From positions 77,660-141,659 of the forward strand of contig JANRLI010000016.1 of assembly GCA_033762625.1 (NCBI GenBank): a DNA stretch of 64,000 nt. Direction: 5' to 3'. How positions within the stretch are numbered: position 1 is the stretch's first letter; every line of letters begins with the position of its first letter. Positions 1-64,000 of the stretch are shown here, in pieces. The notes beneath the pieces are model-generated. The model was given only the letters and a program-made list of their open reading frames with translations, was not told the origin of the DNA and ran no database searches. Origin of the DNA: Alphaproteobacteria bacterium (GTDB lineage: Bacteria; Pseudomonadota; Alphaproteobacteria; UBA9219; RGZA01). The translations under genes were made by a program, and so were the position numbers.

Positions 1-938
1 GCAAAGACCCGCGCATCATCTGGAAAAACCATTCGCTGCTGAAAGATTTCGTGAGGATGGAACGCGTCAACCTTGTGCATGTGCGCTCGCGCGCCCCCGC
101 ATGGTCGGCTTATTTGGCAACGCGCCAATCCAACGTGCCCATGGTCACCACCATGCATTCCAGTTATGATACGCCATTTCCATGGGAAAAATTCTATAAC
201 TCCATCATGACCAAGGGGGAACGCACCATTACCCTTTCGCGCGCCATGGCCTCGTATGTGGAAAAAAATTACAATGTCCCGCCCGAACGCATCACCGTCA
301 TTCCGCGCGGCATCGATTTAAACACCTATAACCGCGATAATGTCAGCGAGGAACGCAAAGAAAAGCTTGCACAGCAAATATTGTTGCCTGAGGGCGTTCC
401 GTTCATTTTATTCCCTGGCCGTTTGATGAAAGCCAAAGGTCAGGAAATTGCGTTGCAGGCATTGGCAAAAATCCAGGAACCGTTTTTCTGCCTTATCGTC
501 GGGCCCGACCATGAACATGTCGGCTACCGCGAACATTTAAAAGCGATGAAGCAAAAACTGTTTTTGCAAGATAAAGTCACCTTCCTTGATCATGTGGATT
601 TGCCCGCTGCCTATATGCACGCGAATGTCGTCTTATGTCCTAGCCAGATTCCCGAAGCCTTCGGCCGCGTAGCAGCGGAAGCGCAAGCGATGGGCATGCC
701 GGTGATTGCCAGCAATCTGGGCGCGATGTCAGAAACCATTTTGGATGGCCAAACCGGATGGCTGGTCGAGCCGGGCAATGTCGATGAATTGGCGGACGCC
801 ATTCGCAATGCGTTGCAGCTTTCGCATTCCAACCGTCTGGCCATGGCGGAAAAAGCGATTATGCATGCCCGTGCCAATTTCAATATGGAACGCATGTGCG
901 CTACAACCCTTGCGGTTTACGCAGAATTGCTTAAATAA
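1..938 (+). CDS. Glycosyltransferase family 4 (GT4/GT1-fold), 5'-partial; reading frame is open to the window edge, GTG at 51 is only an internal codon
   Basis: N-domain motif HVRSRAPAWSAYLA...VTTMHS and C-domain EAFGRVAAEAQAMGMPVIASNLGAMSETI...GWLVEPGNVDELADAI typical of Glycos_transf_1; frame open from nt 3. Confidence 0.75.
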   Translation, partial: KDPRIIWKNHSLLKDFVRMERVNLVHVRSRAPAWSAYLATRQSNVPMVTTMHSSYDTPFPWEKFYNSIMTKGERTITLSRAMASYVEKNYNVPPERITVIPRGIDLNTYNRDNVSEERKEKLAQQILLPEGVPFILFPGRLMKAKGQEIALQALAKIQEPFFCLIVGPDHEHVGYREHLKAMKQKLFLQDKVTFLDHVDLPAAYMHANVVLCPSQIPEAFGRVAAEAQAMGMPVIASNLGAMSETILDGQTGWLVEPGNVDELADAIRNALQLSHSNRLAMAEKAIMHARANFNMERMCATTLAVYAELLK

Positions 939-1086
939 CCCTGCCCCTGCCCCACACGAAAAACCCTTTAAATAGGCGTTTTTTTGCCTTGAAACTAATT
1001 TTGCCGTTTCTCCTGCCCGCACAAAAACGGTAAAAAATGCGCCATATCACTACGCTATTTTTTAAGATTTTTTGTAAAGGTTCACC

Positions 1087-2532
1087 ATGGCCAAAGCTAT
1101 TCGACGTGACAGCAAGCCCGAGCGCACCGCTATCGTTTACACCCATTGCGTTGATGTCTTATCCGCCATGCGATTTGGCAAGGGCAGCAATACCACTCGC
1201 CTGAGCGATGCGGATATTAAAAAAACCGCGCGGCAGATTTCCCGCGCCTTTGGTCATTTTCTGGGCGATAAAGCACTAACGCGCGAAAGCGAAGTGTACC
1301 AGTTCCAGCGCAAATACGATGCATTCATTGCCGGCCTTGAAAAACGCGGCCTGAATTTTTCTCCCGAAAAAATTGTACGCATCGCAGTGCTTGCGCCAAA
1401 TCTCATCACCGGCGATCCGGAAACCACGCTTGGCAATCTATTTGGCACCCGCGACAAAAAAACCGGCTTGCGCATCAAAGGACTTATCGAACGCATTCGT
1501 GATAACGGCATCACCCTTACGAATGAAGATCTGGAACGTATTCTGGTGCGCGCGCCGCAATGGGCTTATTTAAGTCCCGATACCGTCATTGCCAAATTAT
1601 TTGGCGGTAAAGACCGTGATGGCCATACGCATATCGGCGTTTTTCCTGCACTGGAAACACAGTTTGGAAAAACCAAACTGACCGAACGGCAAAAACACGA
1701 TATGCTGGTGCGTAACCCGCAGCTTGCCTACCAAACGGGGATGATTACTAACCTCTTTGGTAAACGCAATGCCAAGGGCAGACGCACCCGGCTTGGCCTT
1801 TATGACAAGCTGGCAGCATTGGGCGCAAATCTGTCACCACAGGAAAAAGTCAAACTGCTTGCCGATTTTCCGCAGCTTGGCAGCCAGCGCCCCGAAAGCA
1901 GCATCAACCGTTTTCTTCTTAAACGTCACTTGAAATTTATCTCCGGCGTGCGCGCCCGCGCGCAAGCTCCCGTCAATGGTCAGGACATGACCAACGGCGT
2001 TGGCTATTATCTTTTCGGAATTGTTGCGTGCGAATTAATGGGAAATACCAGCAACACAATTGGCAGCGTCAATACCTATGAAGGAACGCGCAACGGTATT
2101 CTGCGCAGCTTTGGCTATCTCACTCGTGCGGGGCTTGATGCTGCGGTTGCAAAACATCTGGGGCTTGATGCAAAAACTGCAAAACGCATCCGGAATGCTG
2201 CCGCGAATGACAATCGTGAAGACAGTGTAAAAAGCAGATACGCCCTGTCTAACCGCCAACGAAACCGTCTTCTGGATGGCTTTGTACGCGCCGAGCGGCA
2301 GATCTGCGAATACAGCCGCGCCAATATCCAGCACCAATTACGTCACGGCGAAGATGCGATTTACGGCGAAGATAGACCCCATGCGGCAAAAATTATTTTT
2401 GGCGCCAGATTAGTCAACCTCGCGCAAAGCGGCGAAGACAGCGCGGCCGCACAAAAAGCGCGCGAGGAGCTGTATTACCGCATGCACATTATGATGAATA
2501 CGCGCCGCCAAACCGCGCTGAATAACGGCTAA
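1087..2532 (+). CDS. Hypothetical protein with mTERF-like repeats (repeated ...NLFG.R......L...P.LAY.. units); eukaryote-like domain, candidate effector
   Basis: Three or more ~35 aa units of form ITGDPETTLGNLFGTRD / ILVRAPQWAYLSPDTVIAKLFGG / MLVRNPQLAYQTGMITNLFGKR resembling mTERF motif L..LG.s..i..ll...P.lL; weak RBS aaagg 7 nt upstream. Confidence 0.4.
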   Translation: MAKAIRRDSKPERTAIVYTHCVDVLSAMRFGKGSNTTRLSDADIKKTARQISRAFGHFLGDKALTRESEVYQFQRKYDAFIAGLEKRGLNFSPEKIVRIAVLAPNLITGDPETTLGNLFGTRDKKTGLRIKGLIERIRDNGITLTNEDLERILVRAPQWAYLSPDTVIAKLFGGKDRDGHTHIGVFPALETQFGKTKLTERQKHDMLVRNPQLAYQTGMITNLFGKRNAKGRRTRLGLYDKLAALGANLSPQEKVKLLADFPQLGSQRPESSINRFLLKRHLKFISGVRARAQAPVNGQDMTNGVGYYLFGIVACELMGNTSNTIGSVNTYEGTRNGILRSFGYLTRAGLDAAVAKHLGLDAKTAKRIRNAAANDNREDSVKSRYALSNRQRNRLLDGFVRAERQICEYSRANIQHQLRHGEDAIYGEDRPHAAKIIFGARLVNLAQSGEDSAAAQKAREELYYRMHIMMNTRRQTALNNG

Positions 2533-2543
2533 AAAAACAACCA

Positions 2544-3128
2544 TCACGGTTTATATAAATCGGGATAGGTCAAACGCAGTTTTGCCAGCTTTGGCAGATC
2601 ATGCATGATGATGTAAGGGCTCGTCATGTTCCGCGGCAGATAATTCTGATGATAGTCTTCTGCCGGATAAAACGCCTTTAACGATTCAACCTTCGTCACA
2701 ATCTTATCCGAATATCGCTTTGCTTTTGTCAGCTCGGCAATTTTATCCTTCACGGCCTTTTCCTGTTCGGGATTGCTGGTAAATACCTGTGACCGATATT
2801 GCGTGCCACGATCTGGCCCTTGGAAATTCAATTGCGTCGGGTCATGCGCCACATTGAAATACACATCCAGCAATTGGTTTAACGATACCACCTTGGGGTC
2901 ATAGGTAATTTCAACGCTTTCGGCGTGCCCTGTATTCCCATCACTGACCTGTTCATAATTCGCTGTCTCCGCGCTACCGCCCGCATAACCAGATACTGCT
3001 TTGGAAACGCCCTTCACATGTTCAAATACAGCTTCCACACCCCAGAAACAGCCACCCGCCACGACAAGTGTTTCGGCATGCGCTGGCACAGCGAGTAACA
3101 GCGAAAAAATCAATAAAAGTTTTTTCAT
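2544..3128 (-). CDS. msrA: Peptide methionine-S-sulfoxide reductase MsrA, Sec signal peptide (periplasmic copy)
   Basis: MKKLLLIFSLLLAVPAHA signal peptide followed by GGCFWGVEA active-site motif, EDYHQNY C-terminal motif. Confidence 0.85.
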   Translation of the reverse strand: MKKLLLIFSLLLAVPAHAETLVVAGGCFWGVEAVFEHVKGVSKAVSGYAGGSAETANYEQVSDGNTGHAESVEITYDPKVVSLNQLLDVYFNVAHDPTQLNFQGPDRGTQYRSQVFTSNPEQEKAVKDKIAELTKAKRYSDKIVTKVESLKAFYPAEDYHQNYLPRNMTSPYIIMHDLPKLAKLRLTYPDLYKP

Positions 3129-3129
3129 A

Positions 3130-3609
3130 TTATGCCTGTTTGCTGCTGGGTTTGAAGGTCAGCACCGCGCCATTGCTGCAATAGCGTAATCCCGTCGGCT
3201 TTGGCCCGTCATCAAACACATGGCCATGGTGTCCGCCGCAGCGCGCACAATGATATTCGGTGCGTTTCATGAACATGGAGTTGTCTTGCTTTGTTGCAAT
3301 ATGACGTTCTATGGCAAAATAAAAACTGGGCCAGCCCGTGCCGCTATCGAACTTGGTATTCGATTCAAACAGCGGGTAATCACAACCAACGCAGTGAAAT
3401 GTTCCTTCGCGGTGTTCATCCACCAACTTGCTGGTAAAGGGCGCTTCCGTGCCTTCTTCGCGCAAAATGTGGAATTGCTCGGGCGTCAGAATTTTTTTCC
3501 ATTCATCCTTTGTCTTGGTCACCTCAAACGCATCCCCCGCCAGCAGTTTACCTGAACCTAAAAGCCCGATTGCAATCACGCTGCCCACCAAAAATTCCCG
3601 TCGTTTCAT
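3130..3609 (-). CDS. msrB: Peptide methionine-R-sulfoxide reductase MsrB with twin-arginine (Tat) signal peptide (periplasmic copy)
   Basis: N-terminus MKRREFLVGSVIAIGLLGSG (RRxFL Tat motif); HCVGC / [16 protein letters not shown] zinc and catalytic motifs of SelR/MsrB; 1 nt gap to msrA downstream. Confidence 0.85.
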   Translation of the reverse strand: MKRREFLVGSVIAIGLLGSGKLLAGDAFEVTKTKDEWKKILTPEQFHILREEGTEAPFTSKLVDEHREGTFHCVGCDYPLFESNTKFDSGTGWPSFYFAIERHIATKQDNSMFMKRTEYHCARCGGHHGHVFDDGPKPTGLRYCSNGAVLTFKPSSKQA

Positions 3610-3610
3610 A

Positions 3611-4114
3611 TTAGCTTACCTTCCAGTTTGGCCTGATATAATGGCACGTATAACCATTGGGGTGCTGCATCAGATAATCCTGATGGTAATCCTCAGCTAC
3701 ATAAAACTTCGTTGCGGCGGTAACTTCGGTTACAATCAGCCCCGGAAATTTCTGCGATGCGTTAAGTTCGTTGATCAACTGGCTCGCGGTTTTGCGTTGT
3801 TCCTCGCTCACATAAAAAATCGCAGAACGATAGGACGGGCCCACATCATTACCCTGACGGTTTTTGGTGGTGGGGTCATGAATTTGAAAAAAGAATTCCA
3901 GAATTTTGCGGTATGAAATCACATCGCTGTCAAAGGTAATTTCAATGGCTTCCGCATGGCCGGTGTTTTTCGATGTCACATCCTTATATGTCGGGTTTTC
4001 AAATGTGCCGCCGGTATATCCGACATCGGTATTGGTCACGCCCGGAAGCTTGCGGATTAAATCTTCCATGCCCCAGAAACAACCGCCTGCCAAAATTGCA
4101 CGTTCAACCGCCAT
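3611..4114 (-). CDS. msrA: Peptide methionine-S-sulfoxide reductase MsrA, cytoplasmic copy (start moved to internal ATG at 4114 after AGGAG RBS)
   Basis: [19 protein letters not shown]... GCFWG motif directly after start; ORF-track start at 4207 lacks RBS, internal ATG has aggag 8 nt upstream. Confidence 0.85.
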
Positions 4115-4122
4115 ATCCACTC

Positions 4123-4614
4123 CTAAAACAATTGTGCATATTCGCCGTATCCTTCTTTTTCCAAATCTTCCTTTGGAATGAACCGCAGCGAAGCTGAATT
4201 GATGCAATACCGAAGACCGGTCCCCACACTTTCCGCCCGAGCGGTTGCGCCATCTGGCGCAGAGCGAATGGCGCCTATGGGCCCGTCATCAAAGACATGG
4301 CCTAAATGGCTGTCGCCGTGACGCGAACGCACTTCAACGCGCACCATGCCATGGCTGGCATCGCGTTTTTCAACAATGTGCTGTTCGTTCAATGGCCGTG
4401 TAAAACTGGGCCAGCCCGTGCCGCTATCAAATTTATCGGTTGAAGAAAATAACGGTTCACCCGAAACCACATCCACATAAATCCCGGCGCGCTTTTCATT
4501 CCAGAACGCATTGCGAAAGGGGGGTTCGGTTCCGCAGGCCTGCGTGACATAGCGCTGGAGTTCATCCAACTTGGCCAGATTGGCAGGGTTCTTGGTGTAG
4601 GATTTTGGGCTCAT
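4123..4614 (-). CDS. msrB: Peptide methionine-R-sulfoxide reductase MsrB, cytoplasmic copy; first gene of msrB-msrA-msrB-msrA operon
   Basis: CGTEPPF...SGTGWPSF...[15 protein letters not shown] MsrB motifs; no signal peptide. Confidence 0.85.
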
Positions 4615-4683
4615 GGCGCACTCTATTACGTTAAAATAACAGATGAATTAATATATAAGTCTGATAGGCTATTTATCAATTCA

Positions 4684-4709
4684 TTCGACGATAAAGGCCA
4701 AATGGTTAC
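4684..4709 (-). promoter_or_regulatory. ECF sigma-F-type promoter GTAACC-N16-CGAA reading on minus strand, 70 nt upstream of msrB start; overlaps the divergent sigF start codon
   Basis: Minus-strand read gtaacc-atttggcctttatcgt-cgaa; same motif and 16 nt spacing as three other sites in this island; matches published Caulobacter sigma-F motif as recalled. Confidence 0.6.
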
Positions 4710-5271
4710 CGAACTAAATAAATATGGCGAATTTGCCGAGTTGCTACGCCGTGCGAATGACGGTGACAAGGCCTGCTACCAACGCTTTCTTGAAGGGATT
4801 GCGCCATTATTGCGCCGCCAGATTGCCGCGCGCATTCCCGTTGCAGATGTGGAAGATGTATTGCAAGAGGTACTGATTTCAGTGCACAAAGCCCGCCATA
4901 CCTATGACGGGGAACGCCCGATTATGCCTTGGCTGGCTTCCATCACCCAGTTCCGGATGATTGATTATTTACGCAAACACTATATCGCCATGCGCCACCA
5001 AACCACCGATATAACGGAGGTAGAGGATATTCTGGCAGATGTAACCCAGACCCCCGCTTCGTCCGAATCCATAGATGAGCTATTGATTGACGTGCCCGAA
5101 AAGCAGAAACGAATTTTAACCCTGATGCATGTGGAAGGGTTTACGGCAAAGCAAGTTGGGCAAAAACTTAACATGTCTGAAACGGCTGTAAAAGTTGCCG
5201 CCCATCGCGCCATGAAGAAAATACGCATCCAAAAGATGCGCACTGAACAACGAAAAGTACAATCGCAATGA
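4702..5271 (+). CDS. sigF: ECF (group sigma-70 region2/region4) RNA polymerase sigma factor, SigF-like
   Basis: Region 2 (VLQEVLISVHKARHTYDGERPIMPWLASITQFRMIDYLRK) and region 4 HTH (LTLMHVEGFTAKQVGQKLNMSETAVKVAAHRAMKKIR); 4 nt overlap with downstream anti-sigma gene. Confidence 0.8.
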   Translation: MVTELNKYGEFAELLRRANDGDKACYQRFLEGIAPLLRRQIAARIPVADVEDVLQEVLISVHKARHTYDGERPIMPWLASITQFRMIDYLRKHYIAMRHQTTDITEVEDILADVTQTPASSESIDELLIDVPEKQKRILTLMHVEGFTAKQVGQKLNMSETAVKVAAHRAMKKIRIQKMRTEQRKVQSQ

Positions 5272-5927
5272 CCGGTAAAACTGACACAACCCTTAACCTT
5301 ATTGCTCAGCTCAGCGCGGCTGCCCCTGCACATAAGCGCGCCGTCAAACCGCGCCGCCTCGCCCTATACCTATTGGCAGTTTTTACGGTCTATGCGCTAG
5401 GCGCGCAGGCCATCACGGGTCTGCGCCCTGATGTGACGGCAAAGTTAACCGATATTTGGTTTTTGGCTGAAATCACCAGCCTGCTGTGCCTTGCCTTGGC
5501 TTCGGCAGCTGCGGGCATTATGCTCATGGCGCCCGATGCATTTCAAAAACCCACGCTGCTCAAACTGCCTTATATCGTATTTGCTGTAATTATGGGGTTG
5601 ATTATATCCCAATACACCATGGCAATTGATATCACGCATCCGGTGGTTGGTATCGAAACCCAAGGGCTTGAGTGCGCGCTATGCCTTGCCGGTCTTTCCG
5701 CTATTCCATCAGCACTTATGTTTGCTGTGATAAAACACGGCGCTACGGTTCATCCCTTTCAAGCGGGTGCGTTTTCAGTCTTTACCGCTGCGGGTATTGG
5801 CTGCCTTACCCTGCGCCTTGCCGAGCAAACCGATAACATGATGCATCTTGCGCTTTGGCATTATTTGCCGACATTGCTTTTTGCCATGCTGGGCGCATTC
5901 ATCGGCAAACTTGTCTTGAAATGGTAA
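5268..5927 (+). CDS. nrsF: Membrane anti-sigma factor, NrsF/DUF1109 family (negative regulator of sigma F), about 6 TM helices with loop cysteines
   Basis: ATGA start/stop overlap with ECF sigma gene; 219 aa polytopic membrane protein with several hydrophobic spans and Cys in loops, the size and architecture of Caulobacter NrsF. Confidence 0.6.
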   Translation: MTGKTDTTLNLIAQLSAAAPAHKRAVKPRRLALYLLAVFTVYALGAQAITGLRPDVTAKLTDIWFLAEITSLLCLALASAAAGIMLMAPDAFQKPTLLKLPYIVFAVIMGLIISQYTMAIDITHPVVGIETQGLECALCLAGLSAIPSALMFAVIKHGATVHPFQAGAFSVFTAAGIGCLTLRLAEQTDNMMHLALWHYLPTLLFAMLGAFIGKLVLKW

Positions 5928-5929
5928 TA

Positions 5930-5960
5930 AAAAAAGGGAGAGGCATTGCCTCTCCCTTTT
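5930..5960. terminator. Bidirectional rho-independent terminator between convergent nrsF and bufA1-like gene
   Basis: aaaaaaa-GGGAGAGGC-att-GCCTCTCCC-tttt: perfect 9 bp stem, A-run on one side and T-run on the other. Confidence 0.75.
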
Positions 5961-5980
5961 CACACGATATGACTTACTGC

Positions 5981-6238
5981 TTATTCTTTGGAAGCGCCAG
6001 CAATTTTATCGCACGCACCCTTTGGAAGATAAATCCACACATTCGGGTCAGCATCTTTTTTGGCTGAACCAGCGCAGCTATTTTTACCATCCTTCGATGC
6101 GCAATCATTCTTTCCGGCCTTAGCCACCCCATAGCATTTTTCGCGTTCAGGGGATTTACCGCCCATCTCTTCGGCATGGGACAGGTTTGCAGCCATCAAT
6201 CCGGCAAGGACAGCAGCAGCGACAAGGGTCTTTTTCAT
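5981..6238 (-). CDS. DUF2282-family (BufA1-type bufferin) secreted Cys-containing RiPP precursor; no maturase genes adjacent
   Basis: Signal peptide MKKTLVAAAVLAGLMAANLSHA then EKCYGVAKAGKNDCAS...NSCAGS...WIYLPKGACDKIAG, the DUF2282 signature with 4 Cys. Confidence 0.7.
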   Translation of the reverse strand: MKKTLVAAAVLAGLMAANLSHAEEMGGKSPEREKCYGVAKAGKNDCASKDGKNSCAGSAKKDADPNVWIYLPKGACDKIAGASKE

Positions 6239-6319
6239 GATTTACTCCATAAGGTTAGGCAATAGATGGTAAGGCGGGAAGCCCGAGGATAGCCCAAAAA
6301 ACTGGGCTTTGCTCACTCA

Positions 6320-6345
6320 TTCGCAACCTAATGCACTTTGGTTAC
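6320..6345 (-). promoter_or_regulatory. Sigma-F-type promoter GTAACC-N16-CGAA on minus strand, ~80 nt upstream of DUF2282 gene
   Basis: Minus-strand read gtaacc-aaagtgcattaggttg-cgaa. Confidence 0.6.
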
Positions 6346-6385
6346 ATATGGAACAATTTAATAACCGGGGACTCATTTCCTACTT

Positions 6386-6411
6386 GTAACCACTTTTCAA
6401 ATGGCTGCGAA
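6386..6411 (+). promoter_or_regulatory. Sigma-F-type promoter GTAACC-N16-CGAA, 70 nt upstream of the 104 aa Cys/His-rich peptide gene
   Basis: gtaacc-acttttcaaatggctg-cgaa on plus strand. Confidence 0.6.
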
Positions 6412-6481
6412 TAAGGTGATATGGCGTCTCAATGCCACACCACCTGTGGCATGATTTAACATTCCATCCGGAGAAACCCTT

Positions 6482-6796
6482 ATGAAGACTTCAAAAAAAC
6501 TTGCTGCTGCTGCGCTTGCTGGCGCAATGGCCGTTATGACCACTGCTGCATTTGCTGGTGATGATTTCCCATCCTTGTACCCACAAGGCTACAAAGGAAA
6601 TGGCTCTTCCTACTCGGCAGAAAAAGCTTCCTGCAAAGGCGCTGGTTCATGCAAGAGCGGTGCAGGTTGCAACGCAGAAAAATCATGCGCAGCTGCAAAG
6701 CCAAAGCATCACAAGTCACACAAGAAAGCAGCTCCTGCCGCAGCACCTGCGCCAGCAGCAGCGATGAAGCCAGCTGAAAAGCCAGCCAAGCACTAA
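6482..6796 (+). CDS. Secreted Cys-rich peptide (4 Cys in SCKGAGSCKSGAGCNAEKSC) with His/Lys-rich and Ala/Pro-rich C-terminal tail; 6Cys-bufferin-like variant, stand-alone
   Basis: Signal peptide MKTSKKLAAAALAGAMAVMTTAAFA; CKG..SCK..GC spacing like BUF_6Cys half-repeat; tail KPKHHKSHKKAAPAAAPAPAAAMKPAEKPAKH; own promoter and own terminator. Confidence 0.55.
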   Translation: MKTSKKLAAAALAGAMAVMTTAAFAGDDFPSLYPQGYKGNGSSYSAEKASCKGAGSCKSGAGCNAEKSCAAAKPKHHKSHKKAAPAAAPAPAAAMKPAEKPAKH

Positions 6797-6829
6797 TTCG
6801 ATACGTCTTAGGCTTGTTAACAATTGAAA

Positions 6830-6859
6830 GTGGAGGCAGCAATGCCTCCACTTTTTTTT
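6830..6859 (+). terminator. Rho-independent terminator after 104 aa peptide gene
   Basis: GTGGAGGCAGC-aa-TGCCTCCAC followed by tttttttt. Confidence 0.75.
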
Positions 6860-6873
6860 ATGATAAATGGCAT

Positions 6874-6899
6874 GTAACCATCCATTGCAACACTGCGAA
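6874..6899 (+). promoter_or_regulatory. Sigma-F-type promoter GTAACC-N16-CGAA, 64 nt upstream of 6-Cys precursor gene
   Basis: gtaacc-atccattgcaacactg-cgaa on plus strand. Confidence 0.6.
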
Positions 6900-6963
6900 T
6901 ACACAGACATGCCACGCGGATTATCTTGCATGCGCATTCAACACTTAACATCTGGAGAATATA

Positions 6964-7221
6964 ATGTCTGGTCATTCAAAGAAACTTGCTGTCGCTGCAC
7001 TTGCCGGCCTTCTCACCATGGGCTTTTCAGTCGCCCCAGGCCAAGCGCACGCAACCACTGACAATGCGGCAGCGTCAGATACCCAAATCGAAAAGCATGC
7101 CTGCAAGGGACAAAATTCCTGCAAAGGCAATGGCGGCTGCAAAACCGAACGTAACGCCTGCAAGGGACAAAATGCCTGCAAGGGACTTGGCGGCTGCGCT
7201 ACCGACGGCAGCAAGAAATAA
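6964..7221 (+). CDS. BUF_6Cys-type (BufA2-like) bufferin precursor peptide, signal peptide plus two CKGQN.CKG.GGC repeats
   Basis: MSGHSKKLAVAALAGLLTMGFSVAPGQAHA then ACKGQNSCKGNGGCKTERNACKGQNACKGLGGCATDG (6 Cys); RBS ggagaa upstream. Confidence 0.7.
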   Translation: MSGHSKKLAVAALAGLLTMGFSVAPGQAHATTDNAAASDTQIEKHACKGQNSCKGNGGCKTERNACKGQNACKGLGGCATDGSKK

Positions 7222-7275
7222 TAATTCGATCTAGGTGACCCATTCATCCGCATAATACATGATGAAGGGCACAAA

Positions 7276-7304
7276 CCGGCGGTGGCAACGCCGCCGGTTT
7301 TTTT
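7276..7304 (+). terminator. Intra-operon hairpin/attenuator between precursor gene and maturase gene
   Basis: CCGGCGG-tggcaac-GCCGCCGG followed by ttttttt, then maturase ATG at 7318. Confidence 0.6.
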
Positions 7305-7317
7305 ATATGGTAGCGGC

Positions 7318-9000
7318 ATGTCCAACCCGTCTTCATCACCTGTTCCGTATCTTGGTTTTGGTCTTGGCCTGCGCATTCCGCATTACGCGCATATTCTGGA
7401 AACGCGCCCTGCGGTGGACTGGTTTGAAATCATCTCCGAAAATTTTATGGATACGGATGGCAGGCCAAAACGCAATCTGGCCAAATTCCGCACGCTTTAC
7501 CCCATCGTCATGCACGGCGTTGCCATGTCGATTGGCACTGCCGATCCGCTCAATTCGGAATATATGCGCAAGCTAAAAGCGCTGAAGAATGAACTGAACC
7601 CTGCATGGATATCCGACCATTTATGCTGGACGGGCATTGCGCACAAAACCACCCACGACTTGTTACCCGTCCCCTATACCGAGGAAGCGCTCAAACACAT
7701 CACGCAGCGCATCAAGGACGTACAGGATTTTCTGGAATGTCCAATTGCGCTGGAAAATCCATCCACTTACCTTGAATTCAAATCATCGCAAATGCCGGAG
7801 GCCGAATTTATCGCGCGCATGGCAACGGATTCCGGCTGCCATTTGCTGCTTGATGTGAACAATGTCTATGTAACCTGCTATAACCACCGCCTTGATGCGA
7901 AAGCATATATCGACGCACTACCCCTAAACCATGTGGCGCAGATCCATTTATCGGGCCACAGCAATATGGGCACCCATATTATCGATACGCATGACGACCA
8001 TGTGGTTGACGATGTATGGGCGCTTTACAAATACGTGATGCACAAGGCGGCGCGCCCCATCAACACCATGATTGAATGGGACGACAATATCCCCGAATTC
8101 GGCGTTGTGTTTGCCGAACTTGAAAAAGCAAAAGCCGCTGCCAAGGATGCGCAGAATTACGCCCCGCTGCCGGATTTGGCTGCGCCGCATGCCGCCTACC
8201 GCGCCAATCATGTGACGGGACTGGCACATTCCCAAACGCACATGCAGGACGCCATATTAAACGGCGCCGATGATGAACCAGCCGCGTGGATTAAAGAAAA
8301 AGAAAACTTCAGCGCCAGCGACCAGCTGGATGTCTATATCAATGGCTACCGCTACCGCCTTTATAACGTCACATCAGAAGATTATCCGGTTCTAAAATAC
8401 GCATTAGGCACAGATACCTTTGATACAATGCTTATGGATTGCATCAACAAAATCCCCGCAACCCATTTTAACATTGCGCGCTATTCCATTCATGTTCCGG
8501 AATTTCTGGCAAGCCACGAAACCGCAACACCCTTTGCACTTGAAATTGCGCAGCTGGAATCAGCAATCGCGCAATTAATGGATGCGCCCGAAACACCCCC
8601 CCTCACGCCCCAGCATTTAAGCCATCTCACCCCCGAAGCATTGATGGAAAGCACCCTTGCGCCGCGCAAAGCCTTGCAGCTTTTTGCCTTCAGCTATCCC
8701 GTTAATGATTATTTTCAGGCCGTCAAAAATGATCAGTCTCCACCGCGCCCTGAAATGCAGAACAGCTTTCTTGCGGTGTACCGCCACGAGGATGATGTCT
8801 GGCGCTTGCCACTGGAAGAGCACGAATATCATTTGCTTCGCAACATCTTTAGCGGGTTGACGATTGGCGATGCGCTGGAAAAAACCCAGAACGACATGGC
8901 CCTTGATGATGAAGCATTGCCTTTGCAACTAACCCACTGGTTTGCGCGGTGGATGCGTAACGGTTTGCTCGCATCTTACGAAGATAACCATATCCACTAA
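7318..9000 (+). CDS. Fused MNIO (DUF692, MbnB/BufB-like multinuclear non-heme iron oxidase) - DUF2063 (BufC/MbnC-like partner) protein; start reassigned to ATG after the hairpin (ORF-track start 7282 lies inside the terminator stem)
   Basis: N-half GFGLGLRIPHYAHI...DWFEIISENFMD...HGVAMSIGTADPL...ISDHLCW...LENPSTYLEF...DVNNVYV = DUF692 TIM-barrel motifs; C-half ...DVYINGYRYRLYNV... DUF2063 signature (R.DVYRNN-like); single 561 aa ORF. Confidence 0.75.
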   Translation: MSNPSSSPVPYLGFGLGLRIPHYAHILETRPAVDWFEIISENFMDTDGRPKRNLAKFRTLYPIVMHGVAMSIGTADPLNSEYMRKLKALKNELNPAWISDHLCWTGIAHKTTHDLLPVPYTEEALKHITQRIKDVQDFLECPIALENPSTYLEFKSSQMPEAEFIARMATDSGCHLLLDVNNVYVTCYNHRLDAKAYIDALPLNHVAQIHLSGHSNMGTHIIDTHDDHVVDDVWALYKYVMHKAARPINTMIEWDDNIPEFGVVFAELEKAKAAAKDAQNYAPLPDLAAPHAAYRANHVTGLAHSQTHMQDAILNGADDEPAAWIKEKENFSASDQLDVYINGYRYRLYNVTSEDYPVLKYALGTDTFDTMLMDCINKIPATHFNIARYSIHVPEFLASHETATPFALEIAQLESAIAQLMDAPETPPLTPQHLSHLTPEALMESTLAPRKALQLFAFSYPVNDYFQAVKNDQSPPRPEMQNSFLAVYRHEDDVWRLPLEEHEYHLLRNIFSGLTIGDALEKTQNDMALDDEALPLQLTHWFARWMRNGLLASYEDNHIH

Positions 9001-9014
9001 CCAAAGGACCTTTT

Positions 9015-9440
9015 ATGAACAAGGCTATACTATTCTACACGCAGCGGGTTTTGCCTGCATTGAATAATCTTTCATCCTTGCCGGTACTCGGCCTGCGGCT
9101 ATGGATTGCAGATGTTTTTTTCCAGTCGGGCCACACCAAATTACTGGATTGGCAAGGCACGGTTGCACTGTTTGCCGATGAATATAAGGTTCCGGTTTTA
9201 CCACCGGAAATTGCGGCATCACTTGGCACCGCAACGGAACTTGTTGCACCTGTCTTGCTCGCCATCGGACTAGGTGGCCGTTTTGCAGCCTGCGCTATGC
9301 TTTTCATGACCGGCGTGATCGAATTCACCTATATGCATTTTGATGTGCATGTCATCTGGGCGTTAACCCTTGCCCTGATTATCCTGCAAGGGCCTGGAAA
9401 ATTGTCGTTGGATTACCTGTTAAGAAAGCGTTTTGGCTAG
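9015..9440 (+). CDS. DoxX-family small membrane protein (BufD-like)
   Basis: 141 aa, 4 predicted TM spans, position immediately after MNIO/DUF2063 gene as in buf operons. Confidence 0.65.
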   Translation: MNKAILFYTQRVLPALNNLSSLPVLGLRLWIADVFFQSGHTKLLDWQGTVALFADEYKVPVLPPEIAASLGTATELVAPVLLAIGLGGRFAACAMLFMTGVIEFTYMHFDVHVIWALTLALIILQGPGKLSLDYLLRKRFG

Positions 9441-9600
9441 GTTTTATGACCCAAATGTACAAATCCTGAGGGCACTTCCCCTTTAATATTATTATCGTTT
9501 TACTTTCGAAACAGGCGTGCTTCTATATGCCCAGCAGGACACGCTCCGCTGTGTGCGGCCTGCATAGCGCTCAAGCCCTATTTTTCGAAAGGTGTATTTC

Positions 9601-10374
9601 ATGCGTCTTCTTGCATTAGCTGTTGTTTTATTTTTCGCGCAGCCAGCGTTATCCGCGCAGATTCAATTTTTCCCGCCGCAAGGCCCGTGCAATGCCGATA
9701 ACCCGATTTTGGCATGGAACGGAAATGGCAGCACCTATTGCACCCGTTTTCCAACCGCCGCTATTCCTGATTGCGGTGATGGCGAATTCCTTACCAAGAA
9801 AAACGGCAATCTTGCTTGCGTGAAAGTTTCCACCGGCGCTGTCTCATCCTCAACGCCTGCTGCGCCAACCGCGCCAACCACCACGACTTCATCCGGCAAC
9901 ACCACAACACCAACGCCTGCTTATAATTCAAACGGCACACCAACTGGCGCAGCGCCAAGCGTTGCAGCAAGCAATGGCAAAACCCAAACAACACCGGTAA
10001 CCATACCAAATCCGGTACAGCGCACAGGTAACAATGCCTGCCCCGACATTACCATTCCGGTTTGCGCTTCTGATTCCGTGCTCGTAAATTACGGGCTTGA
10101 TTTCAATGGCTGCCAGACATCCCCGCAATGCAAATATATGGGGTCAACCGCAGCAGCGCAGGCAGCTTACGCCAGCTATGCCAATGGCGGGTTATCGAAT
10201 AACAGCGTCGCCAGCAGCAACGGTTATGGCTACTACGACCCATACGCCAGCTATTATTCGGGATCGTCCTATTACACAACTCCAACCTATGTGGATGAAG
10301 TTTACGTCGAACCCGAGCCAGTGTATTACGAAGAACAGCCTAGCTATGCTTCTGAGCCTTATTATGAAGAATAA
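9601..10374 (+). CDS. Secreted hypothetical protein, Cys-containing N-domain then Ser/Thr/Pro-rich linker and Tyr-rich acidic C-terminus
   Basis: Signal peptide MRLLALAVVLFFAQPALSA; low-complexity TPAAPTAPTTTTSSGNTTTPTP; C-terminal YYDPYASYYSGSSYYTTPTYVDEVYVEPEPVYYEE; ATG 9601 preferred over GTG 9592 (RBS aaagg spacing). Confidence 0.5.
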   Translation: MRLLALAVVLFFAQPALSAQIQFFPPQGPCNADNPILAWNGNGSTYCTRFPTAAIPDCGDGEFLTKKNGNLACVKVSTGAVSSSTPAAPTAPTTTTSSGNTTTPTPAYNSNGTPTGAAPSVAASNGKTQTTPVTIPNPVQRTGNNACPDITIPVCASDSVLVNYGLDFNGCQTSPQCKYMGSTAAAQAAYASYANGGLSNNSVASSNGYGYYDPYASYYSGSSYYTTPTYVDEVYVEPEPVYYEEQPSYASEPYYEE

Positions 10375-10376
10375 GC

Positions 10377-12758
10377 TTAGAACGTAAACTTCAAACCTGC
10401 TGCAAAGGTTTGGTCAAAGCGGTTACCAATCGGCGCGCCAACATCATAGGTTGCAAACGCGCTGAATGTTTCATCCAGCGTCACGTCAAAGCCCATGCCA
10501 AGCGTAAGGGTGTGGCGTGCAGCGGAAACACCCTGCAAGCTTGCAGCCACCCCGATAATGGTTGCCTGCGTATTATTTGATGCGTCAAACACATCATAGC
10601 TGTATTTCACGCGCGCATTGGGTATGAATGCATATTCGCCAATCTTTTTAGCAGGTGCGGTGAAATTCAATCCCGTATAAAGGCGCAGCAAATTGTTCGC
10701 ACGCGAAGCAACGCTGATATTCGAAATGCCAGCTCCGCTTTCGCTAAATGCATCTTCATAGACATAGGCGTAATTGGCGCCTACACGCGGGGTAATACCA
10801 AATCCGTTCAGCTTCATACGCTTTGATACATGCAATCCTGTGGAAAGTTCATGCGCGGCATGATTGCTATTGGCGGCAATGGCTGGCGCAATATAACGCG
10901 CATTATCAATATCGTGATGCGCATAACCCATCTGGCCATCGAGCGCGATATCATCCCACACCTTGCTGCCATACAAAGCAAAACGCACAGTGTTGGCTTC
11001 ACCTTCGCTTCTGGTCGCGGCATATCCCGTCAGGCCCGTATGCTCATATCCGCCTGCTGCACCAAAGCGAAGACCTTTTTCAATTTTCCTATCCACACCA
11101 AACATAAATCCGCCGGTTTGCGTTTCATATCCTGCGGCGGAACTATTACTGGATACTGAACCCAAATTGCCTATTGCCTTGAACCAGCCGTTATTGCGTT
11201 TCATTACTGCTGGCAATGCCTTAGCCAGTGCGTTCATGCCTTGAATATTTTCAGAATGCGTTACAGTCGTATCACGCAAAGATGTAAAGGTGAGATCACT
11301 GCCCGCATCGCTGCTTGAGCCTGTATCACCCAAATGGTCAAACATCACATCGCTTGCGCGCGCACCTGAATCAAATGATGTACTGGTGGTCGTAGTCAGA
11401 CTGCTGGTAGCAGGAAGCTTGCTGGCATCTGGAACCGTTAGACTAATTGTAACATCGGTTGGGTTGTACATCACATTGCCAAACGTAAAACCCGTCGGCG
11501 CACTCGTTACCACGCTTGTAAATTCACCTGTAATGCTTCCTGCTTTGATGACTGTGTATTTAGATTGTGGATTATCGCTATTTAGTAAATTTAAAATCAA
11601 CCGTCCACCAAGTATTGCATTCCCCATAACCGTTAGCGCAGGCGCTGCATCGGTAAGACCGACTATCAATATAGATTGCGGCGGTGTGGGCGGTGGCGTT
11701 GGTTGGTAAATAGAGATATTTAATGTGAGTGATTTTACCGTTTGATGAAATCCCCCAAGATCAAGTGTTGAGTCTTTAGTAACATACACATCCGAGTTGG
11801 GGCTTAAGGTATTTTCTGCGCCCGCCAGTAATGCTCCGTTACCATACAGTATTTGATTAGCTTGCGGGTCAGCAGCGTAGTTTCCCGTAGCAATATATGT
11901 TGGACCGGAATAGCTGTTAGCTCCATGAAGTGTTGTTGTGGTTCCAAGAATATTTACATTAACGGCACCGCCAATCTGATTAATGGTTCCACCTACTGAA
12001 GTAATAATCCACGGACCATTGAGAATGCCATTTTGTACGGTACCGCCAAACAAACGTACAGGACCCGAGCTGTGCGTAGTGCCGCCATAATCAACAATAC
12101 CGCCACTATAAACTACCGAGCTGTAAGAAATCCAAGACGCCAGATTAGCAAGATTAAGCGTGCCGCCATTAACAGTTGCCTCGCCAGTAACTACACCCAC
12201 CAAATTGGTTGTGCCCGAGTTTACATTTAAGTTGAGGCCATAATTGGTAGAGATGTTTTCAATTGTACCGCCTGTTGAATTAACTTGCGGAAAAAAATAA
12301 ATAGAGTACCCAAACGGATCTACAAGCAATCCATTTCGAAGTGTGCCGCCATTAAGATGGATTAGATTAATTGCTTCGCTGCGCCCATCAAAATCAAGCG
12401 TTGCACCTGTACTAATAGTGGTGACTGACGTTCGACTAAATACAAAATTAGCACCTAATTTCAGTATACCATGATTCACATTCGTATCACCCGTATATGT
12501 ATTGGCACCTGATAGCGTCAGGGCACCAGAACCCGTCTTGGTAATTGCTGTACCACTTCCTGTAATCGCACCACTTTGTGTCGCTTCATCGAAATTGTTG
12601 ACCTGTAATGTCTCCGTAGTTGTAATCGGGGTTGCTCTGTTTTGTCCGTTAGTATAAACGATGGTCGCCGATGCAGGTACAGCGATGCCGCATAATAATG
12701 CGGCGCTTAATACCAATAATATGGAAGAACGATGGAACGATGTGCGCATGAAAACCAA
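10377..12758 (-). CDS. Autotransporter (type Va) adhesin-like protein with signal peptide, beta-helical passenger and C-terminal translocator barrel
   Basis: Signal peptide; Gly/Thr/Asn-rich passenger; C-terminal barrel region with alternating hydrophobic residues ending AAGLKFTF (terminal Phe). Confidence 0.75.
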   Translation of the reverse strand: MVFMRTSFHRSSILLVLSAALLCGIAVPASATIVYTNGQNRATPITTTETLQVNNFDEATQSGAITGSGTAITKTGSGALTLSGANTYTGDTNVNHGILKLGANFVFSRTSVTTISTGATLDFDGRSEAINLIHLNGGTLRNGLLVDPFGYSIYFFPQVNSTGGTIENISTNYGLNLNVNSGTTNLVGVVTGEATVNGGTLNLANLASWISYSSVVYSGGIVDYGGTTHSSGPVRLFGGTVQNGILNGPWIITSVGGTINQIGGAVNVNILGTTTTLHGANSYSGPTYIATGNYAADPQANQILYGNGALLAGAENTLSPNSDVYVTKDSTLDLGGFHQTVKSLTLNISIYQPTPPPTPPQSILIVGLTDAAPALTVMGNAILGGRLILNLLNSDNPQSKYTVIKAGSITGEFTSVVTSAPTGFTFGNVMYNPTDVTISLTVPDASKLPATSSLTTTTSTSFDSGARASDVMFDHLGDTGSSSDAGSDLTFTSLRDTTVTHSENIQGMNALAKALPAVMKRNNGWFKAIGNLGSVSSNSSAAGYETQTGGFMFGVDRKIEKGLRFGAAGGYEHTGLTGYAATRSEGEANTVRFALYGSKVWDDIALDGQMGYAHHDIDNARYIAPAIAANSNHAAHELSTGLHVSKRMKLNGFGITPRVGANYAYVYEDAFSESGAGISNISVASRANNLLRLYTGLNFTAPAKKIGEYAFIPNARVKYSYDVFDASNNTQATIIGVAASLQGVSAARHTLTLGMGFDVTLDETFSAFATYDVGAPIGNRFDQTFAAGLKFTF

Positions 12759-12834
12759 ATGAACAAGCTGGTTTCAGCAGCTTACCCAAAGATACGCTTT
12801 TCATGCAATCCTATTAAAATGTCACTTTTTAATG

Positions 12835-13254
12835 CTATTTCAAAAGCGTCTGAATTTTCTTGAAGCGTTCCATTTGAACCGTCTGGCCAAGATTGCGAGC
12901 TTTTTCCTTATCGCCTTCTTGCGCGGCGGGGATCATCTCGCCATCACGGGTCTGCACAAACTCGGCCCAGACTGACTTGAATTGCAGCAGTCTCTGCTTG
13001 GTTTCCTCTGGTGTTTTATCATCGTTGATCATGGTATCGGTACGCATATCCACTTCAATGGTTGATGCGCTAATCTCGCTGAGCAGCGTTGAACGGACAT
13101 TTTCGTCATCGGTTGACAAAAAGCCTGATACTTTGGCCCGCGAATTTTGAACCAGTTCAAGAATATCCGCCGTGGTCCCTTCCGCCAGCGCCGCAAAAGG
13201 GCTGGCAACGCACAACAGAAAACCGGCAAAAGCCAAAGCAAATTTGTTTTTCAT
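12835..13254 (-). CDS. Small periplasmic hypothetical protein (signal peptide), between the two autotransporter genes
   Basis: MKNKFALAFAGFLLCVASPFAALA signal peptide; charged helical remainder; no recognisable family. Confidence 0.45.
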   Translation of the reverse strand: MKNKFALAFAGFLLCVASPFAALAEGTTADILELVQNSRAKVSGFLSTDDENVRSTLLSEISASTIEVDMRTDTMINDDKTPEETKQRLLQFKSVWAEFVQTRDGEMIPAAQEGDKEKARNLGQTVQMERFKKIQTLLK

Positions 13255-13265
13255 GTATTCTCCTA

Positions 13266-16200
13266 TTACCAGCGATACTTCATACCGCCGAACACACCGT
13301 GGGTGGTTTCGTTGTTGCGGAAGCGGCCACTATATTTCCCGAATACCGAGAAATCGTTATTAAGTCTTAGCTGCATGCCTGCGCCGGCCTGCAATGCGCT
13401 TGGCTCGATATTGGTGCCATCCACCTTGAAGCGTGCGGTTGTGCCATCAAAGGTTTGTGTCGCATTCGCTTCGGGGCGGTATGCATCATACAGATAGGCT
13501 GCCGTCAGCTCGGGAATAAGCATCGAACCATCTGCCCTGTCGATATCAAAGCGCTTGGCCACATGCACTTGAAGGGTATTGCGCAACGCATGGGTGCTTT
13601 CGCTATCCACCGCAAGGTTGGCAGCATTCGCGCCCGTTTCAACAAACGCATCCTGATTATTGTAAAGGTAGGATACGGTATCAAAGATGCCGAGTTGAAC
13701 ATCGCCATCATCCGCCTTATAGCCGAGCGTACCCGATGCGCTGAAGGTCTGGCCTTCGGGTGAACCCTTGGCAGTTCCGGTGAATGTGCCAACGCGGATA
13801 TCGCGTTTGGTATCGCCCTTGTCAAAGCCGATACCTACCGCGCCGCCAACATAAATATTGCTATCCAGATTCTTCTGGCCATAAACGCCAAGCTGATAGC
13901 TGTTCAAGGATGCAGTATTGTTGTTCTGCTTCAGCTCCAATTCGTTATTGCCATATCCGAAGCCGATACGCAGCAGCGTGTCGCGTTCAGGCTTGAATTC
14001 CAGACCGACCATACCGCCAACCTGTGTTCCCTTAATGTCGCTGACATTGCTGTTTCCGGTCAGGGTTGCGAACTTGCCATACGCACAACCCCACGCCGCA
14101 ACATTCTGGCGCATGAAATTACGTTTGAGCTGAACCTGTTTGCGCTCGCCCTGATTAACCCGTTGGCTATCGCGCGGCAAGATAAGCGGCATTTGCTGAT
14201 AGCGCTGTTCCTTGCGTTCATAATATGGCGGTGGTTCTTGCTGCACAGGCGGCATGGATGCGTATTGTTGCGGCTGCACCTGTGGTACCACTTGTGGCAC
14301 AACTTGCGGCTGCATTTGTGGTTGCTGCATCACTTGCTGCGGCACGTATTGCTGCTGCATATATTGTTGTGGCTGCTGCGGCACGTATTGTGGCTGTACC
14401 TGTGGTGCCACTTGCGGCACCACTTGCGCCTGCTGTGTCATGACCTGTACCGGTTGCTGCGGCACAGGAATGTTGGTTTGCGAATACAAATTCTGACGCG
14501 GTGCGCCGCCATAAGGCGTGTTCATATTCGATTGCGCATAATGCTGGTAGGACGGCATCATCTGCGGGGTAGGCATTGGGCCAGGCATATAACCCGATGA
14601 TTGAACCACCATGTAATTTACAGCCGGCGGCGCAGCTTGCGCGACCATGCCTTGCGGCGCATAGATTTGTGAATATAATCCCAGCGGTCTATATCCGCTC
14701 TGAACCTGTGGCATGGCTTGCATTACGGGTTGCGGCGCAGGGATATAGCCATTTGGCATTCCATTATTGATGCCTGAACGTGCATGCATCAGTGCCTTGT
14801 AATTATCCGGCGCATAATCCATCGCAGTCAAGCCAATGGGCCGTGCCAGCATACCGCGGCGGGTTTCATAAGCAATCGGTGTATAGCGCGAATTGGGCAT
14901 AACCGTGCGCGTGGGTTGCTGCAATTGCGGCGCTACGTAATCGCTACCATCGGCGGTATCGTAATCGTAATTATACATCGTATCGCAATTACCGCTGCCG
15001 GGATTGGACAAGATTTCATCAAAGGTGAAATGGTTTTCACGCCATCCCTGCCCGATATCGGCATTCACCTGACCGGATAATGTTTCAAGCGCAGCCGCTT
15101 GACCCGTTGGCCCAACAGCACTTAATGCGTTTAACAAGGTATCCATTGAACTGCCATTCGCGGTTGTTTGCTGAATACCATCCAGCGCGCGGCCCGTTGC
15201 GGCCTGATTTTTGGTGGCGCCGGGCGCATTACCAAATAATTCAGCCTGCACAATTTTCATCTGGGTGGCGGTTGGGCTGTACAATGTTTGCAAGGCAAGC
15301 AGCGGGTTCGATGAAGCGGCAATCTCCGCATCATTTGACGCATTTACAATATTATCCGCGCCAATCGTCGCGCCGGATGATGTTGTGGTAAAGCGGCCCG
15401 TGCCGCTACCTGCTGGGCTTGAAATAATCGTATAGGTCGTGCCGCGCACATAGCGTGATGACGGCGTAAGCGGCTTGTAATGGATTTTTCCATCCAGCGA
15501 TGCAGGTGATCCCGTCACAATCAACTGGTCATGCACCGTATCGCTAAACTCCACTTCAAACGTACCGCCTGAATTTTGCGTAAATCCGGCAACGGTCAAT
15601 GTGCCGGGGCTATCGCCGGGGGCAACAGTACCGTTATTGACAATCTGGCCGGTGAACGTCCCAATACCCTTTAAGCCCGCGCCGGAATTTACAGTCACGG
15701 TGCTGCTGGCAACGCTGCCATCATTTTGCAAAGTGGATCCGCTGATAATGGTCGTTGTACCCGTATAGGTATTATTGCCGGTAACGCGCCATGTGCCGTT
15801 ACCTGTTACGATCAAGCCGCCGCCGGTTGGTGATCCATCGCCCACGCTGCCGGTAAAGGTGTTGGTACCGTTTTGTGTAATCGTACCGCCATCCAGCAAG
15901 ATGCTGCCCGACCCGCTTAAATTCGTAAGCGTCTGGCTGGTGGAGTTAACATCCAACACGCCATTAATCTCAACATCCGAACTGGTTGCAATCGCATCAT
16001 TCACAGTAAGGCTAAGGGTTGAACCCGAACCAATCGTCGTTGTGCCGGTATAGGTATTGACGCCCGATAACGTCCATGTGCCAGTACCGGTGGTTGCCAC
16101 ATTACCTGCGCCGGAAATCACGCCGCTAAAGGTGCCGGTACCGTTTTCGGTCAACGTATGGCCACTATCCGTCACAATACTTCCCGAACCTGAAAGGTTA

Positions 16201-18884
16201 CGAAGGGTTTGGTTGGTACCCGCCATGTTAATGGTGCCGTTATTGGTCACGGTGCTGCTGGTTGCAATCGTGTCATTGGTGGTCACAAGACCAAGCGTTG
16301 TGCCAGAGCTAACCGTTGTCGTTCCCGTATAGGTATTGGTGTTGGTCATGCCAACTGTGCCGCCCGAACCCGACACGGTCAGATTACCTGCACCCGAAAT
16401 CACACCGGAAAATAAATCGGTATTCGCGCCAACATTAATCGTATTGCTGCCGGTCAGCGCAATCGTCTTGCTGATGGTGGAATTACCCGTCAATTGCAAG
16501 GTGCTGCCACCCATCAAAATACCGCTGGTGCCATTGATATTGCTTTGACCCGCGATGCTTAAGGTTGTGCCGCTGCCGATTGATGTTGTGCCGGTATAAG
16601 TATTGGTGCCTGTCAGCGTCCATGTACCGGTACCGGTGGTTGCAACATTACCCGCACCGGAAATCACACCGCCCCATGATGCAGTTCCGATTTCGGTCAA
16701 GGTGTGACCTGTGTCGGTTACTACACTTCCAGAACCCGCCAGTGCATTAAAGGTCTGGTCGGTGCCTGTCATATTAATGGTGCCATTATTGGTAACGCCC
16801 GAGCTCGTCGCAATTTCATTATTGGTCGTGGAAAGCGTCAGCGTTGTACCCGACCCAACCGTTGTTGCGCCGGTGTAGGTTTGCGCGGTTGTAACAGTCC
16901 AGTTGCCGGAACCAGCAGTAGTTACATTGCCTGCGCCCGAAATTACACCGGCCCAAGTCGCCGTACCATTTTCGGTAAGCGTATTTCCTGTGCTTGTCAC
17001 CACGCTGCCTGACCCTGCAAGACTGCGCAAAGTCTGGTTGGTGCCGGTCATATTCACGGTGCCATTTACCGTTACGCCGGAACTATTGGTAATTTCATCA
17101 TTGGTCGTGGAAAGCGTCAGCGTCGTGCCAGAACCCACATTGGTTGTGCCTGTGTAAGTCTGTGCGGTTGTAACAGTCCAATTGCCCGTGCCGGTGGTTG
17201 CAACATTACCCGCACCGGAAATCACACCAGCCCAAGTCGCTGTGCCGTTTTCGGTCAAAGTATTGCCGGTAGTAACGGTCACACTACCGCTACCCGCAAG
17301 ATTACGAAGCGTCTGATTGGTGTTGTTGATGGCAAGCGTACCATTCACCGTCACAGCGCTGCTGGTTGCAATTTCATCTGCGGTGGTTGAAAGCGTAAGA
17401 GTCGAACCAGATCCGACATTGGTTGTACCCGTGTAAGTTTGCGCGGTTGTAACAGTCCAATTGCCCGTACCCGTGGTTGCAAGATTACCCGCACCGGAAA
17501 TCACGCCGCCCCAACTTGCCGTGCCGTTTTCGGTAAGCGTATTGCCTGTGCTTGTCACCACGCTGCCTGACCCTGCAAGACTGCGCAGGGTCTGATTGGT
17601 GCCAGTCATATTGACTGTACCATTTACTGTTACGCCGGAACTGGTCGCAATTTCATCATTCGTCGTTGAAAGCGTCAGCGTTGTGCCCGAACCCACATTG
17701 GTTGTGCCCGTGTAAGTTTGTGCAGCCGTCAGCGTAAGATTACCAGTGCCGCTGGTTGCAAGATTACCTGCGCCCGAAATCACGCCGCCAAAGGTTGATG
17801 TTCCAATATCGGTCAAAGTATTGCCGGTGGTAACGGTCACACTGCCGCTACCCGCCAGATTATTCAGTGTCTGGTTGGTGTTGTTAATAGCAAGCGTACC
17901 ATTCACGGTTACTGCACTGCTGGTTGCAATTTCATCTGCGGTGGTTGAAAGCGTAAGGGTTGAACCTGCGCCCACATTGGTTGTACCCGTGTAAGTTTGC
18001 GCGGTCGTAAGCGTCCAATTGCCCGTACCGGTGGTTGCAAGATTTCCCGCACCGGAAATCACACCGGCCCAAGTCGCCGTGCCGTTTTCGGTCAGTGTAT
18101 GGCCCGTATCGGTTACCACGCTTCCAGAACCCGCCAGCGCATTAAACGTCTGGTCGGTGCCCGTCATGTTCACTGTGCCGTTAACAGTCACAGCAGAACT
18201 GGTCGCAATGATATCATTGGTGGTTGAAAGCGTGAGTGTAGTACCCGACCCTACATTGGTTGTGCCAGTATAGGTCTGTGCAACGGTAATGGTCCAGTTA
18301 CCTGTGCCTGTTGTTGCAACATCACCCGCGCCAGAAATCACACCGCCCCAGCTCGATGTTCCGGAATGAGTCAAACTCCCGCCAGCGCTGGTCGTCACGG
18401 TGCCGCTGCCTGATAATGCCTGCAATGTCTGTGTGGTTGCTGCGATATTGATGCGGCCATTGTTTACAACACTGGCACTGCTGGCGATTACGTTATTCGC
18501 GCCAAACGCAAGCACTGCGCCGCTGGTAATGGTCGTGGTGCCGGTATAGGTATTCGCACCCGACAATGTCCACGCATTCACATTGGGGCTAAGGGATGTT
18601 GAGCCATCAATCGTCACATTTCCGGCACCGCTGATAACTTTGGTATAAGTGCTGCCTGCGCTAATCTGATCGGTCAGGTTGCCATCGACATTGGTGTTAT
18701 ACCCACTTGCAAAATCGACGATAACAATAAAGCCGCCCATACCATCGGGTACGGTGATCTGGCTGGTGTCATTAATATCGGTGAACGTATTATCAGCGCG
18801 CGCAGCGTTAAACGCAGAGGCTGATAAGGCAATAATGATAGCAAGCGATGCAGAAAATTTATTGAAACGATAATGGGCTGGCAT
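13266..18884 (-). CDS. Giant autotransporter (1872 aa): signal peptide, about 9 tandem ~95 aa passenger repeats, additional beta-helix, Pro/Gln-rich linker, C-terminal barrel
   Basis: Repeat unit GTGNWT.T.AQTYTGTTNVGSG.TLTLSTT.DEIATSSAVTVNGT....NQTL..LAGSGSV....NTLTENGTA.W.GVISGAGN; PQ-rich VPQVVPQVQPQQ region; barrel ending GVFGGMKYRW (terminal Trp). Confidence 0.8.
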   Translation of the reverse strand: MPAHYRFNKFSASLAIIIALSASAFNAARADNTFTDINDTSQITVPDGMGGFIVIVDFASGYNTNVDGNLTDQISAGSTYTKVISGAGNVTIDGSTSLSPNVNAWTLSGANTYTGTTTITSGAVLAFGANNVIASSASVVNNGRINIAATTQTLQALSGSGTVTTSAGGSLTHSGTSSWGGVISGAGDVATTGTGNWTITVAQTYTGTTNVGSGTTLTLSTTNDIIATSSAVTVNGTVNMTGTDQTFNALAGSGSVVTDTGHTLTENGTATWAGVISGAGNLATTGTGNWTLTTAQTYTGTTNVGAGSTLTLSTTADEIATSSAVTVNGTLAINNTNQTLNNLAGSGSVTVTTGNTLTDIGTSTFGGVISGAGNLATSGTGNLTLTAAQTYTGTTNVGSGTTLTLSTTNDEIATSSGVTVNGTVNMTGTNQTLRSLAGSGSVVTSTGNTLTENGTASWGGVISGAGNLATTGTGNWTVTTAQTYTGTTNVGSGSTLTLSTTADEIATSSAVTVNGTLAINNTNQTLRNLAGSGSVTVTTGNTLTENGTATWAGVISGAGNVATTGTGNWTVTTAQTYTGTTNVGSGTTLTLSTTNDEITNSSGVTVNGTVNMTGTNQTLRSLAGSGSVVTSTGNTLTENGTATWAGVISGAGNVTTAGSGNWTVTTAQTYTGATTVGSGTTLTLSTTNNEIATSSGVTNNGTINMTGTDQTFNALAGSGSVVTDTGHTLTEIGTASWGGVISGAGNVATTGTGTWTLTGTNTYTGTTSIGSGTTLSIAGQSNINGTSGILMGGSTLQLTGNSTISKTIALTGSNTINVGANTDLFSGVISGAGNLTVSGSGGTVGMTNTNTYTGTTTVSSGTTLGLVTTNDTIATSSTVTNNGTINMAGTNQTLRNLSGSGSIVTDSGHTLTENGTGTFSGVISGAGNVATTGTGTWTLSGVNTYTGTTTIGSGSTLSLTVNDAIATSSDVEINGVLDVNSTSQTLTNLSGSGSILLDGGTITQNGTNTFTGSVGDGSPTGGGLIVTGNGTWRVTGNNTYTGTTTIISGSTLQNDGSVASSTVTVNSGAGLKGIGTFTGQIVNNGTVAPGDSPGTLTVAGFTQNSGGTFEVEFSDTVHDQLIVTGSPASLDGKIHYKPLTPSSRYVRGTTYTIISSPAGSGTGRFTTTSSGATIGADNIVNASNDAEIAASSNPLLALQTLYSPTATQMKIVQAELFGNAPGATKNQAATGRALDGIQQTTANGSSMDTLLNALSAVGPTGQAAALETLSGQVNADIGQGWRENHFTFDEILSNPGSGNCDTMYNYDYDTADGSDYVAPQLQQPTRTVMPNSRYTPIAYETRRGMLARPIGLTAMDYAPDNYKALMHARSGINNGMPNGYIPAPQPVMQAMPQVQSGYRPLGLYSQIYAPQGMVAQAAPPAVNYMVVQSSGYMPGPMPTPQMMPSYQHYAQSNMNTPYGGAPRQNLYSQTNIPVPQQPVQVMTQQAQVVPQVAPQVQPQYVPQQPQQYMQQQYVPQQVMQQPQMQPQVVPQVVPQVQPQQYASMPPVQQEPPPYYERKEQRYQQMPLILPRDSQRVNQGERKQVQLKRNFMRQNVAAWGCAYGKFATLTGNSNVSDIKGTQVGGMVGLEFKPERDTLLRIGFGYGNNELELKQNNNTASLNSYQLGVYGQKNLDSNIYVGGAVGIGFDKGDTKRDIRVGTFTGTAKGSPEGQTFSASGTLGYKADDGDVQLGIFDTVSYLYNNQDAFVETGANAANLAVDSESTHALRNTLQVHVAKRFDIDRADGSMLIPELTAAYLYDAYRPEANATQTFDGTTARFKVDGTNIEPSALQAGAGMQLRLNNDFSVFGKYSGRFRNNETTHGVFGGMKYRW
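15880..18440. repeat. Tandem ~285 bp near-identical DNA repeats inside the giant autotransporter gene (approximate boundaries)
   Basis: Protein-level 95 aa periodicity; plus-strand ORF track shows recurring PAPEITP...VPFSV... antisense peptides every ~285 nt. Confidence 0.65.
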
Positions 18885-19134
18885 AAAGGGTCCTTTGCAT
18901 ACTGCACTAACCCTAGCCTTACCTTTTTTGTTACATCGTTAACGAAACCACATAAAAACCACGATTCGTCATTTTCTATGCTCATGATTCAAAAAAGGCA
19001 CAACTCCCATTTCATGAAAAAAATGTAATGATATTAAATGGTTAAAAGCACAGTCGGGGACACCCAACACTAGACCACATATTCAAGGCGCGCATAACGC
19101 ATCAAAAACCATGCGCAATTATTAATCCCATCCC

Positions 19135-21618
19135 CTAGCTTAATTGTTCCAGAAACACCGTCACTTCCTTATAGGACTGTGACAGATCTAGGAACAACGC
19201 CTGCTTGGTCGCACTATCGCTTTCGAACTGGTCTTCCGCTTGCTTGCATATATGCGACAGCGGCACCGCGCCGAAATTTGCTGCCGAACCTTTCAATTTA
19301 TGCGCGGCCTTTTTCCAGCGGATATTTTCGCCATCCATCATATTTCCTGCTAATGTCGCCAAGGATTCCTCGGCGCCTTTGGTGAACATATCGAATACCA
19401 TTTTGCGTTCGGCCGGGTCATCACCCACATATAAACTCAAATGCGTCAGGTCAACGGGCGGCAGACGCATTTCGGTTTCCTTTTCTTCATTCATACCTTC
19501 CTCCTGCTGTTCACCATCACGTGTTTTGTTGATTTTTGGTAAAGGCTGTACCGGCAAAGGCTCGCTACTGGTCAAATATTTCACCAATACTTCCATCAAG
19601 CGATTACTGTTAATCGGCTTGCTCACGTAATCATCCATACCTGCATCGATGCATTTTTCGCGGTCGCCAATCATGGCGTTGGCAGTCATGGCGATAACAG
19701 GCATGCGTTTGCCGGTAATAATCTCGCGCTGGCGAATGGCACGGCTTACTTCATACCCGTCCATTTCCGGCATCTGGCAATCGGTGATGACGATGTCATA
19801 CCGGCCTTTTTCGATCATCTGCAACGCGGTCTTGCCGTCTTCCGCCGTATCCACCGTGCCAAATCCGAATTTGGTCAACAATTTTTTGGCAAAGAACAAA
19901 TTCACGGGATGATCATCGACGACAATGATGCGGCGCTTGCCAAAATCCATATCCGTCATATCGCTAGATTGCGCCGCGCGGTTTTCCTGCATCAAGCGTT
20001 CGGTCTGTTCGGCATTGGCAACTTGCAATGGCAAGGTAAACCAGAAACTTGAGCCTTTCCCCAGCAAGCTTTCAACGCCAATCGTGCCGCCCATCGCTTC
20101 AACAAGCAATTTGCACACGGTCAGGCCAAGGCCGGTGCCGCCAAACCGGCGCGTGGTGGATTCATCGGCCTGTGTGAATTTCTGGAAAATCTTGCCCAGA
20201 TTTTTTTCCGAAATGCCGATGCCGGTATCATCCACACGGAACAGGAATTCGATAACACCATTTGGCATACGGCGCGATGAAACATCCAGTTTCACATAAC
20301 CCACTTCCGTGAACTTCAACGCATTCCCGACCAGATTGGTTACCACTTGGCGAATGCGCGCGGCATCACCAATGACGCAATCAGGCGTAGTCGCGTTATA
20401 AAAATGATTAAGAGCGATCCCTTTGTTCTTTGCCAAGGGGTCTAACAAGCGCACCGCTTCATGAATGGTGGCATTCAAATTGAACGGGATATCTTCCAGC
20501 GTGAGCTGCCCCGCTTCGATCTTCGATAAATCCAAAATATCATTCAAAAGGGAGAGTAAACTTTCGCCGGAATTGAAAATGGTTTGCACCAATTCGCGCT
20601 GTTCGGGCGTTAAGTGCATATCTTTCAATAACCCCGCCATACCCAGCACACCATTCATCGGCGTACGCAATTCATGGCTCATATTGGCAAGGAAATCGCT
20701 TTTTGCGCGGCTGGCAGCTTCGGCCTTCAAGGATTCTTCACGCAAGATTTCTTCGGTCTTTTTCAGTTTGGTGATGTCATAGCTATACACATTGGCAGTT
20801 TGTTCGCCGGCCAGAAAATTCGCGGTGACTACTTGCTGATAGGTAATTTTTCCGACCACCACTTCGCGGGTAACGGGCTTGCGTTCATCATAGGCCTTGC
20901 GTGCATCGCGGATGATTCCTTCCAGCAACGGATGGGCCATACCTTTTTTCAAAATATCCGAATATTTATTATAGGCAGCGGGGTTCACGAACAACAACGC
21001 TTCCTTATCGATATCGATTTTCATCAACGGGTCAGGATTGTGTAGCGGAAATTGCGCAATTTCTTCCGCCTTCTTTTGCGCTTTTTCGGCCGCGGTTTTG
21101 GCTTGCACCAACTCGGCTTCAAAATTCTTGCGCTCGGTGATATCGCGTTCAATTGCAGCAAAATGCGTAATGCGGCCATGCACATTGCGGATCGGCACAA
21201 TATTGATGTTGAGCCAGTATTCTGCCCCATTTTTGTGATAATTCAGTAGCTCGCCCTCAAAGGGCTGGCCGGCTTCCAATGCGCTGCGTATTTTGCGCAA
21301 GGTATCCTTATCCGTTTTTTCTCCTTGCAGGATGCGCGGGGTTTTGCCCACCACTTCTTCGCGGCTATACCCGCTGATACGGATAAACGCATCATTCACA
21401 TAGACAATGCTGGGACCATCGGCATCAGCGAAATTCGCCTTGGTGATGATCACGCCGTCTTTGGAATTACGTACCACTTCTTCAAACAGCACCATGCCTT
21501 CCACTTCTTGGCGCAGGATTCTTGTTTCTTCCAGACTTTGCTTCAAATCCAAAGCGAGCGCTTCGGATTTCATATGAGCCATTTTAAGGGCGATTTCGGA
21601 TGCAGATTCGTCACTCAT
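19135..21618 (-). CDS. Hybrid sensor histidine kinase: coiled-coil, PAS domains, HisKA, HATPase_c, receiver, C-terminal HPt
   Basis: H-box ANMSHELRTPMNGVLGMAGLL; G-box region GGTGLGLTVCKLLVEAMGG; REC IIVVDDHPVNLFFAKKLL...ITDCQMPEMDGYEV; HPt HKLKGSAANFG. Confidence 0.85.
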   Translation of the reverse strand: MSDESASEIALKMAHMKSEALALDLKQSLEETRILRQEVEGMVLFEEVVRNSKDGVIITKANFADADGPSIVYVNDAFIRISGYSREEVVGKTPRILQGEKTDKDTLRKIRSALEAGQPFEGELLNYHKNGAEYWLNINIVPIRNVHGRITHFAAIERDITERKNFEAELVQAKTAAEKAQKKAEEIAQFPLHNPDPLMKIDIDKEALLFVNPAAYNKYSDILKKGMAHPLLEGIIRDARKAYDERKPVTREVVVGKITYQQVVTANFLAGEQTANVYSYDITKLKKTEEILREESLKAEAASRAKSDFLANMSHELRTPMNGVLGMAGLLKDMHLTPEQRELVQTIFNSGESLLSLLNDILDLSKIEAGQLTLEDIPFNLNATIHEAVRLLDPLAKNKGIALNHFYNATTPDCVIGDAARIRQVVTNLVGNALKFTEVGYVKLDVSSRRMPNGVIEFLFRVDDTGIGISEKNLGKIFQKFTQADESTTRRFGGTGLGLTVCKLLVEAMGGTIGVESLLGKGSSFWFTLPLQVANAEQTERLMQENRAAQSSDMTDMDFGKRRIIVVDDHPVNLFFAKKLLTKFGFGTVDTAEDGKTALQMIEKGRYDIVITDCQMPEMDGYEVSRAIRQREIITGKRMPVIAMTANAMIGDREKCIDAGMDDYVSKPINSNRLMEVLVKYLTSSEPLPVQPLPKINKTRDGEQQEEGMNEEKETEMRLPPVDLTHLSLYVGDDPAERKMVFDMFTKGAEESLATLAGNMMDGENIRWKKAAHKLKGSAANFGAVPLSHICKQAEDQFESDSATKQALFLDLSQSYKEVTVFLEQLS

Positions 21619-21631
21619 ACATCCTCCATCA

Positions 21632-22006
21632 TTATCGGTTCAATACATCGGGGCGCGTGGTCTCGACGATACTCAAAGCCTCGGTGATTAATCCTGGCGG
21701 CACTCCCAGATCTTCCATGGATGTTTTCAAATGCAGCGCTACTTGGTCAAAATGCACATCGGATAATCCGCGTTCAACCAGCCGTTCATGGGCTCTGCGC
21801 ATGGTTTCACCGCTGTAGTGTGTAGGCCCGCCAAATGCCATGCTGACAAAAGCAAACTGGCTGGTACGCAACCGTTCCACATTAATGTCTTTGAAAAACG
21901 GAATCAGTAACGGGTCTGAAAGAATTTTGTCATACAGCAGTGCAACTGTGGCCTGCACCGATTGCGCCCCGCCGATCCGTTCATAAAGTGACATGACATG
22001 GTTCAT
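21632..22006 (-). CDS. Truncated (2/2) hemoglobin, group I-like, co-transcribed immediately upstream of the hybrid kinase
   Basis: 124 aa; SLYERIGG...AV..FY N-terminal trHb signature, HERL...HF region; 13 nt gap to kinase gene. Confidence 0.65.
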   Translation of the reverse strand: MNHVMSLYERIGGAQSVQATVALLYDKILSDPLLIPFFKDINVERLRTSQFAFVSMAFGGPTHYSGETMRRAHERLVERGLSDVHFDQVALHLKTSMEDLGVPPGLITEALSIVETTRPDVLNR

Positions 22007-22018
22007 GGTTTTTCCTTT

Positions 22019-22900
22019 TTAATTGGCGTGCGCGATATCCGATTTACACATATCGATATACCGGTCAAACGCGCCGCGGTTGAACGGTTTACCAATAAAC
22101 CCAACCGCCCCCGCCGCATAGGCCTTCACGCGATTATCCACATAACTATTGCTGCTGAACATGATGACCCGGCAATGCGGATCATACGCTTTTATGTAAT
22201 TCAGCAGCATAAACCCGTCACATCCCGGCATTTCAATATCCACAAATACGATATCGGGCGTGAGCAGCAAATGCTTTTCGATCGCTTCCGGAACCGATGC
22301 CGCGGTTGCCATGGGATATTCGTTTTTAAATGCCTTGGAAACAATATGCCGCGTCGTTGCATCATCATCCACCACCATCACGCAGGGCTTTGCGTTGCGC
22401 AGACGCTGTTTATGGGTTGCCATCCATGCTTTCAATAGATCACTGATGTGCGGCACCATTGCTTTGAGTGAATCGAATTCAATCGTATCGACCGTGTTCA
22501 TGCGGTCATGCGGGGTTGCATACAGGCGTGACAGCTCATCAATCGTATCCATATCGTCCAGCAGCACAAAATGGCGGAAGCTAAAAAACGGCCGCATGCC
22601 ATTCAATTCGTCAATGTCATGGCGCAGATGTTTTAAATGGTCCTTGGTCAGATGCTCGGCGATGACCACCACCATATTCGTGCCCAATTGCAAGATCACG
22701 CCGTCGCATCCGCCCAATGTCGCACGGCTCACATGGCACAGATGACTGTGGATCATGGGGTCAAGCGCGTCTTGCGGTTCCGTTGCCGCAGATATCACCA
22801 CCGCATGCCAGCCTTCCCACGATGCAGGATCGGCAGCAAGGCTGATGGAAAAATTGCCGATAAAACGGCTAACGGCATCGGGTTCGTTCAAAATCTGCAT
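22019..22900 (-). CDS. Atypical response regulator: ~150 aa N-terminal domain of unknown function plus C-terminal receiver domain
   Basis: REC at C-terminus: VMVVDDDATTRHIV...FVDIEMPGCDGFMLL...FSSNSY...GAVGFIGKPF; N-domain has no recognisable motif; paralogous to next gene. Confidence 0.7.
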   Translation of the reverse strand: MQILNEPDAVSRFIGNFSISLAADPASWEGWHAVVISAATEPQDALDPMIHSHLCHVSRATLGGCDGVILQLGTNMVVVIAEHLTKDHLKHLRHDIDELNGMRPFFSFRHFVLLDDMDTIDELSRLYATPHDRMNTVDTIEFDSLKAMVPHISDLLKAWMATHKQRLRNAKPCVMVVDDDATTRHIVSKAFKNEYPMATAASVPEAIEKHLLLTPDIVFVDIEMPGCDGFMLLNYIKAYDPHCRVIMFSSNSYVDNRVKAYAAGAVGFIGKPFNRGAFDRYIDMCKSDIAHAN

Positions 22901-22928
22901 GACGATTTCCTTTTAAAAAACAGCTAAA

Positions 22929-23792
22929 TTAAATCGTGTGATAGGTGGGCGCCTGCGCGATATATTGCAGCAGTTTCGATTTGGAGAACGGCTTGCCGAT
23001 AAATCCTTTCGCACCGATCTGCATCGCACGCATGATGTCGCTGCGTGTGCTATTCGCGCTCAGCATCACTACATAAGCAGTTGGGTCGATGACAAGAATT
23101 TTTTGTAGCACCTCGTGCCCGCTAATATCGGGAAGTCCGATATCCAAAAACACAACGTCTGGCGCATATTTTTCATACGCCTCGCATGCCTTGGTCCCGT
23201 CTTCTGCTACAAATGTCATGCAATCGGGCTCGACAGCTTTTTTGGCAATGAACACCGATAACGGATCATCTTCGACAATCAATACGCAATTGCGCGAACG
23301 CTCAAAGCGACGGGTCAAGATATCCTTGCTCACTTTGGTGTTGGCATGGTCGTGCTCGGCTGCCATGCGGATATTGCCGGTGGTTTCACGGCGGGCTTCG
23401 GCGACATTCAATTTGTCACATGCGGTTTCGAATAATTCCTGCCAGCTAAGGCCAAGATCATATAAAACACTCAGCGGTAACATCATCTTCAGACGCAATT
23501 CTTCGCTGACATGGAAATTGATTTCATGGCTGATGGCTTCGAAATCCTTGCGGGTAATGGCTTTACCCACCACGATGATGTCATCATCATTCATAAAGAA
23601 TATGGTGCCTTCATATTCGGACAATTCATTGGTGATGATTCCAAAGGCAATTTTTTGAATGTCGGTGACGCTGGTAAATTCTTTGAGAAGGGAGAAATTG
23701 AAACTCATCGCACGCCAGGATGCACGGGTGGCTTTGATCGAAGTGAGCGTCTCTTTCAGTCTTAATTCGCTCTCTGCTCTCACGGTCATCAT
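22929..23792 (-). CDS. Atypical response regulator paralog (unknown N-terminal domain + C-terminal receiver)
   Basis: REC: VLIVEDDPLSVFIAKKAV...FLDIGLPDISGHEVL...LSANS...GAKGFIGKPF; N-domain alignable to paralog (GTIFFMNDDDIIVVGKAITRKDFEAISHEI vs GVILQLGTNMVVVIAEHLTKDHLKHLRHDI). Confidence 0.7.
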   Translation of the reverse strand: MMTVRAESELRLKETLTSIKATRASWRAMSFNFSLLKEFTSVTDIQKIAFGIITNELSEYEGTIFFMNDDDIIVVGKAITRKDFEAISHEINFHVSEELRLKMMLPLSVLYDLGLSWQELFETACDKLNVAEARRETTGNIRMAAEHDHANTKVSKDILTRRFERSRNCVLIVEDDPLSVFIAKKAVEPDCMTFVAEDGTKACEAYEKYAPDVVFLDIGLPDISGHEVLQKILVIDPTAYVVMLSANSTRSDIMRAMQIGAKGFIGKPFSKSKLLQYIAQAPTYHTI

Positions 23793-24001
23793 GGCATTCT
23801 CTCCTGTTTCAGCCTTGTGATAGGCAATACATTGCAGCCACCGTGCCAGAAGATTTGAAATGCTATTTCATTGAATTTTCATAAGATTTTATTTGAATAT
23901 CAAAATAGCCTCATAATATTTCTCGATTTGGGACATTCATTTTTGGAATTTTTCTCATTTTGGTAAGGAAGATTTAATCCCCGATACCTATTATACGAAG
24001 C

Positions 24002-25393
24002 ATGAAACCTCGCATTCTGGTCGTCGAAGACAGCGAAACGCAACGCTACCTGCTGGCAAAATTACTCGGCTTTCGGCTCGGCTATGATGTGGTGGAGGCG
24101 GAAAACGGCCTGATTGCGTTGCAAAAATTAGCCGACGATAAAACGGGCAGCATCTCTGCCGTATTGCTCGATCTGGAAATGCCGGAAATGGATGGCCGCG
24201 CAGCCTTGCCCAAAATACACGCGCTGCGTCCTGAACTTCCGATTATTATTTTAACAGCCACCGAAGACATCAACGATGTGGTAGATGTGATGAAACTCGG
24301 CGCAACCGATTTTCTGATTAAACCGCCGGATGCCGACCTTTTGAAAAGCGCGCTGGATAAGGCGATTAAAATCCAAACCCTGCGGCATGAAGTGGAACGC
24401 CTCACCCGCGAACAAAAGGGCAAGCGCGCCTTTACCGATATCATCGGTCATGCGGGTGACTTGAAAACCGCGATTAAACTGGCGCGTAAAGCCGCAGCTT
24501 CCGATATTTCCGTACTCATCAGCGGGGAAAGCGGTGTGGGCAAGGAAGTCTTTGCGCGGGCCATCCACACCGAAAGCGCGCGGGCGCAAAAGCCGTTTGT
24601 TGCGGTCAATTGCGGCGCACTGCCACGCGAACTGGTAGAAAGCATTCTATTCGGCCATAAAAAAGGTGCGTTTACAGGCGCTACCAGTGACGAGATCGGT
24701 AAATTCCGCGAAGCCGAAGGCGGCACATTGTTCCTCGATGAAATCGGCGAATTACCGCTGGACGCGCAGGTAAAATTACTGCGCACATTGCAACAACGCG
24801 AAGTCGAACGTGTGGGCGGCGGCAAACCCATTCCGGTCAATATCCGCGTCATCGCCGCTAGCAACCGTTCGATTACACAAGAAGTGAAACGCGGTCATTT
24901 CCGCGAGGATTTATATTATCGTTTGAATGCGTTTCCCATCCATATTCCGGCGCTGCGCGAACGTAGGCATGATATGAATGAACTATGTGAATTCTTCCTG
25001 CGCCATTATGCAATGGTTGAACAACGCGACATTGATGGCTTTGATGCTTCGGCCAAACAATGGCTGCTGCATCATTCATGGCCAGGCAATGTGCGTGAAC
25101 TGGAAAATAAAATTTACCGTGCCGTATTGCTGTGTGAAGGGCGCACCATTCATCTTGAACATATCGTCATGGATGAAATGCAATCCGCCACAGTGCAAGG
25201 CTTATCCGCTACGCCCGCACCGGGCGCTATTCAACTGGTTGATGTCAATGGCGCAATCAAATCCATGGCCGCGATCGAACATGAAGCCATCCGCGCCGTG
25301 CTGGATATGCACGATCAAAACATCCGCGCTACCGCCGATGCGTTGCATATCGGCGCATCCACCATCTATCGTAAATTGGAAAATAAGTCGTAA
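24002..25393 (+). CDS. Sigma-54-dependent transcriptional activator (NtrC family): receiver, AAA+ sigma-54 interaction domain, Fis-type HTH
   Basis: [17 protein letters not shown]...DLEMPEMDG; Walker A GESGVGKE; GAFTGA motif; ESELFGH-like ESILFGH; C-terminal [18 protein letters not shown]. Confidence 0.85.
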
Positions 25394-25410
25394 GCTATAA
25401 TCGCAGAGAT

Positions 25411-25472
25411 AAAACCCGCCCGAACGGTTGTGCCCACATTTTTTTAATTGGGCACAGCGTAGTCGGTCTAAA
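25411..25472. repeat. Palindromic intergenic repeat, copy 1 (upstream of tpsB)
   Basis: aaaacccgcccgaacggttgtgcccacatttttttaattgggcacagcgtagtcggtctaaa with internal hairpin GTGCCCA-loop-TGGGCAC; near-identical to the 34754-34874 copy. Confidence 0.55.
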
Positions 25473-25751
25473 TAAAACTGTGGACAATATAGGGTGTCAA
25501 CCTGCGACCTGTTGATAAAGCGAACGGCCACGCACGACCTATAACGCATTTCTTCATCGCATCACAAAACCAAGCTGTTGTTTTCATTGAGTGCAAACGG
25601 GGTTCGTCGCACCAACCATGCTTTTATACACCGCGCATGTGCGTCAATCGCAGCAAGCACGCGCGGCCGTCAGATTATTTGAGTTCAATGGCTTTTTTGC
25701 TAGGCTCGCCTGCTGCCATTTCATGCCTGCACCTTATTTTATTACCGTTGA

Positions 25752-27437
25752 ATGTTCTTCAGGAATTCTGCCTTTTTGCTGCTATGTGCACTTTGCCTGT
25801 GCATGCCGCTTGGCGCGGTGGCACAGGTAGCGATACCCAATTCCGCCGATATCAGCCGCATCAAACCCGAAGAACATATTCCGTCACTATCCCACACGAA
25901 TGACGGTAAAATATCCATCCCGTCCGGCAAGGGCGCAGCGCCAGTCCCGGATGAAGCAAAACGCGTGAAGCTCACTCTGAAATCCTTGAAGATTATCGGT
26001 GCAACCGTTTATGCTCCAGCCGAACTTGATGCGCTGTATGCAACCAACATCGGTAAGGACATCACCTTGGATGCGGTTTATAAAACCGCATCCGCCATTA
26101 CCGAAAAATACCGTAATGACGGCTATTTCCTGAGCAGGGCATTCGTTCCAGAACAGGAAATCGAAGATGGCAACGTCACCATTCGCGTCGTCGAAGGTTA
26201 TGTCGGCGCAGTGGACGGCACCAGCACATTTGCGGATTCAGCAATCGTCAATGATGCGATTGAACGCCTAACGCATAAACGCCCGTTGACCTCTGATGAT
26301 ATCGAGCGATTTTTATTATTGCTGGATGATCTGCCGGGGTATGAATTTGGCGGTACATTATCACCGCTTGAAGATGCGCCCGATGGCGCGGTCAAGCTGA
26401 CGCTCACCGTCAAAGAGACCCAAGGCACCGGTTCCATCAATTTCGATAATCACTCATCGCGCTTTCTGGGGCCGAATGAAATTTCGGCATCCTATTCCAA
26501 AAGTTTTATCCCGTTTCAGCAAACAACCATCTCTGCATTGTCGGATGTTGACCGCACCAAATTGCGTTATGGCACGATTGATCATTCCATCGCGCTTAGC
26601 ACGGATATGAAGCTGAATATTGCCGGCGGCGTTACGCAAGCCATGCCCGGTTACTCGCTGGAAAGCTCGGAAATCGACAGTATTTCAATCTTTGCCAGCA
26701 TCGCGCTCAACTATCAATTGCTGCGCACTCGTCAGCAAAATCTCGGCCTAAAGGCATGCGTTGATGGACGCGATGTCAAAAGCGATATCCTTGGCGCGCC
26801 GCTGACACGAGATTATATCCGCGCATTCCGCGCCAGCGCAAATTACGATCTCGCCGATGGCTGGCATGGCTTCAATAACGCAACCATCACACTCGCCCAC
26901 GGTGTGGACTGGCTGGGCTCCAGCCATCCCAATGATCTCAACCTATCGCGCATCGGCGCATTGCCGGATTTCACCAAGGGCGAATTATCACTCTCGCGCC
27001 TGCAAAGCATTACGCAAGACTGGTCGGTTCTTATCGCTGGCGAAGGTCAATGGGCATCGGGCGTTTTATATTCATCTGAACAATTCGGATATGGCGGACA
27101 AAATTTTGGCCGTGCGTATGATTCATCCGACATCACGGGCGATCACGGCATCAAAGGTTCTGTTGAAATGCGTTACGGCGGATGGACAGGAGAACGCATG
27201 GTCAATCTGCAGCCTTATGTGTTTTACGATATCGGAAAAGTGTGGAACGAGGCGGTCGGCCAACCGTCGAATATTTCTGCATCGACAGCGGGCATTGGGC
27301 TTCGCTTCAATACGCAATGGAAACAATCGGGGAACCTGGGGGTTGCATTCCCGCTCGACCGTGATATTACCACCCCCATTTACGGGTCGGGCGAGCGCGG
27401 CCCGCGCTTCATCCTGCAAATAAGCCAACAATTCTAA
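25752..27437 (+). CDS. Two-partner secretion outer membrane transporter TpsB (ShlB/FhaC/HecB family)
   Basis: Signal peptide; POTRA-like region with YFLSRAFVPEQEIEDGNVTIRVVEGYVG; 561 aa; C-terminal barrel ending FILQISQQF (terminal Phe). Confidence 0.8.
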   Translation: MFFRNSAFLLLCALCLCMPLGAVAQVAIPNSADISRIKPEEHIPSLSHTNDGKISIPSGKGAAPVPDEAKRVKLTLKSLKIIGATVYAPAELDALYATNIGKDITLDAVYKTASAITEKYRNDGYFLSRAFVPEQEIEDGNVTIRVVEGYVGAVDGTSTFADSAIVNDAIERLTHKRPLTSDDIERFLLLLDDLPGYEFGGTLSPLEDAPDGAVKLTLTVKETQGTGSINFDNHSSRFLGPNEISASYSKSFIPFQQTTISALSDVDRTKLRYGTIDHSIALSTDMKLNIAGGVTQAMPGYSLESSEIDSISIFASIALNYQLLRTRQQNLGLKACVDGRDVKSDILGAPLTRDYIRAFRASANYDLADGWHGFNNATITLAHGVDWLGSSHPNDLNLSRIGALPDFTKGELSLSRLQSITQDWSVLIAGEGQWASGVLYSSEQFGYGGQNFGRAYDSSDITGDHGIKGSVEMRYGGWTGERMVNLQPYVFYDIGKVWNEAVGQPSNISASTAGIGLRFNTQWKQSGNLGVAFPLDRDITTPIYGSGERGPRFILQISQQF

Positions 27438-27604
27438 AGCCTTATATAAAGGCGACGGTGCACGTGAATAGTGTTACCAAAAATTAATCAATAAAAATAA
27501 CGACTTATACATTTTTTAATGGCTTTTGACGCAAATTATACGCGTATAGCCCGTATATAGAGTATGCGCTTTAAAAAAAAGGCGCATACGAAACACGTTC
27601 AGCG

Positions 27605-30600
27605 ATGACCGATTTTCGTTTGAGATCACTGCCAAAAACTGAATTCGCCCGTATGTTGCGCACGGGCAAAAAGGCATTGTGCTGTCTCGTGTCGTTTGCA
27701 TTCTTTGCCATGCAGACAATGCCATTGCTCGCCAATCCGGTTAATGGAACGGTAAGTGCGGGCAGCGCCAATATCAGCTCTGCTGGAAATACCCTCACAG
27801 TCACCCAAACAACCGATAAAGCCGTCATCGACTGGCGCGGCTTTGATATCGCGAAGGGTGAAACCACGCGCTTTGTTCAGCCATCCTCTTCGTCCATGAC
27901 ATTGAACCGCGTGAGCAGTAACGCGCCGAGCTTCATCGACGGCAATCTGACTGCGAATGGTAATCTGGTTGTTGTAAATCCGAATGGCGTGTGGTTCGGA
28001 CCCAATGCACGCGTCGATGTCAACGGCCTCATCGCCAGTACGGCGAATATCAGCAATAACGCGTTCATGAACAATACCGGCATCCTAAATTTCGATGAAG
28101 CCGGAAACCCTGATGCAGCGATTATAAATGATGGCCTTATCACCGCCAAAGATGCAGGACTTGTCGGGCTTGTTGCACCAAATGTCATCAATCGTGGCAT
28201 CATTTATGCTCGCCTTGGCCGTGTAGCACTCGCATCCGGCGATACGGCGACGGTGGATTTATACGGCGATGATCTGATCAAGGTTGCGGTTTCGGACAAA
28301 GTCAAATCACAACTCGTCAGCAATAGCGGTGTGATTGCTGCCCCTGGCGGAACCATCGCGCTGACCGCCGCCGCCGGAAAAGACATCGTCAACAGTTTGA
28401 TAACCGTGCATGGCGAACTGGCTGCGCCCAGCATCCGCGAACATAATGGCAAGATTATCATCGCAGCCCAAGGCAGCAACAAGACAACCAAACAAGGCCA
28501 TAGCACTGTCCTCGTCTCTGGCATTCTCGACGCATCGGGCCGCAATGCAAGTGAACATGGCGGCAGCATTCAGGTAACGGGTGATAATATCGGCTTATTG
28601 GCTGGCACCCGCATCGATGCATCGGGCAGCGATGGATTATCCGGAACAACACTTGGCAAAGCAATTTCTTCCATGCGCATCGGTGCAGCCGGCGGGGATA
28701 TCCGCATCGGCGGTGATTATCTGGGCGGCGGTCATACACCCACCGCGCTGAACCTTTACGTCGATAAGGATGTGTTGGTGTTGAATGATGCCCTGAATAG
28801 CGGCGATGCAGGCCGAACCATCTTCTGGTCGGATGGCACGACACAATTCTACGGCAATGTCTATGCGCGTGCACTGGGCGGCAAAGGCATTCATGCCACC
28901 ACATGGAATGCGATTGCGGGCGGCAATGCCGGTGATGGCGGCTTCATCGAAACATCCGGCCACGGACATCTGGACGCTGGCGGCTATGTTGATCTCACCA
29001 GCAGCAACGGTTCACGGGGCACCTATTTCCTTGACCCGACCAACATCACCATCTACGGGAACTTCGCACCGAACTACGCAACGGTCATCACAGGTTCAAC
29101 CGGCGCGCTTTCCGCCAGCTTGAAACTATGGGTGGATTCAAGCGATACCGCCAATGTCAATCTCACCTACAGCGCACTGACCACAGCAGGCGCGAATAGC
29201 TGTGCAAGTTCATGCCTAACCGCGAACGGCACATCCGGCGCAACAACCATCACCACAAGCGCTAACATCGCTTCTACACTTCAGGTCGGCCAACGCCTTC
29301 GCCTTGGCGCTGCCGGCAGCGTAACAGCCGCCTCCACGCTTGGCACAGACACCTACACCATCAGCTCCATTTCCGGCACCACTATCACATTCTCCAGCGC
29401 ACTCACCGCGACATACACAAACGCAGTGGTCTATGCCGGCTACGTATCACAAATGACTGATAAAAGCGGTCTGGGTAATAACGCGACGCAGGCAACGGCC
29501 GCGAACATGCCGCTATGGATAAGCAATGGGTTTAATTCAATCGGGACCACGAATTACTCTGGCAGCTCCTACCTCAATCTCCCGAACCTCATGTCAGGCG
29601 CAACAGCGGGCAGCGGTTTTTTCAGCGCGATCAATGCGGCCGATCCGCCGGGTACCGGAAGCCAGACAGGTATGCCTTTTGGTAATTGGGGCACCGGCAT
29701 TCAATCCCACTATGTCTGGACGGACGGCGTTGTATACGATTCATTCGGCTCCAATCTCAGAAAGACCGCTGCAAATCCTGTTCCGGCATTGACGACAGCC
29801 AATGTGTATGGGGTCATCTCTGCGGCGAATGACTGGCGCGACTATATCAACGGACAAGCTCTTTTCTCGACCACGACGAACACCGTCGCATGGGGCACAA
29901 CGCCGACGATTGGTAATAATGTTGGCTCGTATTTCTTTACAGGAAAACTTGGTGATGTTTTTGCCTATAACAAAGCTGTATCCGCGAACGAACAGACGCT
30001 GTTGAACCAGTACATATCCGGAAAATGGAATGTTGCACTTCTTCCTCCGGGTAGTGGCGCAACTGAAGTTGCGCAGGCAACCGCAAGCGTGCAGAAAGGC
30101 GATGCGGTTGATGGGTACAGCGTCTTTACAACCCGTTATTTACAACGCTTATCGCAATCCGCAAATATCAGCTTGCAATCGTCGAATAACATCACCCTTG
30201 ATTTTCAGGGCGATAATATGAATTTCACGACGGCAGGTCGCACCCTCACCCTGACAGCAGGAAATCAGATTACAACAGCATCTACCGGAACCATCACGAC
30301 CAATGCGGGGGCGATCACCTTGAATGCCACCAACGGCATTTTAATCAATAATGCCTTCACGATTAATTCTGCAAATGGCGCGGTCAATATCAATAACGCT
30401 GTTACGCTTGCCGCGAATTTGAGTGTGACATCCGGTTCAGGCACACTAACCTTCGCCAGCACCATCGATGGCGCAGGTGGTTTGACCACAAGCTCTACCA
30501 ATGGTGCAACAATCTTCAACGGGGCTGTTGGTGGCACAACGCCGATTACCAGCTATACCGGAACAGGCCGCGACCTTACCATCAATCAAAACATCACCAG

Positions 30601-33600
30601 TAGCGGCAATATCAGTGCTGCATTCACGCGTGACATCACCCTTGCCGCAACGAAAACGATTACAACGGGCGCCGCAGGCGCGCTCACACTCACCGCTGCC
30701 GGTAACAGCGTAAACGGCACAGGAAATCTGAACCTCAATGGTAATCTCAGTGTTGGCACCGGCGCTTTAACACTATTATCTGGTGTGAATGGCACGCGGC
30801 CAAGCTGGACCGCGACGACAAGCAACCTTGTCCGTCAAGGCGCAACTTTTGGCACAGTGTCCATTCAGGGTTTTCTCGATACCACGATCTCGCGCGACAT
30901 TAACAGCAGCGGCAACATCACACTTCTTTCAAATCGCGATCTGACCTTAAGCCCCGCAAACACCCTGACAACCAGCGCCACAGGCGCCCTCAGCATGACC
31001 GCTGCAAACGGTTCAACAGCTGGCACGGGCAACCTTACGATCAATGGCAACCTTAGCGTGGGTACAGGCGCGCTCACTTTCCTGTCGGGAATTAATGGCA
31101 CACGGCCAAGCTTAACGGTCACAACCACAAATCTTGTGCGTCAAGGCGCGACATTCGGCGCGGTCAGTATCCAAGGATTCAATGCCTTCACACTCAATCG
31201 CATTTTGAATTCAACGTCATCTGTGCTCTTTGCCAATAACACAACAACGACACTACAGAACAACGTAACAAGCACGGCATCAACCATCACATTCAGCAAT
31301 CCGGTCATTATCGCGGAAGCTACGAGCATCAATGTTTCCACAACCAATCAGGCAATCACGTTTGGCAGCACCATCACCGATACGGCAGGCGGCGTTACCG
31401 AAACCCTTACGGTCAATCCTGGCACATCTAGCGCGACCTTCACTGGCGCCGTGAACGGTGTGGCCATAACGGTCAGCGCAGGGTCTGCAACGCTTTCATC
31501 GGCATGGGGCGCAACCTCGGCGCTGGGCGCAACCAGCATCACCACCACAAGCTCTCTCACATTACCTGCGATTACCGCTGCATCGCTTAGCGTCAACACA
31601 TCTGGCGCAAGTTCAAGTTTGCAAGTCAGCGGCAGTCTTTCAACAACGCTCAGCGGCGGCGCGCTGAGCCTGACCAGCGGCGCATTCATCGTCAGCAATG
31701 CTGCATCCACAATTTCCAGCACCAATGGTGCCATCACGTTCAATGCAGGAAGTTCGCTGTATCTTGCAACCGCATCGGCCGCGATCAACAGCACGGGCGG
31801 CGCGATTACCTTTACGGGTACCAATGGCATAATTGTTGGCGCGGACACTTCGGTGAATAGTGGCGGCGGCAATATTAATTTTAATCAGGCTGTCACCATG
31901 GCAGCTCCGCTCAGTCTGACGCTTGGAACCGGCACACTCACTTTTGCGAGCACGATTGACGGATCCGCACCATCCTATAGCACCTTCAGCGTTCTGGCAG
32001 TTGGCGCGGGCGGTGGTGGTGGTGGCATGGATGCTGCAACACGAGGCTCTGGCGGCGGCAGCGGCGCTGCAGTTGATGCGGTCGTGAATGTGTCGGCTGG
32101 CGCTGTTTATACCGTTGCGGTTGGCGGCGGCGGCGCTGGTGGTACAAATTCGCTTTCATCAGCTGCAGGTGGTGCAGGCGGTGTGAATGGCGGCGGCTCT
32201 GGCGGTGCAGCGGGTGCATCGGGTACCAGTGGTGGCGGTGGCGGCGGTGGCGGATTCTCAGGAATTTATATCGGCGGAACCTATTACGTGGTCGCTGGCG
32301 GTGGCGCGGGCGGTGGCGGCGGTAATGAAGGCTTTGCAAAAAGTGTTGGCGGCGCAGGTGGCGGAACGCAAACCTCCAATACTGGCACGACATCGGGCGG
32401 CGTTGGACAAAGCTATTCGGGTGATGGTGGCGGTGGTGGCGGTGGCGGTGGTGGCTTCTTGGGCGGCGCCGGACAAACCGGTATTGCCGTATCGACACCG
32501 GCAGCCTTCAGCAATGGCGGCAGCAATTATTCGAATCCCGGCAATGTCTCCGCCACGATCACGCTGGGTAATGCGGGTTCCGCCAACGCGGTAAGCACCG
32601 GCGGCGGCGCAGCGACCATCGCAGCAGGCAGAGCGACATTCTATAGCTATGGCAACAATCTAGGGGTGGGTGGTACTGCCGTAGGTAGCGGAACGGCAGG
32701 CACAAATGGTGCTGTCATCATCCGTTACACAGGCACGACTGCGCAAGCATTGGTGGTGGGCGGAACCATCACAACATCGGGCGGCGATGTCATCGTGACC
32801 TATGCCAACACCGGTACAAATAGTTCATTCAGTCCGATCGCCGGATGTTCGGGAAATTGTAATCTGACCATCAATGCCGGCACCGTGAATTTCGGCGGGA
32901 ATGTGGGAAGCACACAGGCGCTCGATGCCGTATCTGTAACAACCACCAACGGCTTGACACTACCAAACATCACCGCCTCCAGCGTGATAGCCCGCACAAC
33001 AGGTGTCGCAGCAGATCTAACCATTGCCGCAGCGAAAGTCATCACCGCAAGCGGCAGCGGCGACGCAATCAAATTGGCGGCGGGCAGGAACTTCATCAAT
33101 AATGCGGGATCAGGTGCGCTTGTCACTCCATCCGGCAGATGGCTGGTATATTCAACCAATCCTTCAAATGATACGATTGGCGGCCTCAGCAATTCATTCC
33201 GCCGCTTCAGCTGCACCTATGGCGGTTCATGCCCATCTTTCCCTGGAACAGGTAACGGTCTTCTCTATACCACCACACCTCTACTGACGATCACCCCGAA
33301 TGCGCTCAGCAGTATCGTCTATGGCGCAGCAGCACCGAATTTGAGCGGCTATGCGTACACAGCAACGGGATATCTGGGTTCGGATTCCAGCGCCGATACG
33401 TTGACAGGATCATTGACCGGCAGCAGCAGTTATATAGCGGGTTCGAATATCGGCACCTATAATATCAACTACGGTCTTGGCTCGCTTTCATCGGTATTGG
33501 GTTATGGTTTTAGCTATGCGAATAACGCAAGCGCATTCACCGTCACACCGCGTCCTATCACCATTACCGCTGATGCAAAAACCAAAACCTATGGCGCAGC

Positions 33601-34735
33601 CGATCCAAGCCTGACCTATCAATTAACAAGCGGCTCGCTCTATGGCAGCGATAGCTTGACAGGTACGATTGCGCGCACGGCTGGTGAAAGCGTGGCAGGT
33701 GGTCCATACTCCATCAACCAGAACACACTTTCAGCTGGCAGCAATTATACGATTACCTATGTATCCGATAATCTGTCCATCACACCTGCAGCCCTGACAG
33801 TGACGGCTGCTGCAAAAACCAAGACCTATGGCGCGGCTGATCCTGCACTCACTTACACCTATTCCGGCTTGACGAACGGCGATACCGCATCGGTATTCAC
33901 TGGTGCATTATCGCGCGCGGCTGGTGAAACCGTGACAGGTGGACCATATGCCATCAACCAGAACACACTTACAGCTGGCAGCAATTATACGATCACCTAT
34001 ACCGGAAATAATCTATCCATCACACCGGCAACACTGAACATCACCGCCAATGCGCTGAGCAAAGTATATGGCACCAATGATCCAACACTTACCTACACCA
34101 TGTCGGGTGGAACGAATATCGCATTCACCGGGGCACTCTCCCGCGCGATCGGTGAAGCCGTGAACAGCTATGCTGTCTCCCAAGGCACGCTGAGTGCAGG
34201 CAACAACTATCACCTCAACTTTGTAAGCAGCACATTCGCTATCACACCGGCGACGCTCTATGTCGCGGCCAACAGCATCACCAAGGTTTACGGCGCGGTT
34301 GATCCTGCGCTCACCTATTCGGTATCGGGTCTGGCAAATGGCGACATCCTAGGCAACGTATTAACGGGTGCATTATCACGCGAAAGCGGAACCATGGTCG
34401 GCTCCTACCGTATCACCAAACATACACTAGCCTCTAACAGCGCTAACTATACGCTCGATTACACTTCTGCATTATTCAATATCATCAGCAATGACATCCC
34501 CGTAACCGTGACGCGCGTATCGCAAGACCCGACCTTGAACATGCCAACAGCCGTGCATACAACCGAGCCAAACAGTCCGACGACAACGACAACCCAAAGC
34601 CAAACCAGCACAACAAGCAATAACCCGAATGTCTCTGCGTCTGAAGTACCAACAGATTCACAAGGCGCATGGCTGCGCATTTCACCTGCACTGGCTGCTG
34701 CACTTGGCGAAGCACCCGTTTTCATCAAATACTAA
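27605..34735 (+). CDS. Two-partner secretion exoprotein TpsA (filamentous-hemagglutinin-like, 2376 aa) with N-terminal TPS domain, Gly-rich segment and C-terminal MBG-type repeats
   Basis: TPS domain NPVNGTVSAGSANISSAGNTLTVTQTTDKAVIDWRGFDIAKGETTRFVQPSSSSMTLNRVSS...GNLVVVNPNGVWFGPNARVDVNGLIASTANI; Gly block GAGGGGGGMDAATRGSGGGSGAA...GGGGGGGGF; >=5 repeats of ...KTYGAADP.LTY...GALSR.AGE.V.GGPY.I.QNTL.AGSNYTITY...NLSITPA.L. Confidence 0.85.
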   Translation: MTDFRLRSLPKTEFARMLRTGKKALCCLVSFAFFAMQTMPLLANPVNGTVSAGSANISSAGNTLTVTQTTDKAVIDWRGFDIAKGETTRFVQPSSSSMTLNRVSSNAPSFIDGNLTANGNLVVVNPNGVWFGPNARVDVNGLIASTANISNNAFMNNTGILNFDEAGNPDAAIINDGLITAKDAGLVGLVAPNVINRGIIYARLGRVALASGDTATVDLYGDDLIKVAVSDKVKSQLVSNSGVIAAPGGTIALTAAAGKDIVNSLITVHGELAAPSIREHNGKIIIAAQGSNKTTKQGHSTVLVSGILDASGRNASEHGGSIQVTGDNIGLLAGTRIDASGSDGLSGTTLGKAISSMRIGAAGGDIRIGGDYLGGGHTPTALNLYVDKDVLVLNDALNSGDAGRTIFWSDGTTQFYGNVYARALGGKGIHATTWNAIAGGNAGDGGFIETSGHGHLDAGGYVDLTSSNGSRGTYFLDPTNITIYGNFAPNYATVITGSTGALSASLKLWVDSSDTANVNLTYSALTTAGANSCASSCLTANGTSGATTITTSANIASTLQVGQRLRLGAAGSVTAASTLGTDTYTISSISGTTITFSSALTATYTNAVVYAGYVSQMTDKSGLGNNATQATAANMPLWISNGFNSIGTTNYSGSSYLNLPNLMSGATAGSGFFSAINAADPPGTGSQTGMPFGNWGTGIQSHYVWTDGVVYDSFGSNLRKTAANPVPALTTANVYGVISAANDWRDYINGQALFSTTTNTVAWGTTPTIGNNVGSYFFTGKLGDVFAYNKAVSANEQTLLNQYISGKWNVALLPPGSGATEVAQATASVQKGDAVDGYSVFTTRYLQRLSQSANISLQSSNNITLDFQGDNMNFTTAGRTLTLTAGNQITTASTGTITTNAGAITLNATNGILINNAFTINSANGAVNINNAVTLAANLSVTSGSGTLTFASTIDGAGGLTTSSTNGATIFNGAVGGTTPITSYTGTGRDLTINQNITSSGNISAAFTRDITLAATKTITTGAAGALTLTAAGNSVNGTGNLNLNGNLSVGTGALTLLSGVNGTRPSWTATTSNLVRQGATFGTVSIQGFLDTTISRDINSSGNITLLSNRDLTLSPANTLTTSATGALSMTAANGSTAGTGNLTINGNLSVGTGALTFLSGINGTRPSLTVTTTNLVRQGATFGAVSIQGFNAFTLNRILNSTSSVLFANNTTTTLQNNVTSTASTITFSNPVIIAEATSINVSTTNQAITFGSTITDTAGGVTETLTVNPGTSSATFTGAVNGVAITVSAGSATLSSAWGATSALGATSITTTSSLTLPAITAASLSVNTSGASSSLQVSGSLSTTLSGGALSLTSGAFIVSNAASTISSTNGAITFNAGSSLYLATASAAINSTGGAITFTGTNGIIVGADTSVNSGGGNINFNQAVTMAAPLSLTLGTGTLTFASTIDGSAPSYSTFSVLAVGAGGGGGGMDAATRGSGGGSGAAVDAVVNVSAGAVYTVAVGGGGAGGTNSLSSAAGGAGGVNGGGSGGAAGASGTSGGGGGGGGFSGIYIGGTYYVVAGGGAGGGGGNEGFAKSVGGAGGGTQTSNTGTTSGGVGQSYSGDGGGGGGGGGGFLGGAGQTGIAVSTPAAFSNGGSNYSNPGNVSATITLGNAGSANAVSTGGGAATIAAGRATFYSYGNNLGVGGTAVGSGTAGTNGAVIIRYTGTTAQALVVGGTITTSGGDVIVTYANTGTNSSFSPIAGCSGNCNLTINAGTVNFGGNVGSTQALDAVSVTTTNGLTLPNITASSVIARTTGVAADLTIAAAKVITASGSGDAIKLAAGRNFINNAGSGALVTPSGRWLVYSTNPSNDTIGGLSNSFRRFSCTYGGSCPSFPGTGNGLLYTTTPLLTITPNALSSIVYGAAAPNLSGYAYTATGYLGSDSSADTLTGSLTGSSSYIAGSNIGTYNINYGLGSLSSVLGYGFSYANNASAFTVTPRPITITADAKTKTYGAADPSLTYQLTSGSLYGSDSLTGTIARTAGESVAGGPYSINQNTLSAGSNYTITYVSDNLSITPAALTVTAAAKTKTYGAADPALTYTYSGLTNGDTASVFTGALSRAAGETVTGGPYAINQNTLTAGSNYTITYTGNNLSITPATLNITANALSKVYGTNDPTLTYTMSGGTNIAFTGALSRAIGEAVNSYAVSQGTLSAGNNYHLNFVSSTFAITPATLYVAANSITKVYGAVDPALTYSVSGLANGDILGNVLTGALSRESGTMVGSYRITKHTLASNSANYTLDYTSALFNIISNDIPVTVTRVSQDPTLNMPTAVHTTEPNSPTTTTTQSQTSTTSNNPNVSASEVPTDSQGAWLRISPALAAALGEAPVFIKY

Positions 34736-34753
34736 ATTTTAGTGGTCGGTCTT

Positions 34754-34890
34754 AAAACCCGCCCGAACGGTTGCGCCACCCGCGAAGCGGCAAGCGCAGA
34801 GTGAATGGCGGAAAATGGTGCAGTCACGGTTGTGACCACATTTTTAAATTGGGCACAGAGTAGTCAGTCTAAAAGCAGGGCGGGTTGCGG
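34754..34890. repeat. Palindromic intergenic repeat, copy 2 (downstream of tpsA) with ~60 bp internal insertion and terminal inverted arms AACCCGCCC/GGGCGGGTT
   Basis: aaaacccgcccgaacggttgcgcc[...60 nt...]cacatttttaaattgggcacagagtagtcagtctaaaagcagggcgggttgcgg; flanking short direct repeats gtRgtcRgtcttaaa. Confidence 0.55.
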
Positions 34891-34916
34891 GAACCGCAGA
34901 CGCATCGCGTCGATAT

Positions 34917-35070
34917 AATGGTGGGCGATGGTGGATTCGAACCCCGTTTGCGAAGCAAACAAAACAATGCCGTAGGTTCGATGAAGATTTGAGAATGGTG
35001 GGCGATGGTGGATTCGAACCCCGTTTGCGAAGCAAACAAAACAATGCTGTAGGTTCGATGAAGATTTGAG
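34917..35070. repeat. Two tandem 77 bp units each containing a copy of the tRNA-Lys 3' end (T-arm+acceptor+CCA); att-site scar-like
   Basis: Unit aatggtgggcgatggtggattcgaaccccgtttgcgaagcaaacaaaacaatgcYgtaggttcgatgaagatttgag x2 (1 mismatch), third copy of the first 27 nt is the genuine tRNA 3' end at 35071. Confidence 0.7.
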
Positions 35071-35072
35071 AA

Positions 35073-35148
35073 TGGTGGGCGATGTAGGATTCGAACCTAC
35101 GACCTATTGATTAAGAGTCAACTGCTCTACCAACTGAGCTAATCGCCC
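35073..35148 (-). tRNA. tRNA-Lys (anticodon CTT), 76 nt, CCA encoded
   Basis: GGGCGATTAGCTCAGTTGGTAGAGCAGTTGACTCTTAATCAATAGGTCGTAGGTTCGAATCCTACATCGCCCACCA; 7 bp acceptor stem perfect, D-arm GCTC/GAGC, anticodon stem GTTGA/TCAAT, loop CTCTTAA, T-arm GTAGG-TTCGAAT-CCTAC. Confidence 0.85.
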
Positions 35149-35282
35149 GCACCATGGGTAAAACATGAAGCCAGGTTTCAGCGCCATGTTTTTCGAAGGC
35201 AGTGATTTAGCAAGGTACAGTATGAATGTCTAGCCATCATTCTGGGCCACAACAGATGCTAAAACCGCGTTTTTATTATGGG

Positions 35283-37523
35283 TTAATTGCTGCCACTACC
35301 TGGATGCGGGTCTGCGGGCTTTGCGACATGCCCATTACCGTTCCCGTTTGTTTTCGGACGCGTTGCCGATCCCCATATACTAGTTGGTTCGCCATCATTG
35401 GCTGCACGCTGGGTCAACCCCGCCATCCAGCCTTGGCTTCGGGCGCGCATCAATTCAGCATGGGCCTCGGGAGCTTTTCTCGCCAAGTCCGACAAGCTAC
35501 GCACTTTATATTTTTCTGCCTGTACGCGGGCAGCTTCAAGCCAACGGCGCTGCGCCCCTGAGAACATGGTTACATCAAGACTATCAAGGTATTCATAAGG
35601 ATGTGTGGTGCGCGGCGTGCACATCATACGCACCGCATCGGTCGTGGGTCTGCCCATGCCCAAATTACCGCTGATGAGGGTTGCAAACACTGCTTCCTCT
35701 TCACTTACGGTTACGCCTTCAACCGATTTCACAGCGCTGCGCGCTACTGCCAATAATGGCTTCTTGGCGAGATCGCGGCGGGCTTCGGCTTTACCGATAT
35801 GCGCTTCAACAAAGGCTTCGATTTTATCAGCCGGAACTTTTGCGCGGCGAAGGAATGCGCGTGCTTTGCTTTTATCGGCCGGGTCGCTGAGCAAATGACG
35901 GCGCACCGCAAGGTAGGAGCGCTCTGGAACCACATCTTTTAATGCGCTTTGCGCATAGGCTTCAGGCAACAAGCCCGACAGATAGTTATAACAAATATGC
36001 TTTAGTAATCGGGGGTCCACTTCCTGCGGCATTTGTCCGCGGAAATAGGCCGTTGGTCGTTTATCCGGCATATCCCGCAAGGCATCATAATAATCGCGGA
36101 TATCATCCAGCAATCCGGTCAATAAGCCGTGCTGTGAAAAACGCTTGGTCAGATCAAGTCCCATGGATTTCATGCGCTTGAAGAAGCCACGTTCCAACAT
36201 CGCTTCGATAACCACTTTCGAACAAAGGGTCAGATAGAGTGCGCCAGGCGTGACCGAGCTGGCATTACCAAAATCAATCGACAGCCGACGGTTCACATCA
36301 AGAAATGCGCGCGCCGCCATCATCATTGCTGCACTTTCGGTTTCGGCCAGCCCCTTAGCCATGAAACTTTGGGCAAGCGGGTTAATTGCATACACCATCG
36401 CCGATGGCACCGCGCCGCCCGGCAAGCGCGCATAGCGCAATTCTTCGCCAGTAAAAATATTGCTATCCGCGCGGTAGGCACGCTCCAGCTTGGCAATTAC
36501 ACCTTCCATACGATCAAGAATTTCCAGCTGCGCTTCGCTTGGCATGGCGCCATAGCCGAATTTCGCAGCCTGCACCATCAATGCCTTGGTATCGGCAAAT
36601 CCGCGTCCACCTGGAATACTATCCAAAGTTAAACGGCTGATCGCAGCTTCACGGCCTTCATTATGCTTGATATGGCTAACAGCCGCAGCAGCAGCCATGG
36701 TATTCGCGCCCAGCGCGTCATCGGTCTGGTGAGTGTGAATGCCAATTTCCAAAACGCGGTTATATTTTTCTTTGAACTGTTCGGCGATCATCAACAACAC
36801 GTTGGTCACCGAATAGGCGTTGCCGTCCTTCACTTCGCCGGGCTTGTCATTCAATTGGCCGATCATATCCTTGATACTGATACGGCTGATCACATCGGGG
36901 TCAACGGCTTGTGCGATCAATGCGCGTTCGAACAGATGGCGATAATGTTCTGAGGTAAAACTGTCATCTGCCGTATAGCAAATAGCTAGCTCGCAGCTGA
37001 CATTATATCCCTTAGCGCGCATCGCGGTTAAAATCCGCAAGGTGGCGGCGTATTCTTCGGGGTTATTTTGTGCTTCGAATAAACGGAACACCACTGGGCG
37101 GCCCTTAACATCACCCTTATTCTGTGCGCCGGCTTTTTGCGCCATGGTTTCCAGAACATAGGTCAGATCATCTTCGTGCAAAGCTTCCAAACCCACGGCA
37201 AACGGGCCGCGCACCAACAAACGCATTTCCACATCGGGTGGTAATTTCTTATCCATATGCACAATCGATTCCAACGGTGGACGGCCAAGCATCACATCGC
37301 GTTGTGGCTGTGCGCCGCTTGGACCCTCGATCGCAGTGATTTTTGCAGGGCCGGCTTGGTTGAATTGACCCACTAAATCATAAAACAAATCCAGCTTTTC
37401 ATGGTTTAGCGGGATGCGATTTCCATAGGATGACTGGCTCCAGTCACGAATGACGAGCACATGGCCAAGCGAAAACGCACTTTCATCGGAAACGGACACA
37501 GCAGAAGAAACAGTATCAACCAT
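35283..37523 (-). CDS. Pyruvate-carboxylase/oxaloacetate-decarboxylase-type carboxyltransferase (HMGL-like TIM barrel + PYC_OADA conserved region) domain protein, no biotin-carrier domain, 746 aa with long unique N- and C-terminal extensions
   Basis: VVFRLFEAQNNPEEYAATLRILTAMRAKGYNVSCELAICYT (FRxFDxxND-like), SIKDMIGQL (IKDMAG-like), IGIHTHQTDDALGANTMAAAAAV (HxHNxxGxAxAxxLAAxxAG-like), RLPGGAVPS (QIPGGMLSN-like); no AMKM biotin motif. Confidence 0.5.
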   Translation of the reverse strand: MVDTVSSAVSVSDESAFSLGHVLVIRDWSQSSYGNRIPLNHEKLDLFYDLVGQFNQAGPAKITAIEGPSGAQPQRDVMLGRPPLESIVHMDKKLPPDVEMRLLVRGPFAVGLEALHEDDLTYVLETMAQKAGAQNKGDVKGRPVVFRLFEAQNNPEEYAATLRILTAMRAKGYNVSCELAICYTADDSFTSEHYRHLFERALIAQAVDPDVISRISIKDMIGQLNDKPGEVKDGNAYSVTNVLLMIAEQFKEKYNRVLEIGIHTHQTDDALGANTMAAAAAVSHIKHNEGREAAISRLTLDSIPGGRGFADTKALMVQAAKFGYGAMPSEAQLEILDRMEGVIAKLERAYRADSNIFTGEELRYARLPGGAVPSAMVYAINPLAQSFMAKGLAETESAAMMMAARAFLDVNRRLSIDFGNASSVTPGALYLTLCSKVVIEAMLERGFFKRMKSMGLDLTKRFSQHGLLTGLLDDIRDYYDALRDMPDKRPTAYFRGQMPQEVDPRLLKHICYNYLSGLLPEAYAQSALKDVVPERSYLAVRRHLLSDPADKSKARAFLRRAKVPADKIEAFVEAHIGKAEARRDLAKKPLLAVARSAVKSVEGVTVSEEEAVFATLISGNLGMGRPTTDAVRMMCTPRTTHPYEYLDSLDVTMFSGAQRRWLEAARVQAEKYKVRSLSDLARKAPEAHAELMRARSQGWMAGLTQRAANDGEPTSIWGSATRPKTNGNGNGHVAKPADPHPGSGSN

Positions 37524-37732
37524 AATGAAATTTCCTAAATGAATAGATCAGTTTGAAATACGTCGTGAACCTTATGGAACAAAGCTAATCATAAATGAGG
37601 AGGGCAAAAAAGCGTTTTTTTATCCATAAGGGTATCAGTATGCCCTTTAAGCCTAAACAACACCTTTATGTGCGTAAAATTGCGCCAATACCCTGATATT
37701 ACGGGCATTTCTTAACGCCCCTTAATACAATA

Positions 37733-40700
37733 TTATGCTGCCGCCAATGCAGGCGCCCAATGCTCGCGCTGCGCACGTTTTTCAACGCGGCGCACACCCA
37801 TGGAGTGGTCGGATGCGCCATCATAAATCTGATGTCCTGAAAGCCCGCGCGCAATACCCGCCAAGCGGAACATATATTCCGCATCCTTGCTATACGGCTG
37901 GTCCGGCGTTTCCATCGCCTTGATATACAGCGTTTCCCGCGCGATGCGCGAAAAGTCCTGCATGCGTGCGCCCATGCCCATTTGTTCATCGATATGCTGC
38001 ATGGTGATCTTGCGGATAAGGAAAGATAACTTGCTGCATGTTTCGGGGTTTGGGTTTGCTAATTCATCCTTGCTGATGAAGCCTTCGGGAATTTCAACGC
38101 CCTTGGCCTGCAAATACGGAACGGCCGCGCCCACAATATCCAACGGCAAACTCTTGGTGAAGTAATCCATCGTCTCAATGCTTACCTTTGGCGCGCCGCG
38201 CTCCTCGCGTTGCTTCAATAAATCGACAGTGAACTGCACATTGCTGATCGCCACACCAAACGCGGGGAAATCGGCAACCGCCGCGCGGTAAATAGGCGAT
38301 ACTTTATACAATGTTTGCAGGCCTTTTGGCGTTAAGGCATCGTTCTCGAAGATCACCACATCATCGCCAAATGCCTGCTGCGCATCACGCAATAATTCAG
38401 CGCGCAGATCAGGGCGCGTGCCATATAGCTGGTTGATGTATTTCGCCATATTGCGCATTGGCAATACGGCAAAGCCAACCCCCATATCCAATCCCGTCGT
38501 CGTAAAGCCAATCGTGCGCATATCGCCGGGCGCAACCGGTTTGGTGTTCGGATAAACGGCTTTGATACCGCCGGTTTCACTACGGCCTTGGCGTGAACCG
38601 GGATTATTCAACGTATGGTTCACATCATAAAAGCCAACTTCGCCCATGGCTTTGCCCAATTGGTTTTGTGCGCCATAATGGTTTTCCAGATAATCCTCAA
38701 TGGAATTGTCGATCGCATCATTCAATGCGTGTTCGCGCCCGTAATTCCACGATGCGCCATTGCCCTTCGATTTTTTAACCAGCTCCAACGCGTTGCGCGC
38801 CACCAATGTTGTCTGCAAACGCTGGAAGCGTTCGCATAGACGCAATTCGGGATTATCGCCGCCTTGATGCGTGTCCTCCATCCAATCGGCCAAGTTCGCG
38901 TCCTTGTTGAATGCGGTCGTGGAACGCACGCCGCCACGCGCCGTATCGCTTTTGCTGCCGCCATGGAACTGGCGCACATGATAGGCGGTTGGGCGTTCGT
39001 TCATTTGTTTTAAAATACCCGAAACATCCTTGGCTTGAATACGCCCATCGCGCACATAAGCTTGCAGAATTTTGGGGAATAATTCCTTCATACCCGGCAC
39101 CAGCAAATTGGCCTGGTCATAAATATTGCTGCGTGCGCGGGGCAAACCGCCACGGCGCATGCAATCGCTGTGCGCGAACTGGATTTTCAGCAGATTCACG
39201 ATGCGGGTTGGGTCACCTTGCGCCATTTCCCACATATGGTCACGCCATGCGCGCTGCTTGAACACATCTTCGAAAATGGGCACCGCCTGTGTCAGCGTTT
39301 CAATATCTTCGAGCAACGGTACAATAACCATATTCACGCCGGTCATTTTGGAAACCAACAATGTCTCCATCATTTGCAATGCGCCCTGGCATTCTGCCAA
39401 TACGTGGTCGGTGATCAGCCCATCCTGCATCCCCCCTACTTCAAAGCGTTGCAGCGTGTGCAGCGTGATGACATCTGCGTCGTGTTTGCTGTAATTGCGC
39501 ATCGTATCTGCGGTCTTACCTTCGCTCTTCAACCGCGCAAAGAAATCGGTTTTCAGTTTACCCAGTACATCACCGCCCTTGCCCAGCGCACTATTCAGCA
39601 AGGCAAGTTTTTGCGCATCTTCCAAACCGGCATAATCCTCGATTTTGTAACCGAACAGTGTTTCATTGCCATTCAACAAGGTGGCCATCACCGGCTCATA
39701 CACTTCTGCGGTTTCGCGCAAATGGAAATTCAAAAGCCCAAGGCCTAGCATTTTCGATTTACGGATAAGCGATAGCGCGGCTTTTTGCTGTGCGCCTTGG
39801 GTTGTGTGATACGCGGCAGTAAGCGATTGTTGGAACTTCGCATTCACTTCGTTGATATTGCCGCCATCAAATGCATAGACATTTTTAATTGCAGTCAACG
39901 CGCCTTCATATTCTTCGCGTGATAAGGGCAGATCAACGCCATTACCTGCACCTGCAATGCGCTTTAACAATGGCTCGATGATATCGGCCATTTCTGCGTT
40001 TTTAGCGGCCAGATAATCATTCCATGTACCGCCATCTGGCGCGCCATCCACCACCAAACCACTGTCATTTAATTGCTGCGCATACAATTCCGAAGCCTTA
40101 TGACGGAACAGCGCCGTGGCAAGCAATAAATGCTCGGAACGAATGTTGTTGTTGCCATCCTTATCGCCCATCACCCATGTGGCGAAACGCAAACTAAGCT
40201 CGGTCAGCAGGCGTTCCTGCGCGTCATATTCATAGGGCAGTATTTTCGCATCCGATAAACGCTGCATCGCGTTATCGTTCTTGCGATAGATCTCGTCGAT
40301 GTTACGGGTGAAGTCATCGGTAATATCCGCAAGCGACGCCATAATCTCCCCAAGCGGCGTCAAATTCGCCAGATTGCCGTCGTCATCCTTGAACGTCAGA
40401 TCGGCTTCCTTCATGCGCTGCAACGCTTCGAACGCTTCGCCGCGTCCGTTCATGTAATCAAGCAGCAAATGGGTTTCACCCGCATTCACGCGGCGGGTCA
40501 TTTCGCGCTGCGCCAAGGCGAACACACGGCGCGCATCGGTGAATGCGCTGGTCGTGTACCGTGTGGGGTGCGATGTGGAAACGGATGTGATCACGGGCGT
40601 CGCCAGTGCCGCGCGCATTTCCGCGCCGTTGGTGATCTCGCCAATACGGATGATTTCGCTTAGATAATGCTCCAATCCTTCAGGGATGATGGTTGAAAAA

Positions 40701-41152
40701 TCGGCCGTGCCGCGTCCATGCTGCACAATAAAATCAAATGCGCGGTCACGTTCTGGGCGGGCATCTTCCACCACATTGTCATGGCTGTGGGGCGCGGCGA
40801 CTTTGATAACCTGCCCGATGAATACCACATGTTCCATCACGCGGCGCAGGCGCGCGGGTTCGTTCTTGTATTTCTGGAATACACTGTCGAACACACCGTG
40901 GCGGCGTGCTTCCACGGCTTTTTCCATGCCGTAGAGTGTATTCAGAAAATTCGCATCGGCGAATTCATGCGCGCTATAGACACTGCTGTCGATGACCGGT
41001 GTGATCAATTCATCCGCGATCACTTCAAGATCAGGGATAAGATCGGCATCTTCTTCTGGAACCAGATGCTGCAAGATAGGGGCAATGAATGCCTTGGCGG
41101 TGCGCGCTTGGTAATAGGAGCGCAGATCTTCATTACTAATTCCGTCGAGCAC
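37733..41152 (-). CDS. Highly divergent phosphoenolpyruvate carboxylase-like protein (1139 aa)
   Basis: VSTSHPTRYTT (cf. PEPC VLTAHPTE), WVMGDKDGNNN (cf. WMGGDRDGNP), MRNYSKHDADV (cf. MIGYSDSGKDAG), FHGGSKSDTARGG (cf. FHGRGGSVGRGG) in the canonical order; lacks C-terminal QNTG. Confidence 0.45.
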   Translation of the reverse strand: MLDGISNEDLRSYYQARTAKAFIAPILQHLVPEEDADLIPDLEVIADELITPVIDSSVYSAHEFADANFLNTLYGMEKAVEARRHGVFDSVFQKYKNEPARLRRVMEHVVFIGQVIKVAAPHSHDNVVEDARPERDRAFDFIVQHGRGTADFSTIIPEGLEHYLSEIIRIGEITNGAEMRAALATPVITSVSTSHPTRYTTSAFTDARRVFALAQREMTRRVNAGETHLLLDYMNGRGEAFEALQRMKEADLTFKDDDGNLANLTPLGEIMASLADITDDFTRNIDEIYRKNDNAMQRLSDAKILPYEYDAQERLLTELSLRFATWVMGDKDGNNNIRSEHLLLATALFRHKASELYAQQLNDSGLVVDGAPDGGTWNDYLAAKNAEMADIIEPLLKRIAGAGNGVDLPLSREEYEGALTAIKNVYAFDGGNINEVNAKFQQSLTAAYHTTQGAQQKAALSLIRKSKMLGLGLLNFHLRETAEVYEPVMATLLNGNETLFGYKIEDYAGLEDAQKLALLNSALGKGGDVLGKLKTDFFARLKSEGKTADTMRNYSKHDADVITLHTLQRFEVGGMQDGLITDHVLAECQGALQMMETLLVSKMTGVNMVIVPLLEDIETLTQAVPIFEDVFKQRAWRDHMWEMAQGDPTRIVNLLKIQFAHSDCMRRGGLPRARSNIYDQANLLVPGMKELFPKILQAYVRDGRIQAKDVSGILKQMNERPTAYHVRQFHGGSKSDTARGGVRSTTAFNKDANLADWMEDTHQGGDNPELRLCERFQRLQTTLVARNALELVKKSKGNGASWNYGREHALNDAIDNSIEDYLENHYGAQNQLGKAMGEVGFYDVNHTLNNPGSRQGRSETGGIKAVYPNTKPVAPGDMRTIGFTTTGLDMGVGFAVLPMRNMAKYINQLYGTRPDLRAELLRDAQQAFGDDVVIFENDALTPKGLQTLYKVSPIYRAAVADFPAFGVAISNVQFTVDLLKQREERGAPKVSIETMDYFTKSLPLDIVGAAVPYLQAKGVEIPEGFISKDELANPNPETCSKLSFLIRKITMQHIDEQMGMGARMQDFSRIARETLYIKAMETPDQPYSKDAEYMFRLAGIARGLSGHQIYDGASDHSMGVRRVEKRAQREHWAPALAAA

Positions 41153-41321
41153 GATGGGTTATTCCTTTAAAAAATCAGACACTGAATTTGGCGTTAAAAA
41201 ATGCTTCCACTTCAAACCGGCCAACCTTATTGCCCGGAAAGCTTAACGGCTAAACCTTGCAACTAAAGAGCGTTATTTTGCAGTTGCAAAATATGGGGAA
41301 TTCGCCCAAAAACTTGACTAA

Positions 41322-41789
41322 ATGAGTATGAATTCAATTCGCCCCTCCATTGCCTTGTATCAGCCCGATATGCCGCAGAATTGCGGGGCAATCATGCGGC
41401 TTTGCGCATGTTTTGGCGTGCCGTTGCACCTTATCGAACCCTTTGGCTTTGTATGGGATGACGCAAAGGTTAAACGCGTGGCGATGGATTATATTAATTT
41501 TGTGAACATGACCCGCCACAAGGATTGGGACGCGTTTCTTAACGCCAGCAAAGGCCAACGCTTGGTGCTCCTGACTACAAAATCCTCCGCGCCCTATACC
41601 GAGTTTAAATTCGAACCATCGGACATCCTGCTTCTGGGCCGCGAAAGCGCAGGTGTGCCTGATGACGTGCATGCCATCGCCGATGCCCGCGTGGTTATCC
41701 CGTTGCAAAAAGGCCTGCGTTCTTTAAATGTAGGCATGTCCGCCGCGATTGTACTTAGCGAAGCCTTACGACAAACGAGAAATATGTAA
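41322..41789 (+). CDS. trmL: tRNA (cytidine34/uridine34-2'-O)-methyltransferase TrmL (SPOUT/SpoU family)
   Basis: 155 aa; PQNCGAIMRLCACFG...LLGRESAGVP...SLNVGMSAAIVLSEALRQ SPOUT knot motifs. Confidence 0.8.
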   Translation: MSMNSIRPSIALYQPDMPQNCGAIMRLCACFGVPLHLIEPFGFVWDDAKVKRVAMDYINFVNMTRHKDWDAFLNASKGQRLVLLTTKSSAPYTEFKFEPSDILLLGRESAGVPDDVHAIADARVVIPLQKGLRSLNVGMSAAIVLSEALRQTRNM

Positions 41790-42730
41790 TGGAAACGTCC
41801 CGCATCCAACCCATCACCGCTGCTGTGCATACCTTCCCAACACAGGAACAAAAAGAACGCGCCGCCGCATGGTTTAAAGAATTGCGTGATAGGATCTGCG
41901 CTGAATTAGAAAAGATTGAAGCAGAATATGCTTCTTCCGCCCGAGCGGTTGTTCCATCGCCAGATGGAACAGAGCGAATGGCGAATGAACCAGCGCGCTT
42001 TATTAAAAAATCATGGGAACGTGAAACGCCTGATAATCTTCCGGGCGGCGGCGGGGTTATGGGTCAATTACGTGGCCGCGTCTTTGAAAAGGGCGGCGTG
42101 AATATTTCCACAACCTATGGGCATTTCTCGCCGGAATTCCGCAAACAAATTCCAGGCGCCGCCGAAACCGGCGCATTCTGGGCCAGTGGCATCAGCCTTG
42201 TGCTGCATCCCACCAACCCGCATGTGCCGCCCGTGCATATGAATACCCGCCACATCGTCACCACACGCGGCTGGTTTGGCGGCGGCTCCGATTTAAATCC
42301 GAACATCCCGAATGATGCGGATACCACGGCGTTCCATGCACGGCTGAAACACGCATGCGATGCACATTCACCCGATTATTATGAAAAATATAAAGCATGG
42401 GCGGATGAATATTTCTTCAACAAACACCGCAACGAACCGCGCGGCGTGGGCGGCATTTTCTACGATTATCACGATAGCGGCAATTGGGATGCGGATTTCA
42501 AATTCACGCAGGATGTAGGGTTGGCGTTTCTGGATATTTATCCAAAACTGGTGCGCCGCCACATGTATGATGCGTTTACACCCGAAGATAAACAGCAGCA
42601 AAGCATCCGGCGCGGAAGGTATGTGGAATTTAATCTGGTTTATGACCGCGGCACAAAATTTGGCCTGATGACCGGCGGTAACACCGAAGCCATTTTGATG
42701 AGCCTGCCGCCCGACGCGAAGTGGATTTAA
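41789..42730 (+). CDS. hemF: Oxygen-dependent coproporphyrinogen III oxidase HemF
   Basis: GGGVMGQLRGRVFEKGGVN..., RGVGGIFYDYH, full-length 313 aa; start overlaps trmL stop (TAATGG). Confidence 0.9.
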   Translation: METSRIQPITAAVHTFPTQEQKERAAAWFKELRDRICAELEKIEAEYASSARAVVPSPDGTERMANEPARFIKKSWERETPDNLPGGGGVMGQLRGRVFEKGGVNISTTYGHFSPEFRKQIPGAAETGAFWASGISLVLHPTNPHVPPVHMNTRHIVTTRGWFGGGSDLNPNIPNDADTTAFHARLKHACDAHSPDYYEKYKAWADEYFFNKHRNEPRGVGGIFYDYHDSGNWDADFKFTQDVGLAFLDIYPKLVRRHMYDAFTPEDKQQQSIRRGRYVEFNLVYDRGTKFGLMTGGNTEAILMSLPPDAKWI

Positions 42731-43585
42731 TTACTTAAAACTTTTTTCGTATAAATCCGTGCGGCGATCGCGGAAAAAACCCCAATCCGCGCGGTAGCTT
42801 TCAATCAACTTCAAATCGAATTCCTGAACCAGAACACCGGTTTCGGTCTTGCCGAATTCCTTCACCAGAGTTCCTGCGTTATCAGCAATGAATGAATGCC
42901 CGTAAAAGTGTTGTTTTACGCCATCATTATCTTCAAGGCCAATGCGGTTGGATGCAATGACCGGTACGGCATTGCTCACTGCGTGGCCCTGCATCGCGCG
43001 TTGCCATGGCGCATGCGTATCCAATGCTGCATCATAGGGTTCTGAACCGATGGCGGTTGGATAGAATAATAATTCTGCGCCCTGCACCATCATCGCGCGT
43101 GCGCATTCGGGGTACCATTGGTCCCAGCAAATGCCAACGCCAATGGTAGCGAATTTTGTTTTCCATGCTTTAAATCCGGTATCGCCCGGGCGGAAATAAT
43201 ATTTCTCCATATATCCGGGGCCATCGGGGATATGGCTTTTGCGGTAAACACCCAAAATGCTGCCATCCGCATCGGCGATTGCCACGCTGTTGTAATAACG
43301 CGGGCCATCTTTTTCGAAGAATGAAATAGGAATAACGACTTTTAATTCTGCTGCCAATTTTGCCAGCGCGACGACGCATGGATGTTCGTTTGCGGCGAAT
43401 GCCGTTTCAAACCATTTGGGATTTTGCTGCGTGCAGAAATAAATTCCCTGAAACAGCTCAGATGGCAAAATAATCTGCGCGCCTTGTTTGGCAGCTTCAC
43501 GTACCAGTTTTTCAGTGGCCGCGATATTGGCGCGCATATCATTGCCATACTGCGTTTGCAATGCTGCGACAGTTACCTTGCTCAT
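42731..43585 (-). CDS. aguB: N-carbamoylputrescine amidohydrolase (CN-hydrolase/nitrilase superfamily) AguB
   Basis: E-K-C triad context: PSELF, YRKSHIP, GVGICWDQWYPE; start set at MSKVTVAALQ to give 2 nt overlap with aguA stop. Confidence 0.8.
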   Translation of the reverse strand: MSKVTVAALQTQYGNDMRANIAATEKLVREAAKQGAQIILPSELFQGIYFCTQQNPKWFETAFAANEHPCVVALAKLAAELKVVIPISFFEKDGPRYYNSVAIADADGSILGVYRKSHIPDGPGYMEKYYFRPGDTGFKAWKTKFATIGVGICWDQWYPECARAMMVQGAELLFYPTAIGSEPYDAALDTHAPWQRAMQGHAVSNAVPVIASNRIGLEDNDGVKQHFYGHSFIADNAGTLVKEFGKTETGVLVQEFDLKLIESYRADWGFFRDRRTDLYEKSFK

Positions 43586-44607
43586 AACGGCTCCTGCTGG
43601 GTGATGCAATGGAACGAACCACCGCCCGACCCATCGCTGCCCAATAATCCCTTGGACGATACGCCAATCACTTTACGGGTTGGGAACATTTTTTGCAATT
43701 CTTGAAGCGCTGCTGCTTCAGTCTGCGTACCATAAACAGGTACAACCACCACGCCATTGCCGATGATGAAGTTCATATGGGATGCAGGTGAAATTTCGCC
43801 CAGCTTATCGTAATAAAGCCCGGGGCTTGGAATGCGGATCACCTCCAGCTTCTTGCCCAACGCATCGGTTGCGTTCTCCAATGTTCTGGCAATATGGTTC
43901 AATGTTTCGGCATTGGGGTCATTATCGCCAACTGGCGCTTGGCATACTACGCGCCCCGGCGCAACAAACCGCGCAATATTATCGATATGCCCATCGGTAT
44001 GGTCGTTCAATAACCCCTCATCAATCCAGATGATTTTTTTTGCGCCAAGCGCACGCGCCAATTCGGTTTCTGCTTGCTGTTTGGTCCAGCCATTGCGGTT
44101 GGGGTTCAAAATCGTTTGCGCGGTGGTAAGCACGGTGCCCTGCCCGTCGTGATCGACTGCGCCGCCTTCCAATACAAAATCAAAATGCGCCGCTGGTTTA
44201 TTGGCTAATTCTGCAATACGATCACCTACTGTTGCATCATCGGGCAAATCATATTTACCGCCCCAGCTATTGGTTTTAAAGCGCAATGCAATTTGCCCAG
44301 CGCCGCTTTGTGCAAAAATTGGCCCCGTATCACGCAACCATATATCGCCATATTTGGCTGGAATTAATTCCGCAACATCGCCAATTTTTTCGCGCGCGCT
44401 GTTCATCGCGTCTTCACCGCCCATGGATGTATTCACCAGCACACGCACCTTGTTCGTGGGCGCAAGCGCATGAACCATCGCAGCAACGTCTGCGCGCGGC
44501 GACGCTAAATCACCGTTCCATTCATCATGGTTTGCTGGCCATGCGGTCCATATGGCGCGCTGCGGCGCCCATTCGGCAGGGATGAGTGGTAGTGGCTTCA
44601 TCATCAT
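43582..44607 (-). CDS. aguA: Agmatine deiminase AguA (porphyromonas-type peptidylarginine deiminase fold)
   Basis: EWAPQRAIWTAWP, WLRDTGP, GGAVDHDGQG, DGHIDNIARF, SFHCITQQ (catalytic Cys) motifs. Confidence 0.85.
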   Translation of the reverse strand: MMMKPLPLIPAEWAPQRAIWTAWPANHDEWNGDLASPRADVAAMVHALAPTNKVRVLVNTSMGGEDAMNSAREKIGDVAELIPAKYGDIWLRDTGPIFAQSGAGQIALRFKTNSWGGKYDLPDDATVGDRIAELANKPAAHFDFVLEGGAVDHDGQGTVLTTAQTILNPNRNGWTKQQAETELARALGAKKIIWIDEGLLNDHTDGHIDNIARFVAPGRVVCQAPVGDNDPNAETLNHIARTLENATDALGKKLEVIRIPSPGLYYDKLGEISPASHMNFIIGNGVVVVPVYGTQTEAAALQELQKMFPTRKVIGVSSKGLLGSDGSGGGSFHCITQQEPL

Positions 44608-44669
44608 TCAAATGCTTAGATGGTTAACGAATGCCGGAAAACTAGAAGGTAATTAGTTGCTGTGCAATC

Positions 44670-45935
44670 GTGTATTTTATACCTATGACACAAGGATTTC
44701 CTAAACATATCAGGGAACTGGCACAGCGCTGCGCAGGCCGCGTTAACGAGGTGGATGTATTCAATCATCCGGAAGGTGACACGCTTTTTACCGATGCCGC
44801 TGGCAAAACCCACGCCATCACCTTGCACACCAAAAACGTGTTATGTATCGAAGAAGCGTTTAACGAAGTCATGGCCGCATCATGGGCCAGTATTATCGGC
44901 GCGCCGCTGGCGCCTGTTATGTTCGATTACCGCAAAAGCGATGACAAACTGCGCCGCGATAAAAACGGCTATGGCAGCTTCATTACATCAGTGCAGGTTC
45001 ACAAGCACGCGCTACGCGCTGAAACCGTTCTGGAATATGCGCAGGCGCGCGAAAAAGGTAAGCCATACAAAATACATTCATATGATGGCACGATGTGGCG
45101 ATCACTGGCGCATGAAGAGGAAATTCCGCCTCTTTTGGATATGGAACGCGCCATCTTCCACCACGCCATTACGCCGATTAGCGAAGCAGTGACCATTATG
45201 GAGTGGCTGGGCAGCGGCGATTTAAATCCCAGCAACCAGATGATGGATATCCGCAAAGTCCTGCAGATGATACGCGATGATACCTTCAACCCGTACAACA
45301 ATCTTGGATTTTATATCTGTGATTTTGCCAATGGTGTCATGGATGTCGAGGATGTGCGAAAAGGAATTCCATCGCATATCGACCCGTGCATGCCGTCCTA
45401 TGCACTTATCAGCGTTGTTGAAACCTATCCCAGCTTGAAGGCCGCCGAACGAAAACTGGTGCGCATCACGGGTAAAAAGGATTGGTCAGACATTAATGAA
45501 GATTATCCCGAAACGCTCTTATCCCATGTCTTTGCTCCGCATCTTGATTTCAAGGCCATGCATAAAATCATGGCGCATATCGGGGCACTCGATGATGCAA
45601 CCATCCGCGCGGAAATGACGCGACTTGCAGATACGATGGCAAAGGTTATTACCGATGAAGATGTTGTGGGGCGCCTGAAAGCCTATGCAAGGTACATGGC
45701 GGATGCGCTTATCCTGCGCCGCGATATTCTGCCGCAAATCCTTGAGAGCCAGCTGGTGCATGAAGAGGCGCCGCATGCGCGCACCAATAACCCCTTTGAA
45801 GTCTTTCAGGATTTAGTGGGCGAAGAAGCGGCACGTCTGCGCGAAGAAAAGCGCATGAAGAACATACCCAAAGCCAAGCGCCCAAAACCCGCACAAAAGC
45901 CCAAGCCAAAACAAGGCCGCCGCAATGAAACGTAA
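44670..45935 (+). CDS. Hypothetical protein (421 aa) with C-terminal Lys/Pro-rich basic tail resembling a nuclear localisation signal
   Basis: No recognisable domain; tail KRMKNIPKAKRPKPAQKPKPKQGRRNET. Confidence 0.45.
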   Translation: MYFIPMTQGFPKHIRELAQRCAGRVNEVDVFNHPEGDTLFTDAAGKTHAITLHTKNVLCIEEAFNEVMAASWASIIGAPLAPVMFDYRKSDDKLRRDKNGYGSFITSVQVHKHALRAETVLEYAQAREKGKPYKIHSYDGTMWRSLAHEEEIPPLLDMERAIFHHAITPISEAVTIMEWLGSGDLNPSNQMMDIRKVLQMIRDDTFNPYNNLGFYICDFANGVMDVEDVRKGIPSHIDPCMPSYALISVVETYPSLKAAERKLVRITGKKDWSDINEDYPETLLSHVFAPHLDFKAMHKIMAHIGALDDATIRAEMTRLADTMAKVITDEDVVGRLKAYARYMADALILRRDILPQILESQLVHEEAPHARTNNPFEVFQDLVGEEAARLREEKRMKNIPKAKRPKPAQKPKPKQGRRNET

Positions 45936-45970
45936 TGTGCGATTTAAAGTTGTGCCTAGGCTCGAGAGGC

Positions 45971-47407
45971 TTAGAATGCCACCAGCGTTGCGGGAATTTC
46001 CGCTGTTTCATCGCCTGACTGTGAGGCAGCATCGTCCTGCCAGAAGCCCGGTGTCTGTAACATCGGCATATCGCGCACCACAACGGGTTTGGCGTCTGCG
46101 CCAAATCCATTGAAGCCCGATTGCAGCGCGGCGGCATACCCACCGGTCTGACCGAATTCCAGATAATCGCCTTCTTCAATATCCGCAGGCAGAACCAATT
46201 GCGTTTTCAGCACATCAATGCTGTCGCAGGTTGGGCCAAACACGGTGAAGCGTGCGGTCTTGTGGCTGAGCGACCCATTGGCGCTTTCAGCGGTGCGGTG
46301 GACGCGAACCGGATAGGCCAGTTTGCTATAACCGGCATCGAACAACGCGCCATAGAACCCGTCATTGATGTACAACCGATTACCCTTGCGCAGCTCAACC
46401 TTCACCAGCAATGAACCGGATTCTTGAACCAGCGCGCGGCCGGGTTCGCACCATAATTTGGTCTTCTTGGGAAGGTTCAGGCTTTCAAACGCTTCTTTAA
46501 TGCTGTGCATATAGCCGTGCATATCTGGCGGCACAAGGCCGGGGAATGCCACAGGGAAGCCGCCGCCCACATCGATGATGTCGGGGTTTACTTTTGCCAT
46601 GCGGATCACTTCACCCACTTGCGCCATGGCTGCAGCATACGCTTTGCTATGCATGGTTTGCTGGCCGACATGGAATGCGATGCCCAAACGCTGCGAAACC
46701 TTGCGCGCCTGCTGCAATAATTCTGCGGCTAAACGATTATCCGCGCCGAACTTGCCATCAAGGCTGTGAAAGGCATGGCCGTTCGACACAGCAAGACGCA
46801 CCACAATACCCAGATCCTTGGCGCCTTGTGTTTCTTCTAAAAGCTTGAACAATTCCTGCGCGCTATCCACCACGAAATCGCGCACACCGTAATTGAAATA
46901 CGATTTGCGGATCGCCTCGCGCGATTTGACGGGATGCATGAAGTGCAGCTTCGCTTTCGGGCATAGGCTGGCAACCAGCTCCACTTCCGCCAAGCTTGCA
47001 ACGTCAAAATGGCGAATGCCCGATGCCCACAATTCTTTGATGACCGCAGGGGATGGGTTGGCTTTTACCGCATATAAAACGGTACCTGGGAAATTGCGGA
47101 TAAACCATTGTGCCGCGCCGCGCAGAACATGCGTGCGCAAAAAGTGCACAGGGTTCGATGGGCGGGTTTCTGCAATATAATGCGCAGCATCGCTGTAAAC
47201 CTGCGGGCGGTTTGCCGAAGGGCGTGCTTTAAGCGCAAGGTTTTTGGATGCACTGCGTGGACGCGCGTGGTGGCTTACCGCCTGCGCGCTGTCTTGGGTT
47301 TCGAGATCTGAAAGTGCATACGCGTTTTGAGCCGGGCCCGAAGACCCCGGAGGTTCTTGTACTTCTTCAATCAATGACGGGGTGTTCTTGCCCATACATC
47401 TCTCCAT
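45971..47407 (-). CDS. Type III PLP-dependent decarboxylase (Orn/DAP/Arg decarboxylase family 2), likely ornithine decarboxylase, with ~90 aa low-complexity N-terminal extension
   Basis: YAVKANPSPAVIKELWASGIRHFDVASLAEVE (PLP-Lys region), GGGFPV, CDSID; true start may be internal. Confidence 0.7.
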   Translation of the reverse strand: MERCMGKNTPSLIEEVQEPPGSSGPAQNAYALSDLETQDSAQAVSHHARPRSASKNLALKARPSANRPQVYSDAAHYIAETRPSNPVHFLRTHVLRGAAQWFIRNFPGTVLYAVKANPSPAVIKELWASGIRHFDVASLAEVELVASLCPKAKLHFMHPVKSREAIRKSYFNYGVRDFVVDSAQELFKLLEETQGAKDLGIVVRLAVSNGHAFHSLDGKFGADNRLAAELLQQARKVSQRLGIAFHVGQQTMHSKAYAAAMAQVGEVIRMAKVNPDIIDVGGGFPVAFPGLVPPDMHGYMHSIKEAFESLNLPKKTKLWCEPGRALVQESGSLLVKVELRKGNRLYINDGFYGALFDAGYSKLAYPVRVHRTAESANGSLSHKTARFTVFGPTCDSIDVLKTQLVLPADIEEGDYLEFGQTGGYAAALQSGFNGFGADAKPVVVRDMPMLQTPGFWQDDAASQSGDETAEIPATLVAF

Positions 47408-47810
47408 TAATCAGATATCTGGGATAAGGCTCCAGACCACCAACCAACAATGAGACGCGTCGTTACATAAACACCGATGGGCCAGGGGTTCGTGCGCGTT
47501 CACGTGACATGTATCACGATGATGGAAAGATTCAATAAGTTTTTTAGTTTGCAGCCCAAAAACTGTGGGAAATTTCCAGCAGTGTTGCGTTGCTGATACT
47601 AAGCGACGCTGCGAATCTTAACGCTGCGCTTACGCAAGCATGCGCGCCGCGCGCCGAAGTACGCGCGCGCACAAAAACAAAAAATGCAGATTCATTGGCA
47701 TTTGCGTAATTTTTTTGTTGGCCAGCCCGCGCAAAGCAACGCAAAACTGCCGCGCATAAATCTTAAAATCGCCGGCAGCCGTTAAGCATCCGGCAAACGA
47801 CGGCGAAAAA

Positions 47811-47848
47811 GAAAAAACCCGCCTCAGCAGGAGCCAAGGCGGGTTTTG
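47811..47848. terminator. Bidirectional rho-independent terminator downstream of maeB
   Basis: aaaaaa-CCCGCC-tcagcaggagccaa-GGCGGG-tttt. Confidence 0.6.
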
Positions 47849-47868
47849 AAACGTCAAACCGTTAAGGG

Positions 47869-50223
47869 TTAGGCAGCTTTACCGCCTTTGACCACTGTTG
47901 GCTTCGCCTTCTTGTCGGCTTCGGCATTGCCAATCGCTTCATGGGCAGCAAGCGCCGCCATGGTCACGATTTCCGACACGGTTGCGCCCATGCCCACGAT
48001 TTGTGCGGGGCGCTTCAGGCCTTGCAGCAATGGGCCAATCATATTGCCATCGCGGCTATTGACCATTTTCTGCATCAGCTTGGTTGCGATATTGGCAGCT
48101 TGCAAGCTTGGCATAATCAGCACGTTCGCAGGGCCAGTTAAACGGCAGAACGGATAGAGGCGCTTCATCAAATCATGATCCAGCGCAACGTCCGGTGCCA
48201 TTTCACCTTCATACTCAAAGCTCACTTCATGGTCATCCAGTTTGGCCACAACTTCACGCATGAAGTTGGCGCGTTCATCATTCATCTGCTGACCAAAGGT
48301 CGAATAGGAAATGAGCGCCACGCGTGGCTGATGGCCCATTTGTTCCGCGAACTCTGCTGCGCGGATTGCAATTTCCGCATGACGGTCAGGATTGGTGGAT
48401 GGGTTCACGGCAGTGTCCGCGAGGAAAATGGTGCGGCCAGCCGAAATGCTCATCGACAAACCGAATGCGCTGTATTGCGTGCGCGCATCAATCGCCTTGC
48501 GGATATCTTCATAGCACACATTAAAGTTACGCGACAAACCGGTCACCATGGCATCGGCTTCACCGTGGGCAACCATGCAGGCTGCGAACACGTTGCGTTG
48601 CTGGTTCACCATGCGCTGGCAATCGCGTTCCAGCAAGCCGCGGCGCTGCAAGCGCTTGAACAGATATTCGGTGAACCGCTTATTGTGCTGCGATACACGG
48701 GAATTGTGAATCTCAATTCCCTTCATATCGGCAAGGCCAAGCATGCCGATTTTTTCTTTCACCACTTCTTCACGCGCAATCAAAATCGGCGTGCCGTAAC
48801 CGGCATCGCGGAATGAAATCGCTGCGCGGATCATGCGTTCTTCTTCACCTTCGGCAAAGACAACACGCTGCGGATTATTGCGAACTCTTGTAAAGATGAG
48901 CTCCATGGTATCCGCTGTGGGGTCAAGGCGGGCGCGCAATGCCGAACGGAATGCTTTTTCATCGGTAATGGGTTTACGGGCAACGCCGCTTTCCACCGCT
49001 GCCTTGGCAACTGCGGTTGGAATTTCCACAATCAAACGCGGATCGAAGGGCACAGGAATGATATAGTCAGGGCCATAACGCAGACGGCGACCATAGGCTG
49101 CATCCACTTCATCGGGCACGTCTTCACGGGCGAGTGCCGCAAGTGCTTTTGCCGCTGCAATCTTCATTTGATCATTGATGGTGCGCGCACGAACATCCAA
49201 TGCGCCGCGGAAGATATAAGGGAAGCCCAAGACGTTATTAATCTGGTTCGGGTAATCCGAACGGCCAGTAGCGATGATCGCATCGGGGCGAACTTCACGT
49301 GCCAGCTCAGGGCGGATTTCAGGGTTGGGGTTGGCCATCGCGAAAATCGCGGGGTTCTTGGCCATCGCCTTGACCATTTCCGGTGTCACGCAATTCGCAA
49401 CCGATAACCCCCAGAATACGTCAGCGCCGCGCAACGCATCAGCCAAGGTTCTGTCCTTGGTATTTGCAGCATGGGCCGATTTCCACTGGTTCATATCTTC
49501 GGTGCGGCCTTTGTAAATCACGCCTTTGGTATCGCACATAATCACGTTGTCATGCGGCAAGCCCATGGTCTTGATCAGCTCAACGCAGGCAATCGCCGCC
49601 GCGCCCGCACCGTTGACAACCAGCTTAATGTCTTTGATGTTTTTACCGGTGATATCCAGCGCGCTCACCAAACCCGCTGCTGAAATAATCGCCGTGCCAT
49701 GTTGGTCATCGTGGAATACGGGAATGTCCATCAGCTCGCGCAAACGCTGCTCGATCATGAAGCATTCGGGCGATTTGATATCTTCCAGATTGATACCGCC
49801 AAAAGATGGACCAAGGTATTTTACTGCATTGATAAATTCTTCGGGATCTTCGGTGTTGATTTCCAAATCGATACTGTCCACATCGGCAAAGCGTTTGAAC
49901 AATACGCTTTTGCCTTCCATCACAGGCTTACTCGCCAGCGCGCCAAGGTTACCCAGACCCAGAACAGCCGTACCATTCGAAATAACCGCAACCATGTTGC
50001 CCCGCGCCGTATAGTCATAGGCCTTATCGGGATTCTTGTGAATTTCAAGGCACGGCGCCGCGACACCCGGCGAATAGGCCAGCGACAAATCGCGCTGGGT
50101 TTTCATTGGCTTGGTTGGCACGATTTCCAGTTTTCCCGGACGGCCCGACGCGTGCATGATGAGCGCTTCTTCATCAAGGCTGTGGTTGGACTGTTCGGGG
50201 TTGATGTCGTTGTTCTTAGCCAT
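47869..50223 (-). CDS. maeB: NADP-dependent malic enzyme MaeB (malic enzyme domain + C-terminal phosphotransacetylase-like domain)
   Basis: 784 aa; LAYSPGVAAPCLEI, NGAGAAAIACVEL Rossmann, C-terminal PTA-like domain GLSRNFNV... Confidence 0.9.
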   Translation of the reverse strand: MAKNNDINPEQSNHSLDEEALIMHASGRPGKLEIVPTKPMKTQRDLSLAYSPGVAAPCLEIHKNPDKAYDYTARGNMVAVISNGTAVLGLGNLGALASKPVMEGKSVLFKRFADVDSIDLEINTEDPEEFINAVKYLGPSFGGINLEDIKSPECFMIEQRLRELMDIPVFHDDQHGTAIISAAGLVSALDITGKNIKDIKLVVNGAGAAAIACVELIKTMGLPHDNVIMCDTKGVIYKGRTEDMNQWKSAHAANTKDRTLADALRGADVFWGLSVANCVTPEMVKAMAKNPAIFAMANPNPEIRPELAREVRPDAIIATGRSDYPNQINNVLGFPYIFRGALDVRARTINDQMKIAAAKALAALAREDVPDEVDAAYGRRLRYGPDYIIPVPFDPRLIVEIPTAVAKAAVESGVARKPITDEKAFRSALRARLDPTADTMELIFTRVRNNPQRVVFAEGEEERMIRAAISFRDAGYGTPILIAREEVVKEKIGMLGLADMKGIEIHNSRVSQHNKRFTEYLFKRLQRRGLLERDCQRMVNQQRNVFAACMVAHGEADAMVTGLSRNFNVCYEDIRKAIDARTQYSAFGLSMSISAGRTIFLADTAVNPSTNPDRHAEIAIRAAEFAEQMGHQPRVALISYSTFGQQMNDERANFMREVVAKLDDHEVSFEYEGEMAPDVALDHDLMKRLYPFCRLTGPANVLIMPSLQAANIATKLMQKMVNSRDGNMIGPLLQGLKRPAQIVGMGATVSEIVTMAALAAHEAIGNAEADKKAKPTVVKGGKAA

Positions 50224-50395
50224 GGGTTTTTCCTACTAATTTGGGGTGATATGTTTTCCACGATTAGCGCACGGAATCCAAGTGTTTTATTAGGATTACG
50301 GCGAAATTATTTCTTGCGGTGCAATAAGCATGCAGCCCTATTGGGTTATTTCAGCCATACGAAAACAGAAGTGACCATGATTGCGCCCTTAAAAC

Positions 50396-51952
50396 CTATG
50401 CGGCGAGTTTTAAAATGCTGCGCAAATGTGCTTCCACGCGCGGGCGTAAATCCGGCGCTGGCGGCGTTGCAGTATCATTTAATGTCTTGAGCGATGCATC
50501 TTCGGTTGATGTTTTAAGCCACCATGCCCATTCGCGGATGTTTTGCGCAAGCCAGTTTGAATTGCTCATGATGTCAATCTTGTGCAGCTTATGCATCTCC
50601 GGCGTCAAATCGGCAACCGTATCAAGTCCGATGAGCGCATCCAGCGCGCCCGATGTTTCCAGCTTGGCGATATTCAGCATCTTGGTATCGGGGTTCACCG
50701 CCGATACCACATGGGTCACAAAGCCGATAACCGTTTTTACGCCTGCGACCTTGGCTGCTTCGGCTGCGCCCTTGAATGTGCCACCGCTATCAGTCATGTC
50801 ATCGACAAAGAACATGATTTTACCGGGCAAGATATCCTTATGGCTGATATCTTTTACTTCGCTGGTGCCATTTGGGTCACGGCGCTTATCCACGGTTGGA
50901 ATATCCGGGCTGATATCAATGCCGTAATTTTCTTTAAGTTGCCGGCGCAATTGTGTGGCACGGCCAATCGCACCTCTGTCCACTGCGCCAATCAGAATAT
51001 CCGCAGGATTGACCTTATTATCCTTCACCAGTTTGGCGATTTTCGCCGCGATCAACGCGGTTGAATAAATCGGGTCCACATGGGTTTCACGGCCCAATCC
51101 TTGAATGGCGGCTTGGTGTAAATCCTGCGTTAAAATGCAATTCGGGCGAAAGACGTTTAATAATTTGCCGATCAACGCCGCCGAAATCGGCACGCGGCGG
51201 TTATCGGTGCGTTCCTGACGCGCATAATGCCAAAGCGGCAATACCACATTGATAAAGGCTGCGCCGCGCTGGCGTAAATTGTAAATCATCGCGGCTGTTT
51301 CCAGCACCGCTTGGTTCGGGTTACCTGCGCTGGATGCCAGCGCAATCACGTTTGTGCCAGCAAGACTGCTCTTGCGGCGCCAATCCACCACCTGCATACC
51401 ATCCAGCTCGGCAGAAATTTCGCCTGCCAGCTTTTTGGCGGAATGACCACGCGCAATCACGTTGCGCTCCCCTGGCTCCAATGGAATTTTTGGAAATTTG
51501 ATACGCTCGAAATTTACTTTTTGTCCTTTATGATCACGAATGGTTGTCACTTCATGGAACATCTTGATGAAGAACGCAAACATCGCTTCGGTAATCGGGC
51601 TATCCTTGATAGCCTTGCTATTGAATTTGATCAGTTCATCCGGCAGGAATACGGCGATTTTCTTTGCGCCATGGCGGTGCAGCGCATCAAGGGTGATCAG
51701 CGTTTCCATCATGTCATCATAGATATTGCCGCTGTTGGGCGCGAAATAGGTGATGTCACGGCCACGGATGTTCTGTTTGATTTCCAGCTTGATCTCGCCG
51801 TTGGAGAATTTGCCAACATCACGATGTTCTATCAGCTCAAGGCGGTGGCTGGCCGCAAACGCTCTGCCAACTTCTTCTACACCTTTTGAACCGAAAAATA
51901 CCGCTGCGGCGCGAAATTCGGAAACGATATCGCTTGAACTAATATCACTCAT
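50396..51952 (-). CDS. prs: Ribose-phosphate pyrophosphokinase (PRPP synthetase) family protein, atypical long form (518 aa) with internal insertion and C-terminal extension
   Basis: KFSNGEIKLEI..RGRD (cf. RFSDGEV.V.I.E.VRG.D), YARQER, PRTase motif FFVDDMTDSGGTF; ~200 aa beyond canonical 315 aa Prs. Confidence 0.6.
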   Translation of the reverse strand: MSDISSSDIVSEFRAAAVFFGSKGVEEVGRAFAASHRLELIEHRDVGKFSNGEIKLEIKQNIRGRDITYFAPNSGNIYDDMMETLITLDALHRHGAKKIAVFLPDELIKFNSKAIKDSPITEAMFAFFIKMFHEVTTIRDHKGQKVNFERIKFPKIPLEPGERNVIARGHSAKKLAGEISAELDGMQVVDWRRKSSLAGTNVIALASSAGNPNQAVLETAAMIYNLRQRGAAFINVVLPLWHYARQERTDNRRVPISAALIGKLLNVFRPNCILTQDLHQAAIQGLGRETHVDPIYSTALIAAKIAKLVKDNKVNPADILIGAVDRGAIGRATQLRRQLKENYGIDISPDIPTVDKRRDPNGTSEVKDISHKDILPGKIMFFVDDMTDSGGTFKGAAEAAKVAGVKTVIGFVTHVVSAVNPDTKMLNIAKLETSGALDALIGLDTVADLTPEMHKLHKIDIMSNSNWLAQNIREWAWWLKTSTEDASLKTLNDTATPPAPDLRPRVEAHLRSILKLAA

Positions 51953-52085
51953 CCTAATGACCTGAAAACCTTGCTTTAATTCTTAAAAAATGTGCTCTGT
52001 TCTAACATGCGGCGCTTGAAAGCAAAATGCCTTTATCGCCACGATTTCACGGCATTTACAGCATTAACCATACTTTTAAATACCC

Positions 52086-53015
52086 CTATTGCGGTTGTGG
52101 GCGCAGACCCTTTATGCCAACTGCCAACCCATCCAATCCCATCATACGCGAAATTTCAAGCCCGCTATGATCCTGCTTGGTGTCAAAGATAAACAATTTC
52201 GCCGGCGATTTATCATAGGATACCGCCGTTGATAGCCCTTGCTTTGCTGCCTTATCTTCCAGTTCCCCGACATTAATTCCACCCGTCACGCCAAGTGCGA
52301 TGAAGCGCGAAAAAATCTGCATGGCATCGTGGCGGTTTTTCAACGCTTCCTTGAAGCGGTCATTGAATAAATTGTCATTCTGATAGGTGTGTTGTAATGC
52401 CATCAGCATTTCAGTTCTAACCGAAAACCCGTCTGGCGAATGATCACGTATTGCTCCTGTATCAACAATCACAACCTTGCCCTTATGAACACCCACATTA
52501 TCCGCGCGCACTTCTTCCCAGTAATACCGGCCTTGCGCATATAAAATAAGCCCCGCCAATACAGCGTTTTCAATAGGGTCATGCACATAATCAAATTCAG
52601 GCTCGCCGACAATTGCAGCGCGCGGCAGCATTTCATACACACCGCCAATGCGGGCATCGATATTCCCGCTTGCTTCGACAGGTAGGAATAATGGATTATT
52701 TTTTACGTCATCCACAGTGACCATGTAGTGCTCAATATCCATGAAGCTGAGCCGCACCACTTTTGCCGGATGGTCATCGCCAACTTTATCGCCGCGCACA
52801 ACCAATGTGTAGTTACCGGCACCCTGCCGTCCCCAATTGGTCAGGCCCAGATGCGCCAGTGATTGTTCAAGAATGGTGATCGGGTGACGTTCATCGCCAT
52901 CGGGGATGCCGGTAATTTCCGCTGCTGCCATTTTCGCATTCAGATGCGAAACATATTGGCACAGCGTATAATTCATATTGGAATGTATGTTTTTGAAAAT
53001 ATCTGCAAACGCCAT
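52086..53015 (-). CDS. Hypothetical protein (309 aa), no signal peptide
   Basis: Long ORF with coding-like composition; no recognisable motif. Confidence 0.4.
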   Translation of the reverse strand: MAFADIFKNIHSNMNYTLCQYVSHLNAKMAAAEITGIPDGDERHPITILEQSLAHLGLTNWGRQGAGNYTLVVRGDKVGDDHPAKVVRLSFMDIEHYMVTVDDVKNNPLFLPVEASGNIDARIGGVYEMLPRAAIVGEPEFDYVHDPIENAVLAGLILYAQGRYYWEEVRADNVGVHKGKVVIVDTGAIRDHSPDGFSVRTEMLMALQHTYQNDNLFNDRFKEALKNRHDAMQIFSRFIALGVTGGINVGELEDKAAKQGLSTAVSYDKSPAKLFIFDTKQDHSGLEISRMMGLDGLAVGIKGLRPQPQ

Positions 53016-53108
53016 TCACTAACCCTTGAAATACCGGGTTATTTTAACATGCTTTCGTGAAACTAAAGCCGATTGGAAGCTGGCTTATTAACCATAGAAC
53101 CGCCACAG

Positions 53109-54203
53109 CTACTGCATCGTATTCGCTTTGGGGTTCGTTTTATTGGGCGGCTTTGCGCTGGCTGCTGCTGCATCGGGCGCTGGCGCGGCGGCGGGCGCGG
53201 CATCGGCGGCAGGTTCGGTTGGGGTTACTTCCGCCGCGGGTTCATTTATTTTTTGCCCTTCGCAGCTATCCTTGATCAAGCTGCGGGTCGTGGTTCCTTT
53301 GGGGCACATGGTCTTTTCATACATAATCACATCGCCGGCAGTGCCTGCGGGGTAGCCCATCATCTCGCACGGATAGGCGCGGTTGTTTTCATATGGCACA
53401 CAAAAATTCTGCAAGGTCACGGGTGTCCATTGCTCATGCGTGCAATTCACCGTGAAGCTGACATACAGCACATCGCCATTGCTGGCGGGGTTTTCATCGC
53501 CTTCGGCCACGGGCGTTGGGGTTGCGGCGGTGGGTTCATCGTTCGAACACATCCAGCGCGCAGAAAAATCCTTGATGCCGTCAACCGTAAAAGCTGTGTT
53601 GTCATCATCGCGGGAAATCGGCAAGCTTAAGGGCGCGCCATTGCTGCTCAGCATCGCATCGCCGCCGCCAATTTTCATTTTCTCATCAATAATCTGTTCG
53701 GCGGGGTTGGCGCCTTGGCCAAGGCTGGCGGTTGAAACCACTTGCTGCAACGTCCATCTGCCTACGCAGGGCGATGTGGGTTCCGGAATATCACGAACGG
53801 TCAGCGTGCGCGGCACACAGCATCCCGCAACCTTCATAATCCCCGGCACCAGCTTGTTAAAGGTAAGCCATTCATCTTCGGTGCCAAACGGCACCAGCAC
53901 ATCTTGCGAAGGCGAACGGTTATCGACATAACGGCAAACATTGTGCACCCAAATCGGTTGCTTGCTTTTAATCGTGCCGCGATCAATTCGGGCAATCATG
54001 AAGCCCTTCATCAGCAGCGCATTATTTTCCGGCGCGGCATCGCAGGATTGAAAGGTCTGCCCATCCACCGCCTTGGTTTTATCAACGATGCAAATTCGGG
54101 TATTCAGCGGCGGGCCGGGCTGCACAGCAAATTGCGGGTCTTGCGCCAAAGCGGGAGACACACCAAACAGCAAGGTCAGGAAAAAAATACCGGTAAACCG
54201 CAT
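53109..54203 (-). CDS. Secreted hypothetical protein (364 aa) with Ala/Pro-rich C-terminal tail
   Basis: Signal peptide MRFTGIFFLTLLFGVSPALA; multiple Cys; tail AAEVTPTEPAADAAPAAAPAPDAAAASAKPP. Confidence 0.5.
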   Translation of the reverse strand: MRFTGIFFLTLLFGVSPALAQDPQFAVQPGPPLNTRICIVDKTKAVDGQTFQSCDAAPENNALLMKGFMIARIDRGTIKSKQPIWVHNVCRYVDNRSPSQDVLVPFGTEDEWLTFNKLVPGIMKVAGCCVPRTLTVRDIPEPTSPCVGRWTLQQVVSTASLGQGANPAEQIIDEKMKIGGGDAMLSSNGAPLSLPISRDDDNTAFTVDGIKDFSARWMCSNDEPTAATPTPVAEGDENPASNGDVLYVSFTVNCTHEQWTPVTLQNFCVPYENNRAYPCEMMGYPAGTAGDVIMYEKTMCPKGTTTRSLIKDSCEGQKINEPAAEVTPTEPAADAAPAAAPAPDAAAASAKPPNKTNPKANTMQ

Positions 54204-54253
54204 AAGCTCACAAAGCAGGAGTGAAAGATTAGCCCAAAGACTAACCTACTCAC

Positions 54254-55720
54254 CTACTTCTTGCAATTCTGTTGGTCGAAGTTGAAATCGCGGTCGGTTT
54301 CAATTACCTGATTGATGAAGGTTTGCTTGCCGGTGCAGTAATCAACGACCGCATCATAGGTACCGCGCTTTACCTTCACGGTCTGACCCGCAAGGATGGT
54401 GTAAAGCTCGCTGCCCGTGGTCTGGCCGGGTTTATACAAACGCAAGGTCGGCTTGCAGGAATTTTCGGTTACGTTCTTGACGATGCTTTCCATCGCAGCC
54501 GTAATCTGGTCTTGCGAATTGGCTGGCGAGAAGCTGTTCATCGCCTTGAAGAAGGCTTCGGCTTCCGCATCCTGGCCTTCGCCGTAACGGATACCATACA
54601 CTTCGATACCCTTGGCGCGCAGCTGCTGCACGGCAAAGGCCGCATTACCAAAACAGGTTTCATAGCCATCCGACAACACCAGCATCACGCGGCGCTTGCT
54701 CTTGTCCTGGAAGAAATCGGCGGTGTAACGCAGCGTCGTATCCAGCGGCGTGTTGTTGGTTGCAAAGGTGGAGCTGACGGCTGCGTTGATTTGCGTTGCA
54801 TTAGCAGCCAGAGGTCCATACAGCTTGCCATAGGTGCAATTTTCCTTCGATGGATCGTTCAGCACATTGGAATAGCCATCGCCGCCAATCACCGTAACCG
54901 TCACAGGAATATCGCTGCGCGGAACAAGATATTTGCCAACCAATGAACGCAATGCGTTTTGCGCGCCGCCCAGCAATTGATCCATCGATCCCGAAGCATC
55001 CAGCACAATCGCCAATTCAACGCTCTTGCTTTGCTGGGTGCAAATCGCGCCGTTGAAGGTAAGGCCGGCGGATTCAATGCAGCTTCCGGTTTCTTTCACC
55101 TGCCATGCGCCGCAATTCACCACCGGCTGTGTGGTTTCAATACCGGTTTGCTTATTGGTGACTTTGATTGTTGCTGGGCACGAAAACTCAACCGAATAAT
55201 CGCCGCTGGTTGCAAAGTTATATACATCTTTCGGGTCATCGGAAACGCGCACATCGGGCAGCGTGTATTCATTGCCGCAAGGGTCTTGCTTGATGCCGCC
55301 TTCGCAGCCCACAATAATCCGCACATCCGGCGGGGTGTTGTTGGTATCAGCAAATGCGAGCCATTCGGTCGCGGTGTTCATCGGTACAAAGTAACCCTGA
55401 TCACCGTCATTATCGAGATAGGCGCAAACCTTCAACCCGTTCTTATAGGTTGCTTTCAGCATATCCTTGCCTGCGCCATGGCATGACCATGTCGAAACAC
55501 ACAAATCGGTGCCAAGTACTTTTCCTTGCGGGCAAAGTGATGGAATAACGCCGGTTGGAAAATTGCATCTACCTTGCACGTGGAAATAATCACTGGCCTT
55601 GCCCGAGAACTGCAAGCTGTCATCGGCAACAGGCGCTGCGAAAGCTGGAGCGCTCATGATAAAAAACGCTGCCAAAATTGCAGCAACCCAATTTCTAATC
55701 GCCAATTTTTTTACCAGCAT
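54254..55720 (-). CDS. Secreted von Willebrand factor A (VWA) domain protein
   Basis: Signal peptide MLVKKLAIRNWVAAILAAFFIMSAPAFA; MIDAS-like motif LDASGSM and downstream S.DG..T; Cys-rich N-domain. Confidence 0.65.
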   Translation of the reverse strand: MLVKKLAIRNWVAAILAAFFIMSAPAFAAPVADDSLQFSGKASDYFHVQGRCNFPTGVIPSLCPQGKVLGTDLCVSTWSCHGAGKDMLKATYKNGLKVCAYLDNDGDQGYFVPMNTATEWLAFADTNNTPPDVRIIVGCEGGIKQDPCGNEYTLPDVRVSDDPKDVYNFATSGDYSVEFSCPATIKVTNKQTGIETTQPVVNCGAWQVKETGSCIESAGLTFNGAICTQQSKSVELAIVLDASGSMDQLLGGAQNALRSLVGKYLVPRSDIPVTVTVIGGDGYSNVLNDPSKENCTYGKLYGPLAANATQINAAVSSTFATNNTPLDTTLRYTADFFQDKSKRRVMLVLSDGYETCFGNAAFAVQQLRAKGIEVYGIRYGEGQDAEAEAFFKAMNSFSPANSQDQITAAMESIVKNVTENSCKPTLRLYKPGQTTGSELYTILAGQTVKVKRGTYDAVVDYCTGKQTFINQVIETDRDFNFDQQNCKK

Positions 55721-55917
55721 ATGAGGCCTATCCGGATTCGTAATTAATTCAGGCTAGTGTAATTGATATGCAGGATAAAGGTCAAACTACGTAATCATTT
55801 CAGCGTAGCGATTTTGCCCCTGATTTGTGGCATTTATGCGTAGCATTGCAGTAACAAACCATTAATGAATCTTAATTCAAAACTCGGAAGCTGGCATTTT
55901 CACAGCGTTCTAGAAAC

Positions 55918-56481
55918 TTAAAGCTTCTCGACCGTCACATTTTTATTAGTGTAAATGCAAATATCGGCTGCGATATCGAGCGCTTTGCGCGCAATCGCCT
56001 CGGCGTTCATGTCCTTGTTGTCAATCAATGCACGCGCAGCCGCCAATGCAAACGACCCACCCGACCCAATGCCAATAATCCCGTCTTGCGGCTCCAGTAC
56101 ATCGCCCATGCCTGTCAAAATCAGTGACACGTCTTTATCCGCCACCGCCATCATCGCTTCAAGGCGGCGCAAATATCGGTCAGTGCGCCAGTCCTTGGCC
56201 ATCTCAACGCATGCTCTGGTCAATTGCCCCGGATGTTTTTCCAATTTGCCTTCAAGCCGTTCGAACAACGCAAATGCATCGGCGGTTGCGCCGGCAAAGC
56301 CGGCAATCACATCGCCCTTTGCACCAAGGCGGCGCACTTTGCGTGCATTACTTTTCATCACGGTGGCACCAACGGTGACTTGTCCGTCTCCGGCGATCAC
56401 CACGTCACCACCTTTGCGGATGGCGATGATGGTTGTGCCATGCCAATTGGGATTATGTGCGGGGTTCTTATCTTCACTCAT
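55918..56481 (-). CDS. hslV: ATP-dependent protease subunit HslV
   Basis: N-terminal Thr after processing: [22 protein letters not shown]; [14 protein letters not shown] motif. Confidence 0.9.
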
Positions 56482-56548
56482 GGATATACAAATAGTGCGT
56501 CTTGCAGCGTTTGGCTAGATATCACTTCACCGAATTGCTGTTTCTTTT

Positions 56549-57919
56549 TTGGCTGTTTTTTCCTATCATCACGCAATGAAACTGAATATCTGGAAGCTCG
56601 AAACCCTATCACCATCTGAAAAAGCGCGTTTATTACGGCGCAGTGAAACCGCTATTGAACACGTGATGGATGCCGTCAAACCCATCATCGAAGATGTGCG
56701 CGTGCGCGGGGATGCGGCGCTCATCGACTATGCCAAAAAATTCGATAAAGCCGAACTTAAAGGCAGCCTCAAAGCCACCGATGCCGATTTTGAACGCGCC
56801 TATCAATCCCTTCCCGCAGAACTGATTAGCGCCATCAAAACCTGCGCGGGAAATGTGACAAAGCATCACCAGCAGCAAATGGCGCGGGTTGAAAAGGAAT
56901 GGATGGAAGAAGTTGCGCCCGGCGTTTATGGCGGCGAAAAAGTTACCGCCATTGACAGTGTTGGCATTTACGTGCCGCGCGGTAAGGGCGCTTTTCCGTC
57001 CATGATGTACATGCTGTGCGCCCCTGCAAAAATTGCGGGCGTTAAGACCATTGCGGTGGTCACGCCGCCAACGCCAAACGGCGATTTTGATGCAGCATCG
57101 CTTGTTGCTGCTGATGTTTGCGGTGTACGCGATATTTATAAAGCGGGCGGCGCGCAGGCCATAGCCGCGCTTGCCTATGGTACCGCCACCATCCCCAAAG
57201 TTGCCAAGGTCGAAGGGCCCGGAAGCCCTTATGTGGCAGCGGCCAAACGTCTTTTATCTTCGGTCATCGATCCCGGCATGCCCGCAGGTCCATCCGAAGC
57301 GATTGTGCTGGCCGATGACACCGCCAATGCGTGGAACACCGCATTGGATATGATGAATGAAGCCGAACATGGCGATGACAGCGCATGCCTGCTGGTCACC
57401 GATTCCGAAAAATTTGCCGCTGATGTTGCAGCATGTTTGCCAAAAGTTTTGGAAGCGCTTCCCGAACAACGCCGGAAATATTGCGAGACCGGTTTTTCAA
57501 CATTCGGCGGCATCATGATTTGCAAGGACATGGATGCAGCGATTGATTTCTGCAATGAATATGCGGTTGAACATTTGCTGATTAAGACGAAAAACCCGGA
57601 ACAGATTTTACCGCGCATCACCAATGCGGGTGAAATCCTGCTCGGCGAAACCACGCCATCCGTTCTTGGCAATTTTGGCATCGGCATCAATGCGGTATTA
57701 CCAACGGGCGGCGCAGCGCGCACCCATTCCTGCACATCGGTCTGGTCATTTTTAAAACGCTCCAGCCTTTCTTATGTGACCGCAGCGGGCTACCAATCCT
57801 TGAAAAAGCCGGTTGAGATTTTGGCGGAATATGAAGGCTTTGTTGGCCATGCGCATGTCACGCAAAAACGCGATGAAACGGCGTTTAAGCCTGTAACCAT
57901 TGCGCTTAACAAGAAATAA
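56549..57919 (+). CDS. hisD: Histidinol dehydrogenase HisD (true start possibly MKLNIW at 56576)
   Basis: Full-length HisD with conserved ...ICKDMDAAIDFCNEYAVEHLLI... and Zn/NAD-binding region. Confidence 0.9.
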   Translation: MAVFSYHHAMKLNIWKLETLSPSEKARLLRRSETAIEHVMDAVKPIIEDVRVRGDAALIDYAKKFDKAELKGSLKATDADFERAYQSLPAELISAIKTCAGNVTKHHQQQMARVEKEWMEEVAPGVYGGEKVTAIDSVGIYVPRGKGAFPSMMYMLCAPAKIAGVKTIAVVTPPTPNGDFDAASLVAADVCGVRDIYKAGGAQAIAALAYGTATIPKVAKVEGPGSPYVAAAKRLLSSVIDPGMPAGPSEAIVLADDTANAWNTALDMMNEAEHGDDSACLLVTDSEKFAADVAACLPKVLEALPEQRRKYCETGFSTFGGIMICKDMDAAIDFCNEYAVEHLLIKTKNPEQILPRITNAGEILLGETTPSVLGNFGIGINAVLPTGGAARTHSCTSVWSFLKRSSLSYVTAAGYQSLKKPVEILAEYEGFVGHAHVTQKRDETAFKPVTIALNKK

Positions 57920-58023
57920 CCGCGCTCTATTACAATCTGAAATATCAAATTCATTGCGTGCATAGTGATGTTCCTTTAATTTCATCACTTATTATCAAAG
58001 ATTATGAATAAATAGTAACAAAA

Positions 58024-58109
58024 CGTCATTGCGAGCCCCTTTAGGGGCGTGGCAATCCAGCAAACACAACACTGGATTGCTTCGTCGGCCTAGCCTCCTC
58101 GCAATGACG
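58024..58109. repeat. Nested palindromic element in hisD-hisCB intergenic region
   Basis: Outer 12 bp inverted repeat CGTCATTGCGAG...CTCGCAATGACG enclosing CCCCTTTAGGGG and GCAATCCAG-(11)-CTGGATTGC hairpins. Confidence 0.5.
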
Positions 58110-58137
58110 AAGCAGACACAAAGTTTCTGGAGTTTTT

Positions 58138-59808
58138 ATGAAGTGGTTTGAGAAATTAGTCCGTCCCGATTTATTGTCCATTCCCGTCTATTCCTCGGCG
58201 ATTGTGGAAGCGGGCGGCTATGTTCCGCCCATTAAAATCGATGCGAATGAAAGCCCGTGGCCACCCTTTGGCGCGGTAAGCAAGCTTGTCAAATCCAACC
58301 GTTATATCGAAGACCAGCAACCCCCCGAACTCTTGCAACGCCTTGCGGTGCAATGGAACGTAACGCCCGATGAAATCATGCTCGGCCGTGGCAGCGATGA
58401 AGGGATTGATTTGCTCATCCGCCTTTTGTGCAATCAGGGCAAGGATAGCATTATCATCTGCCCGCCAACTTTTGCGATGTATGAGCATTCGGCAAAACTG
58501 CAAGGCGCGGAAGTCATCAAGGTCCCTCTTAATACCAAATGGCAACTTGATGTAGCGGGAATTACCAAAGCTATTCAACCAACCACCAAACTGGTTTTCT
58601 TCCCGTCGCCCCATGCGCCGATGGGTCATTTGATGAACCGCGCGGATATTCTGGCTCTGCTTAAGGCCACAGCCGAAAAAGTTCTAGTGGTGGTGGATGA
58701 AGCCTATATCGCCTTTTCCGATGACCCGTCAGGCTTGATTGCGGAATTAAAAAATCACAGCAATCTTGTTATCCTGCGCACACTTTCAAAAGCCTATGCG
58801 CTGGCGGGCGAACGCATTGGCGGTGTGCTTGCGCATCCTGATATTATTGCAAAGCTACGCAGCATTCTTGCGCCCTACCCCTTGCCGCAATCTTCCGTTC
58901 GTGCGGCACTGGATGCGTTAAGTCCCAACGGTTTGGTCGATGGCGCGGAGCACCGCCGGATCTTGGTTGCCGAACGCAAGCGGCTCGAAAAACTGCTGCC
59001 CAAATCGAAATTTGTCGAAAGCATTTTCCCGAGCGATGCGAATTTCCTGCTGGTCAAGGTGAACGATCCAGCGGAAGTTTTAAATACATTAAAACGCGCG
59101 GGTATTCTTGCGCGTAACCGCTCCAGCGCCATTCCCAATACCATCCGTTTCTCGGTTTCAACGCCGGAAGAAAATGATCTGGTCTTGCGCGCCATGGGCG
59201 TTGAGCTAACACCGCAAACCAAAGGCGCGATGCCACGCCTTTATTCATCATCGCGCGGTACCAAAGAAACGCAGATTGATGTAACCGTGAATCTGGATAA
59301 GCCGGATTTTCTTTCCATCCATACCGGCATCGGCTTTTTCGACCACATGCTCTCGCAGCTCGCATCGCATGGCGGGTTTGGCCTTGCGCTGCACTGCAAT
59401 GGCGATTTGCATATCGACCAGCATCACACCATCGAGGATTGCGCATTGGCATTGGGCGAAGCACTTAAGCAAGCGCTGGGCGATAAGCGCGGCATTGCGC
59501 GCTTTGGCTTTACCGCCCCGCTGGATGAAGCGCTGGCCCAGGCAACCGTTGATTTATCGGGCCGTCCATTCGCAATGTTTAACGGCAAGTTTCCTGCCGA
59601 ACAAATCGGCGGGATGAGCGCGGAAATGATCCCGCATTTTTTCCAATCCTTGGCGGTTGCCATGGCCTGCGCTATTCACATTACGGTGACTGGCGATAAC
59701 GCGCATCACATGGCGGAAGCTTCGTTCAAAGCAACGGGCAGAGCACTGCGTCAGGCATTCCAGCCCAGCGGTAGCGCCGCCATCCCATCAACCAAGGGCG
59801 TATTGTAA
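58138..59808 (+). CDS. hisCB: Fusion protein: histidinol-phosphate aminotransferase (HisC, N-terminal ~360 aa) + imidazoleglycerol-phosphate dehydratase (HisB, C-terminal ~190 aa)
   Basis: HisC: NESPWPP, PLP-Lys region ILRTLSKAYALAGERIG; HisB/IGPD: two Mn-binding DxHHxxE motifs (IDQHHTIEDCALALGEAL... and GDNAHHMAEASFKATGRAL). Confidence 0.8.
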   Translation: MKWFEKLVRPDLLSIPVYSSAIVEAGGYVPPIKIDANESPWPPFGAVSKLVKSNRYIEDQQPPELLQRLAVQWNVTPDEIMLGRGSDEGIDLLIRLLCNQGKDSIIICPPTFAMYEHSAKLQGAEVIKVPLNTKWQLDVAGITKAIQPTTKLVFFPSPHAPMGHLMNRADILALLKATAEKVLVVVDEAYIAFSDDPSGLIAELKNHSNLVILRTLSKAYALAGERIGGVLAHPDIIAKLRSILAPYPLPQSSVRAALDALSPNGLVDGAEHRRILVAERKRLEKLLPKSKFVESIFPSDANFLLVKVNDPAEVLNTLKRAGILARNRSSAIPNTIRFSVSTPEENDLVLRAMGVELTPQTKGAMPRLYSSSRGTKETQIDVTVNLDKPDFLSIHTGIGFFDHMLSQLASHGGFGLALHCNGDLHIDQHHTIEDCALALGEALKQALGDKRGIARFGFTAPLDEALAQATVDLSGRPFAMFNGKFPAEQIGGMSAEMIPHFFQSLAVAMACAIHITVTGDNAHHMAEASFKATGRALRQAFQPSGSAAIPSTKGVL

Positions 59809-59825
59809 AAACTGTTTGGATTGGC

Positions 59826-60116
59826 TTATTTGGGTGCGGCGGGCTTATAAATTTTACTTACATCCGTCTCTGGCAACGAGCCACGGTTCAAGATTACAGA
59901 GCCAGCATCTTTAATCCCGCCCACAACGGTCATGACCGTGCCTATGACTGCCGAACCGACCGCGCGACCATAGCTGGATTCAAGACTCTCATTTGTTATA
60001 CGTTTTCCAATATCATATCCCACCGCCGTACTCGAAACCCGCGGGTTAGTCAGCGTCCGGAAGTATTGCAAAAACGCTTCACTCGGATTTGGTAATTCAT
60101 TCGATGAACCAGCCAT
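59826..60116 (-). CDS. Small hypothetical protein (96 aa), possible membrane-associated
   Basis: ORF with hydrophobic segment AVGSAVIGTVMTVVGGI; weak support. Confidence 0.3.
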   Translation of the reverse strand: MAGSSNELPNPSEAFLQYFRTLTNPRVSSTAVGYDIGKRITNESLESSYGRAVGSAVIGTVMTVVGGIKDAGSVILNRGSLPETDVSKIYKPAAPK

Positions 60117-60312
60117 GCACCATCCTTAAAAAATGCCCAGAGCCTAATTTAGCCTCGAGCTTTTGATATACAGTTAAAGAACATGGTTAAGGTTGGTTTA
60201 CTGTTGTAAAAATCGCTCTGAAAACCGCTTTTTTATACTCGAAACTATTGTTTTGATTGCTGACCTCCTCTGCCATGTTAAATTTCATTATGTATTTTTT
60301 AAGAGGAATTTA

Positions 60313-61068
60313 ATGGACGACTTTTTTAAACGTGCCGCAGAGCAATTTCATCTTCGCGCCCACTCCCTTGATAACATAGAGGTTTTCGGGGACAATCTTC
60401 TAAAGCATCTACGCACGGGTCAATCTTCGCCGGCTTTTGAAAGTCAATTAGGGTCTTTTTTTCCAGATCATTATGGCCCGCATGCAACCCAACGCGGTTT
60501 CGCACCGGACGCAAAAATGGGAATTTTATTGACGATTGCAGCATATCGTCTTGCCCATGACACGCGCCCGGATGCCGCACCAACTGGTTTTGCGATTAAT
60601 GTTCTCAAAAACTCTGTATCCTATTTTGCCGATTGCGGTGATATCCGCCAAATCGAAATATGGGGTAAACTCCATTCCGCACTCTCACGCATTCCGGATA
60701 TGAGTGATAGCGCACGCACCCTTGCATTCAATGCCGCAATTCCGCAACGCATCACCGAACGTAACATGCCTTTTTTGAAAGAAGCGGCTGAACGCTGGGG
60801 CGAAGCCCTAGACCGCTGGATACATGGCGGCGATCAAGAAGGATATGAAACCCGCCTGAAAACGGGTGGTCCAAATGCCGCTCGTCGTGCACTTGGTCAT
60901 CTCGATCAACTTAATGCGCCTGCTGATTTTCCATTACGCATCGTGGCAGCCAACCGCATTGCATCTTATAAAGCTGGCGAAATTCCAACTCCTCCGGTCG
61001 AACGCCCCGGCTATTTAGCTGCGTTCGTTGGCCTACTTAAAAGAGCTGCTTCACTTGGGCGCGCTTAA
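60313..61068 (+). CDS. Hypothetical protein (251 aa) inserted between his genes; start reassigned to ATG with AAGAGGA RBS
   Basis: aagaggaatttaATG; no recognisable domain. Confidence 0.5.
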   Translation: MDDFFKRAAEQFHLRAHSLDNIEVFGDNLLKHLRTGQSSPAFESQLGSFFPDHYGPHATQRGFAPDAKMGILLTIAAYRLAHDTRPDAAPTGFAINVLKNSVSYFADCGDIRQIEIWGKLHSALSRIPDMSDSARTLAFNAAIPQRITERNMPFLKEAAERWGEALDRWIHGGDQEGYETRLKTGGPNAARRALGHLDQLNAPADFPLRIVAANRIASYKAGEIPTPPVERPGYLAAFVGLLKRAASLGRA

Positions 61069-61112
61069 CGGCTAGCAATACGGTTTGAAATAAATTTCTT
61101 CCCAGAGGGTTT

Positions 61113-61766
61113 ATGCTCATTACCGTTATCGACTATGGCTCCGGCAATTTGCGTTCGGCGACCAAGGCGTTTGAAAAAGCCGCGGCGGACGCATCTGATA
61201 TTCGGGGCAATGTTCGCGTCATCCTCACCAATAAAGCAGAAGATGTTTTAAAAGCCGACCGCATTGTATTACCGGGCCAAGGCGCATTTGCCGATTGCAT
61301 GAAGGGGTTATCATCCGTTCCCGGCATGATCGAAGCCTTGAACGAAGCGGTGATTAAAAAAGCCAAACCGTTTTTCGGCATTTGCGTGGGCATGCAATTA
61401 TTGGCAACGCGTGGGTTGGAACATGGTACGCATGCGGGGCTGAACTGGCTTTCGGGTGAAGTGCGCAAATTACCCATCAACAATCCGGATTTAAAAATCC
61501 CGCATATGGGCTGGAACACCATCACCCCATCCAAACCAAACCACCCGCTACTCAAAGATCTGCCCACAAACCCTTACGTCTATTTCGTGCATTCTTATGC
61601 GTTATTTTTAGAAGATAAAAATCACGAACTTGCCGCGTGTAACTACGGCGGCAGTTTCACCGCCGCCGTTGTCAAAAACAATATTGCCGGCACACAATTC
61701 CACCCTGAAAAGAGCCAGAAAATCGGCCAGCAATTGGTACGCAATTTTATTAACTGGTCGCCCTAA
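61113..61766 (+). CDS. hisH: Imidazole glycerol phosphate synthase glutaminase subunit HisH
   Basis: ITVIDYGSGNLRS, GICVGMQLL (catalytic Cys), HMGWN, FHPEKS motifs. Confidence 0.9.
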   Translation: MLITVIDYGSGNLRSATKAFEKAAADASDIRGNVRVILTNKAEDVLKADRIVLPGQGAFADCMKGLSSVPGMIEALNEAVIKKAKPFFGICVGMQLLATRGLEHGTHAGLNWLSGEVRKLPINNPDLKIPHMGWNTITPSKPNHPLLKDLPTNPYVYFVHSYALFLEDKNHELAACNYGGSFTAAVVKNNIAGTQFHPEKSQKIGQQLVRNFINWSP

Positions 61767-61999
61767 ATTAGAAAAAAGTAAAAAAAAGAGTTACTAGTTT
61801 TTTTGTAACCTTTTATTTGTACTTCGTTTTTTGCATTGCGAGATAATGCACATCCTTGAAAGTAATTATGGGACTTCACCATCTAGGCAAGGCCTTTTTG
61901 GCTTGTTAGCGTCAAGCCTCTTTCAAACCAACGCTGCCGGATTTTTGTAATAATTTTTTATTCAAAGTTTAAAGCAGATATTTAATACGGAGTATTACT

Positions 62000-62602
62000 A
62001 TGAGCGCACGCCCCGATAATGATGACGATGTAGAACCACAATCCTACGCTCCTTCAAAATCACAAATTGATCCAACCATCGCGGAGGTTGCCGCACAAAA
62101 CGAAGCGGTAAGAACATCACTCATCGGGTTCAATACGCTGGGTCATTTTCCATCAACTGGCGTGAACGCTTTCGCTAAAATGGAAGGCCGCATTCTGCAT
62201 GCAATCGCCAATGCATCACGCGAAGATGTGATCATTCAAATTGCGCCGCCCGTCAACGACATCGCCAATACTAACAAAGTGCTGCTACGTCGTGGCAATT
62301 ATAATTCGCTGGAAGTCTATGCAGTGGTTTCAGAAAACATCAATCTGGTACGCGCATTCAAAGAACAGGTGCTGCCAGCAGTTGCCGAAAGCTTCCCGGG
62401 CGTGACCCATATTTCGATCACGGGTTACAACACCGGCGCATTCAACTTCCTTGCCAAACATCTGGCTGCCGATGTTGACAGCGTTCCAGCAGCTGATGGT
62501 CTTATCCGTTCCTTTGGTATTCCAGTACCCGGCGCGCAACCGCTTGCGCCAAAACCCCAAGCCAAAGGCATAGAAGCCCCTGCACTTACTGGCGCAAAAT
62601 AA
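62000..62602 (+). CDS. Hypothetical protein (200 aa) inserted between hisH and hisA
   Basis: RBS-like taatacggag upstream; no recognisable domain; followed by strong terminator. Confidence 0.5.
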   Translation: MSARPDNDDDVEPQSYAPSKSQIDPTIAEVAAQNEAVRTSLIGFNTLGHFPSTGVNAFAKMEGRILHAIANASREDVIIQIAPPVNDIANTNKVLLRRGNYNSLEVYAVVSENINLVRAFKEQVLPAVAESFPGVTHISITGYNTGAFNFLAKHLAADVDSVPAADGLIRSFGIPVPGAQPLAPKPQAKGIEAPALTGAK

Positions 62603-62635
62603 TACCGCTTATTTAAGGTATTAATCGCATTACTA

Positions 62636-62670
62636 AACCGCCCTGGGCTCAATCCTTGGGCGGTTTTTTA
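62636..62670 (+). terminator. Rho-independent terminator after 62000-62602 gene
   Basis: ACCGCCC-tgggctcaatccttg-GGCGGT followed by tttttt. Confidence 0.65.
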
Positions 62671-62742
62671 TTTTTTAATTGGCGAAAACAGCGGAAAATG
62701 CTCTAACCCTCCAACGAAACACCTTTTTTAAAAGTCTGTGCC

Positions 62743-63474
62743 ATGATTTTATTCCCAGCGATTGATTTAAAAGACGGCGAATGCGTTCGCCTTGTACGCG
62801 GCGACATGCAACAAGCCGTTGTATTCAACGCAGATCCGGCAGCGCAGGCGAAGGAATTCGAAAGTCTGGGCTTTGAATGGCTCCACCTTGTTGATTTAAA
62901 CGGGGCGTTTGAAGGCAAGCCGATTAACGCCAGCGCGGTTGAAGCGGTGTTGAAAACCGTGAACATGCCGGTGCAGCTGGGCGGCGGTATCCGTAACATG
63001 GATACGATCGAGCTGTGGTTGAGCAAAGGCGTGACCCGCGTGATTTTGGGAACCGCCGCCTTGCAAAATCCTGACCTCGTGAAGGACGCCTGCAAAAAAT
63101 TCCCCGGCAAAATCGCGGTGGGCATCGATGCACGCGAAGGGTATGTCGCGGTGCAGGGCTGGGCGGAAGCAACCCGCGTCAAGGCATTAGACCTTGCATT
63201 GAAATTCGAAGATTGCGGCGTTGCCGCCATTATCTATACCGACATCAACCGCGATGGCGCGCTGCAAGGCGTGAATGTGGAAGGCACCGCGAATTTAGCG
63301 CAACACCTTACCACCCCCGTCATTGCATCGGGCGGCGTTTCAACCATGCAGGATTTGATCGAGTTGAAGGAAGAAGAAGAAACCGGCATTTGCGGCGTTA
63401 TTGCCGGCCGCGCGATTTACGATGGCCGCATTCAAATTGCTGAAGCGCTGGCATTATTGAAAAAAGCCGCTTAA
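62743..63474 (+). CDS. hisA: Phosphoribosylformimino-5-aminoimidazole carboxamide ribotide isomerase HisA
   Basis: [37 protein letters not shown] motifs. Confidence 0.9.
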
Positions 63475-63476
63475 AA

Positions 63477-63833
63477 TTACGGTCGAAGTGATGGTGCTGT
63501 ATTAAAACGCTTTAATGCTTCGCTAATCGCATCAACCATATCGGTTCTATTTTCGTCTCTATATATCTGCATAATATCGCTGAGCGCGCCGCGCATATTT
63601 ATTCCTGGCGCGGTAACAAGTCCCATCGATTTACCTTTCCCATCAAATTCATAAACCTGAGCGCCACCATATATCTCACGCATCTGAGTTTGTATTGATC
63701 TAAATTCTGGATTATTGCGGTCAGGATAAAATGCAATATCGGCGGGTGATTTTGTACTGCCATCAGGGTTAGTTTCTGTGCGGTCTTCATCAATACGATA
63801 AAGCGGTTTATGTGGTGTGATTGTGTTTAACAC
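63477..63833 (-). CDS. Hypothetical protein (118 aa)
   Basis: ORF only; convergent with hisA. Confidence 0.4.
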   Translation of the reverse strand: MLNTITPHKPLYRIDEDRTETNPDGSTKSPADIAFYPDRNNPEFRSIQTQMREIYGGAQVYEFDGKGKSMGLVTAPGINMRGALSDIMQIYRDENRTDMVDAISEALKRFNTAPSLRP

Positions 63834-64000
63834 AGCAGGTTTAAGCCCCCATCATCGGCGTGCGCGGCAAAGGGCGTTTGCTTGACTGAAGGCTGGACAG
63901 TTCCATGCATGATGCTTGCGTAAAACTACTGGTGATATTATTCACCGCTCTCAGTGATAAGCTCATGGGCGGGTTGCCCGCTTCACGGTCTTCAATGTTT

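Follow-up and report, generated by a model that had tools for sequence, protein, structure and literature searches.

Five neighboring genes in the window (the whole 64-kb stretch of alphaproteobacterial DNA analyzed here) encode what, judged from sequence, is a self-contained and portable multi-step phosphorelay of uncultured Alphaproteobacteria. Four of them, which code for two response regulators (RR2, RR1), a globin, and a hybrid histidine kinase, follow each other on the minus strand and the fifth, coding for a sigma-54 activator (EBP), is oriented divergently (Table 1). This operon order with its small gaps had been proposed in the preliminary description; the coordinates of the open reading frames match it exactly, and Pfam upheld its domain calls for all five genes. 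As an overall scheme we consider it on balance probable that a globin-linked phosphorelay is combined with autoactivation by the EBP and with an output via the N-terminal domains (N-domains) of RR1 and RR2.

Table 1. Positions of genes, protein domains, and regulatory elements of the cassette
Feature	Nucleotides	Residues	Strand	Remarks
Terminator-like hairpin	19053-19068		-	67 bp downstream of kinase stop codon; consensus scan
Kinase ORF	19135-21618		-	827 aa
Kinase LOV-type PAS (PAS1)		64-162		Pro94 at photoactive Cys position
Kinase second PAS-like region		~190-290		by eye only
Kinase HisKA		305-370		His315
Kinase HATPase_c		417-532		
Kinase receiver		564-677		Asp613
Kinase HPt		742-803		His773
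Globin ORF	21632-22006		-	124 aa
RR1 ORF	22019-22900		-	293 aa
RR1 N-domain, "SWxGW" subtype	22496-22900	1-~135	-	conserved helical linker after
RR1 receiver (Pfam Response_reg)		174-277		D178-180, D221, S249, K271
RR2 ORF	22929-23792		-	287 aa
RR2 N-domain	23391-23792	1-~134	-	variable linker after
RR2 receiver (Pfam Response_reg)		170-278		D175, D176, D217, S245, K267
Sigma-54 (-24/-12) promoter TGGCACGgtggCTGCA	23833-23848		-	best of 64-kb window, 11/12 specified positions
AT-rich conserved block	23854-23907		.	between candidate activator site and promoter; locus alignment
Candidate upstream activator site for EBP TTACCAAAATGAGAAAAATTCCAAAAATGAATGTC	23932-23969		.	phylogenetic footprint, five loci
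EBP ORF	24002-25393		+	463 aa

Gene order and conservation of the cassette

The gaps in the series RR2-RR1-globin-kinase measure 28, 12, and 13 bp, and a Shine-Dalgarno sequence precedes each downstream gene. With such gene junctions and only one conserved promoter, the four genes are probably co-transcribed. The hairpin behind the kinase gene is the probable end of the operon, but this is weak evidence since terminator-like sites in the scan number at chance level.

The gene order of the module is conserved in at least seven metagenomic loci. The window shares the order EBP/RR2-RR1-globin-kinase with L001, L004, L011, and L012, and there are two variants: L008, which retains the globin gene, and L009, which lacks it and encodes a GAF domain in its kinase. 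The pairing of an RR2-type gene with a following RR1-type gene is also seen in L008 and L009. The flanking genes are unrelated among the window, L008, L009, and L011, and L001, L004, and L012 have neighbor genes on the EBP side in common. All members of the module and of the regulator family derive from metagenomes.

Divergent promoter region and sigma-54 activator

The EBP consists of REC, Sigma54_activat, and HTH_8 domains (Pfam) and is an NtrC-class protein with D57 in the receiver, an AAA+ Walker A motif at residues 175-182, and GAFTGA at residues 222-227. Its NCBIfam matches are AtoC/NtrC/LuxO-like, every one of them below the equivalog cut-off. In the divergent intergenic region, the -12 GC of the sigma-54 promoter is located 42 bp upstream of the RR2 ATG, and its GG and GC are invariant in two locus alignments. 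The sequence TGGCAYG-N5-TGC occurs exactly once per locus in seven module loci, in each case a short distance ahead of the first response regulator gene, and it was found neither in the EBP-less locus nor in the unrelated loci searched. The site of L008 is a perfect sigma-54 consensus, and the promoter position is kept in every related locus that possesses the activator. Further upstream, some 85-120 bp from the -24 element and some 35-70 bp from the EBP start codon, the conserved block may serve as upstream activator site for the EBP; the motif CCAAAATGA(G/C)A is shared with the distant locus L009. The AT-rich block is possibly a DNA-bending (IHF-type) site. Taken together, the EBP appears to switch on the operon of its own cassette.

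The preliminary description had regarded the EBP as candidate regulator of exoprotein expression from the adjacent two-partner secretion (TPS) locus tpsB/tpsA. Indeed, tpsB follows the end of the EBP gene on the same strand at a distance of 358 bp, and a search for GG-N10-GC upstream of tpsB retrieved a site (AGGCTCGcctgCTGCC, 25702-25717) 35 bp ahead of its ATG. However, this site fits only 8 of the 12 positions and is thus at chance level (109 equally good sites per 128 kb; about 0.3 expected in the stretch). Moreover, the conserved promoter and the upstream block point into the RR2-RR1-globin-kinase operon, away from tpsB, and no TPS neighbor is present in L001, L004, L008, L009, L012, or even L011, which is 82% identical. 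The divergent placement of the EBP gene is kept in all six of these loci. Control of tpsB/tpsA by the EBP is therefore highly improbable, and the gene is best assigned to the signaling module rather than to the TPS locus.

Response regulators and their N-terminal domain

The reversed arrangement of RR1 and RR2, in which the receiver follows an N-domain, had been noted before, and Pfam indeed places both receivers C-terminally; their conserved residues (Table 1) make them look functional. When the RR2-type and RR1-type N-domain sub-alignments were compared by hhalign with the receiver excluded, a probability of 98.7% was obtained (E = 3.6e-16, 121 columns), which confirms that the two paralogs share a homologous domain of about 125 aa. 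The suggestion that this domain fits no described family held when PDB sequences and the Pfam and NCBIfam models were searched: neither model collection matched residues 1-165 of RR1 and RR2 or the N-domains of 35 family members. The domain is present in only about 37 of 1.84 billion protein clusters, nearly all of response regulator length with the domain starting at residue 1. A REC domain was detected in 34 of the 35 members scanned, and the proteins are encoded next to a hybrid kinase. The motifs of the RR2 N-domain are S25-W26, a F65..D68-D-D70-I-I-V hairpin, and D112-L113. A degenerate receiver was rejected as identity of the N-domain: Pfam gave no second REC match, the predicted topology involves an antiparallel hairpin, and there is no REC structure among the 50 Foldseek matches listed.

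The AF2 model of the RR2 N-domain (pTM 0.72), in which the C-terminal third is of low confidence, predicts a ferredoxin-like fold. Most of the 50 Foldseek matches listed are GGDEF or cyclase domains, and the model has the beta-alpha-beta-beta-alpha-beta core and the acidic beta-hairpin in common with the palm of GGDEF and class III nucleotide cyclase domains. With a best E-value of 0.016, TM-scores of 0.35-0.53, and nothing at E <= 0.001, the assignment as GGDEF/cyclase-palm-like is weak. FimX and LapD are degenerate GGDEF proteins that act as nucleotide receptors. By analogy, the N-domain might be a highly degenerate GGDEF domain binding a nucleotide second messenger (e.g., c-di-GMP or GTP), and RR1 and RR2 would then be nucleotide receptors gated by phosphorylation. 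FimX (3hva, E = 0.016, prob 0.97) and LapD are among the GGDEF proteins heading the Foldseek list, and the acidic conserved hairpin F-x-x-D-G-D-I-[LIV]-V occupies the place of the R-x-GGDEF hairpin. Nevertheless, we consider this unlikely. Sequence homology is undetectable, with Pfam GGDEF matching 0 of 35 members at E <= 1 and hhalign against GGDEF giving 0.2%, and the N-domain lacks an RxxD I-site, a GG[DE]EF motif, and a conserved first-strand Asp. It is also about 35 residues shorter (~125 vs. ~160 aa), and the Foldseek list also contains ferredoxin-like folds of a generic kind (acylphosphatase, SbtB, de novo ferredoxins). In PleD and WspR, the receiver precedes GGDEF, whereas the N-domain of RR1 and RR2 precedes the receiver.

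An effector or interaction domain ahead of the receiver is also found in CheV (CheW-REC), PatA/PixG (PATAN-REC), and PhyR (sigma-like-REC). However, none of the 35 members has a CheW, PATAN/DUF4388, or sigma-70 r2/r4 Pfam match, and the N-domain differs from these domains in its smaller size and in its predicted topology. Phosphorylated PhyR releases its N-terminal domain, which can then bind a partner. A similar release is a plausible working model for RR1 and RR2; partner switching by PhyR is mentioned in PMC5964349. Alternatively, both regulators might mainly be phosphate sinks that compete for the flux from HPt to EBP, with an N-domain of purely structural or dimerizing role and without downstream target. 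Three receivers vie for a single HPt, no obvious target of RR1 or RR2 is encoded within the cassette, and their induction from an EBP-dependent promoter would add negative feedback to a positive loop. Still, a receiver alone suffices for a sink, and the N-domain with its own motifs (S-W, D-x-D-I hairpin, D-L) is kept in two paralogous lineages and about 37 clusters. This retention points to a function for which the N-domain itself has been selected and makes the sink explanation rather improbable.

Hybrid kinase, truncated hemoglobin, and the proposed relay

Pfam identified PAS, HisKA, HATPase_c, REC, and Hpt domains in the kinase, the HPt in agreement with the preliminary description. Of the several PAS domains claimed there, only the first was recovered by Pfam. 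All phosphorelay residues are present and the translation shows no evident transmembrane segment, which characterizes the protein as a putative cytoplasmic "unorthodox" hybrid histidine kinase. It shares the HisKA-HATPase-REC-HPt architecture with ArcB, BarA, TorS, and EvgS, and the NCBIfam TorS, BarA, and ArcB models cover most of residues ~280-825. These models and that of LuxQ remain below their equivalog cut-offs, the first three by a wide margin (e.g., TorS, score 424 vs. a threshold of 676). Unlike these enzymes, however, the cassette kinase has an N-terminal LOV-type PAS and no membrane or periplasmic sensor. The PAS1 core matches LOV and MmoS PAS domains at E = 1e-21 to 1e-31 (GRNCRFLQG aligned to GKTPRILQG), and its RxLQG flavin-binding motif is common to Brucella LOV-HK, Pseudomonas and Chloroflexus short LOV proteins, and the MmoS FAD-PAS. 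Since Pro94 replaces the adduct-forming Cys of LOV kinases and a Glu is aligned to the conserved I-beta Gln, a canonical blue-light photocycle is not expected.

The globin, labeled "group 1 truncated hemoglobin" by NCBI, matches Bac_globin (PF01152, E = 2e-18) and, as best PDB entries, Chlamydomonas trHbN (1UVX/1DLY, E = 6e-28). Full-length alignments with known trHbNs (Chlamydomonas LI637, cyanobacterial GlbN, M. tuberculosis HbN) gave E = 6e-28 to 1e-18. TyrB10 (Y25), PheCD1 (F38), LeuE7 (L46), GlnE11 (Q50), the proximal HisF8 (H73), on which the preliminary description had made its heme protein depend, and both Gly-Gly hinges are in place. All heme-pocket residues are conserved relative to the known proteins and stay invariant when the six module globins are aligned with two trHbNs of known structure, and by these features the protein is a canonical, heme-competent group I truncated hemoglobin (trHbN). 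Its genomic context, with a response regulator gene on one side and the hybrid kinase gene on the other, differs from that of known group I proteins, and in the literature searched we found no description of a trHb at this place in a sigma-54-driven signaling operon. In six loci, the globin gene lies directly upstream of the kinase gene (gap 12-15 bp). It is outside the invariant core of the module because L009 and L010 lack it.

These data make a globin-linked, O2/NO-responsive relay plausible. Mycobacterium tuberculosis HbN has an NO-dioxygenase-type detoxifying role, and the cassette globin might likewise be an output, a detoxifier co-induced by the relay, while the kinase itself senses redox or NO via its flavin PAS. 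We hold this possible, albeit somewhat less than even. The kinase has a LOV/MmoS-type PAS domain of its own, the globin is dispensable in L009 and L010 and wholly canonical (no extra domain, no unusual pocket), and its gene is part of a sigma-54-driven operon and would therefore be induced by the system. On the other hand, its position just upstream of the kinase gene is fixed, and in L009 loss of the globin coincides with a kinase GAF domain absent from the window kinase, which looks like sensor substitution; both points suggest a sensory role but do not decide the matter.

The closest parallels to a sensory globin are the NO relays H-NOX/HqsK-LuxU-LuxO of Vibrio harveyi and NosP/VpsS-LuxU-LuxO of Vibrio cholerae, in which genes for stand-alone heme sensors accompany those for cytosolic hybrid kinases, whose signal goes to an HPt and to LuxO, a sigma-54 activator (PMC6769237). 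Phosphate passes there via the HPt to a receiver-bearing activator, the layout seen here, and LuxQ and LuxO are among the strongest NCBIfam models for the cassette kinase and EBP, although all equivalog cut-offs were missed. In contrast to the Vibrio relays, the cassette encodes a group I truncated hemoglobin in place of H-NOX or NosP, its HPt forms part of the kinase polypeptide, and two regulators with an undescribed domain are added to the operon. HqsK and VpsS have no sensory domains, whereas the cassette kinase carries its flavin-type PAS and thus would not require an accessory sensor. Finally, LuxO targets sRNA genes, whereas the conserved target of the EBP appears to be the operon of its own cassette.

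In the scheme we favor, the kinase would integrate a redox, O2, or NO signal via its Cys-less LOV-type flavin PAS, and the globin, acting in trans as in H-NOX/HqsK and NosP/VpsS, would modulate autophosphorylation in a ligand-dependent manner. The phosphoryl group would then move from His to Asp to HPt and on to EBP, RR1, and RR2, a specificity for three receivers that we assume from co-localization. Phosphorylated EBP would bind the conserved intergenic block and activate the sigma-54 promoter, with positive feedback on kinase, globin, and both regulators. RR1 and RR2, a co-inherited pair, would provide the output under control of phosphorylation; their N-domain, devoid of catalytic motifs, most likely acts by protein-protein interaction, possibly as heterodimer, on a target encoded outside the cassette. 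The cassette would thus represent the already known LuxQ/LuxU/LuxO-like type of phosphorelay, to which an accessory heme protein and an undescribed regulator domain have been added.

Gene layout and conservation of the module

The signaling module comprises a minus-strand operon, which encodes two response regulators (RR2, RR1), a globin and a hybrid kinase, and the divergent gene of a sigma-54 enhancer-binding protein (EBP). Our six-frame ORF list reproduced exactly the coordinates that the preliminary description had given. The gaps between the operon genes measure 28, 12, and 13 bp, and an AAGGA or GGAGGA ribosome-binding site was found at each of them. In NCBI, the five proteins are listed as MDX1923085-89 on a 151,749-bp contig of a metagenome-assembled genome labeled 'Alphaproteobacteria bacterium', and RR1, RR2, and also the hybrid kinase are simply named 'response regulator'. 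Consensus scans for sigma-70 promoters and terminators (18800-25800) were uninformative, since the counts equaled the shuffled expectation. About 35 bp 3' of the EBP stop codon, there is an inverted repeat (GTGCCCA-N12-TGGGCAC, window 25428-25456) with a T-rich loop, which may be an atypical terminator between the EBP gene and tpsB.

Features of the signaling module and of the adjoining two-partner secretion (TPS) locus
Feature	Position	Strand	Remarks
Hybrid kinase	19135-21618	-	827 aa, six-frame ORF list
Globin	21632-22006	-	124 aa, six-frame ORF list
RR1	22019-22900	-	293 aa, six-frame ORF list
RR2	22929-23792	-	287 aa, six-frame ORF list
Sigma-54 (-24/-12) promoter, TGGCACGgtggCTGCA	23833-23848	-	best sigma-54-like site of the 64-kb window, 11/12 specified positions
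Sigma-54 activator (EBP)	24002-25393	+	463 aa, six-frame ORF list
TpsB	25752-27437	+	POTRA_2 and ShlB domains
TpsA exoprotein	27605-34735	+	2376 aa, internal poly-Gly/Ala/Ser low-complexity stretch

When we compared the window with related metagenomic loci, the same gene order (divergent EBP, RR2-RR1-globin-kinase) was found in L001, L004, L011, and L012, in which RR2 shares 61-83% identity with RR2 of the window. Among the distant loci, L008 retains the EBP, two response regulators, the globin, and the kinase. L009 carries the EBP and two response regulators, its kinase is longer and includes a GAF domain, and a globin is missing; L010 involves one response regulator, a separate HPt, and a hybrid kinase and lacks both EBP and globin. 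The succession of an RR2-type and an RR1-type gene is found in L008 and L009, too. This gene content implies an invariant core of one or two regulators (N-terminal domain plus receiver, REC) and a hybrid kinase/HPt, usually accompanied by a divergent EBP. Judged by its distribution, the globin is a frequent accessory of the module outside this core.

The flanking genes differ among most module loci. They include dcd, a peptidase M15 gene, infC, and lexA in L001 and L004 (dcd and the peptidase M15 gene also lie on the EBP side of L012), a DUF2946 gene and a helicase gene in L011, and an autotransporter and the TPS pair in the window. On the basis of gene order and context, the five-gene module is a conserved, portable unit. 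A search of species-representative genome contigs with RR2 only returned receiver-level matches in two Acidobacteriota MAGs, which places the lineage of the window outside the species representatives. In L008, the RR2-type gene (7077-8017) is split into two ORFs (92 + 221 aa) and so is the kinase gene (9450-11383; 90 + 560 aa). The splits may reflect frameshift pseudogenes or errors of the assembly. In this locus, the kinase is followed by a separate PAS_3 protein (145 aa), and flagellar genes are close by.

On its kinase side, the module of the window is flanked by two autotransporters (13266-18884 and 10377-12758, both minus strand). In the larger protein (1872 aa), many near-identical repeats of about 65 aa (…GTGNWT(V/L)TTAQTYTGTTNVGSG(T/S)TLTLSTT…) make up the passenger, and a long linker rich in Q and P comes after it; the smaller protein carries PATR and Autotransporter Pfam domains. 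Window positions 2544-9000 have the appearance of an oxidative-stress cluster. Here, MsrA-MsrB-MsrA (2544-4207, minus strand) adjoins an ECF sigma factor (4702-5271) with its NrsF-type anti-sigma factor (5268-5927), and a 572-aa protein (7282-9000) joins MbnB/TglH/ChrH and DUF2063 domains. A 556-aa ORF (58138-59808, plus strand) appears to fuse a class I/II aminotransferase (HisC-like) with an imidazoleglycerol-phosphate dehydratase and sits among histidine-biosynthesis genes (hisD 56549-57919, hisH-like 61113-61766, hisA/F 62743-63474). Two further minus-strand proteins are of atypical length: a 1139-aa ORF (37733-41152), in which the match to PEP carboxylase is confined to residues 441-679, and a 518-aa PRPP-synthetase-like protein (50396-51952), the N-terminal extension of which (about 190 aa) has no Pfam match.

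The divergent activator and the operon promoter

The EBP combines REC, Sigma54_activat AAA+, and HTH_8 Pfam domains (E values of 4.8e-71, 8.3e-25, and 3.7e-05), and it carries a Walker A motif (GESGVGKE) at position 175 and a GAFTGA loop at position 222. By architecture and motifs, it is an NtrC-class sigma-54 enhancer-binding protein. It did not reach any of the NCBIfam equivalog cut-offs inspected (AtoC, NtrC, LuxO, FlbD, ZraR), and the scores obtained with AtoC (best match), LuxO, and NtrC were 398, 367, and 371 at cut-offs of 714, 800, and 559, respectively.

The -12 GC of the sigma-54-like site is located 42 bp 5' of the RR2 start codon (ATG). The motif TGGCAYG-N5-TGC occurs exactly once per locus in seven module loci, each time just upstream of the first response regulator gene, and it is absent from two unrelated loci and from L010, which has no EBP. 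In L008, the site (TGGCACGcctaTTGCA) corresponds perfectly to the consensus. A phylogenetic footprint of the EBP/RR2 intergenic region over five loci indicated that the GGCA and TGC elements are invariant. It also revealed a conserved block (TTACCAAAATGAGAAAAATTCCAAAAATGAATGTC, window 23932-23969), which precedes the -24 element by about 85-120 bp, and, between this sequence and the promoter, an AT-rich block. The core of the upstream block (CCAAAATGA(G/C)A) is also present in L009, and we consider the block a candidate upstream activator site (UAS) for the EBP. As read from these elements, the intergenic layout is that of a classic EBP-dependent promoter, by which the kinase, the globin, RR1, and RR2 would be under positive autoregulation.

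The preliminary description had proposed the EBP as regulator of TPS exoprotein expression. This proposal found no support: even L011, at 82% identity, lacks the adjacency to a TPS locus, and none of the related loci carries such a locus beside the module. The TPS locus therefore looks like a lineage-specific neighbor. The search for a sigma-54 promoter upstream of tpsB, which had been suggested at the same time, yielded one GG-N10-GC site with 8/12 matching positions. This is chance level, since sites with at least 8/12 positions occur 109 times per 128 kb and about 0.3 are expected in the stretch upstream of tpsB. No sigma-54 promoter was found upstream of tpsA. Going by these comparisons, the sigma-54 activator belongs to the module and not to the TPS locus, and it should not be annotated as regulator of the adjoining secretion locus.

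The hybrid kinase and the truncated hemoglobin

The Pfam domains of the kinase follow the order PAS-HisKA-HATPase_c-REC-Hpt, and its phospho-accepting residues are H315 (in SHELRTP), D613, and H773 of the HPt (in HKLKGS). None of the NCBIfam equivalog or exception cut-offs (TorS, BarA, ArcB, LuxQ, NahK) was reached. The TorS, BarA, ArcB, and LuxQ models align well with the kinase, but the scores (424, 424, 352, and 348) remain far below the cut-offs (676, 890, 838, and 1200), and for NahK a score of 130 was obtained at a cut-off of 1500. We thus classify the protein, from its domain composition and these scores, as an unorthodox hybrid histidine kinase (HisKA-HATPase-REC-HPt) outside any named orthogroup. 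Its LOV-type PAS domain matches the FAD-PAS of MmoS (E = 1.4e-31) and bacterial LOV kinases (E = 7e-25 to 1e-21). However, the photoactive cysteine of the GXNCRFLQ motif is not present. When GRNCRFLQG of LOV domains is aligned with GKTPRILQG of the kinase, Pro94 takes the position of the adduct-forming Cys (residues 92-94 correspond to window 21337-21345). The conserved I-beta Gln aligns with a Glu. This PAS domain may sense redox state by means of a flavin rather than undergo a LOV photocycle.

The globin matches Pfam Bac_globin (PF01152) with 67.2 bits (cut-off 21) over residues 6-122 of 124 (E = 2e-18). Over its full length, it can be aligned with group I truncated hemoglobins (trHbN) of solved structure, and the E values were 6e-28 for Chlamydomonas LI637 (1UVX/1DLY), about 1e-23 for cyanobacterial GlbN, and 1e-18 for M. 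tuberculosis HbN. In an alignment of six module globins with two solved trHbNs, Y25 (TyrB10), F38 (PheCD1), Q50 (GlnE11), and H73 (HisF8) are invariant and so are the Gly-Gly hinges G12-G13 and G59-G60. Loss of the proximal histidine had been named beforehand as a point against the globin; this residue is retained (H73). By alignment, the protein is a trHbN, and heme and ligand binding are predicted. The globin stop codon lies 13 bp 5' of the kinase start, and this arrangement is kept in L001, L004, L008, L011, and L012.

Truncated hemoglobins are usually regarded as NO/O2-handling enzymes, and one of the main rival explanations holds that the module globin is a co-induced NO detoxifier. In the literature searched, a sensory role of truncated hemoglobins (control of a histidine kinase) was not ascribed, and beyond the H-NOX/NosP analogues nothing relevant was found on trHb-kinase operons or on the architecture of the response regulators. 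The globin has apparently been exchanged for a GAF domain in L009, which supports the globin as kinase modulator. By analogy to H-NOX/HqsK and NosP/VpsS, it would act on the kinase in trans by its ligand or redox state. These pairs feed LuxU-LuxO, and HqsK and VpsS are devoid of sensor domains (PMC6769237). As in the H-NOX/HnoK-HqsK and NosP/NahK-VpsS pairs, the heme protein of the module is co-cistronic with a hybrid kinase. In contrast to them, the heme protein is a trHbN, and a LOV-type PAS domain forms part of the kinase itself.

The paired response regulators and the proposed mechanism

Both response regulators carry a single Pfam receiver at the C-terminus (RR2 170-278, RR1 174-277), as the preliminary description had stated. 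The receivers retain the acidic pair, the phospho-acceptor Asp (RR2 D217, RR1 D221), the Ser/Thr, and the Lys. The N-terminal domain (N-domain) covers approximately residues 1-130 and is followed by a linker, which is variable in RR2-type and conserved in RR1-type proteins. When the N-domains alone were compared by hhalign, the RR1-type and RR2-type profiles matched with a probability of 98.7% (E = 3.6e-16, 121 columns), which upholds the proposed homology between the two paralogs. When 1.84 billion cluster representatives were searched exhaustively by HMM, 37 clusters were recovered at E ≤ 1e-3. Most of these are proteins of 270-306 aa in which the domain begins at residues 1-14. Four short sequences, which are probably fragments, deviate from this pattern, and so does a 407-aa multi-stretch match that is probably spurious. 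A REC domain was detected in 34 of the 35 proteins scanned and no other Pfam-recognized domain. The proteins looked up were all metagenomic, and the sole name found was the generic 'CheY'. PDB sequence searches with two N-domain profiles gave no natural relative; the matches were a mannosyltransferase (chance, E = 1.1) and de novo ferredoxin-like designs (E = 0.0055). The N-domain is thus undescribed at the sequence level.

Several known domain types were considered. For CheV, PATAN, or PhyR type N-domains, no CheW, PATAN (DUF4388), or sigma-70 r2/r4 Pfam match was obtained in 35 members at E ≤ 1. A degenerate receiver, which the preliminary description had named as the finding that would speak against a new domain, did not fit either: there is one Response_reg stretch per protein, REC domains are missing among the 50 Foldseek matches listed, and the model has an antiparallel hairpin at 62-77 instead of a (beta-alpha)5 parallel sheet.

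AlphaFold2 modeled the isolated N-domain with a pTM of 0.72 and a pLDDT of about 80-90 over residues 1-100. The predicted order is beta(2-6)-alpha-beta(26-31)-alpha-beta(62-66)-beta(72-77)-alpha-alpha-beta(107-112)-alpha, which suggests a ferredoxin-like beta-alpha-beta-beta-alpha-beta core with an N-terminal extension. Most of the Foldseek matches listed for this model in the PDB are GGDEF domains (FimX, DosC, PA2567, WspR, LapD, DgcR), GTP cyclohydrolase III, or class III adenylyl cyclases. These matches are weak (best E 0.016, TM 0.35-0.53), and generic ferredoxin-like proteins stand in the same list. The GGDEF idea itself arose from reading the N-domain sequence (WRAMSFNFSLLKE…, FFMNDDDIIVV, …SWQELFETACDKLN).

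Membership in the GGDEF family was rejected. Pfam GGDEF (PF00990) did not match any of the 35 members at E ≤ 1, and hhalign of the N-domain alignment returned a probability of 0.2% against a GGDEF alignment of only three sequences (PleD, 3ICL, and one consensus sequence). The family consensus at the hairpin reads F-x-x-D-x-D-I-x-V, and GG[DE]EF, a conserved Asp on strand 26-31, and the RxxD I-site are missing from the family. The predicted fold may be palm-like, and GGDEF ancestry is a lead and not a result. Another main rival reading takes the N-domain as a nucleotide receptor.

What the sequences and the comparison of loci demonstrate is the composition of the module, with phospho-sites that are intact, a heme pocket, an operon that is conserved, and a conserved sigma-54 promoter together with the block upstream of it. 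For the signaling mechanism, we propose that the HPt of the kinase would pass phosphate to EBP, RR1, and RR2, and that phosphorylated EBP would activate the operon promoter, giving positive feedback. Phosphorylation of the receivers would free or reorient the N-domain toward a partner, possibly within an RR1-RR2 heterodimer. The co-inherited paralog pair suggests heteromeric signaling; in a further main rival explanation, RR1 and RR2 are phosphate sinks. The most far-reaching version of our proposal combines three elements: the N-domain as a new output domain that is gated by phosphorylation and descends from the nucleotide-cyclase/GGDEF palm, RR1 and RR2 as an obligate heterodimer that binds a nucleotide or a protein through this domain, and the trHbN as O2/NO sensor controlling the kinase in trans. 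We regard it as unlikely that all three apply together.

As classes, hybrid kinases, NtrC-type EBPs, trHbNs, and REC domains are already known, and so is the circuit logic that leads from a heme accessory protein via hybrid kinase and HPt to a sigma-54 activator. New are the truncated hemoglobin as the heme protein, the paired REC-associated domain family, and the predicted self-activation of the cassette. Since five genes, one promoter, and a candidate UAS make up this compact module and all of its proteins are soluble, it may be reconstituted heterologously although the host is uncultured. The trHbN, which a conserved operon places between regulator and hybrid kinase genes, is a concrete candidate that can be tested for a sensory function parallel to those of H-NOX and NosP, and the N-domain would extend the catalogue of response-regulator output domains by a rare type with a C-terminal receiver.

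Follow-up and report, generated by a model that had tools for sequence, protein, structure and literature searches.

The window, a 64,000-nt stretch of an alphaproteobacterial contig, holds a single tRNA gene according to both ARAGORN and Rfam: a functional tRNA-Lys(CTT) of 76 nt at 35073-35148 on the minus strand (Rfam tRNA, 78.9 bits), with a paired T stem (GTAGG/CCTAC) and an encoded CCA. Read on the minus strand, the 3' end of this gene is ...GTAGGTTCGAATCCTACATCGCCCACCA, and its sequence is identical in L001, L003, L004, and L011. Upstream of the tRNA lies a TAGACA-17 nt-TAAATC block (35204-35232, minus strand) that alignment shows to be kept in the window and in its two closest relatives, L001 and L004, with a similar box (TAGACA-17-TAAAAC) in a more distant relative, L013; its conservation makes it the putative tRNA-Lys promoter, and a promoter consensus scan did not flag it. 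Pfam and NCBIfam matches place a 746-aa gene, a 1139-aa PEPC-like gene, trmL, hemF, and a CN-hydrolase gene on the 5' side of the tRNA. On the 3' side, which for a minus-strand tRNA means coordinates below 35073, is a 2376-aa TpsA exoprotein gene convergent with the tRNA; before TpsA come TpsB, a sigma54 response regulator, two response regulators, a hybrid kinase, and a 1872-aa autotransporter. A terminator-like hairpin followed by a T run sits between the convergent TpsA gene and the tRNA (34823-34846, plus strand).

A tandem array begins inside the tRNA gene and runs on beyond it; TRF reports a period of 77 bp and 2.4 copies at 34917-35097 (97% matches, score 341). Following the minus strand away from the tRNA end (35073-35097), one meets a first 52-nt spacer (35021-35072, with A at its variable position), a first copy of the 25-mer GGTTCGAATCCACCATCGCCCACCA (34996-35020), a second 52-nt spacer (34944-34995, with G at the variable position), and a second copy of the 25-mer (34919-34943), which with a common TT occupies 34917-34943; past this point the array is over and unique sequence begins. 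The layout from the tRNA end is A-s-A'-s-A' + TT, where A is the tRNA end, s the spacer, and A' the fragment, such that the array starts within the tRNA and ends with a fragment copy. A search with the 25-mer returns the two fragments as exact matches and the tRNA end as a third site with 2 mismatches (23/25 identical; TA in the tRNA, AC in the fragments), and 0 of 100 shuffled sequences contained a match. The fragments are copies of the T-loop-to-CCA end of the tRNA that begin at the T-stem/T-loop and extend 2 nt beyond the CCA, and the CCACC variant that they carry would form a mismatched stem with GTAGG, the T-stem strand of the host. Spacer included, the full units at 34917-34993 and 34994-35070 match at 76/77 positions, and the spacers are 51/52 identical, the lone difference being the A/G. 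ARAGORN, Rfam, TRF, and this unit identity all bear out what an earlier note had read from the sequence, namely a tRNA-Lys(CTT) followed by two 77-bp tandem units that differ at one position and each include a near-copy of its own 3' end. A small correction concerns the order within the unit: counting from the tRNA end puts the 52-nt spacer first and the 25-mer after it.

The spacers have some structure of their own. Spacer copy 1 contains a GTTTGC-TTC-GCAAAC hairpin and also TCGAACCTAC, which repeats 10 nt of the tRNA T arm in inverted orientation; with G at the variable position, spacer copy 2 extends the inverted match to 11 nt (TCGAACCTACG / CGTAGGTTCGA). These inverted copies, at 34971-34981 and 35049-35058, match the variable-loop/T-stem/T-loop segment of the tRNA at 35091-35101 (CGTAGGTTCGA) perfectly over 10-11 nt, and as RNA the segment could pair with the tRNA T arm; by our own estimate, judged post hoc, the chance of such a copy is about 0.001-0.005. 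We considered whether the spacer might be a decayed 5' part of a tRNA, the 77-bp unit being about the length of one, and rejected this: the ungapped identity is only about 25%, and ARAGORN finds nothing. Neither the rest of the window nor any fetched locus contains the spacer sequence, and it was not found in viral contigs, JGI metagenomes, or phage and plasmid records.

Comparison with relatives dates the array and locates the variable side of the tRNA. The two closest relatives, an ENA contig of 774 kb (L001) and a Logan contig (L004), share about 78% amino acid identity with the window in the 746-aa protein, and both carry the identical tRNA-Lys at the equivalent place with no partial copy after it; since the array is absent at the same tRNA in both, it is, on this comparison, recent and lineage-specific. 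By tblastx, window positions 35071-46471 are collinear with L001 and L004 from the tRNA through the 746-aa gene, the PEPC-like gene, trmL, hemF, and beyond. Homology ends 2-5 nt beyond the CCA, at window 35068-35073, and the content 3' of the tRNA differs in each of the three genomes. The DNA 3' of the tRNA in L001 and L004 is AT-rich (0.40-0.45 GC vs 0.52-0.53 in the core). In L004 synteny returns at window position ~13221 after 2.4 kb of unrelated DNA (0.426 GC vs 0.534 in the core) that encodes an HTH + M78/CapP-like gene pair; in L001 it returns at the autotransporter (window ~18884) after 7.6 kb that open with a 4-kb stretch of 0.40-0.45 GC. The same tRNA is also present on L011, a JGI contig of a different lineage, where the flank is likewise AT-rich and carries a CapH/CapP-like pair and a Prok-E2/multiubiquitin gene. 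Judged across these genomes, the 3' flank of tRNA-Lys is a variability hotspot in the lineage.

Two of these flanks invite a comparison of their own. In L011 (271-2508) and L004 (12444-13432), in unrelated backgrounds, an Xre-HTH + M78 (CapH/CapP-like) regulator pair lies directly 3' of the identical tRNA-Lys; by gene content these loci are defense-island-type cargo. A single element shared by the two was considered and rejected, as their HTH and M78 proteins have no sequence similarity.

The earlier note had taken the block up to trmL (35283-41152, minus strand) for island cargo, with the PEPC-like pair in it. This block, which encodes the 746-aa protein (35283-37523) and its partner, the 1139-aa PEPC-like protein (37733-41152), is not cargo, because it lies 5' of the tRNA, is collinear in relatives, and has native codon usage. 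In the standard model, elements that target tRNA genes supply a new 3' end and sit 3' of the tRNA (PMC1635311); the block sits on the opposite side. It is collinear with trmL, hemF, and other genes in L001 and L004, both of which keep the 746-aa/1139-aa pair. The GC and codon-usage comparison proposed in that note makes the block not deviant but the most core-like in the window (GC 0.52, GC3 0.53-0.60, codon-usage distances 0.108 and 0.099), consistent with a conserved core. The note had also reasoned that tandem structure and downstream genes conserved in all relatives would mean an ancient fixed arrangement; the supposed cargo genes are indeed conserved, but the tandem structure is absent from the relatives and so is not ancient and fixed.

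Among 5.8 billion proteins, only 8 are homologues of the 746-aa protein, which belongs to no Pfam family and faintly resembles the carboxyltransferase region of pyruvate carboxylase (E 1e-6); the 1139-aa protein has a partial PEPcase match. In L013 the corresponding 735-aa gene directly adjoins trmL and the PEPC-like gene is missing between them. Farther homologues of the 746-aa protein lie among housekeeping genes, and synteny with the distant ones (L008, L009, and, by gene list, the P0006 contig) was sought and rejected, all being in other contexts. A look-up of trmL by exact protein sequence gave no match. The most deviant codon usage in the window belongs to a 291-aa ORF at 60193-61068 (GC3 0.38, no Pfam family), which lies inside the histidine operon with a hisC-hisB fusion on one side and hisH on the other.

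By the same comparisons, the side that varies is the TpsAB side and not the PEPC-like block. The lineage-specific segment on the true 3' side (18885-34916) encodes the hybrid histidine kinase, two response regulators, the sigma54 activator, TpsB, and TpsA; it is missing at the equivalent position in L001, and relative to L004 the difference reaches 13222. Its composition is native (0.515 GC), and Pfam and NCBIfam searches find no integrase in it. Elsewhere, in a genome whose TpsB is 65% identical, TpsBA lies beside fixNOQP-GHIS.

A direct repeat of ~65 bp flanks the TpsB-TpsA module (25408-25475 and 34752-34870). It reads AAAACCCGCCCGAACGGTTG...CCACATTTTT..AATTGGGCACAG.GTAGTC.GTCTAAA, terminator-like hairpin included; one copy lies right past the stop of the sigma54 regulator and the other, which has ~60 nt of additional internal sequence, right past the stop of TpsA. 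This placement suggests that the 9.4-kb TpsBA module inserted at, or duplicated, a terminator. Farther along, a 793-aa autotransporter gene (10377-12758) has low GC3 (0.40) and deviant codon usage, with no match in the syntenic stretch of L004, and may be a later acquisition than the TpsAB segment.

We then asked what the tRNA-end copies say about integration. A partial copy of the tRNA 3' end does lie downstream of the intact tRNA in the same orientation, and synteny among the relatives breaks off at the tRNA 3' end. Between the copies, however, there are only 52 nt, with no integrase or integrase remnant between or next to them; the repeats enclose this spacer rather than foreign DNA, and the variable DNA lies beyond the last copy. 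The earlier note's statement that no integrase remains in the window holds for every large ORF tested, none of which matches Phage_integrase, and no integrase was seen beside tRNA-Lys in L001, L004, or L011. With up to 7 mismatches allowed, a search for a distal att copy was negative both where the variable segment ends and in L001 and L004, and the array region shares no k-mers with the boundaries at 13.2 or 18.9 kb. A blastn search of phages and plasmids returned generic tRNA ends only.

Every array junction nonetheless fits a single crossover in CATCGCCCACCATT. The partners would be an attB consisting of the tRNA end + TTATATCG... and an attP of ...GCAAACGG + the 25-mer + TTCTCAAATC..., and the TA>AC change gives CCACC, which is a natural T-stem strand. 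On a viral contig, L007, a partial tRNA with a tyrosine integrase on one side and a CI-like repressor on the other contains the exact 25-mer, preceded by and paired with GGTGG. The 25-mer was rejected as a marker of tRNA-Lys elements, both of its variants also being present in phage tRNA-Tyr and tRNA-Val-type attP. If the fragment is an att relic, the ends of the integrase element would read CCATT|CTCAAATCTTCATCG... and ...GCTTCGCAAACGG|GGTTCGAATCCACC; searches with the exact junction patterns gave no match in viral contigs or JGI metagenomes.

As for transcription, a terminator scan finds no terminator-like site between tRNA-Lys and 34846; with either strand scanned, the hairpin at 34823-34846 is the only such site within ~250 nt past the array, and it is called on the plus (TpsA) strand only. 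Since this sole site lies past the array, the units are probably part of the tRNA-Lys primary transcript. The predicted fold of the unit is no better than that of shuffled sequences (z -1.3 to -1.8), ARAGORN sees no tRNA-like fold in the units, and Rfam has no match other than the tRNA in the array region at E<=10.

The reading given in the earlier note, in which two independent att scars record successive integrase-mediated integrations and excisions with the PEPC-like block as cargo, is in our judgment very unlikely. The fragments are truly copies of the tRNA 3' end, their span from the T-stem/T-loop to 2 nt past the CCA is like that of typical att cores, and synteny breaks at the tRNA 3' end; the two stacked scars and the cargo block are not supported. 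Independent events would not leave identical remnants, and these spacers are only 52 nt long and 51/52 identical. Site-specific excision, moreover, restores attB and leaves no scar, so that two copies would not record repeated integration and excision; taken with the spacer identity, this makes the second unit a local duplication of the first. The absence of an integrase and the 5' position, collinearity, and native codon usage of the supposed cargo weigh against the same reading, even though repeats of tRNA or tmRNA ends produced by serial integration are documented elsewhere (PMC3146451; bioRxiv 10.1101/2020.12.28.424599). A more mundane origin is the assembler: the source is a metagenome-assembled contig, the copy number of the array rests on short-read assembly, and the array is short enough to fall within one read pair. 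An assembler artefact is nevertheless unlikely to be the source of the array, and a true genome with one unit or none is very improbable: assemblers tend to collapse tandem repeats, not to create them, the copies here can be told apart (TA/AC, A/G), the longest exact internal repeat counted from the sequence is 54 bp, and both flanks of the array are collinear with the same relative, L004, leaving no sign of a chimeric join.

It is also conceivable that the array works within the tRNA transcript, whether as an rtT/RttR-like or 3'-ETS-like RNA, as a decoy for enzymes that act on tRNA ends, or as a protective spare attB. The likely inclusion of the units in the transcript and the 11-nt T-arm complement within the spacer are points in favor, as is the L013 relative, in whose 5'-side units a GUAA hairpin is preserved by stem changes that compensate one another; in E. 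coli the analogous repeat is annotated as giving the RttR sRNA, for which a passage of PMC3318445 cites Bosl & Kersten 1991. Such a function is unlikely, in that the array is found in one genome only and is missing from the closest relatives, its folding statistics are weak, no Rfam family matches, and the units have no strand to pair with the 3' strand of the acceptor; the folding, Rfam, and relatives arguments are those on which we would regard it as non-functional. A broader version would make tRNA-end arrays a recurrent, selected class of leaders and trailers, co-transcribed mimics of tRNA ends that might titrate processing enzymes or integrases. The cases behind it are the 3' array of the window, the L013 5' array with its covarying GUAA hairpins, the Aminicenantes tRNA-Val units described below, and E. 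coli rtT; we regard this version as decidedly unlikely.

The best explanation, to which we assign a probability of roughly 0.6, is that the array belongs to the tyrT type of tRNA-distal tandem repeat and is young, a single relic unit having undergone one local duplication, and that it is most likely non-functional. The relic unit would have consisted of a 52-nt orphan spacer and 25 nt copied from a tRNA 3' end and since diverged. Replication slippage or unequal crossing-over, acting on direct repeats of 25-27 bp, would then have turned A-s-A' into A-s-A'-s-A', the form expected as the outcome of unequal exchange or slippage between pre-existing A-s-A' repeats, and a later point change (A/G) would now separate the two spacers. 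The result would most likely be non-functional DNA in the tRNA 3' trailer, probably co-transcribed with the tRNA.

Where the first fragment came from can be read in two ways, at roughly even odds. An element may once have recombined with the tRNA inside CATCGCCCACCATT and later been lost by deletion down to 52 bp, leaving the fragment as an attR-type remnant, or the fragment may have arisen on the spot as a truncated duplication of the tRNA end and drifted afterward. The single-crossover fit in CATCGCCCACCATT, the natural T-stem strand CCACC, and the 25-mer on L007 support the att relic, and the failure to find a source element, an integrase, or a distal att copy counts against it. For a pure local duplication, the two adjacent changes that set the fragments apart from the tRNA end are a slight difficulty. 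The 10-11-nt inverted T-arm copy in the spacer is explained by neither origin.

For the interpretation of such loci, the array marks neither two integrations nor an island that holds the PEPC-like pair, and annotation pipelines in which every partial tRNA copy counts as the edge of an island would put an island in the wrong place here. It nevertheless resembles serially accreted islands in part. At the ssrA islands of Dehalococcoides, formed by tandem accretion at the tmRNA gene (PMC3146451, a passage of which cites Pavlovic 2004 for ICESt1/CIME accretion), and at the Prochlorococcus tycheposons with their stacked RNA-gene-end repeats (bioRxiv 10.1101/2020.12.28.424599), direct copies of an RNA-gene 3' end lie downstream of the gene, span the T arm to just past the CCA, and adjoin a variable flank, as they do here. 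Those systems hold different kb-scale islands, often with integrases, between successive att copies, whereas the window has two near-identical 52-nt spacers, and no integrase, foreign DNA between the copies, or distal copy was found in it.

Arrays closer in form to this one occur in other bacteria. A scan of 185,579 species genomes with the structural pattern gave one match, an Aminicenantes metagenome-assembled genome (L006; VGJG01000459.1, 1302-1557), where two 90-bp units come after a tRNA-Val(GAC), each closing with the last 31 nt of that tRNA. This is an independent case of a tRNA with two tandem units each ending in its own 3' end. It differs from the window in that its fragment is 31 nt long and identical to the tRNA and that its units carry an acceptor-like 5' strand and an anticodon-like arm; ARAGORN calls them 70-71-nt tRNA-Ser(gga), whereas the window units have no tRNA-like fold. 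The L006 units could be degenerate tRNA duplicates or tRNA-like elements.

The second case is a mirror image of the window at the same gene. In L013 (Logan DRR438482_213976, 3613-3854), a relative with 53% identity in the 746-aa protein, an array of 66 bp x 2.9 lies upstream of tRNA-Lys(CTT), between the promoter and the tRNA, on a contig that ends inside tRNA-Lys. Its unit begins with the first 18 nt of the tRNA (GGGCGATTAGCTCAGTTG), followed by a GUAA-tetraloop hairpin whose stems differ by compensating changes (GCAGCCC/GGGCTGC vs GCGGGC/GCCCGC). Homology between the window spacer and the L013 unit, suggested by a hairpin and an AAAACAA motif, was rejected as chance (local alignment vs shuffles, p = 0.06-0.3); since the two are not significantly similar, the arrays would have arisen independently. 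A 5' array is hard to ascribe to the usual integrases that regenerate a 3' end, which favors a local duplication process at such loci.

The closest counterpart is the distal repeat of E. coli tyrT, reportedly described by Egan and Landy in 1978 and by Rossi and colleagues in 1981. We verified in E. coli K-12 (NC_000913, downstream of tyrV) that tyrT/tyrV has an array of 178 bp x 3.1 (3.14) whose units start with the last 19 nt of tRNA-Tyr and which ends after a fourth fragment; rttR and tpr are annotated inside it. The window array shares its defining form: it starts inside the tRNA 3' end, consists of head-to-tail units of fragment + spacer with high identity in the trailer, and closes a non-integer number of copies with an extra fragment (2.4 copies ending in the 25-mer + TT vs 3.1 ending in the 19-mer). 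It differs in unit length (77 vs 178 bp), in its fragment (25 nt with 2 mismatches vs 19 nt identical), in having no small ORF like tpr, and in belonging to another tRNA and another phylum; neither by sequence nor by Rfam (E<=10) does it show homology to rtT/RttR. Tandem arrays of tRNA ends like that of E. coli tyrT are met again in distant phyla, and related uncultured alphaproteobacteria have them at either end of one and the same tRNA-Lys gene; they offer a basis for asking how arrays of this kind originate and whether some are expressed. By analogy with tyrT, the structure in the window appears to be a further example of a long-known type of repeat, one possibly seeded by an att relic.

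Follow-up and report, generated by a model that had tools for sequence, protein, structure and literature searches.

Two co-directional genes lie between tRNA-Lys(CTT) and trmL in the window (the whole 64-kb stretch of DNA analysed), with open reading frames (ORFs) exactly as given in the preliminary description. The upstream gene encodes a protein resembling phosphoenolpyruvate carboxylase (PEPC), and the downstream gene a protein resembling the carboxyltransferase (CT) of pyruvate carboxylase (PC) and oxaloacetate decarboxylase:

35073-35148: tRNA-Lys(CTT)
35283-37523, minus strand: CT-like gene, ORF of 746 aa with an ATG start
37524-37732, minus strand: intergenic spacer of 209 bp between the PEPC-like and CT-like genes, AT-rich, read from the sequence
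37733-41152, minus strand: PEPC-like gene, ORF of 1139 aa with a GTG start
41153-41321, no strand assigned: divergent intergenic region of 169 bp separating the PEPC-like gene from trmL, where the promoter of the pair presumably lies
41322-41789: trmL, with a SpoU_methylase match
47869-50223: malic enzyme of the MaeB type, with malic, Malic_M and PTA_PTB domains, at the position already assigned to a malic enzyme

Neither a terminator-like nor a promoter-like site was called on the minus strand of the 209-bp spacer, and co-transcription of the two genes is therefore possible. The corresponding spacers in relatives measure 232 bp (L001) and 129 bp (L006). The consensus promoter call in the 169-bp PEPC-like/trmL region was negative. 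The pair has as its neighbours the tRNA-Lys gene, a TpsA/TpsB pair, trmL, hemF and polyamine genes. Adhesins and autotransporters are also encoded within the window, and tRNA-fragment repeats occur near the pair but face the TpsA/TpsB side.

The larger protein matches the Pfam PEPcase family (PF00311) at 67.1 bits (E=1.1e-18, gathering cut-off 22.4), with a good alignment only over residues 441-679, and scores 64.7 bits against the NCBIfam ppc equivalog (PRK00009), below its cut-off of 815. NCBI annotates it as 'phosphoenolpyruvate carboxylase'. When its AF2 model, which is poor (pLDDT 62.8), is searched with Foldseek, the only significant matches are PEPCs (E=7e-11 to 1e-8), aligned over ~1190 columns at TM-scores of 0.35-0.46. 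Identity to known PEPCs in these structural alignments is 11-14%, and yet the order of the motifs is shared with E. coli Ppc and maize C4-PEPC: TxHPT, W-MGD-DGN, (L/I)R(Q/E)(E/T), PL(F/L)E, (Y/H)SD, FHG...RGG, GSR...GG and (L/M)R(A/T)I. The protein belongs to the same superfamily and is apparently homologous over its full length; it is a very divergent PEPC homologue, as had been proposed. It is also longer than bacterial PEPC, as the preliminary description had noted (about 200 aa): 1139 versus 883 aa, or ~250 extra residues.

Most of the PEPC active site is preserved. The catalytic His (E. coli H138) is H195 within VSTSHPTR and is conserved in 13 of 13 aligned sequences; the divalent-metal ligands E506 and D543 are invariant as E615 (PLLE) and D663 (AHSD), and the PEP-binding arginines R396, R699 and R713 are invariant as R479, R854 and R879. 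The four PEPC motifs originally quoted are all present (residues 191-198, 326-336, 553-560 and 729-741), but one had been misassigned: the counterpart of GYSDSGKDAG is not NYSKHDAD (553-560) but FAHSDCMRRGG (659-669), which retains the metal-binding D663. The glycine-rich loop FHGRGGxxGRGG has as its counterpart FHGGSKSDTARGG, one residue longer, in which R587 is kept as R739 and R581 is replaced by Gly732; a Lys or Arg at position 734 may compensate for the missing arginine. Other substitutions relative to E. coli Ppc are R253 to Lys and K546 to Arg. The catalytic His, the Glu/Asp metal ligands, the three PEP-binding arginines and the loop arginine are thus common to this protein and known PEPCs, and it is apparently a working PEP carboxylase. 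By contrast, the aspartate/malate allosteric site is absent (I, G and L occupy the positions of K773, R832 and N881, without conservation), and the C terminus reads ...ALAAA, with a conserved 'LAA(A)' in place of the QNTG whose absence had been pointed out before.

The smaller protein consists of a carboxyltransferase core (~19-440), a conserved helical domain (~440-700; ~260 aa) to which no function is assigned, and a tail rich in Gly, Asn and Pro (699-746) that is disordered. The two Pfam families named in advance for this protein, HMGL-like (PF00682) and PYC_OADA (PF02436), were not matched, and no Pfam family matches the CT-like protein at E<=1. Against NCBIfam, it gives weak matches to PC, PycB and OadA (PC 26.7 bits, cut-off 965). 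The assignment as a PC/OadA/5S-type carboxyltransferase comes instead from profile and fold comparisons. The family profile matches V. cholerae OadA, the alpha subunit of the Na+-pumping oxaloacetate decarboxylase (2nx9, E=7e-14), followed by PC (E=4e-10) and the transcarboxylase 5S subunit of P. shermanii (1rqb, E=9e-10). The AF2 model (pLDDT 78) contains a TIM barrel, and its best Foldseek matches are 1rqb (E=2e-12, TM-score on the target 0.71), 4jx4 and 2nx9 (0.74), with target TM-scores of 0.71-0.74. On these profile and model comparisons, we regard the small protein as a stand-alone 5S/PC/OadA-type carboxyltransferase of a previously undescribed family. For both proteins of the pair, the resemblance to the known enzymes far exceeds what chance would give.

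Each of these known enzymes differs from it in composition. The 5S subunit, its best structural match, likewise stands alone as a carboxyltransferase for pyruvate/oxaloacetate, has no biotinyl domain in its own chain and shares the motifs RDxxQS, LxRG, FRxF(D/E)AxN, CYT, KDM, HxH and PGG, but identity is 15% and the CT-like protein adds the helical domain and the disordered tail. The CT domain of PC (R. etli 4jx4; two-subunit PycB 5ks8) has the same fold, metal residues and substrate residues, whereas the CT-like protein carries neither the biotin carboxylase (BC) nor the biotin carrier (BCCP) of PC. Unlike OadA, it lacks a C-terminal biotinyl domain, as first described and as confirmed by the absence of a Pfam Biotin_lipoyl match in the chain, and it lacks oadB and oadG as neighbours.

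The CT motifs quoted in the preliminary description are found at residues 146-156, 216-224, 260-282 and 366-374. An N-terminal motif, RDWSQS (residues 26-31), had been overlooked there; it holds the metal-ligand Asp. Invariant residues of the family include R26, D27, Q30, R105, K218, D219, M220, H263, H265 and T425. D27, K218, H263 and H265 align with the metal site in RDAHQS, LKDMA and HCH of 5S and OadA, and all family members aligned there, short or long, keep them. R26, Q30 and R105 align with the RDAHQS and LLRG motifs, are likewise conserved in every member aligned there, and presumably bind the 2-oxoacid as the counterparts of R. etli PC R548, Q552 and R621. T425, in SVTPGA, lies 56 residues past PGG and is kept by all members that align at this position; it may correspond to the proton-shuttle Thr T882 of R. 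etli PC, by comparison of SVTPGA with the canonical VTPSSK motif, the tool alignments ending before this point. The putative biotin-step residues, T425 and the acidic residue of FRLFE150, are as conserved in short as in long forms of the family.

This CT-like family is rare, with 90 cluster representatives among 1.84 billion. Twenty-one of the 90 are long forms with a CT-like domain, Biotin_lipoyl, Biotin_carb_N and ATP-grasp in that order, to which an aminotransferase is added in one and a biotin protein ligase in another. Short forms are commoner (~57) and mostly stand alone. In the tree, long forms are monophyletic among paraphyletic short forms, and this nesting provides a Rosetta-stone argument for a trans partner of the short forms. 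Because they carry biotinyl and biotin-carboxylase domains, the long relatives are PC-like enzymes; their arrangement (CT-linker-BCCP-BC) differs from that of PC (BC-CT-BCCP), and they would represent a previously undescribed, reversed-order pyruvate carboxylase. A PC of canonical order occurs just once among the 90 matches, as the marginal P0096 (E=6e-5). At locus L021, the long form P0042 adjoins a 1148-aa PEPcase protein, another divergent PEPC. What is new here is this rare family with reversed-order long forms, one of them next to a divergent PEPC.

Partner subunits were searched for around these loci. No BC, OadB/OadG or 12S/1.3S gene is found among the neighbours of the pair, which sets the locus apart from that of transcarboxylase, and neither the 64-kb window nor the 10-kb flanks of any short-form locus (~12 loci) contain a BCCP or biotin-carboxylase gene. 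The BCCP-BC portion of the long forms, used as query in a search that is weak as a negative since it also missed the long forms themselves, returned one specific stand-alone protein only; this protein directly follows a CT-like ORF, overlapping it by 23 nt, and is therefore a split or frameshifted long form.

Both genes are under purifying selection (dN/dS ~0.1, about 0.08-0.2). Relatives at 51-86% identity share the syntenic block maeB-speA-aguA-aguB-hemF-trmL-PEPC-like-CT-like, and L001, L006 and L009 retain the trmL-hemF side. The PEPC-like/CT-like pair itself is kept in four lineages: the window, L001/L011 (79%), L012 (86%) and L006, the last at 53-56% for the PEPC-like protein and 32% for the CT-like protein. 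The G+C content of the pair (0.505-0.52) is like that of the flanks, no plasmid matches were found, and no N-terminal signal peptide is visible. These features are best explained by two vertically inherited, chromosomal genes of an uncultured alphaproteobacterial lineage, encoding cytoplasmic enzymes of the PEP-pyruvate-oxaloacetate node and maintained by selection.

Our preferred reading, which we hold tentatively, is that the pair encodes two enzymes of the oxaloacetate node, the small one working as carboxyltransferase together with a biotin carrier whose gene lies elsewhere. The PEPC-like enzyme would bind Mg/Mn through E615 and D663 and PEP through R479, R854 and R879, and H195 together with the Arg739 loop would convert PEP and bicarbonate to oxaloacetate. 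With the aspartate/malate site and QNTG lost, control must be by other means. In the CT-like protein, D27, a carbamylatable K218, H263 and H265 would form the metal centre, with R26, Q30 and R105 holding pyruvate or oxaloacetate; the carboxyl group would most likely be exchanged with a biotin carrier in trans, as in transcarboxylase 5S, and the protein would provide, as a separate subunit, the CT part of a pyruvate-carboxylase-like enzyme. A carrier in trans is suggested because the long relatives are fused to biotinyl and BC domains, the putative biotin-step residues are kept, and a CT domain of the canonical kind loses its activity when the carrier is missing. Adjacency would then reflect co-regulation of two routes to oxaloacetate, and the same logic could apply at L021. 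Against the two-route reading, co-directional genes more commonly encode consecutive than parallel steps; against the carrier in trans stand the lack of BCCP and BC genes in the window and around the short-form loci, and the short forms themselves, which outnumber long forms and usually stand alone, a pattern that fits an autonomous enzyme. For the PEPC-like protein, the Gly and Arg at the R581 and K546 positions and the poor model weigh against the predicted activity.

Almost as likely as the trans-carrier reading, though possible rather than probable in its own right, is that the CT-like protein works by itself, as a metal-dependent decarboxylase that needs no biotin and takes up the oxaloacetate made by PEPC. 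The two genes would then form a serial pathway from PEP through oxaloacetate to pyruvate, which would serve as a pyruvate-kinase bypass or as a PEP/pyruvate valve alongside the nearby malic enzyme. This is consistent with the missing biotinyl domain and the lack of BCCP or BC genes near the ~12 short-form loci, with the short, paraphyletic architecture being the commoner one, with an intact metal and 2-oxoacid site, with co-directional genes and no terminator called between them, as for consecutive steps, and with conservation of the MaeB-type malic enzyme in the same syntenic block. However, removal of BCCP from R. etli PC abolishes oxaloacetate decarboxylation by the CT domain, in which T882 is catalytically essential (PMC5895798). 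The equal conservation of biotin-step residues in short and biotin-bearing long forms also counts against a biotin-independent reaction, as do the phosphoryl bond of PEP wasted in the net reaction and the complete biotin enzyme that neighbours the PEPC of L021. Doubtful is the broader proposal that the CT-like protein, lacking BCCP, represents a new class of soluble enzymes independent of biotin, an oxaloacetate decarboxylase or other carboxyl-handling enzyme with the carboxyltransferase fold, acting in sequence with, or bound to, a member of a new PEPC subfamily that is unregulated, the long relatives being the undescribed reversed-order pyruvate carboxylase; if true, it would define an ATP- and biotin-free module for PEP to oxaloacetate to pyruvate or for carboxyl transfer.

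It is distinctly less probable that the two are working enzymes whose adjacency arose once and persists by synteny only. The four paired lineages do form one clade with wider shared synteny, one PEPC-like gene at 51% identity has an autotransporter gene after it in place of a CT-like gene, and the distant PEPC-like genes (L013-L018) and most CT-like genes, short or long, have no such partner. The pair nevertheless survives divergence of the CT-like protein down to 32% identity, and oxaloacetate is a ligand common to both enzymes. Moreover, an independent adjacency occurs in L021 between very different family members, for which we roughly estimate a ~1% chance among ~13 loci.

A physical partnership of a new kind, with the CT-like protein bound to the PEPC-like enzyme, is more improbable still. 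In one form of it, the CT-like protein might sense pyruvate or oxaloacetate as a regulatory subunit standing in for the lost allosteric sites; in another, PEP might drive carboxyl transfer by a machine made up of both proteins, with no need for ATP or biotin. The missing canonical allosteric site, the ~250 extra PEPC-like residues, the ~260-aa helical domain and the conserved adjacency would all suit such a complex. On the other hand, none of the 90 CT-like representatives is a fusion of the two families, most members of either family have no member of the other close by, and a full set of catalytic residues is unexpected in a purely regulatory subunit.

The suggestion that the proteins are dead scaffolds on a probable island, repurposed as secreted effectors, could draw on their extreme divergence from the canonical families, the nearby tRNA-fragment repeats and the adhesins and autotransporters of the window, but it is highly improbable, being ruled out largely by the invariant catalytic and substrate residues of each family, the dN/dS of ~0.1, the flank-like G+C, the chromosomal synteny, the repeats facing TpsA/TpsB, and the lack of a signal peptide and of plasmid or PADLOC matches; histidine and polyamine biosynthesis genes are also present in the genome. 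Intact residues together with vertical inheritance were the very outcome that the preliminary description had set against its exotic reading, which therefore fails, while its suggestion of a new C4-acid or carboxyl-transfer module may still hold; the pair has the look of ordinary central-carbon enzymes in an unusual version.

The gene pair consists of two co-directional open reading frames (ORFs), which an ORF check of the window placed exactly where they had first been reported. A tRNA gene flanks the pair on one side and trmL-hemF, oriented divergently, on the other.

37733-41152, minus strand: PEPC-like gene, ORF of 1139 aa with a GTG start
35283-37523, minus strand: CT-like gene, ORF of 746 aa
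35073-35148, minus strand: tRNA-Lys(CTT)

A 209-bp AT-rich spacer separates the two genes, and a promoter and terminator scan of the locus gave signal no higher than shuffle expectation and no operon evidence; the tRNA was the sole match in an Rfam search. NCBI lists identical proteins on a 151.7-kb contig as 'MAG: phosphoenolpyruvate carboxylase [Alphaproteobacteria bacterium]' and 'hypothetical protein SFW65_08200', respectively. The block order maeB, speA-like, aguA, aguB, hemF, trmL, PEPC-like, CT-like is found again in relatives whose PEPC-like proteins are 86% (locus L012), 79% (L001/L011) and 53-56% (L006) identical to that of the window, and a further locus (L009, 51%) keeps the same order up to the contig end. 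In L006, the CT-like orthologue is an 810-aa gene downstream (32% identity, E=5e-89), and the PEPC-like gene (L006:9332-12619) is one unbroken ORF of ~1095 aa in the DNA, which the JGI call splits into 170 aa and 872 aa.

The large protein is a genuine but extreme homologue of phosphoenolpyruvate carboxylase (PEPC), as the preliminary description had proposed. Pfam PEPcase matches residues 441-679 only (67 bits, E=1e-18), and the score for the NCBIfam ppc equivalog is 64.7 bits, where the cut-off is 815. With a profile built from the nine family members, plant PEPC structures are matched at E=3e-12. The AF2 model, from a 9-sequence alignment, is of low quality (pLDDT 62.8); PEPCs are its only significant fold matches, over ~1190 columns at 11-14% identity. 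For residue mapping, the family members and their more distant relatives were aligned to E. coli ppc from NC_000913, residue roles being those known from E. coli and maize PEPC structures. E. coli H138, W248, D254, R396, E506, D543, R587, R699 and R713 are kept in every aligned sequence, and correspond to H195, W326, D332, R479, E615, D663, R739, R854 and R879 of the window protein. Arg always replaces K546 and Lys always replaces R253; in the window clade, Gly replaces R581. The glycine-rich loop is longer by one residue. The family does not conserve K773, R832 and N881 of the aspartate site, and a conserved 'LAA(A)' stands at the C terminus in place of QNTG. Judged from these alignments, the PEPC-like proteins form a highly divergent subfamily predicted to be without the feedback site. 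Every motif quoted at the outset was recovered in the two proteins; NYSKHDAD had been mispaired with GYSDSGKDAG, whose true counterpart is FAHSDCMRRGG (659-669). A candidate biotinylation motif within the PEPC-like protein was rejected, as the Lys of 'QRMKEA' is not conserved among relatives.

A sister clade at loci L013-L018 (e.g. L016:9905-13345 and L014:9725-13153) encodes PEPC-like proteins of 1130-1205 aa that are 26-29% identical to the window protein and carry Glu at the position of E. coli H579. A word-indexed search of 5.8 billion proteins returned no more than 9 clusters of PEPC-like and 8 of CT-like proteins. Scanning 185,579 species genomes gave nine loci: two with the gene pair, six with 26-29% identical PEPC-like genes (~1130-1200 aa) and one with a 988-aa form. 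The six belong to 'uncultured Rhodospirillaceae/Alphaproteobacteria' MAGs and have no CT-like neighbour. Contigs that carry the pair include JAKFVN010000013, CAZMQI010000005 and the 774-kb ERZ1079237:k127_68826.

The smaller protein, described from its motifs as a biotin-less carboxyltransferase (CT) of the 5S/PC/OadA type, proved to be one, and belongs as a stand-alone protein to a carboxyltransferase family that is undescribed. It has no Pfam match at E<=1 and only weak NCBIfam matches (PC, 26.7 bits), and a domain search found no biotinyl domain; phmmer against PDB sequences returned nothing, CT domains being reached only with family profiles. These profiles match OadA (E=7e-14), PC (4e-10) and 5S (9e-10) in the PDB, with alignments spanning RDxxQS, LxRG, FRxF(D/E)AxN, CYT, KDM, HxH and PGG. 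The AF2 model is decent (pLDDT 78), with helices after an eight-stranded barrel that occupies residues 19-303; Foldseek matches it to the transcarboxylase 5S subunit 1rqb (E=2e-12, TM 0.71), to V. cholerae OadA (TM 0.74) and to the CT domain of R. etli PC. In the family alignment, the metal ligands D27, K218, H263 and H265 and the 2-oxoacid-binding R26, Q30 and R105 are invariant. T425 in SVTPGA is also invariant and is probably the counterpart of R. etli PC T882, an equivalence that we assume from the canonical VTPSSK motif, the tool alignments ending before it. T882 is catalytically essential in R. etli PC (PMC5895798).

An exhaustive HMMER search with the CT-like profile against 1.84 billion representatives retrieved just 90 proteins at E<1e-3. 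Among these, 21 are long forms of 1447-2045 aa, in which the CT-like domain and the same helical linker are followed by Biotin_lipoyl (BCCP) and a biotin carboxylase (BC; Biotin_carb_N and ATP-grasp). They include P0038, P0039, P0042, P0044, P0045, P0047-P0054, P0061, P0064, P0065, P0071, P0075, P0084 and P0091, with loci L021, L022, L024 and L025. This CT-BCCP-BC order is the reverse of that in pyruvate carboxylase, and by their domain matches the long forms appear to define a reversed-order pyruvate-carboxylase-like architecture. To our knowledge, surveys of biotin-dependent carboxylases, among them those searched here, do not contain it. The canonical AMKM motif is common in the Biotin_lipoyl domains, and several long forms are without an obvious (A/E)MKM. 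P0050 has an additional class I/II aminotransferase at its N terminus, which would turn oxaloacetate into aspartate, and P0047 an additional biotin protein ligase domain (BPL_LplA_LipB) at its C terminus. Pfam found no domain in the additional N-terminal regions of P0056, P0067, P0074, P0080 and P0083, so that these proteins add no more Rosetta-stone fusions. The sole canonical-order PC among the 90 matches is the marginal P0096; in a crude NJ tree rooted on it, the long forms make up one monophyletic group, which is nested among the short, stand-alone forms. Active-site residues are conserved alike in short and long forms, which together with the tree points to biotin-dependent pyruvate/oxaloacetate carboxyltransfer as the chemistry of the family, and as that predicted for the window protein.

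One long form, P0042 (MBL0318612.1), divergently adjoins another, equally divergent PEPcase protein:

L021:6206-9652, minus strand: divergent PEPC, 1148 aa
L021:10001-14716, plus strand: long form P0042

This second PEPC keeps the catalytic motifs NTEHPTD, ASWPGFDADGN, GHIRQDS, VVPLLEE and MLGYSD. Near the pair are a PPDK/PpsA regulatory kinase (PF03618 kinase/pyrophosphorylase), a threonine dehydratase and an isocitrate dehydrogenase.

The chemistry of the window locus is probably familiar, and both proteins are, from their conserved residues, very probably catalytically competent. The alternative that they are dead scaffolds is contradicted by dN/dS against orthologues of 0.08-0.18 (PEPC-like) and 0.12-0.20 (CT-like), at dS near saturation. 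As competent enzymes, the PEPC-like protein would bind PEP and Mg/Mn, and the CT-like protein would have a carbamyl-Lys/His/His/Asp metal site at which it binds pyruvate or oxaloacetate. In the scenario that we tentatively favor, the CT-like protein would use a biotin carrier in trans, in the fashion of the 5S subunit. We prefer a carrier in trans because relatives are fused to BCCP-BC, because the protein keeps the residues for the biotin step, because L021 has a complete biotin enzyme beside a PEPC, and because a canonical PC CT domain without BCCP is inactive (PMC5895798). The main weakness of this scenario is that tblastn and hmmsearch located no BCCP or BC gene near any short form in the window or the fetched loci. 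A word-indexed protein search for a trans partner, which used the BCCP-BC part of the long-form alignment, was a weak negative: the 8000 candidates listed were dominated by generic biotin carboxylases and acyl-CoA carboxylase alpha subunits, and the source long forms themselves were not among them. The only stand-alone BCCP-BC of this clade that was found is at L020:227-4703 in a gammaproteobacterial MAG, where a CT-like ORF of 688 aa and a BCCP-BC ORF of 810 aa, overlapping by 23 nt, together make up the long form, either through a genuine split or through a frameshift.

A rival that we consider nearly as probable is an oxaloacetate decarboxylase that works on its own and follows the PEPC-like enzyme in the pathway; it fits the absence of partner genes and the co-directional arrangement. 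Mere inheritance of the adjacency is improbable, and a regulatory or physical complex of the two proteins is more doubtful still. In favor of a functional link, the pair is kept in four lineages of one clade, and we roughly estimate at ~1% the chance of a second PEPC adjacency, as in L021, among ~13 independent loci. Against a link, an autotransporter, not a CT-like gene, follows one 51% identical PEPC-like gene, and there is no PEPC neighbor for the short forms in L004, L005, ERZ1426827, L028 and L029 or for the long forms in L022, L024 and L025. We read the link as facultative, through a shared metabolite, rather than as an obligate two-component machine. Effectors, suggested initially, are highly improbable; neither protein has a hydrophobic N terminus, a PADLOC match or a plasmid match, and they are not obviously effectors.

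The observation in the preliminary description was thus confirmed, and its divergent PEPC and biotin-less CT stand, while dead scaffolds, an island and effectors are not supported. Against an island, G+C over both genes (0.505-0.52) equals that of the flanks, and the gene order recurs in relatives. At 34917-35070, two 77-nt tandem units (99% alike), each of which opens with 27 nt copied from the 3′ end of tRNA-Lys, precede tRNA-Lys(CTT) and look like integration scars. They face a two-partner secretion pair (25752-34735) formed by TpsB (25752-27437; POTRA_2 and ShlB) and a 2376-aa TpsA/FHA-like protein with a TPS domain, five MBG_2 repeats and a Gly-rich block. G+C there rises to 0.575 at 31-34 kb, against ~0.51 elsewhere. 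Any integration at tRNA-Lys is on this side, and the TpsB/TpsA segment is the likelier horizontally acquired part.

PEPC and pyruvate-type carboxyltransferases are textbook enzymes whose sequence space is usually held to be well mapped. The PEPC-like lineage scores more than 10-fold under the equivalog threshold, yet keeps the catalytic core and has shed the allosteric site; it is useful for telling residues for PEPC chemistry from those for regulation, and is a possible feedback-insensitive PEPC for engineering. The CT-like family is invisible to Pfam, with members stand-alone or fused as CT-BCCP-BC, and the genomic link of the two families is a recurrent one. If the stand-alone CT-like protein were biotin-independent, it would be an oxaloacetate decarboxylase of a new type and would offer a new path through the PEP-pyruvate-oxaloacetate node. 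In the literature searched, we found no description of either family, the CT-BCCP-BC architecture or the recurrent pairing, and nothing relevant on PEPC-like proteins, on biotin carboxylases with reversed domain order or on the PEPC of alphaproteobacteria associated with protists.

Other genes of the window serve the biosynthesis of histidine and polyamines or encode two-component systems and HslV, a gene content unlike that of a strongly reduced symbiont. A single 556-aa ORF with Aminotran_1_2 and IGPD (58138-59808) looks like a hisC-hisB fusion and adjoins hisD (56549-57919) and GATase (61113-61766). Another fusion, of 572 aa (7282-9000), joins MbnB/TglH/ChrH, a RiPP precursor-modifying enzyme family, to DUF2063. 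After two autotransporters of 793 and 1872 aa with PATR repeats (10377-12758 and 13266-18884) come genes for a hybrid histidine kinase and two response regulators. At 50396-51952, a PRPP-synthetase-like protein of 518 aa matches Pribosyltran_N from residue 192 only, after an N-terminal extension of ~190 aa.
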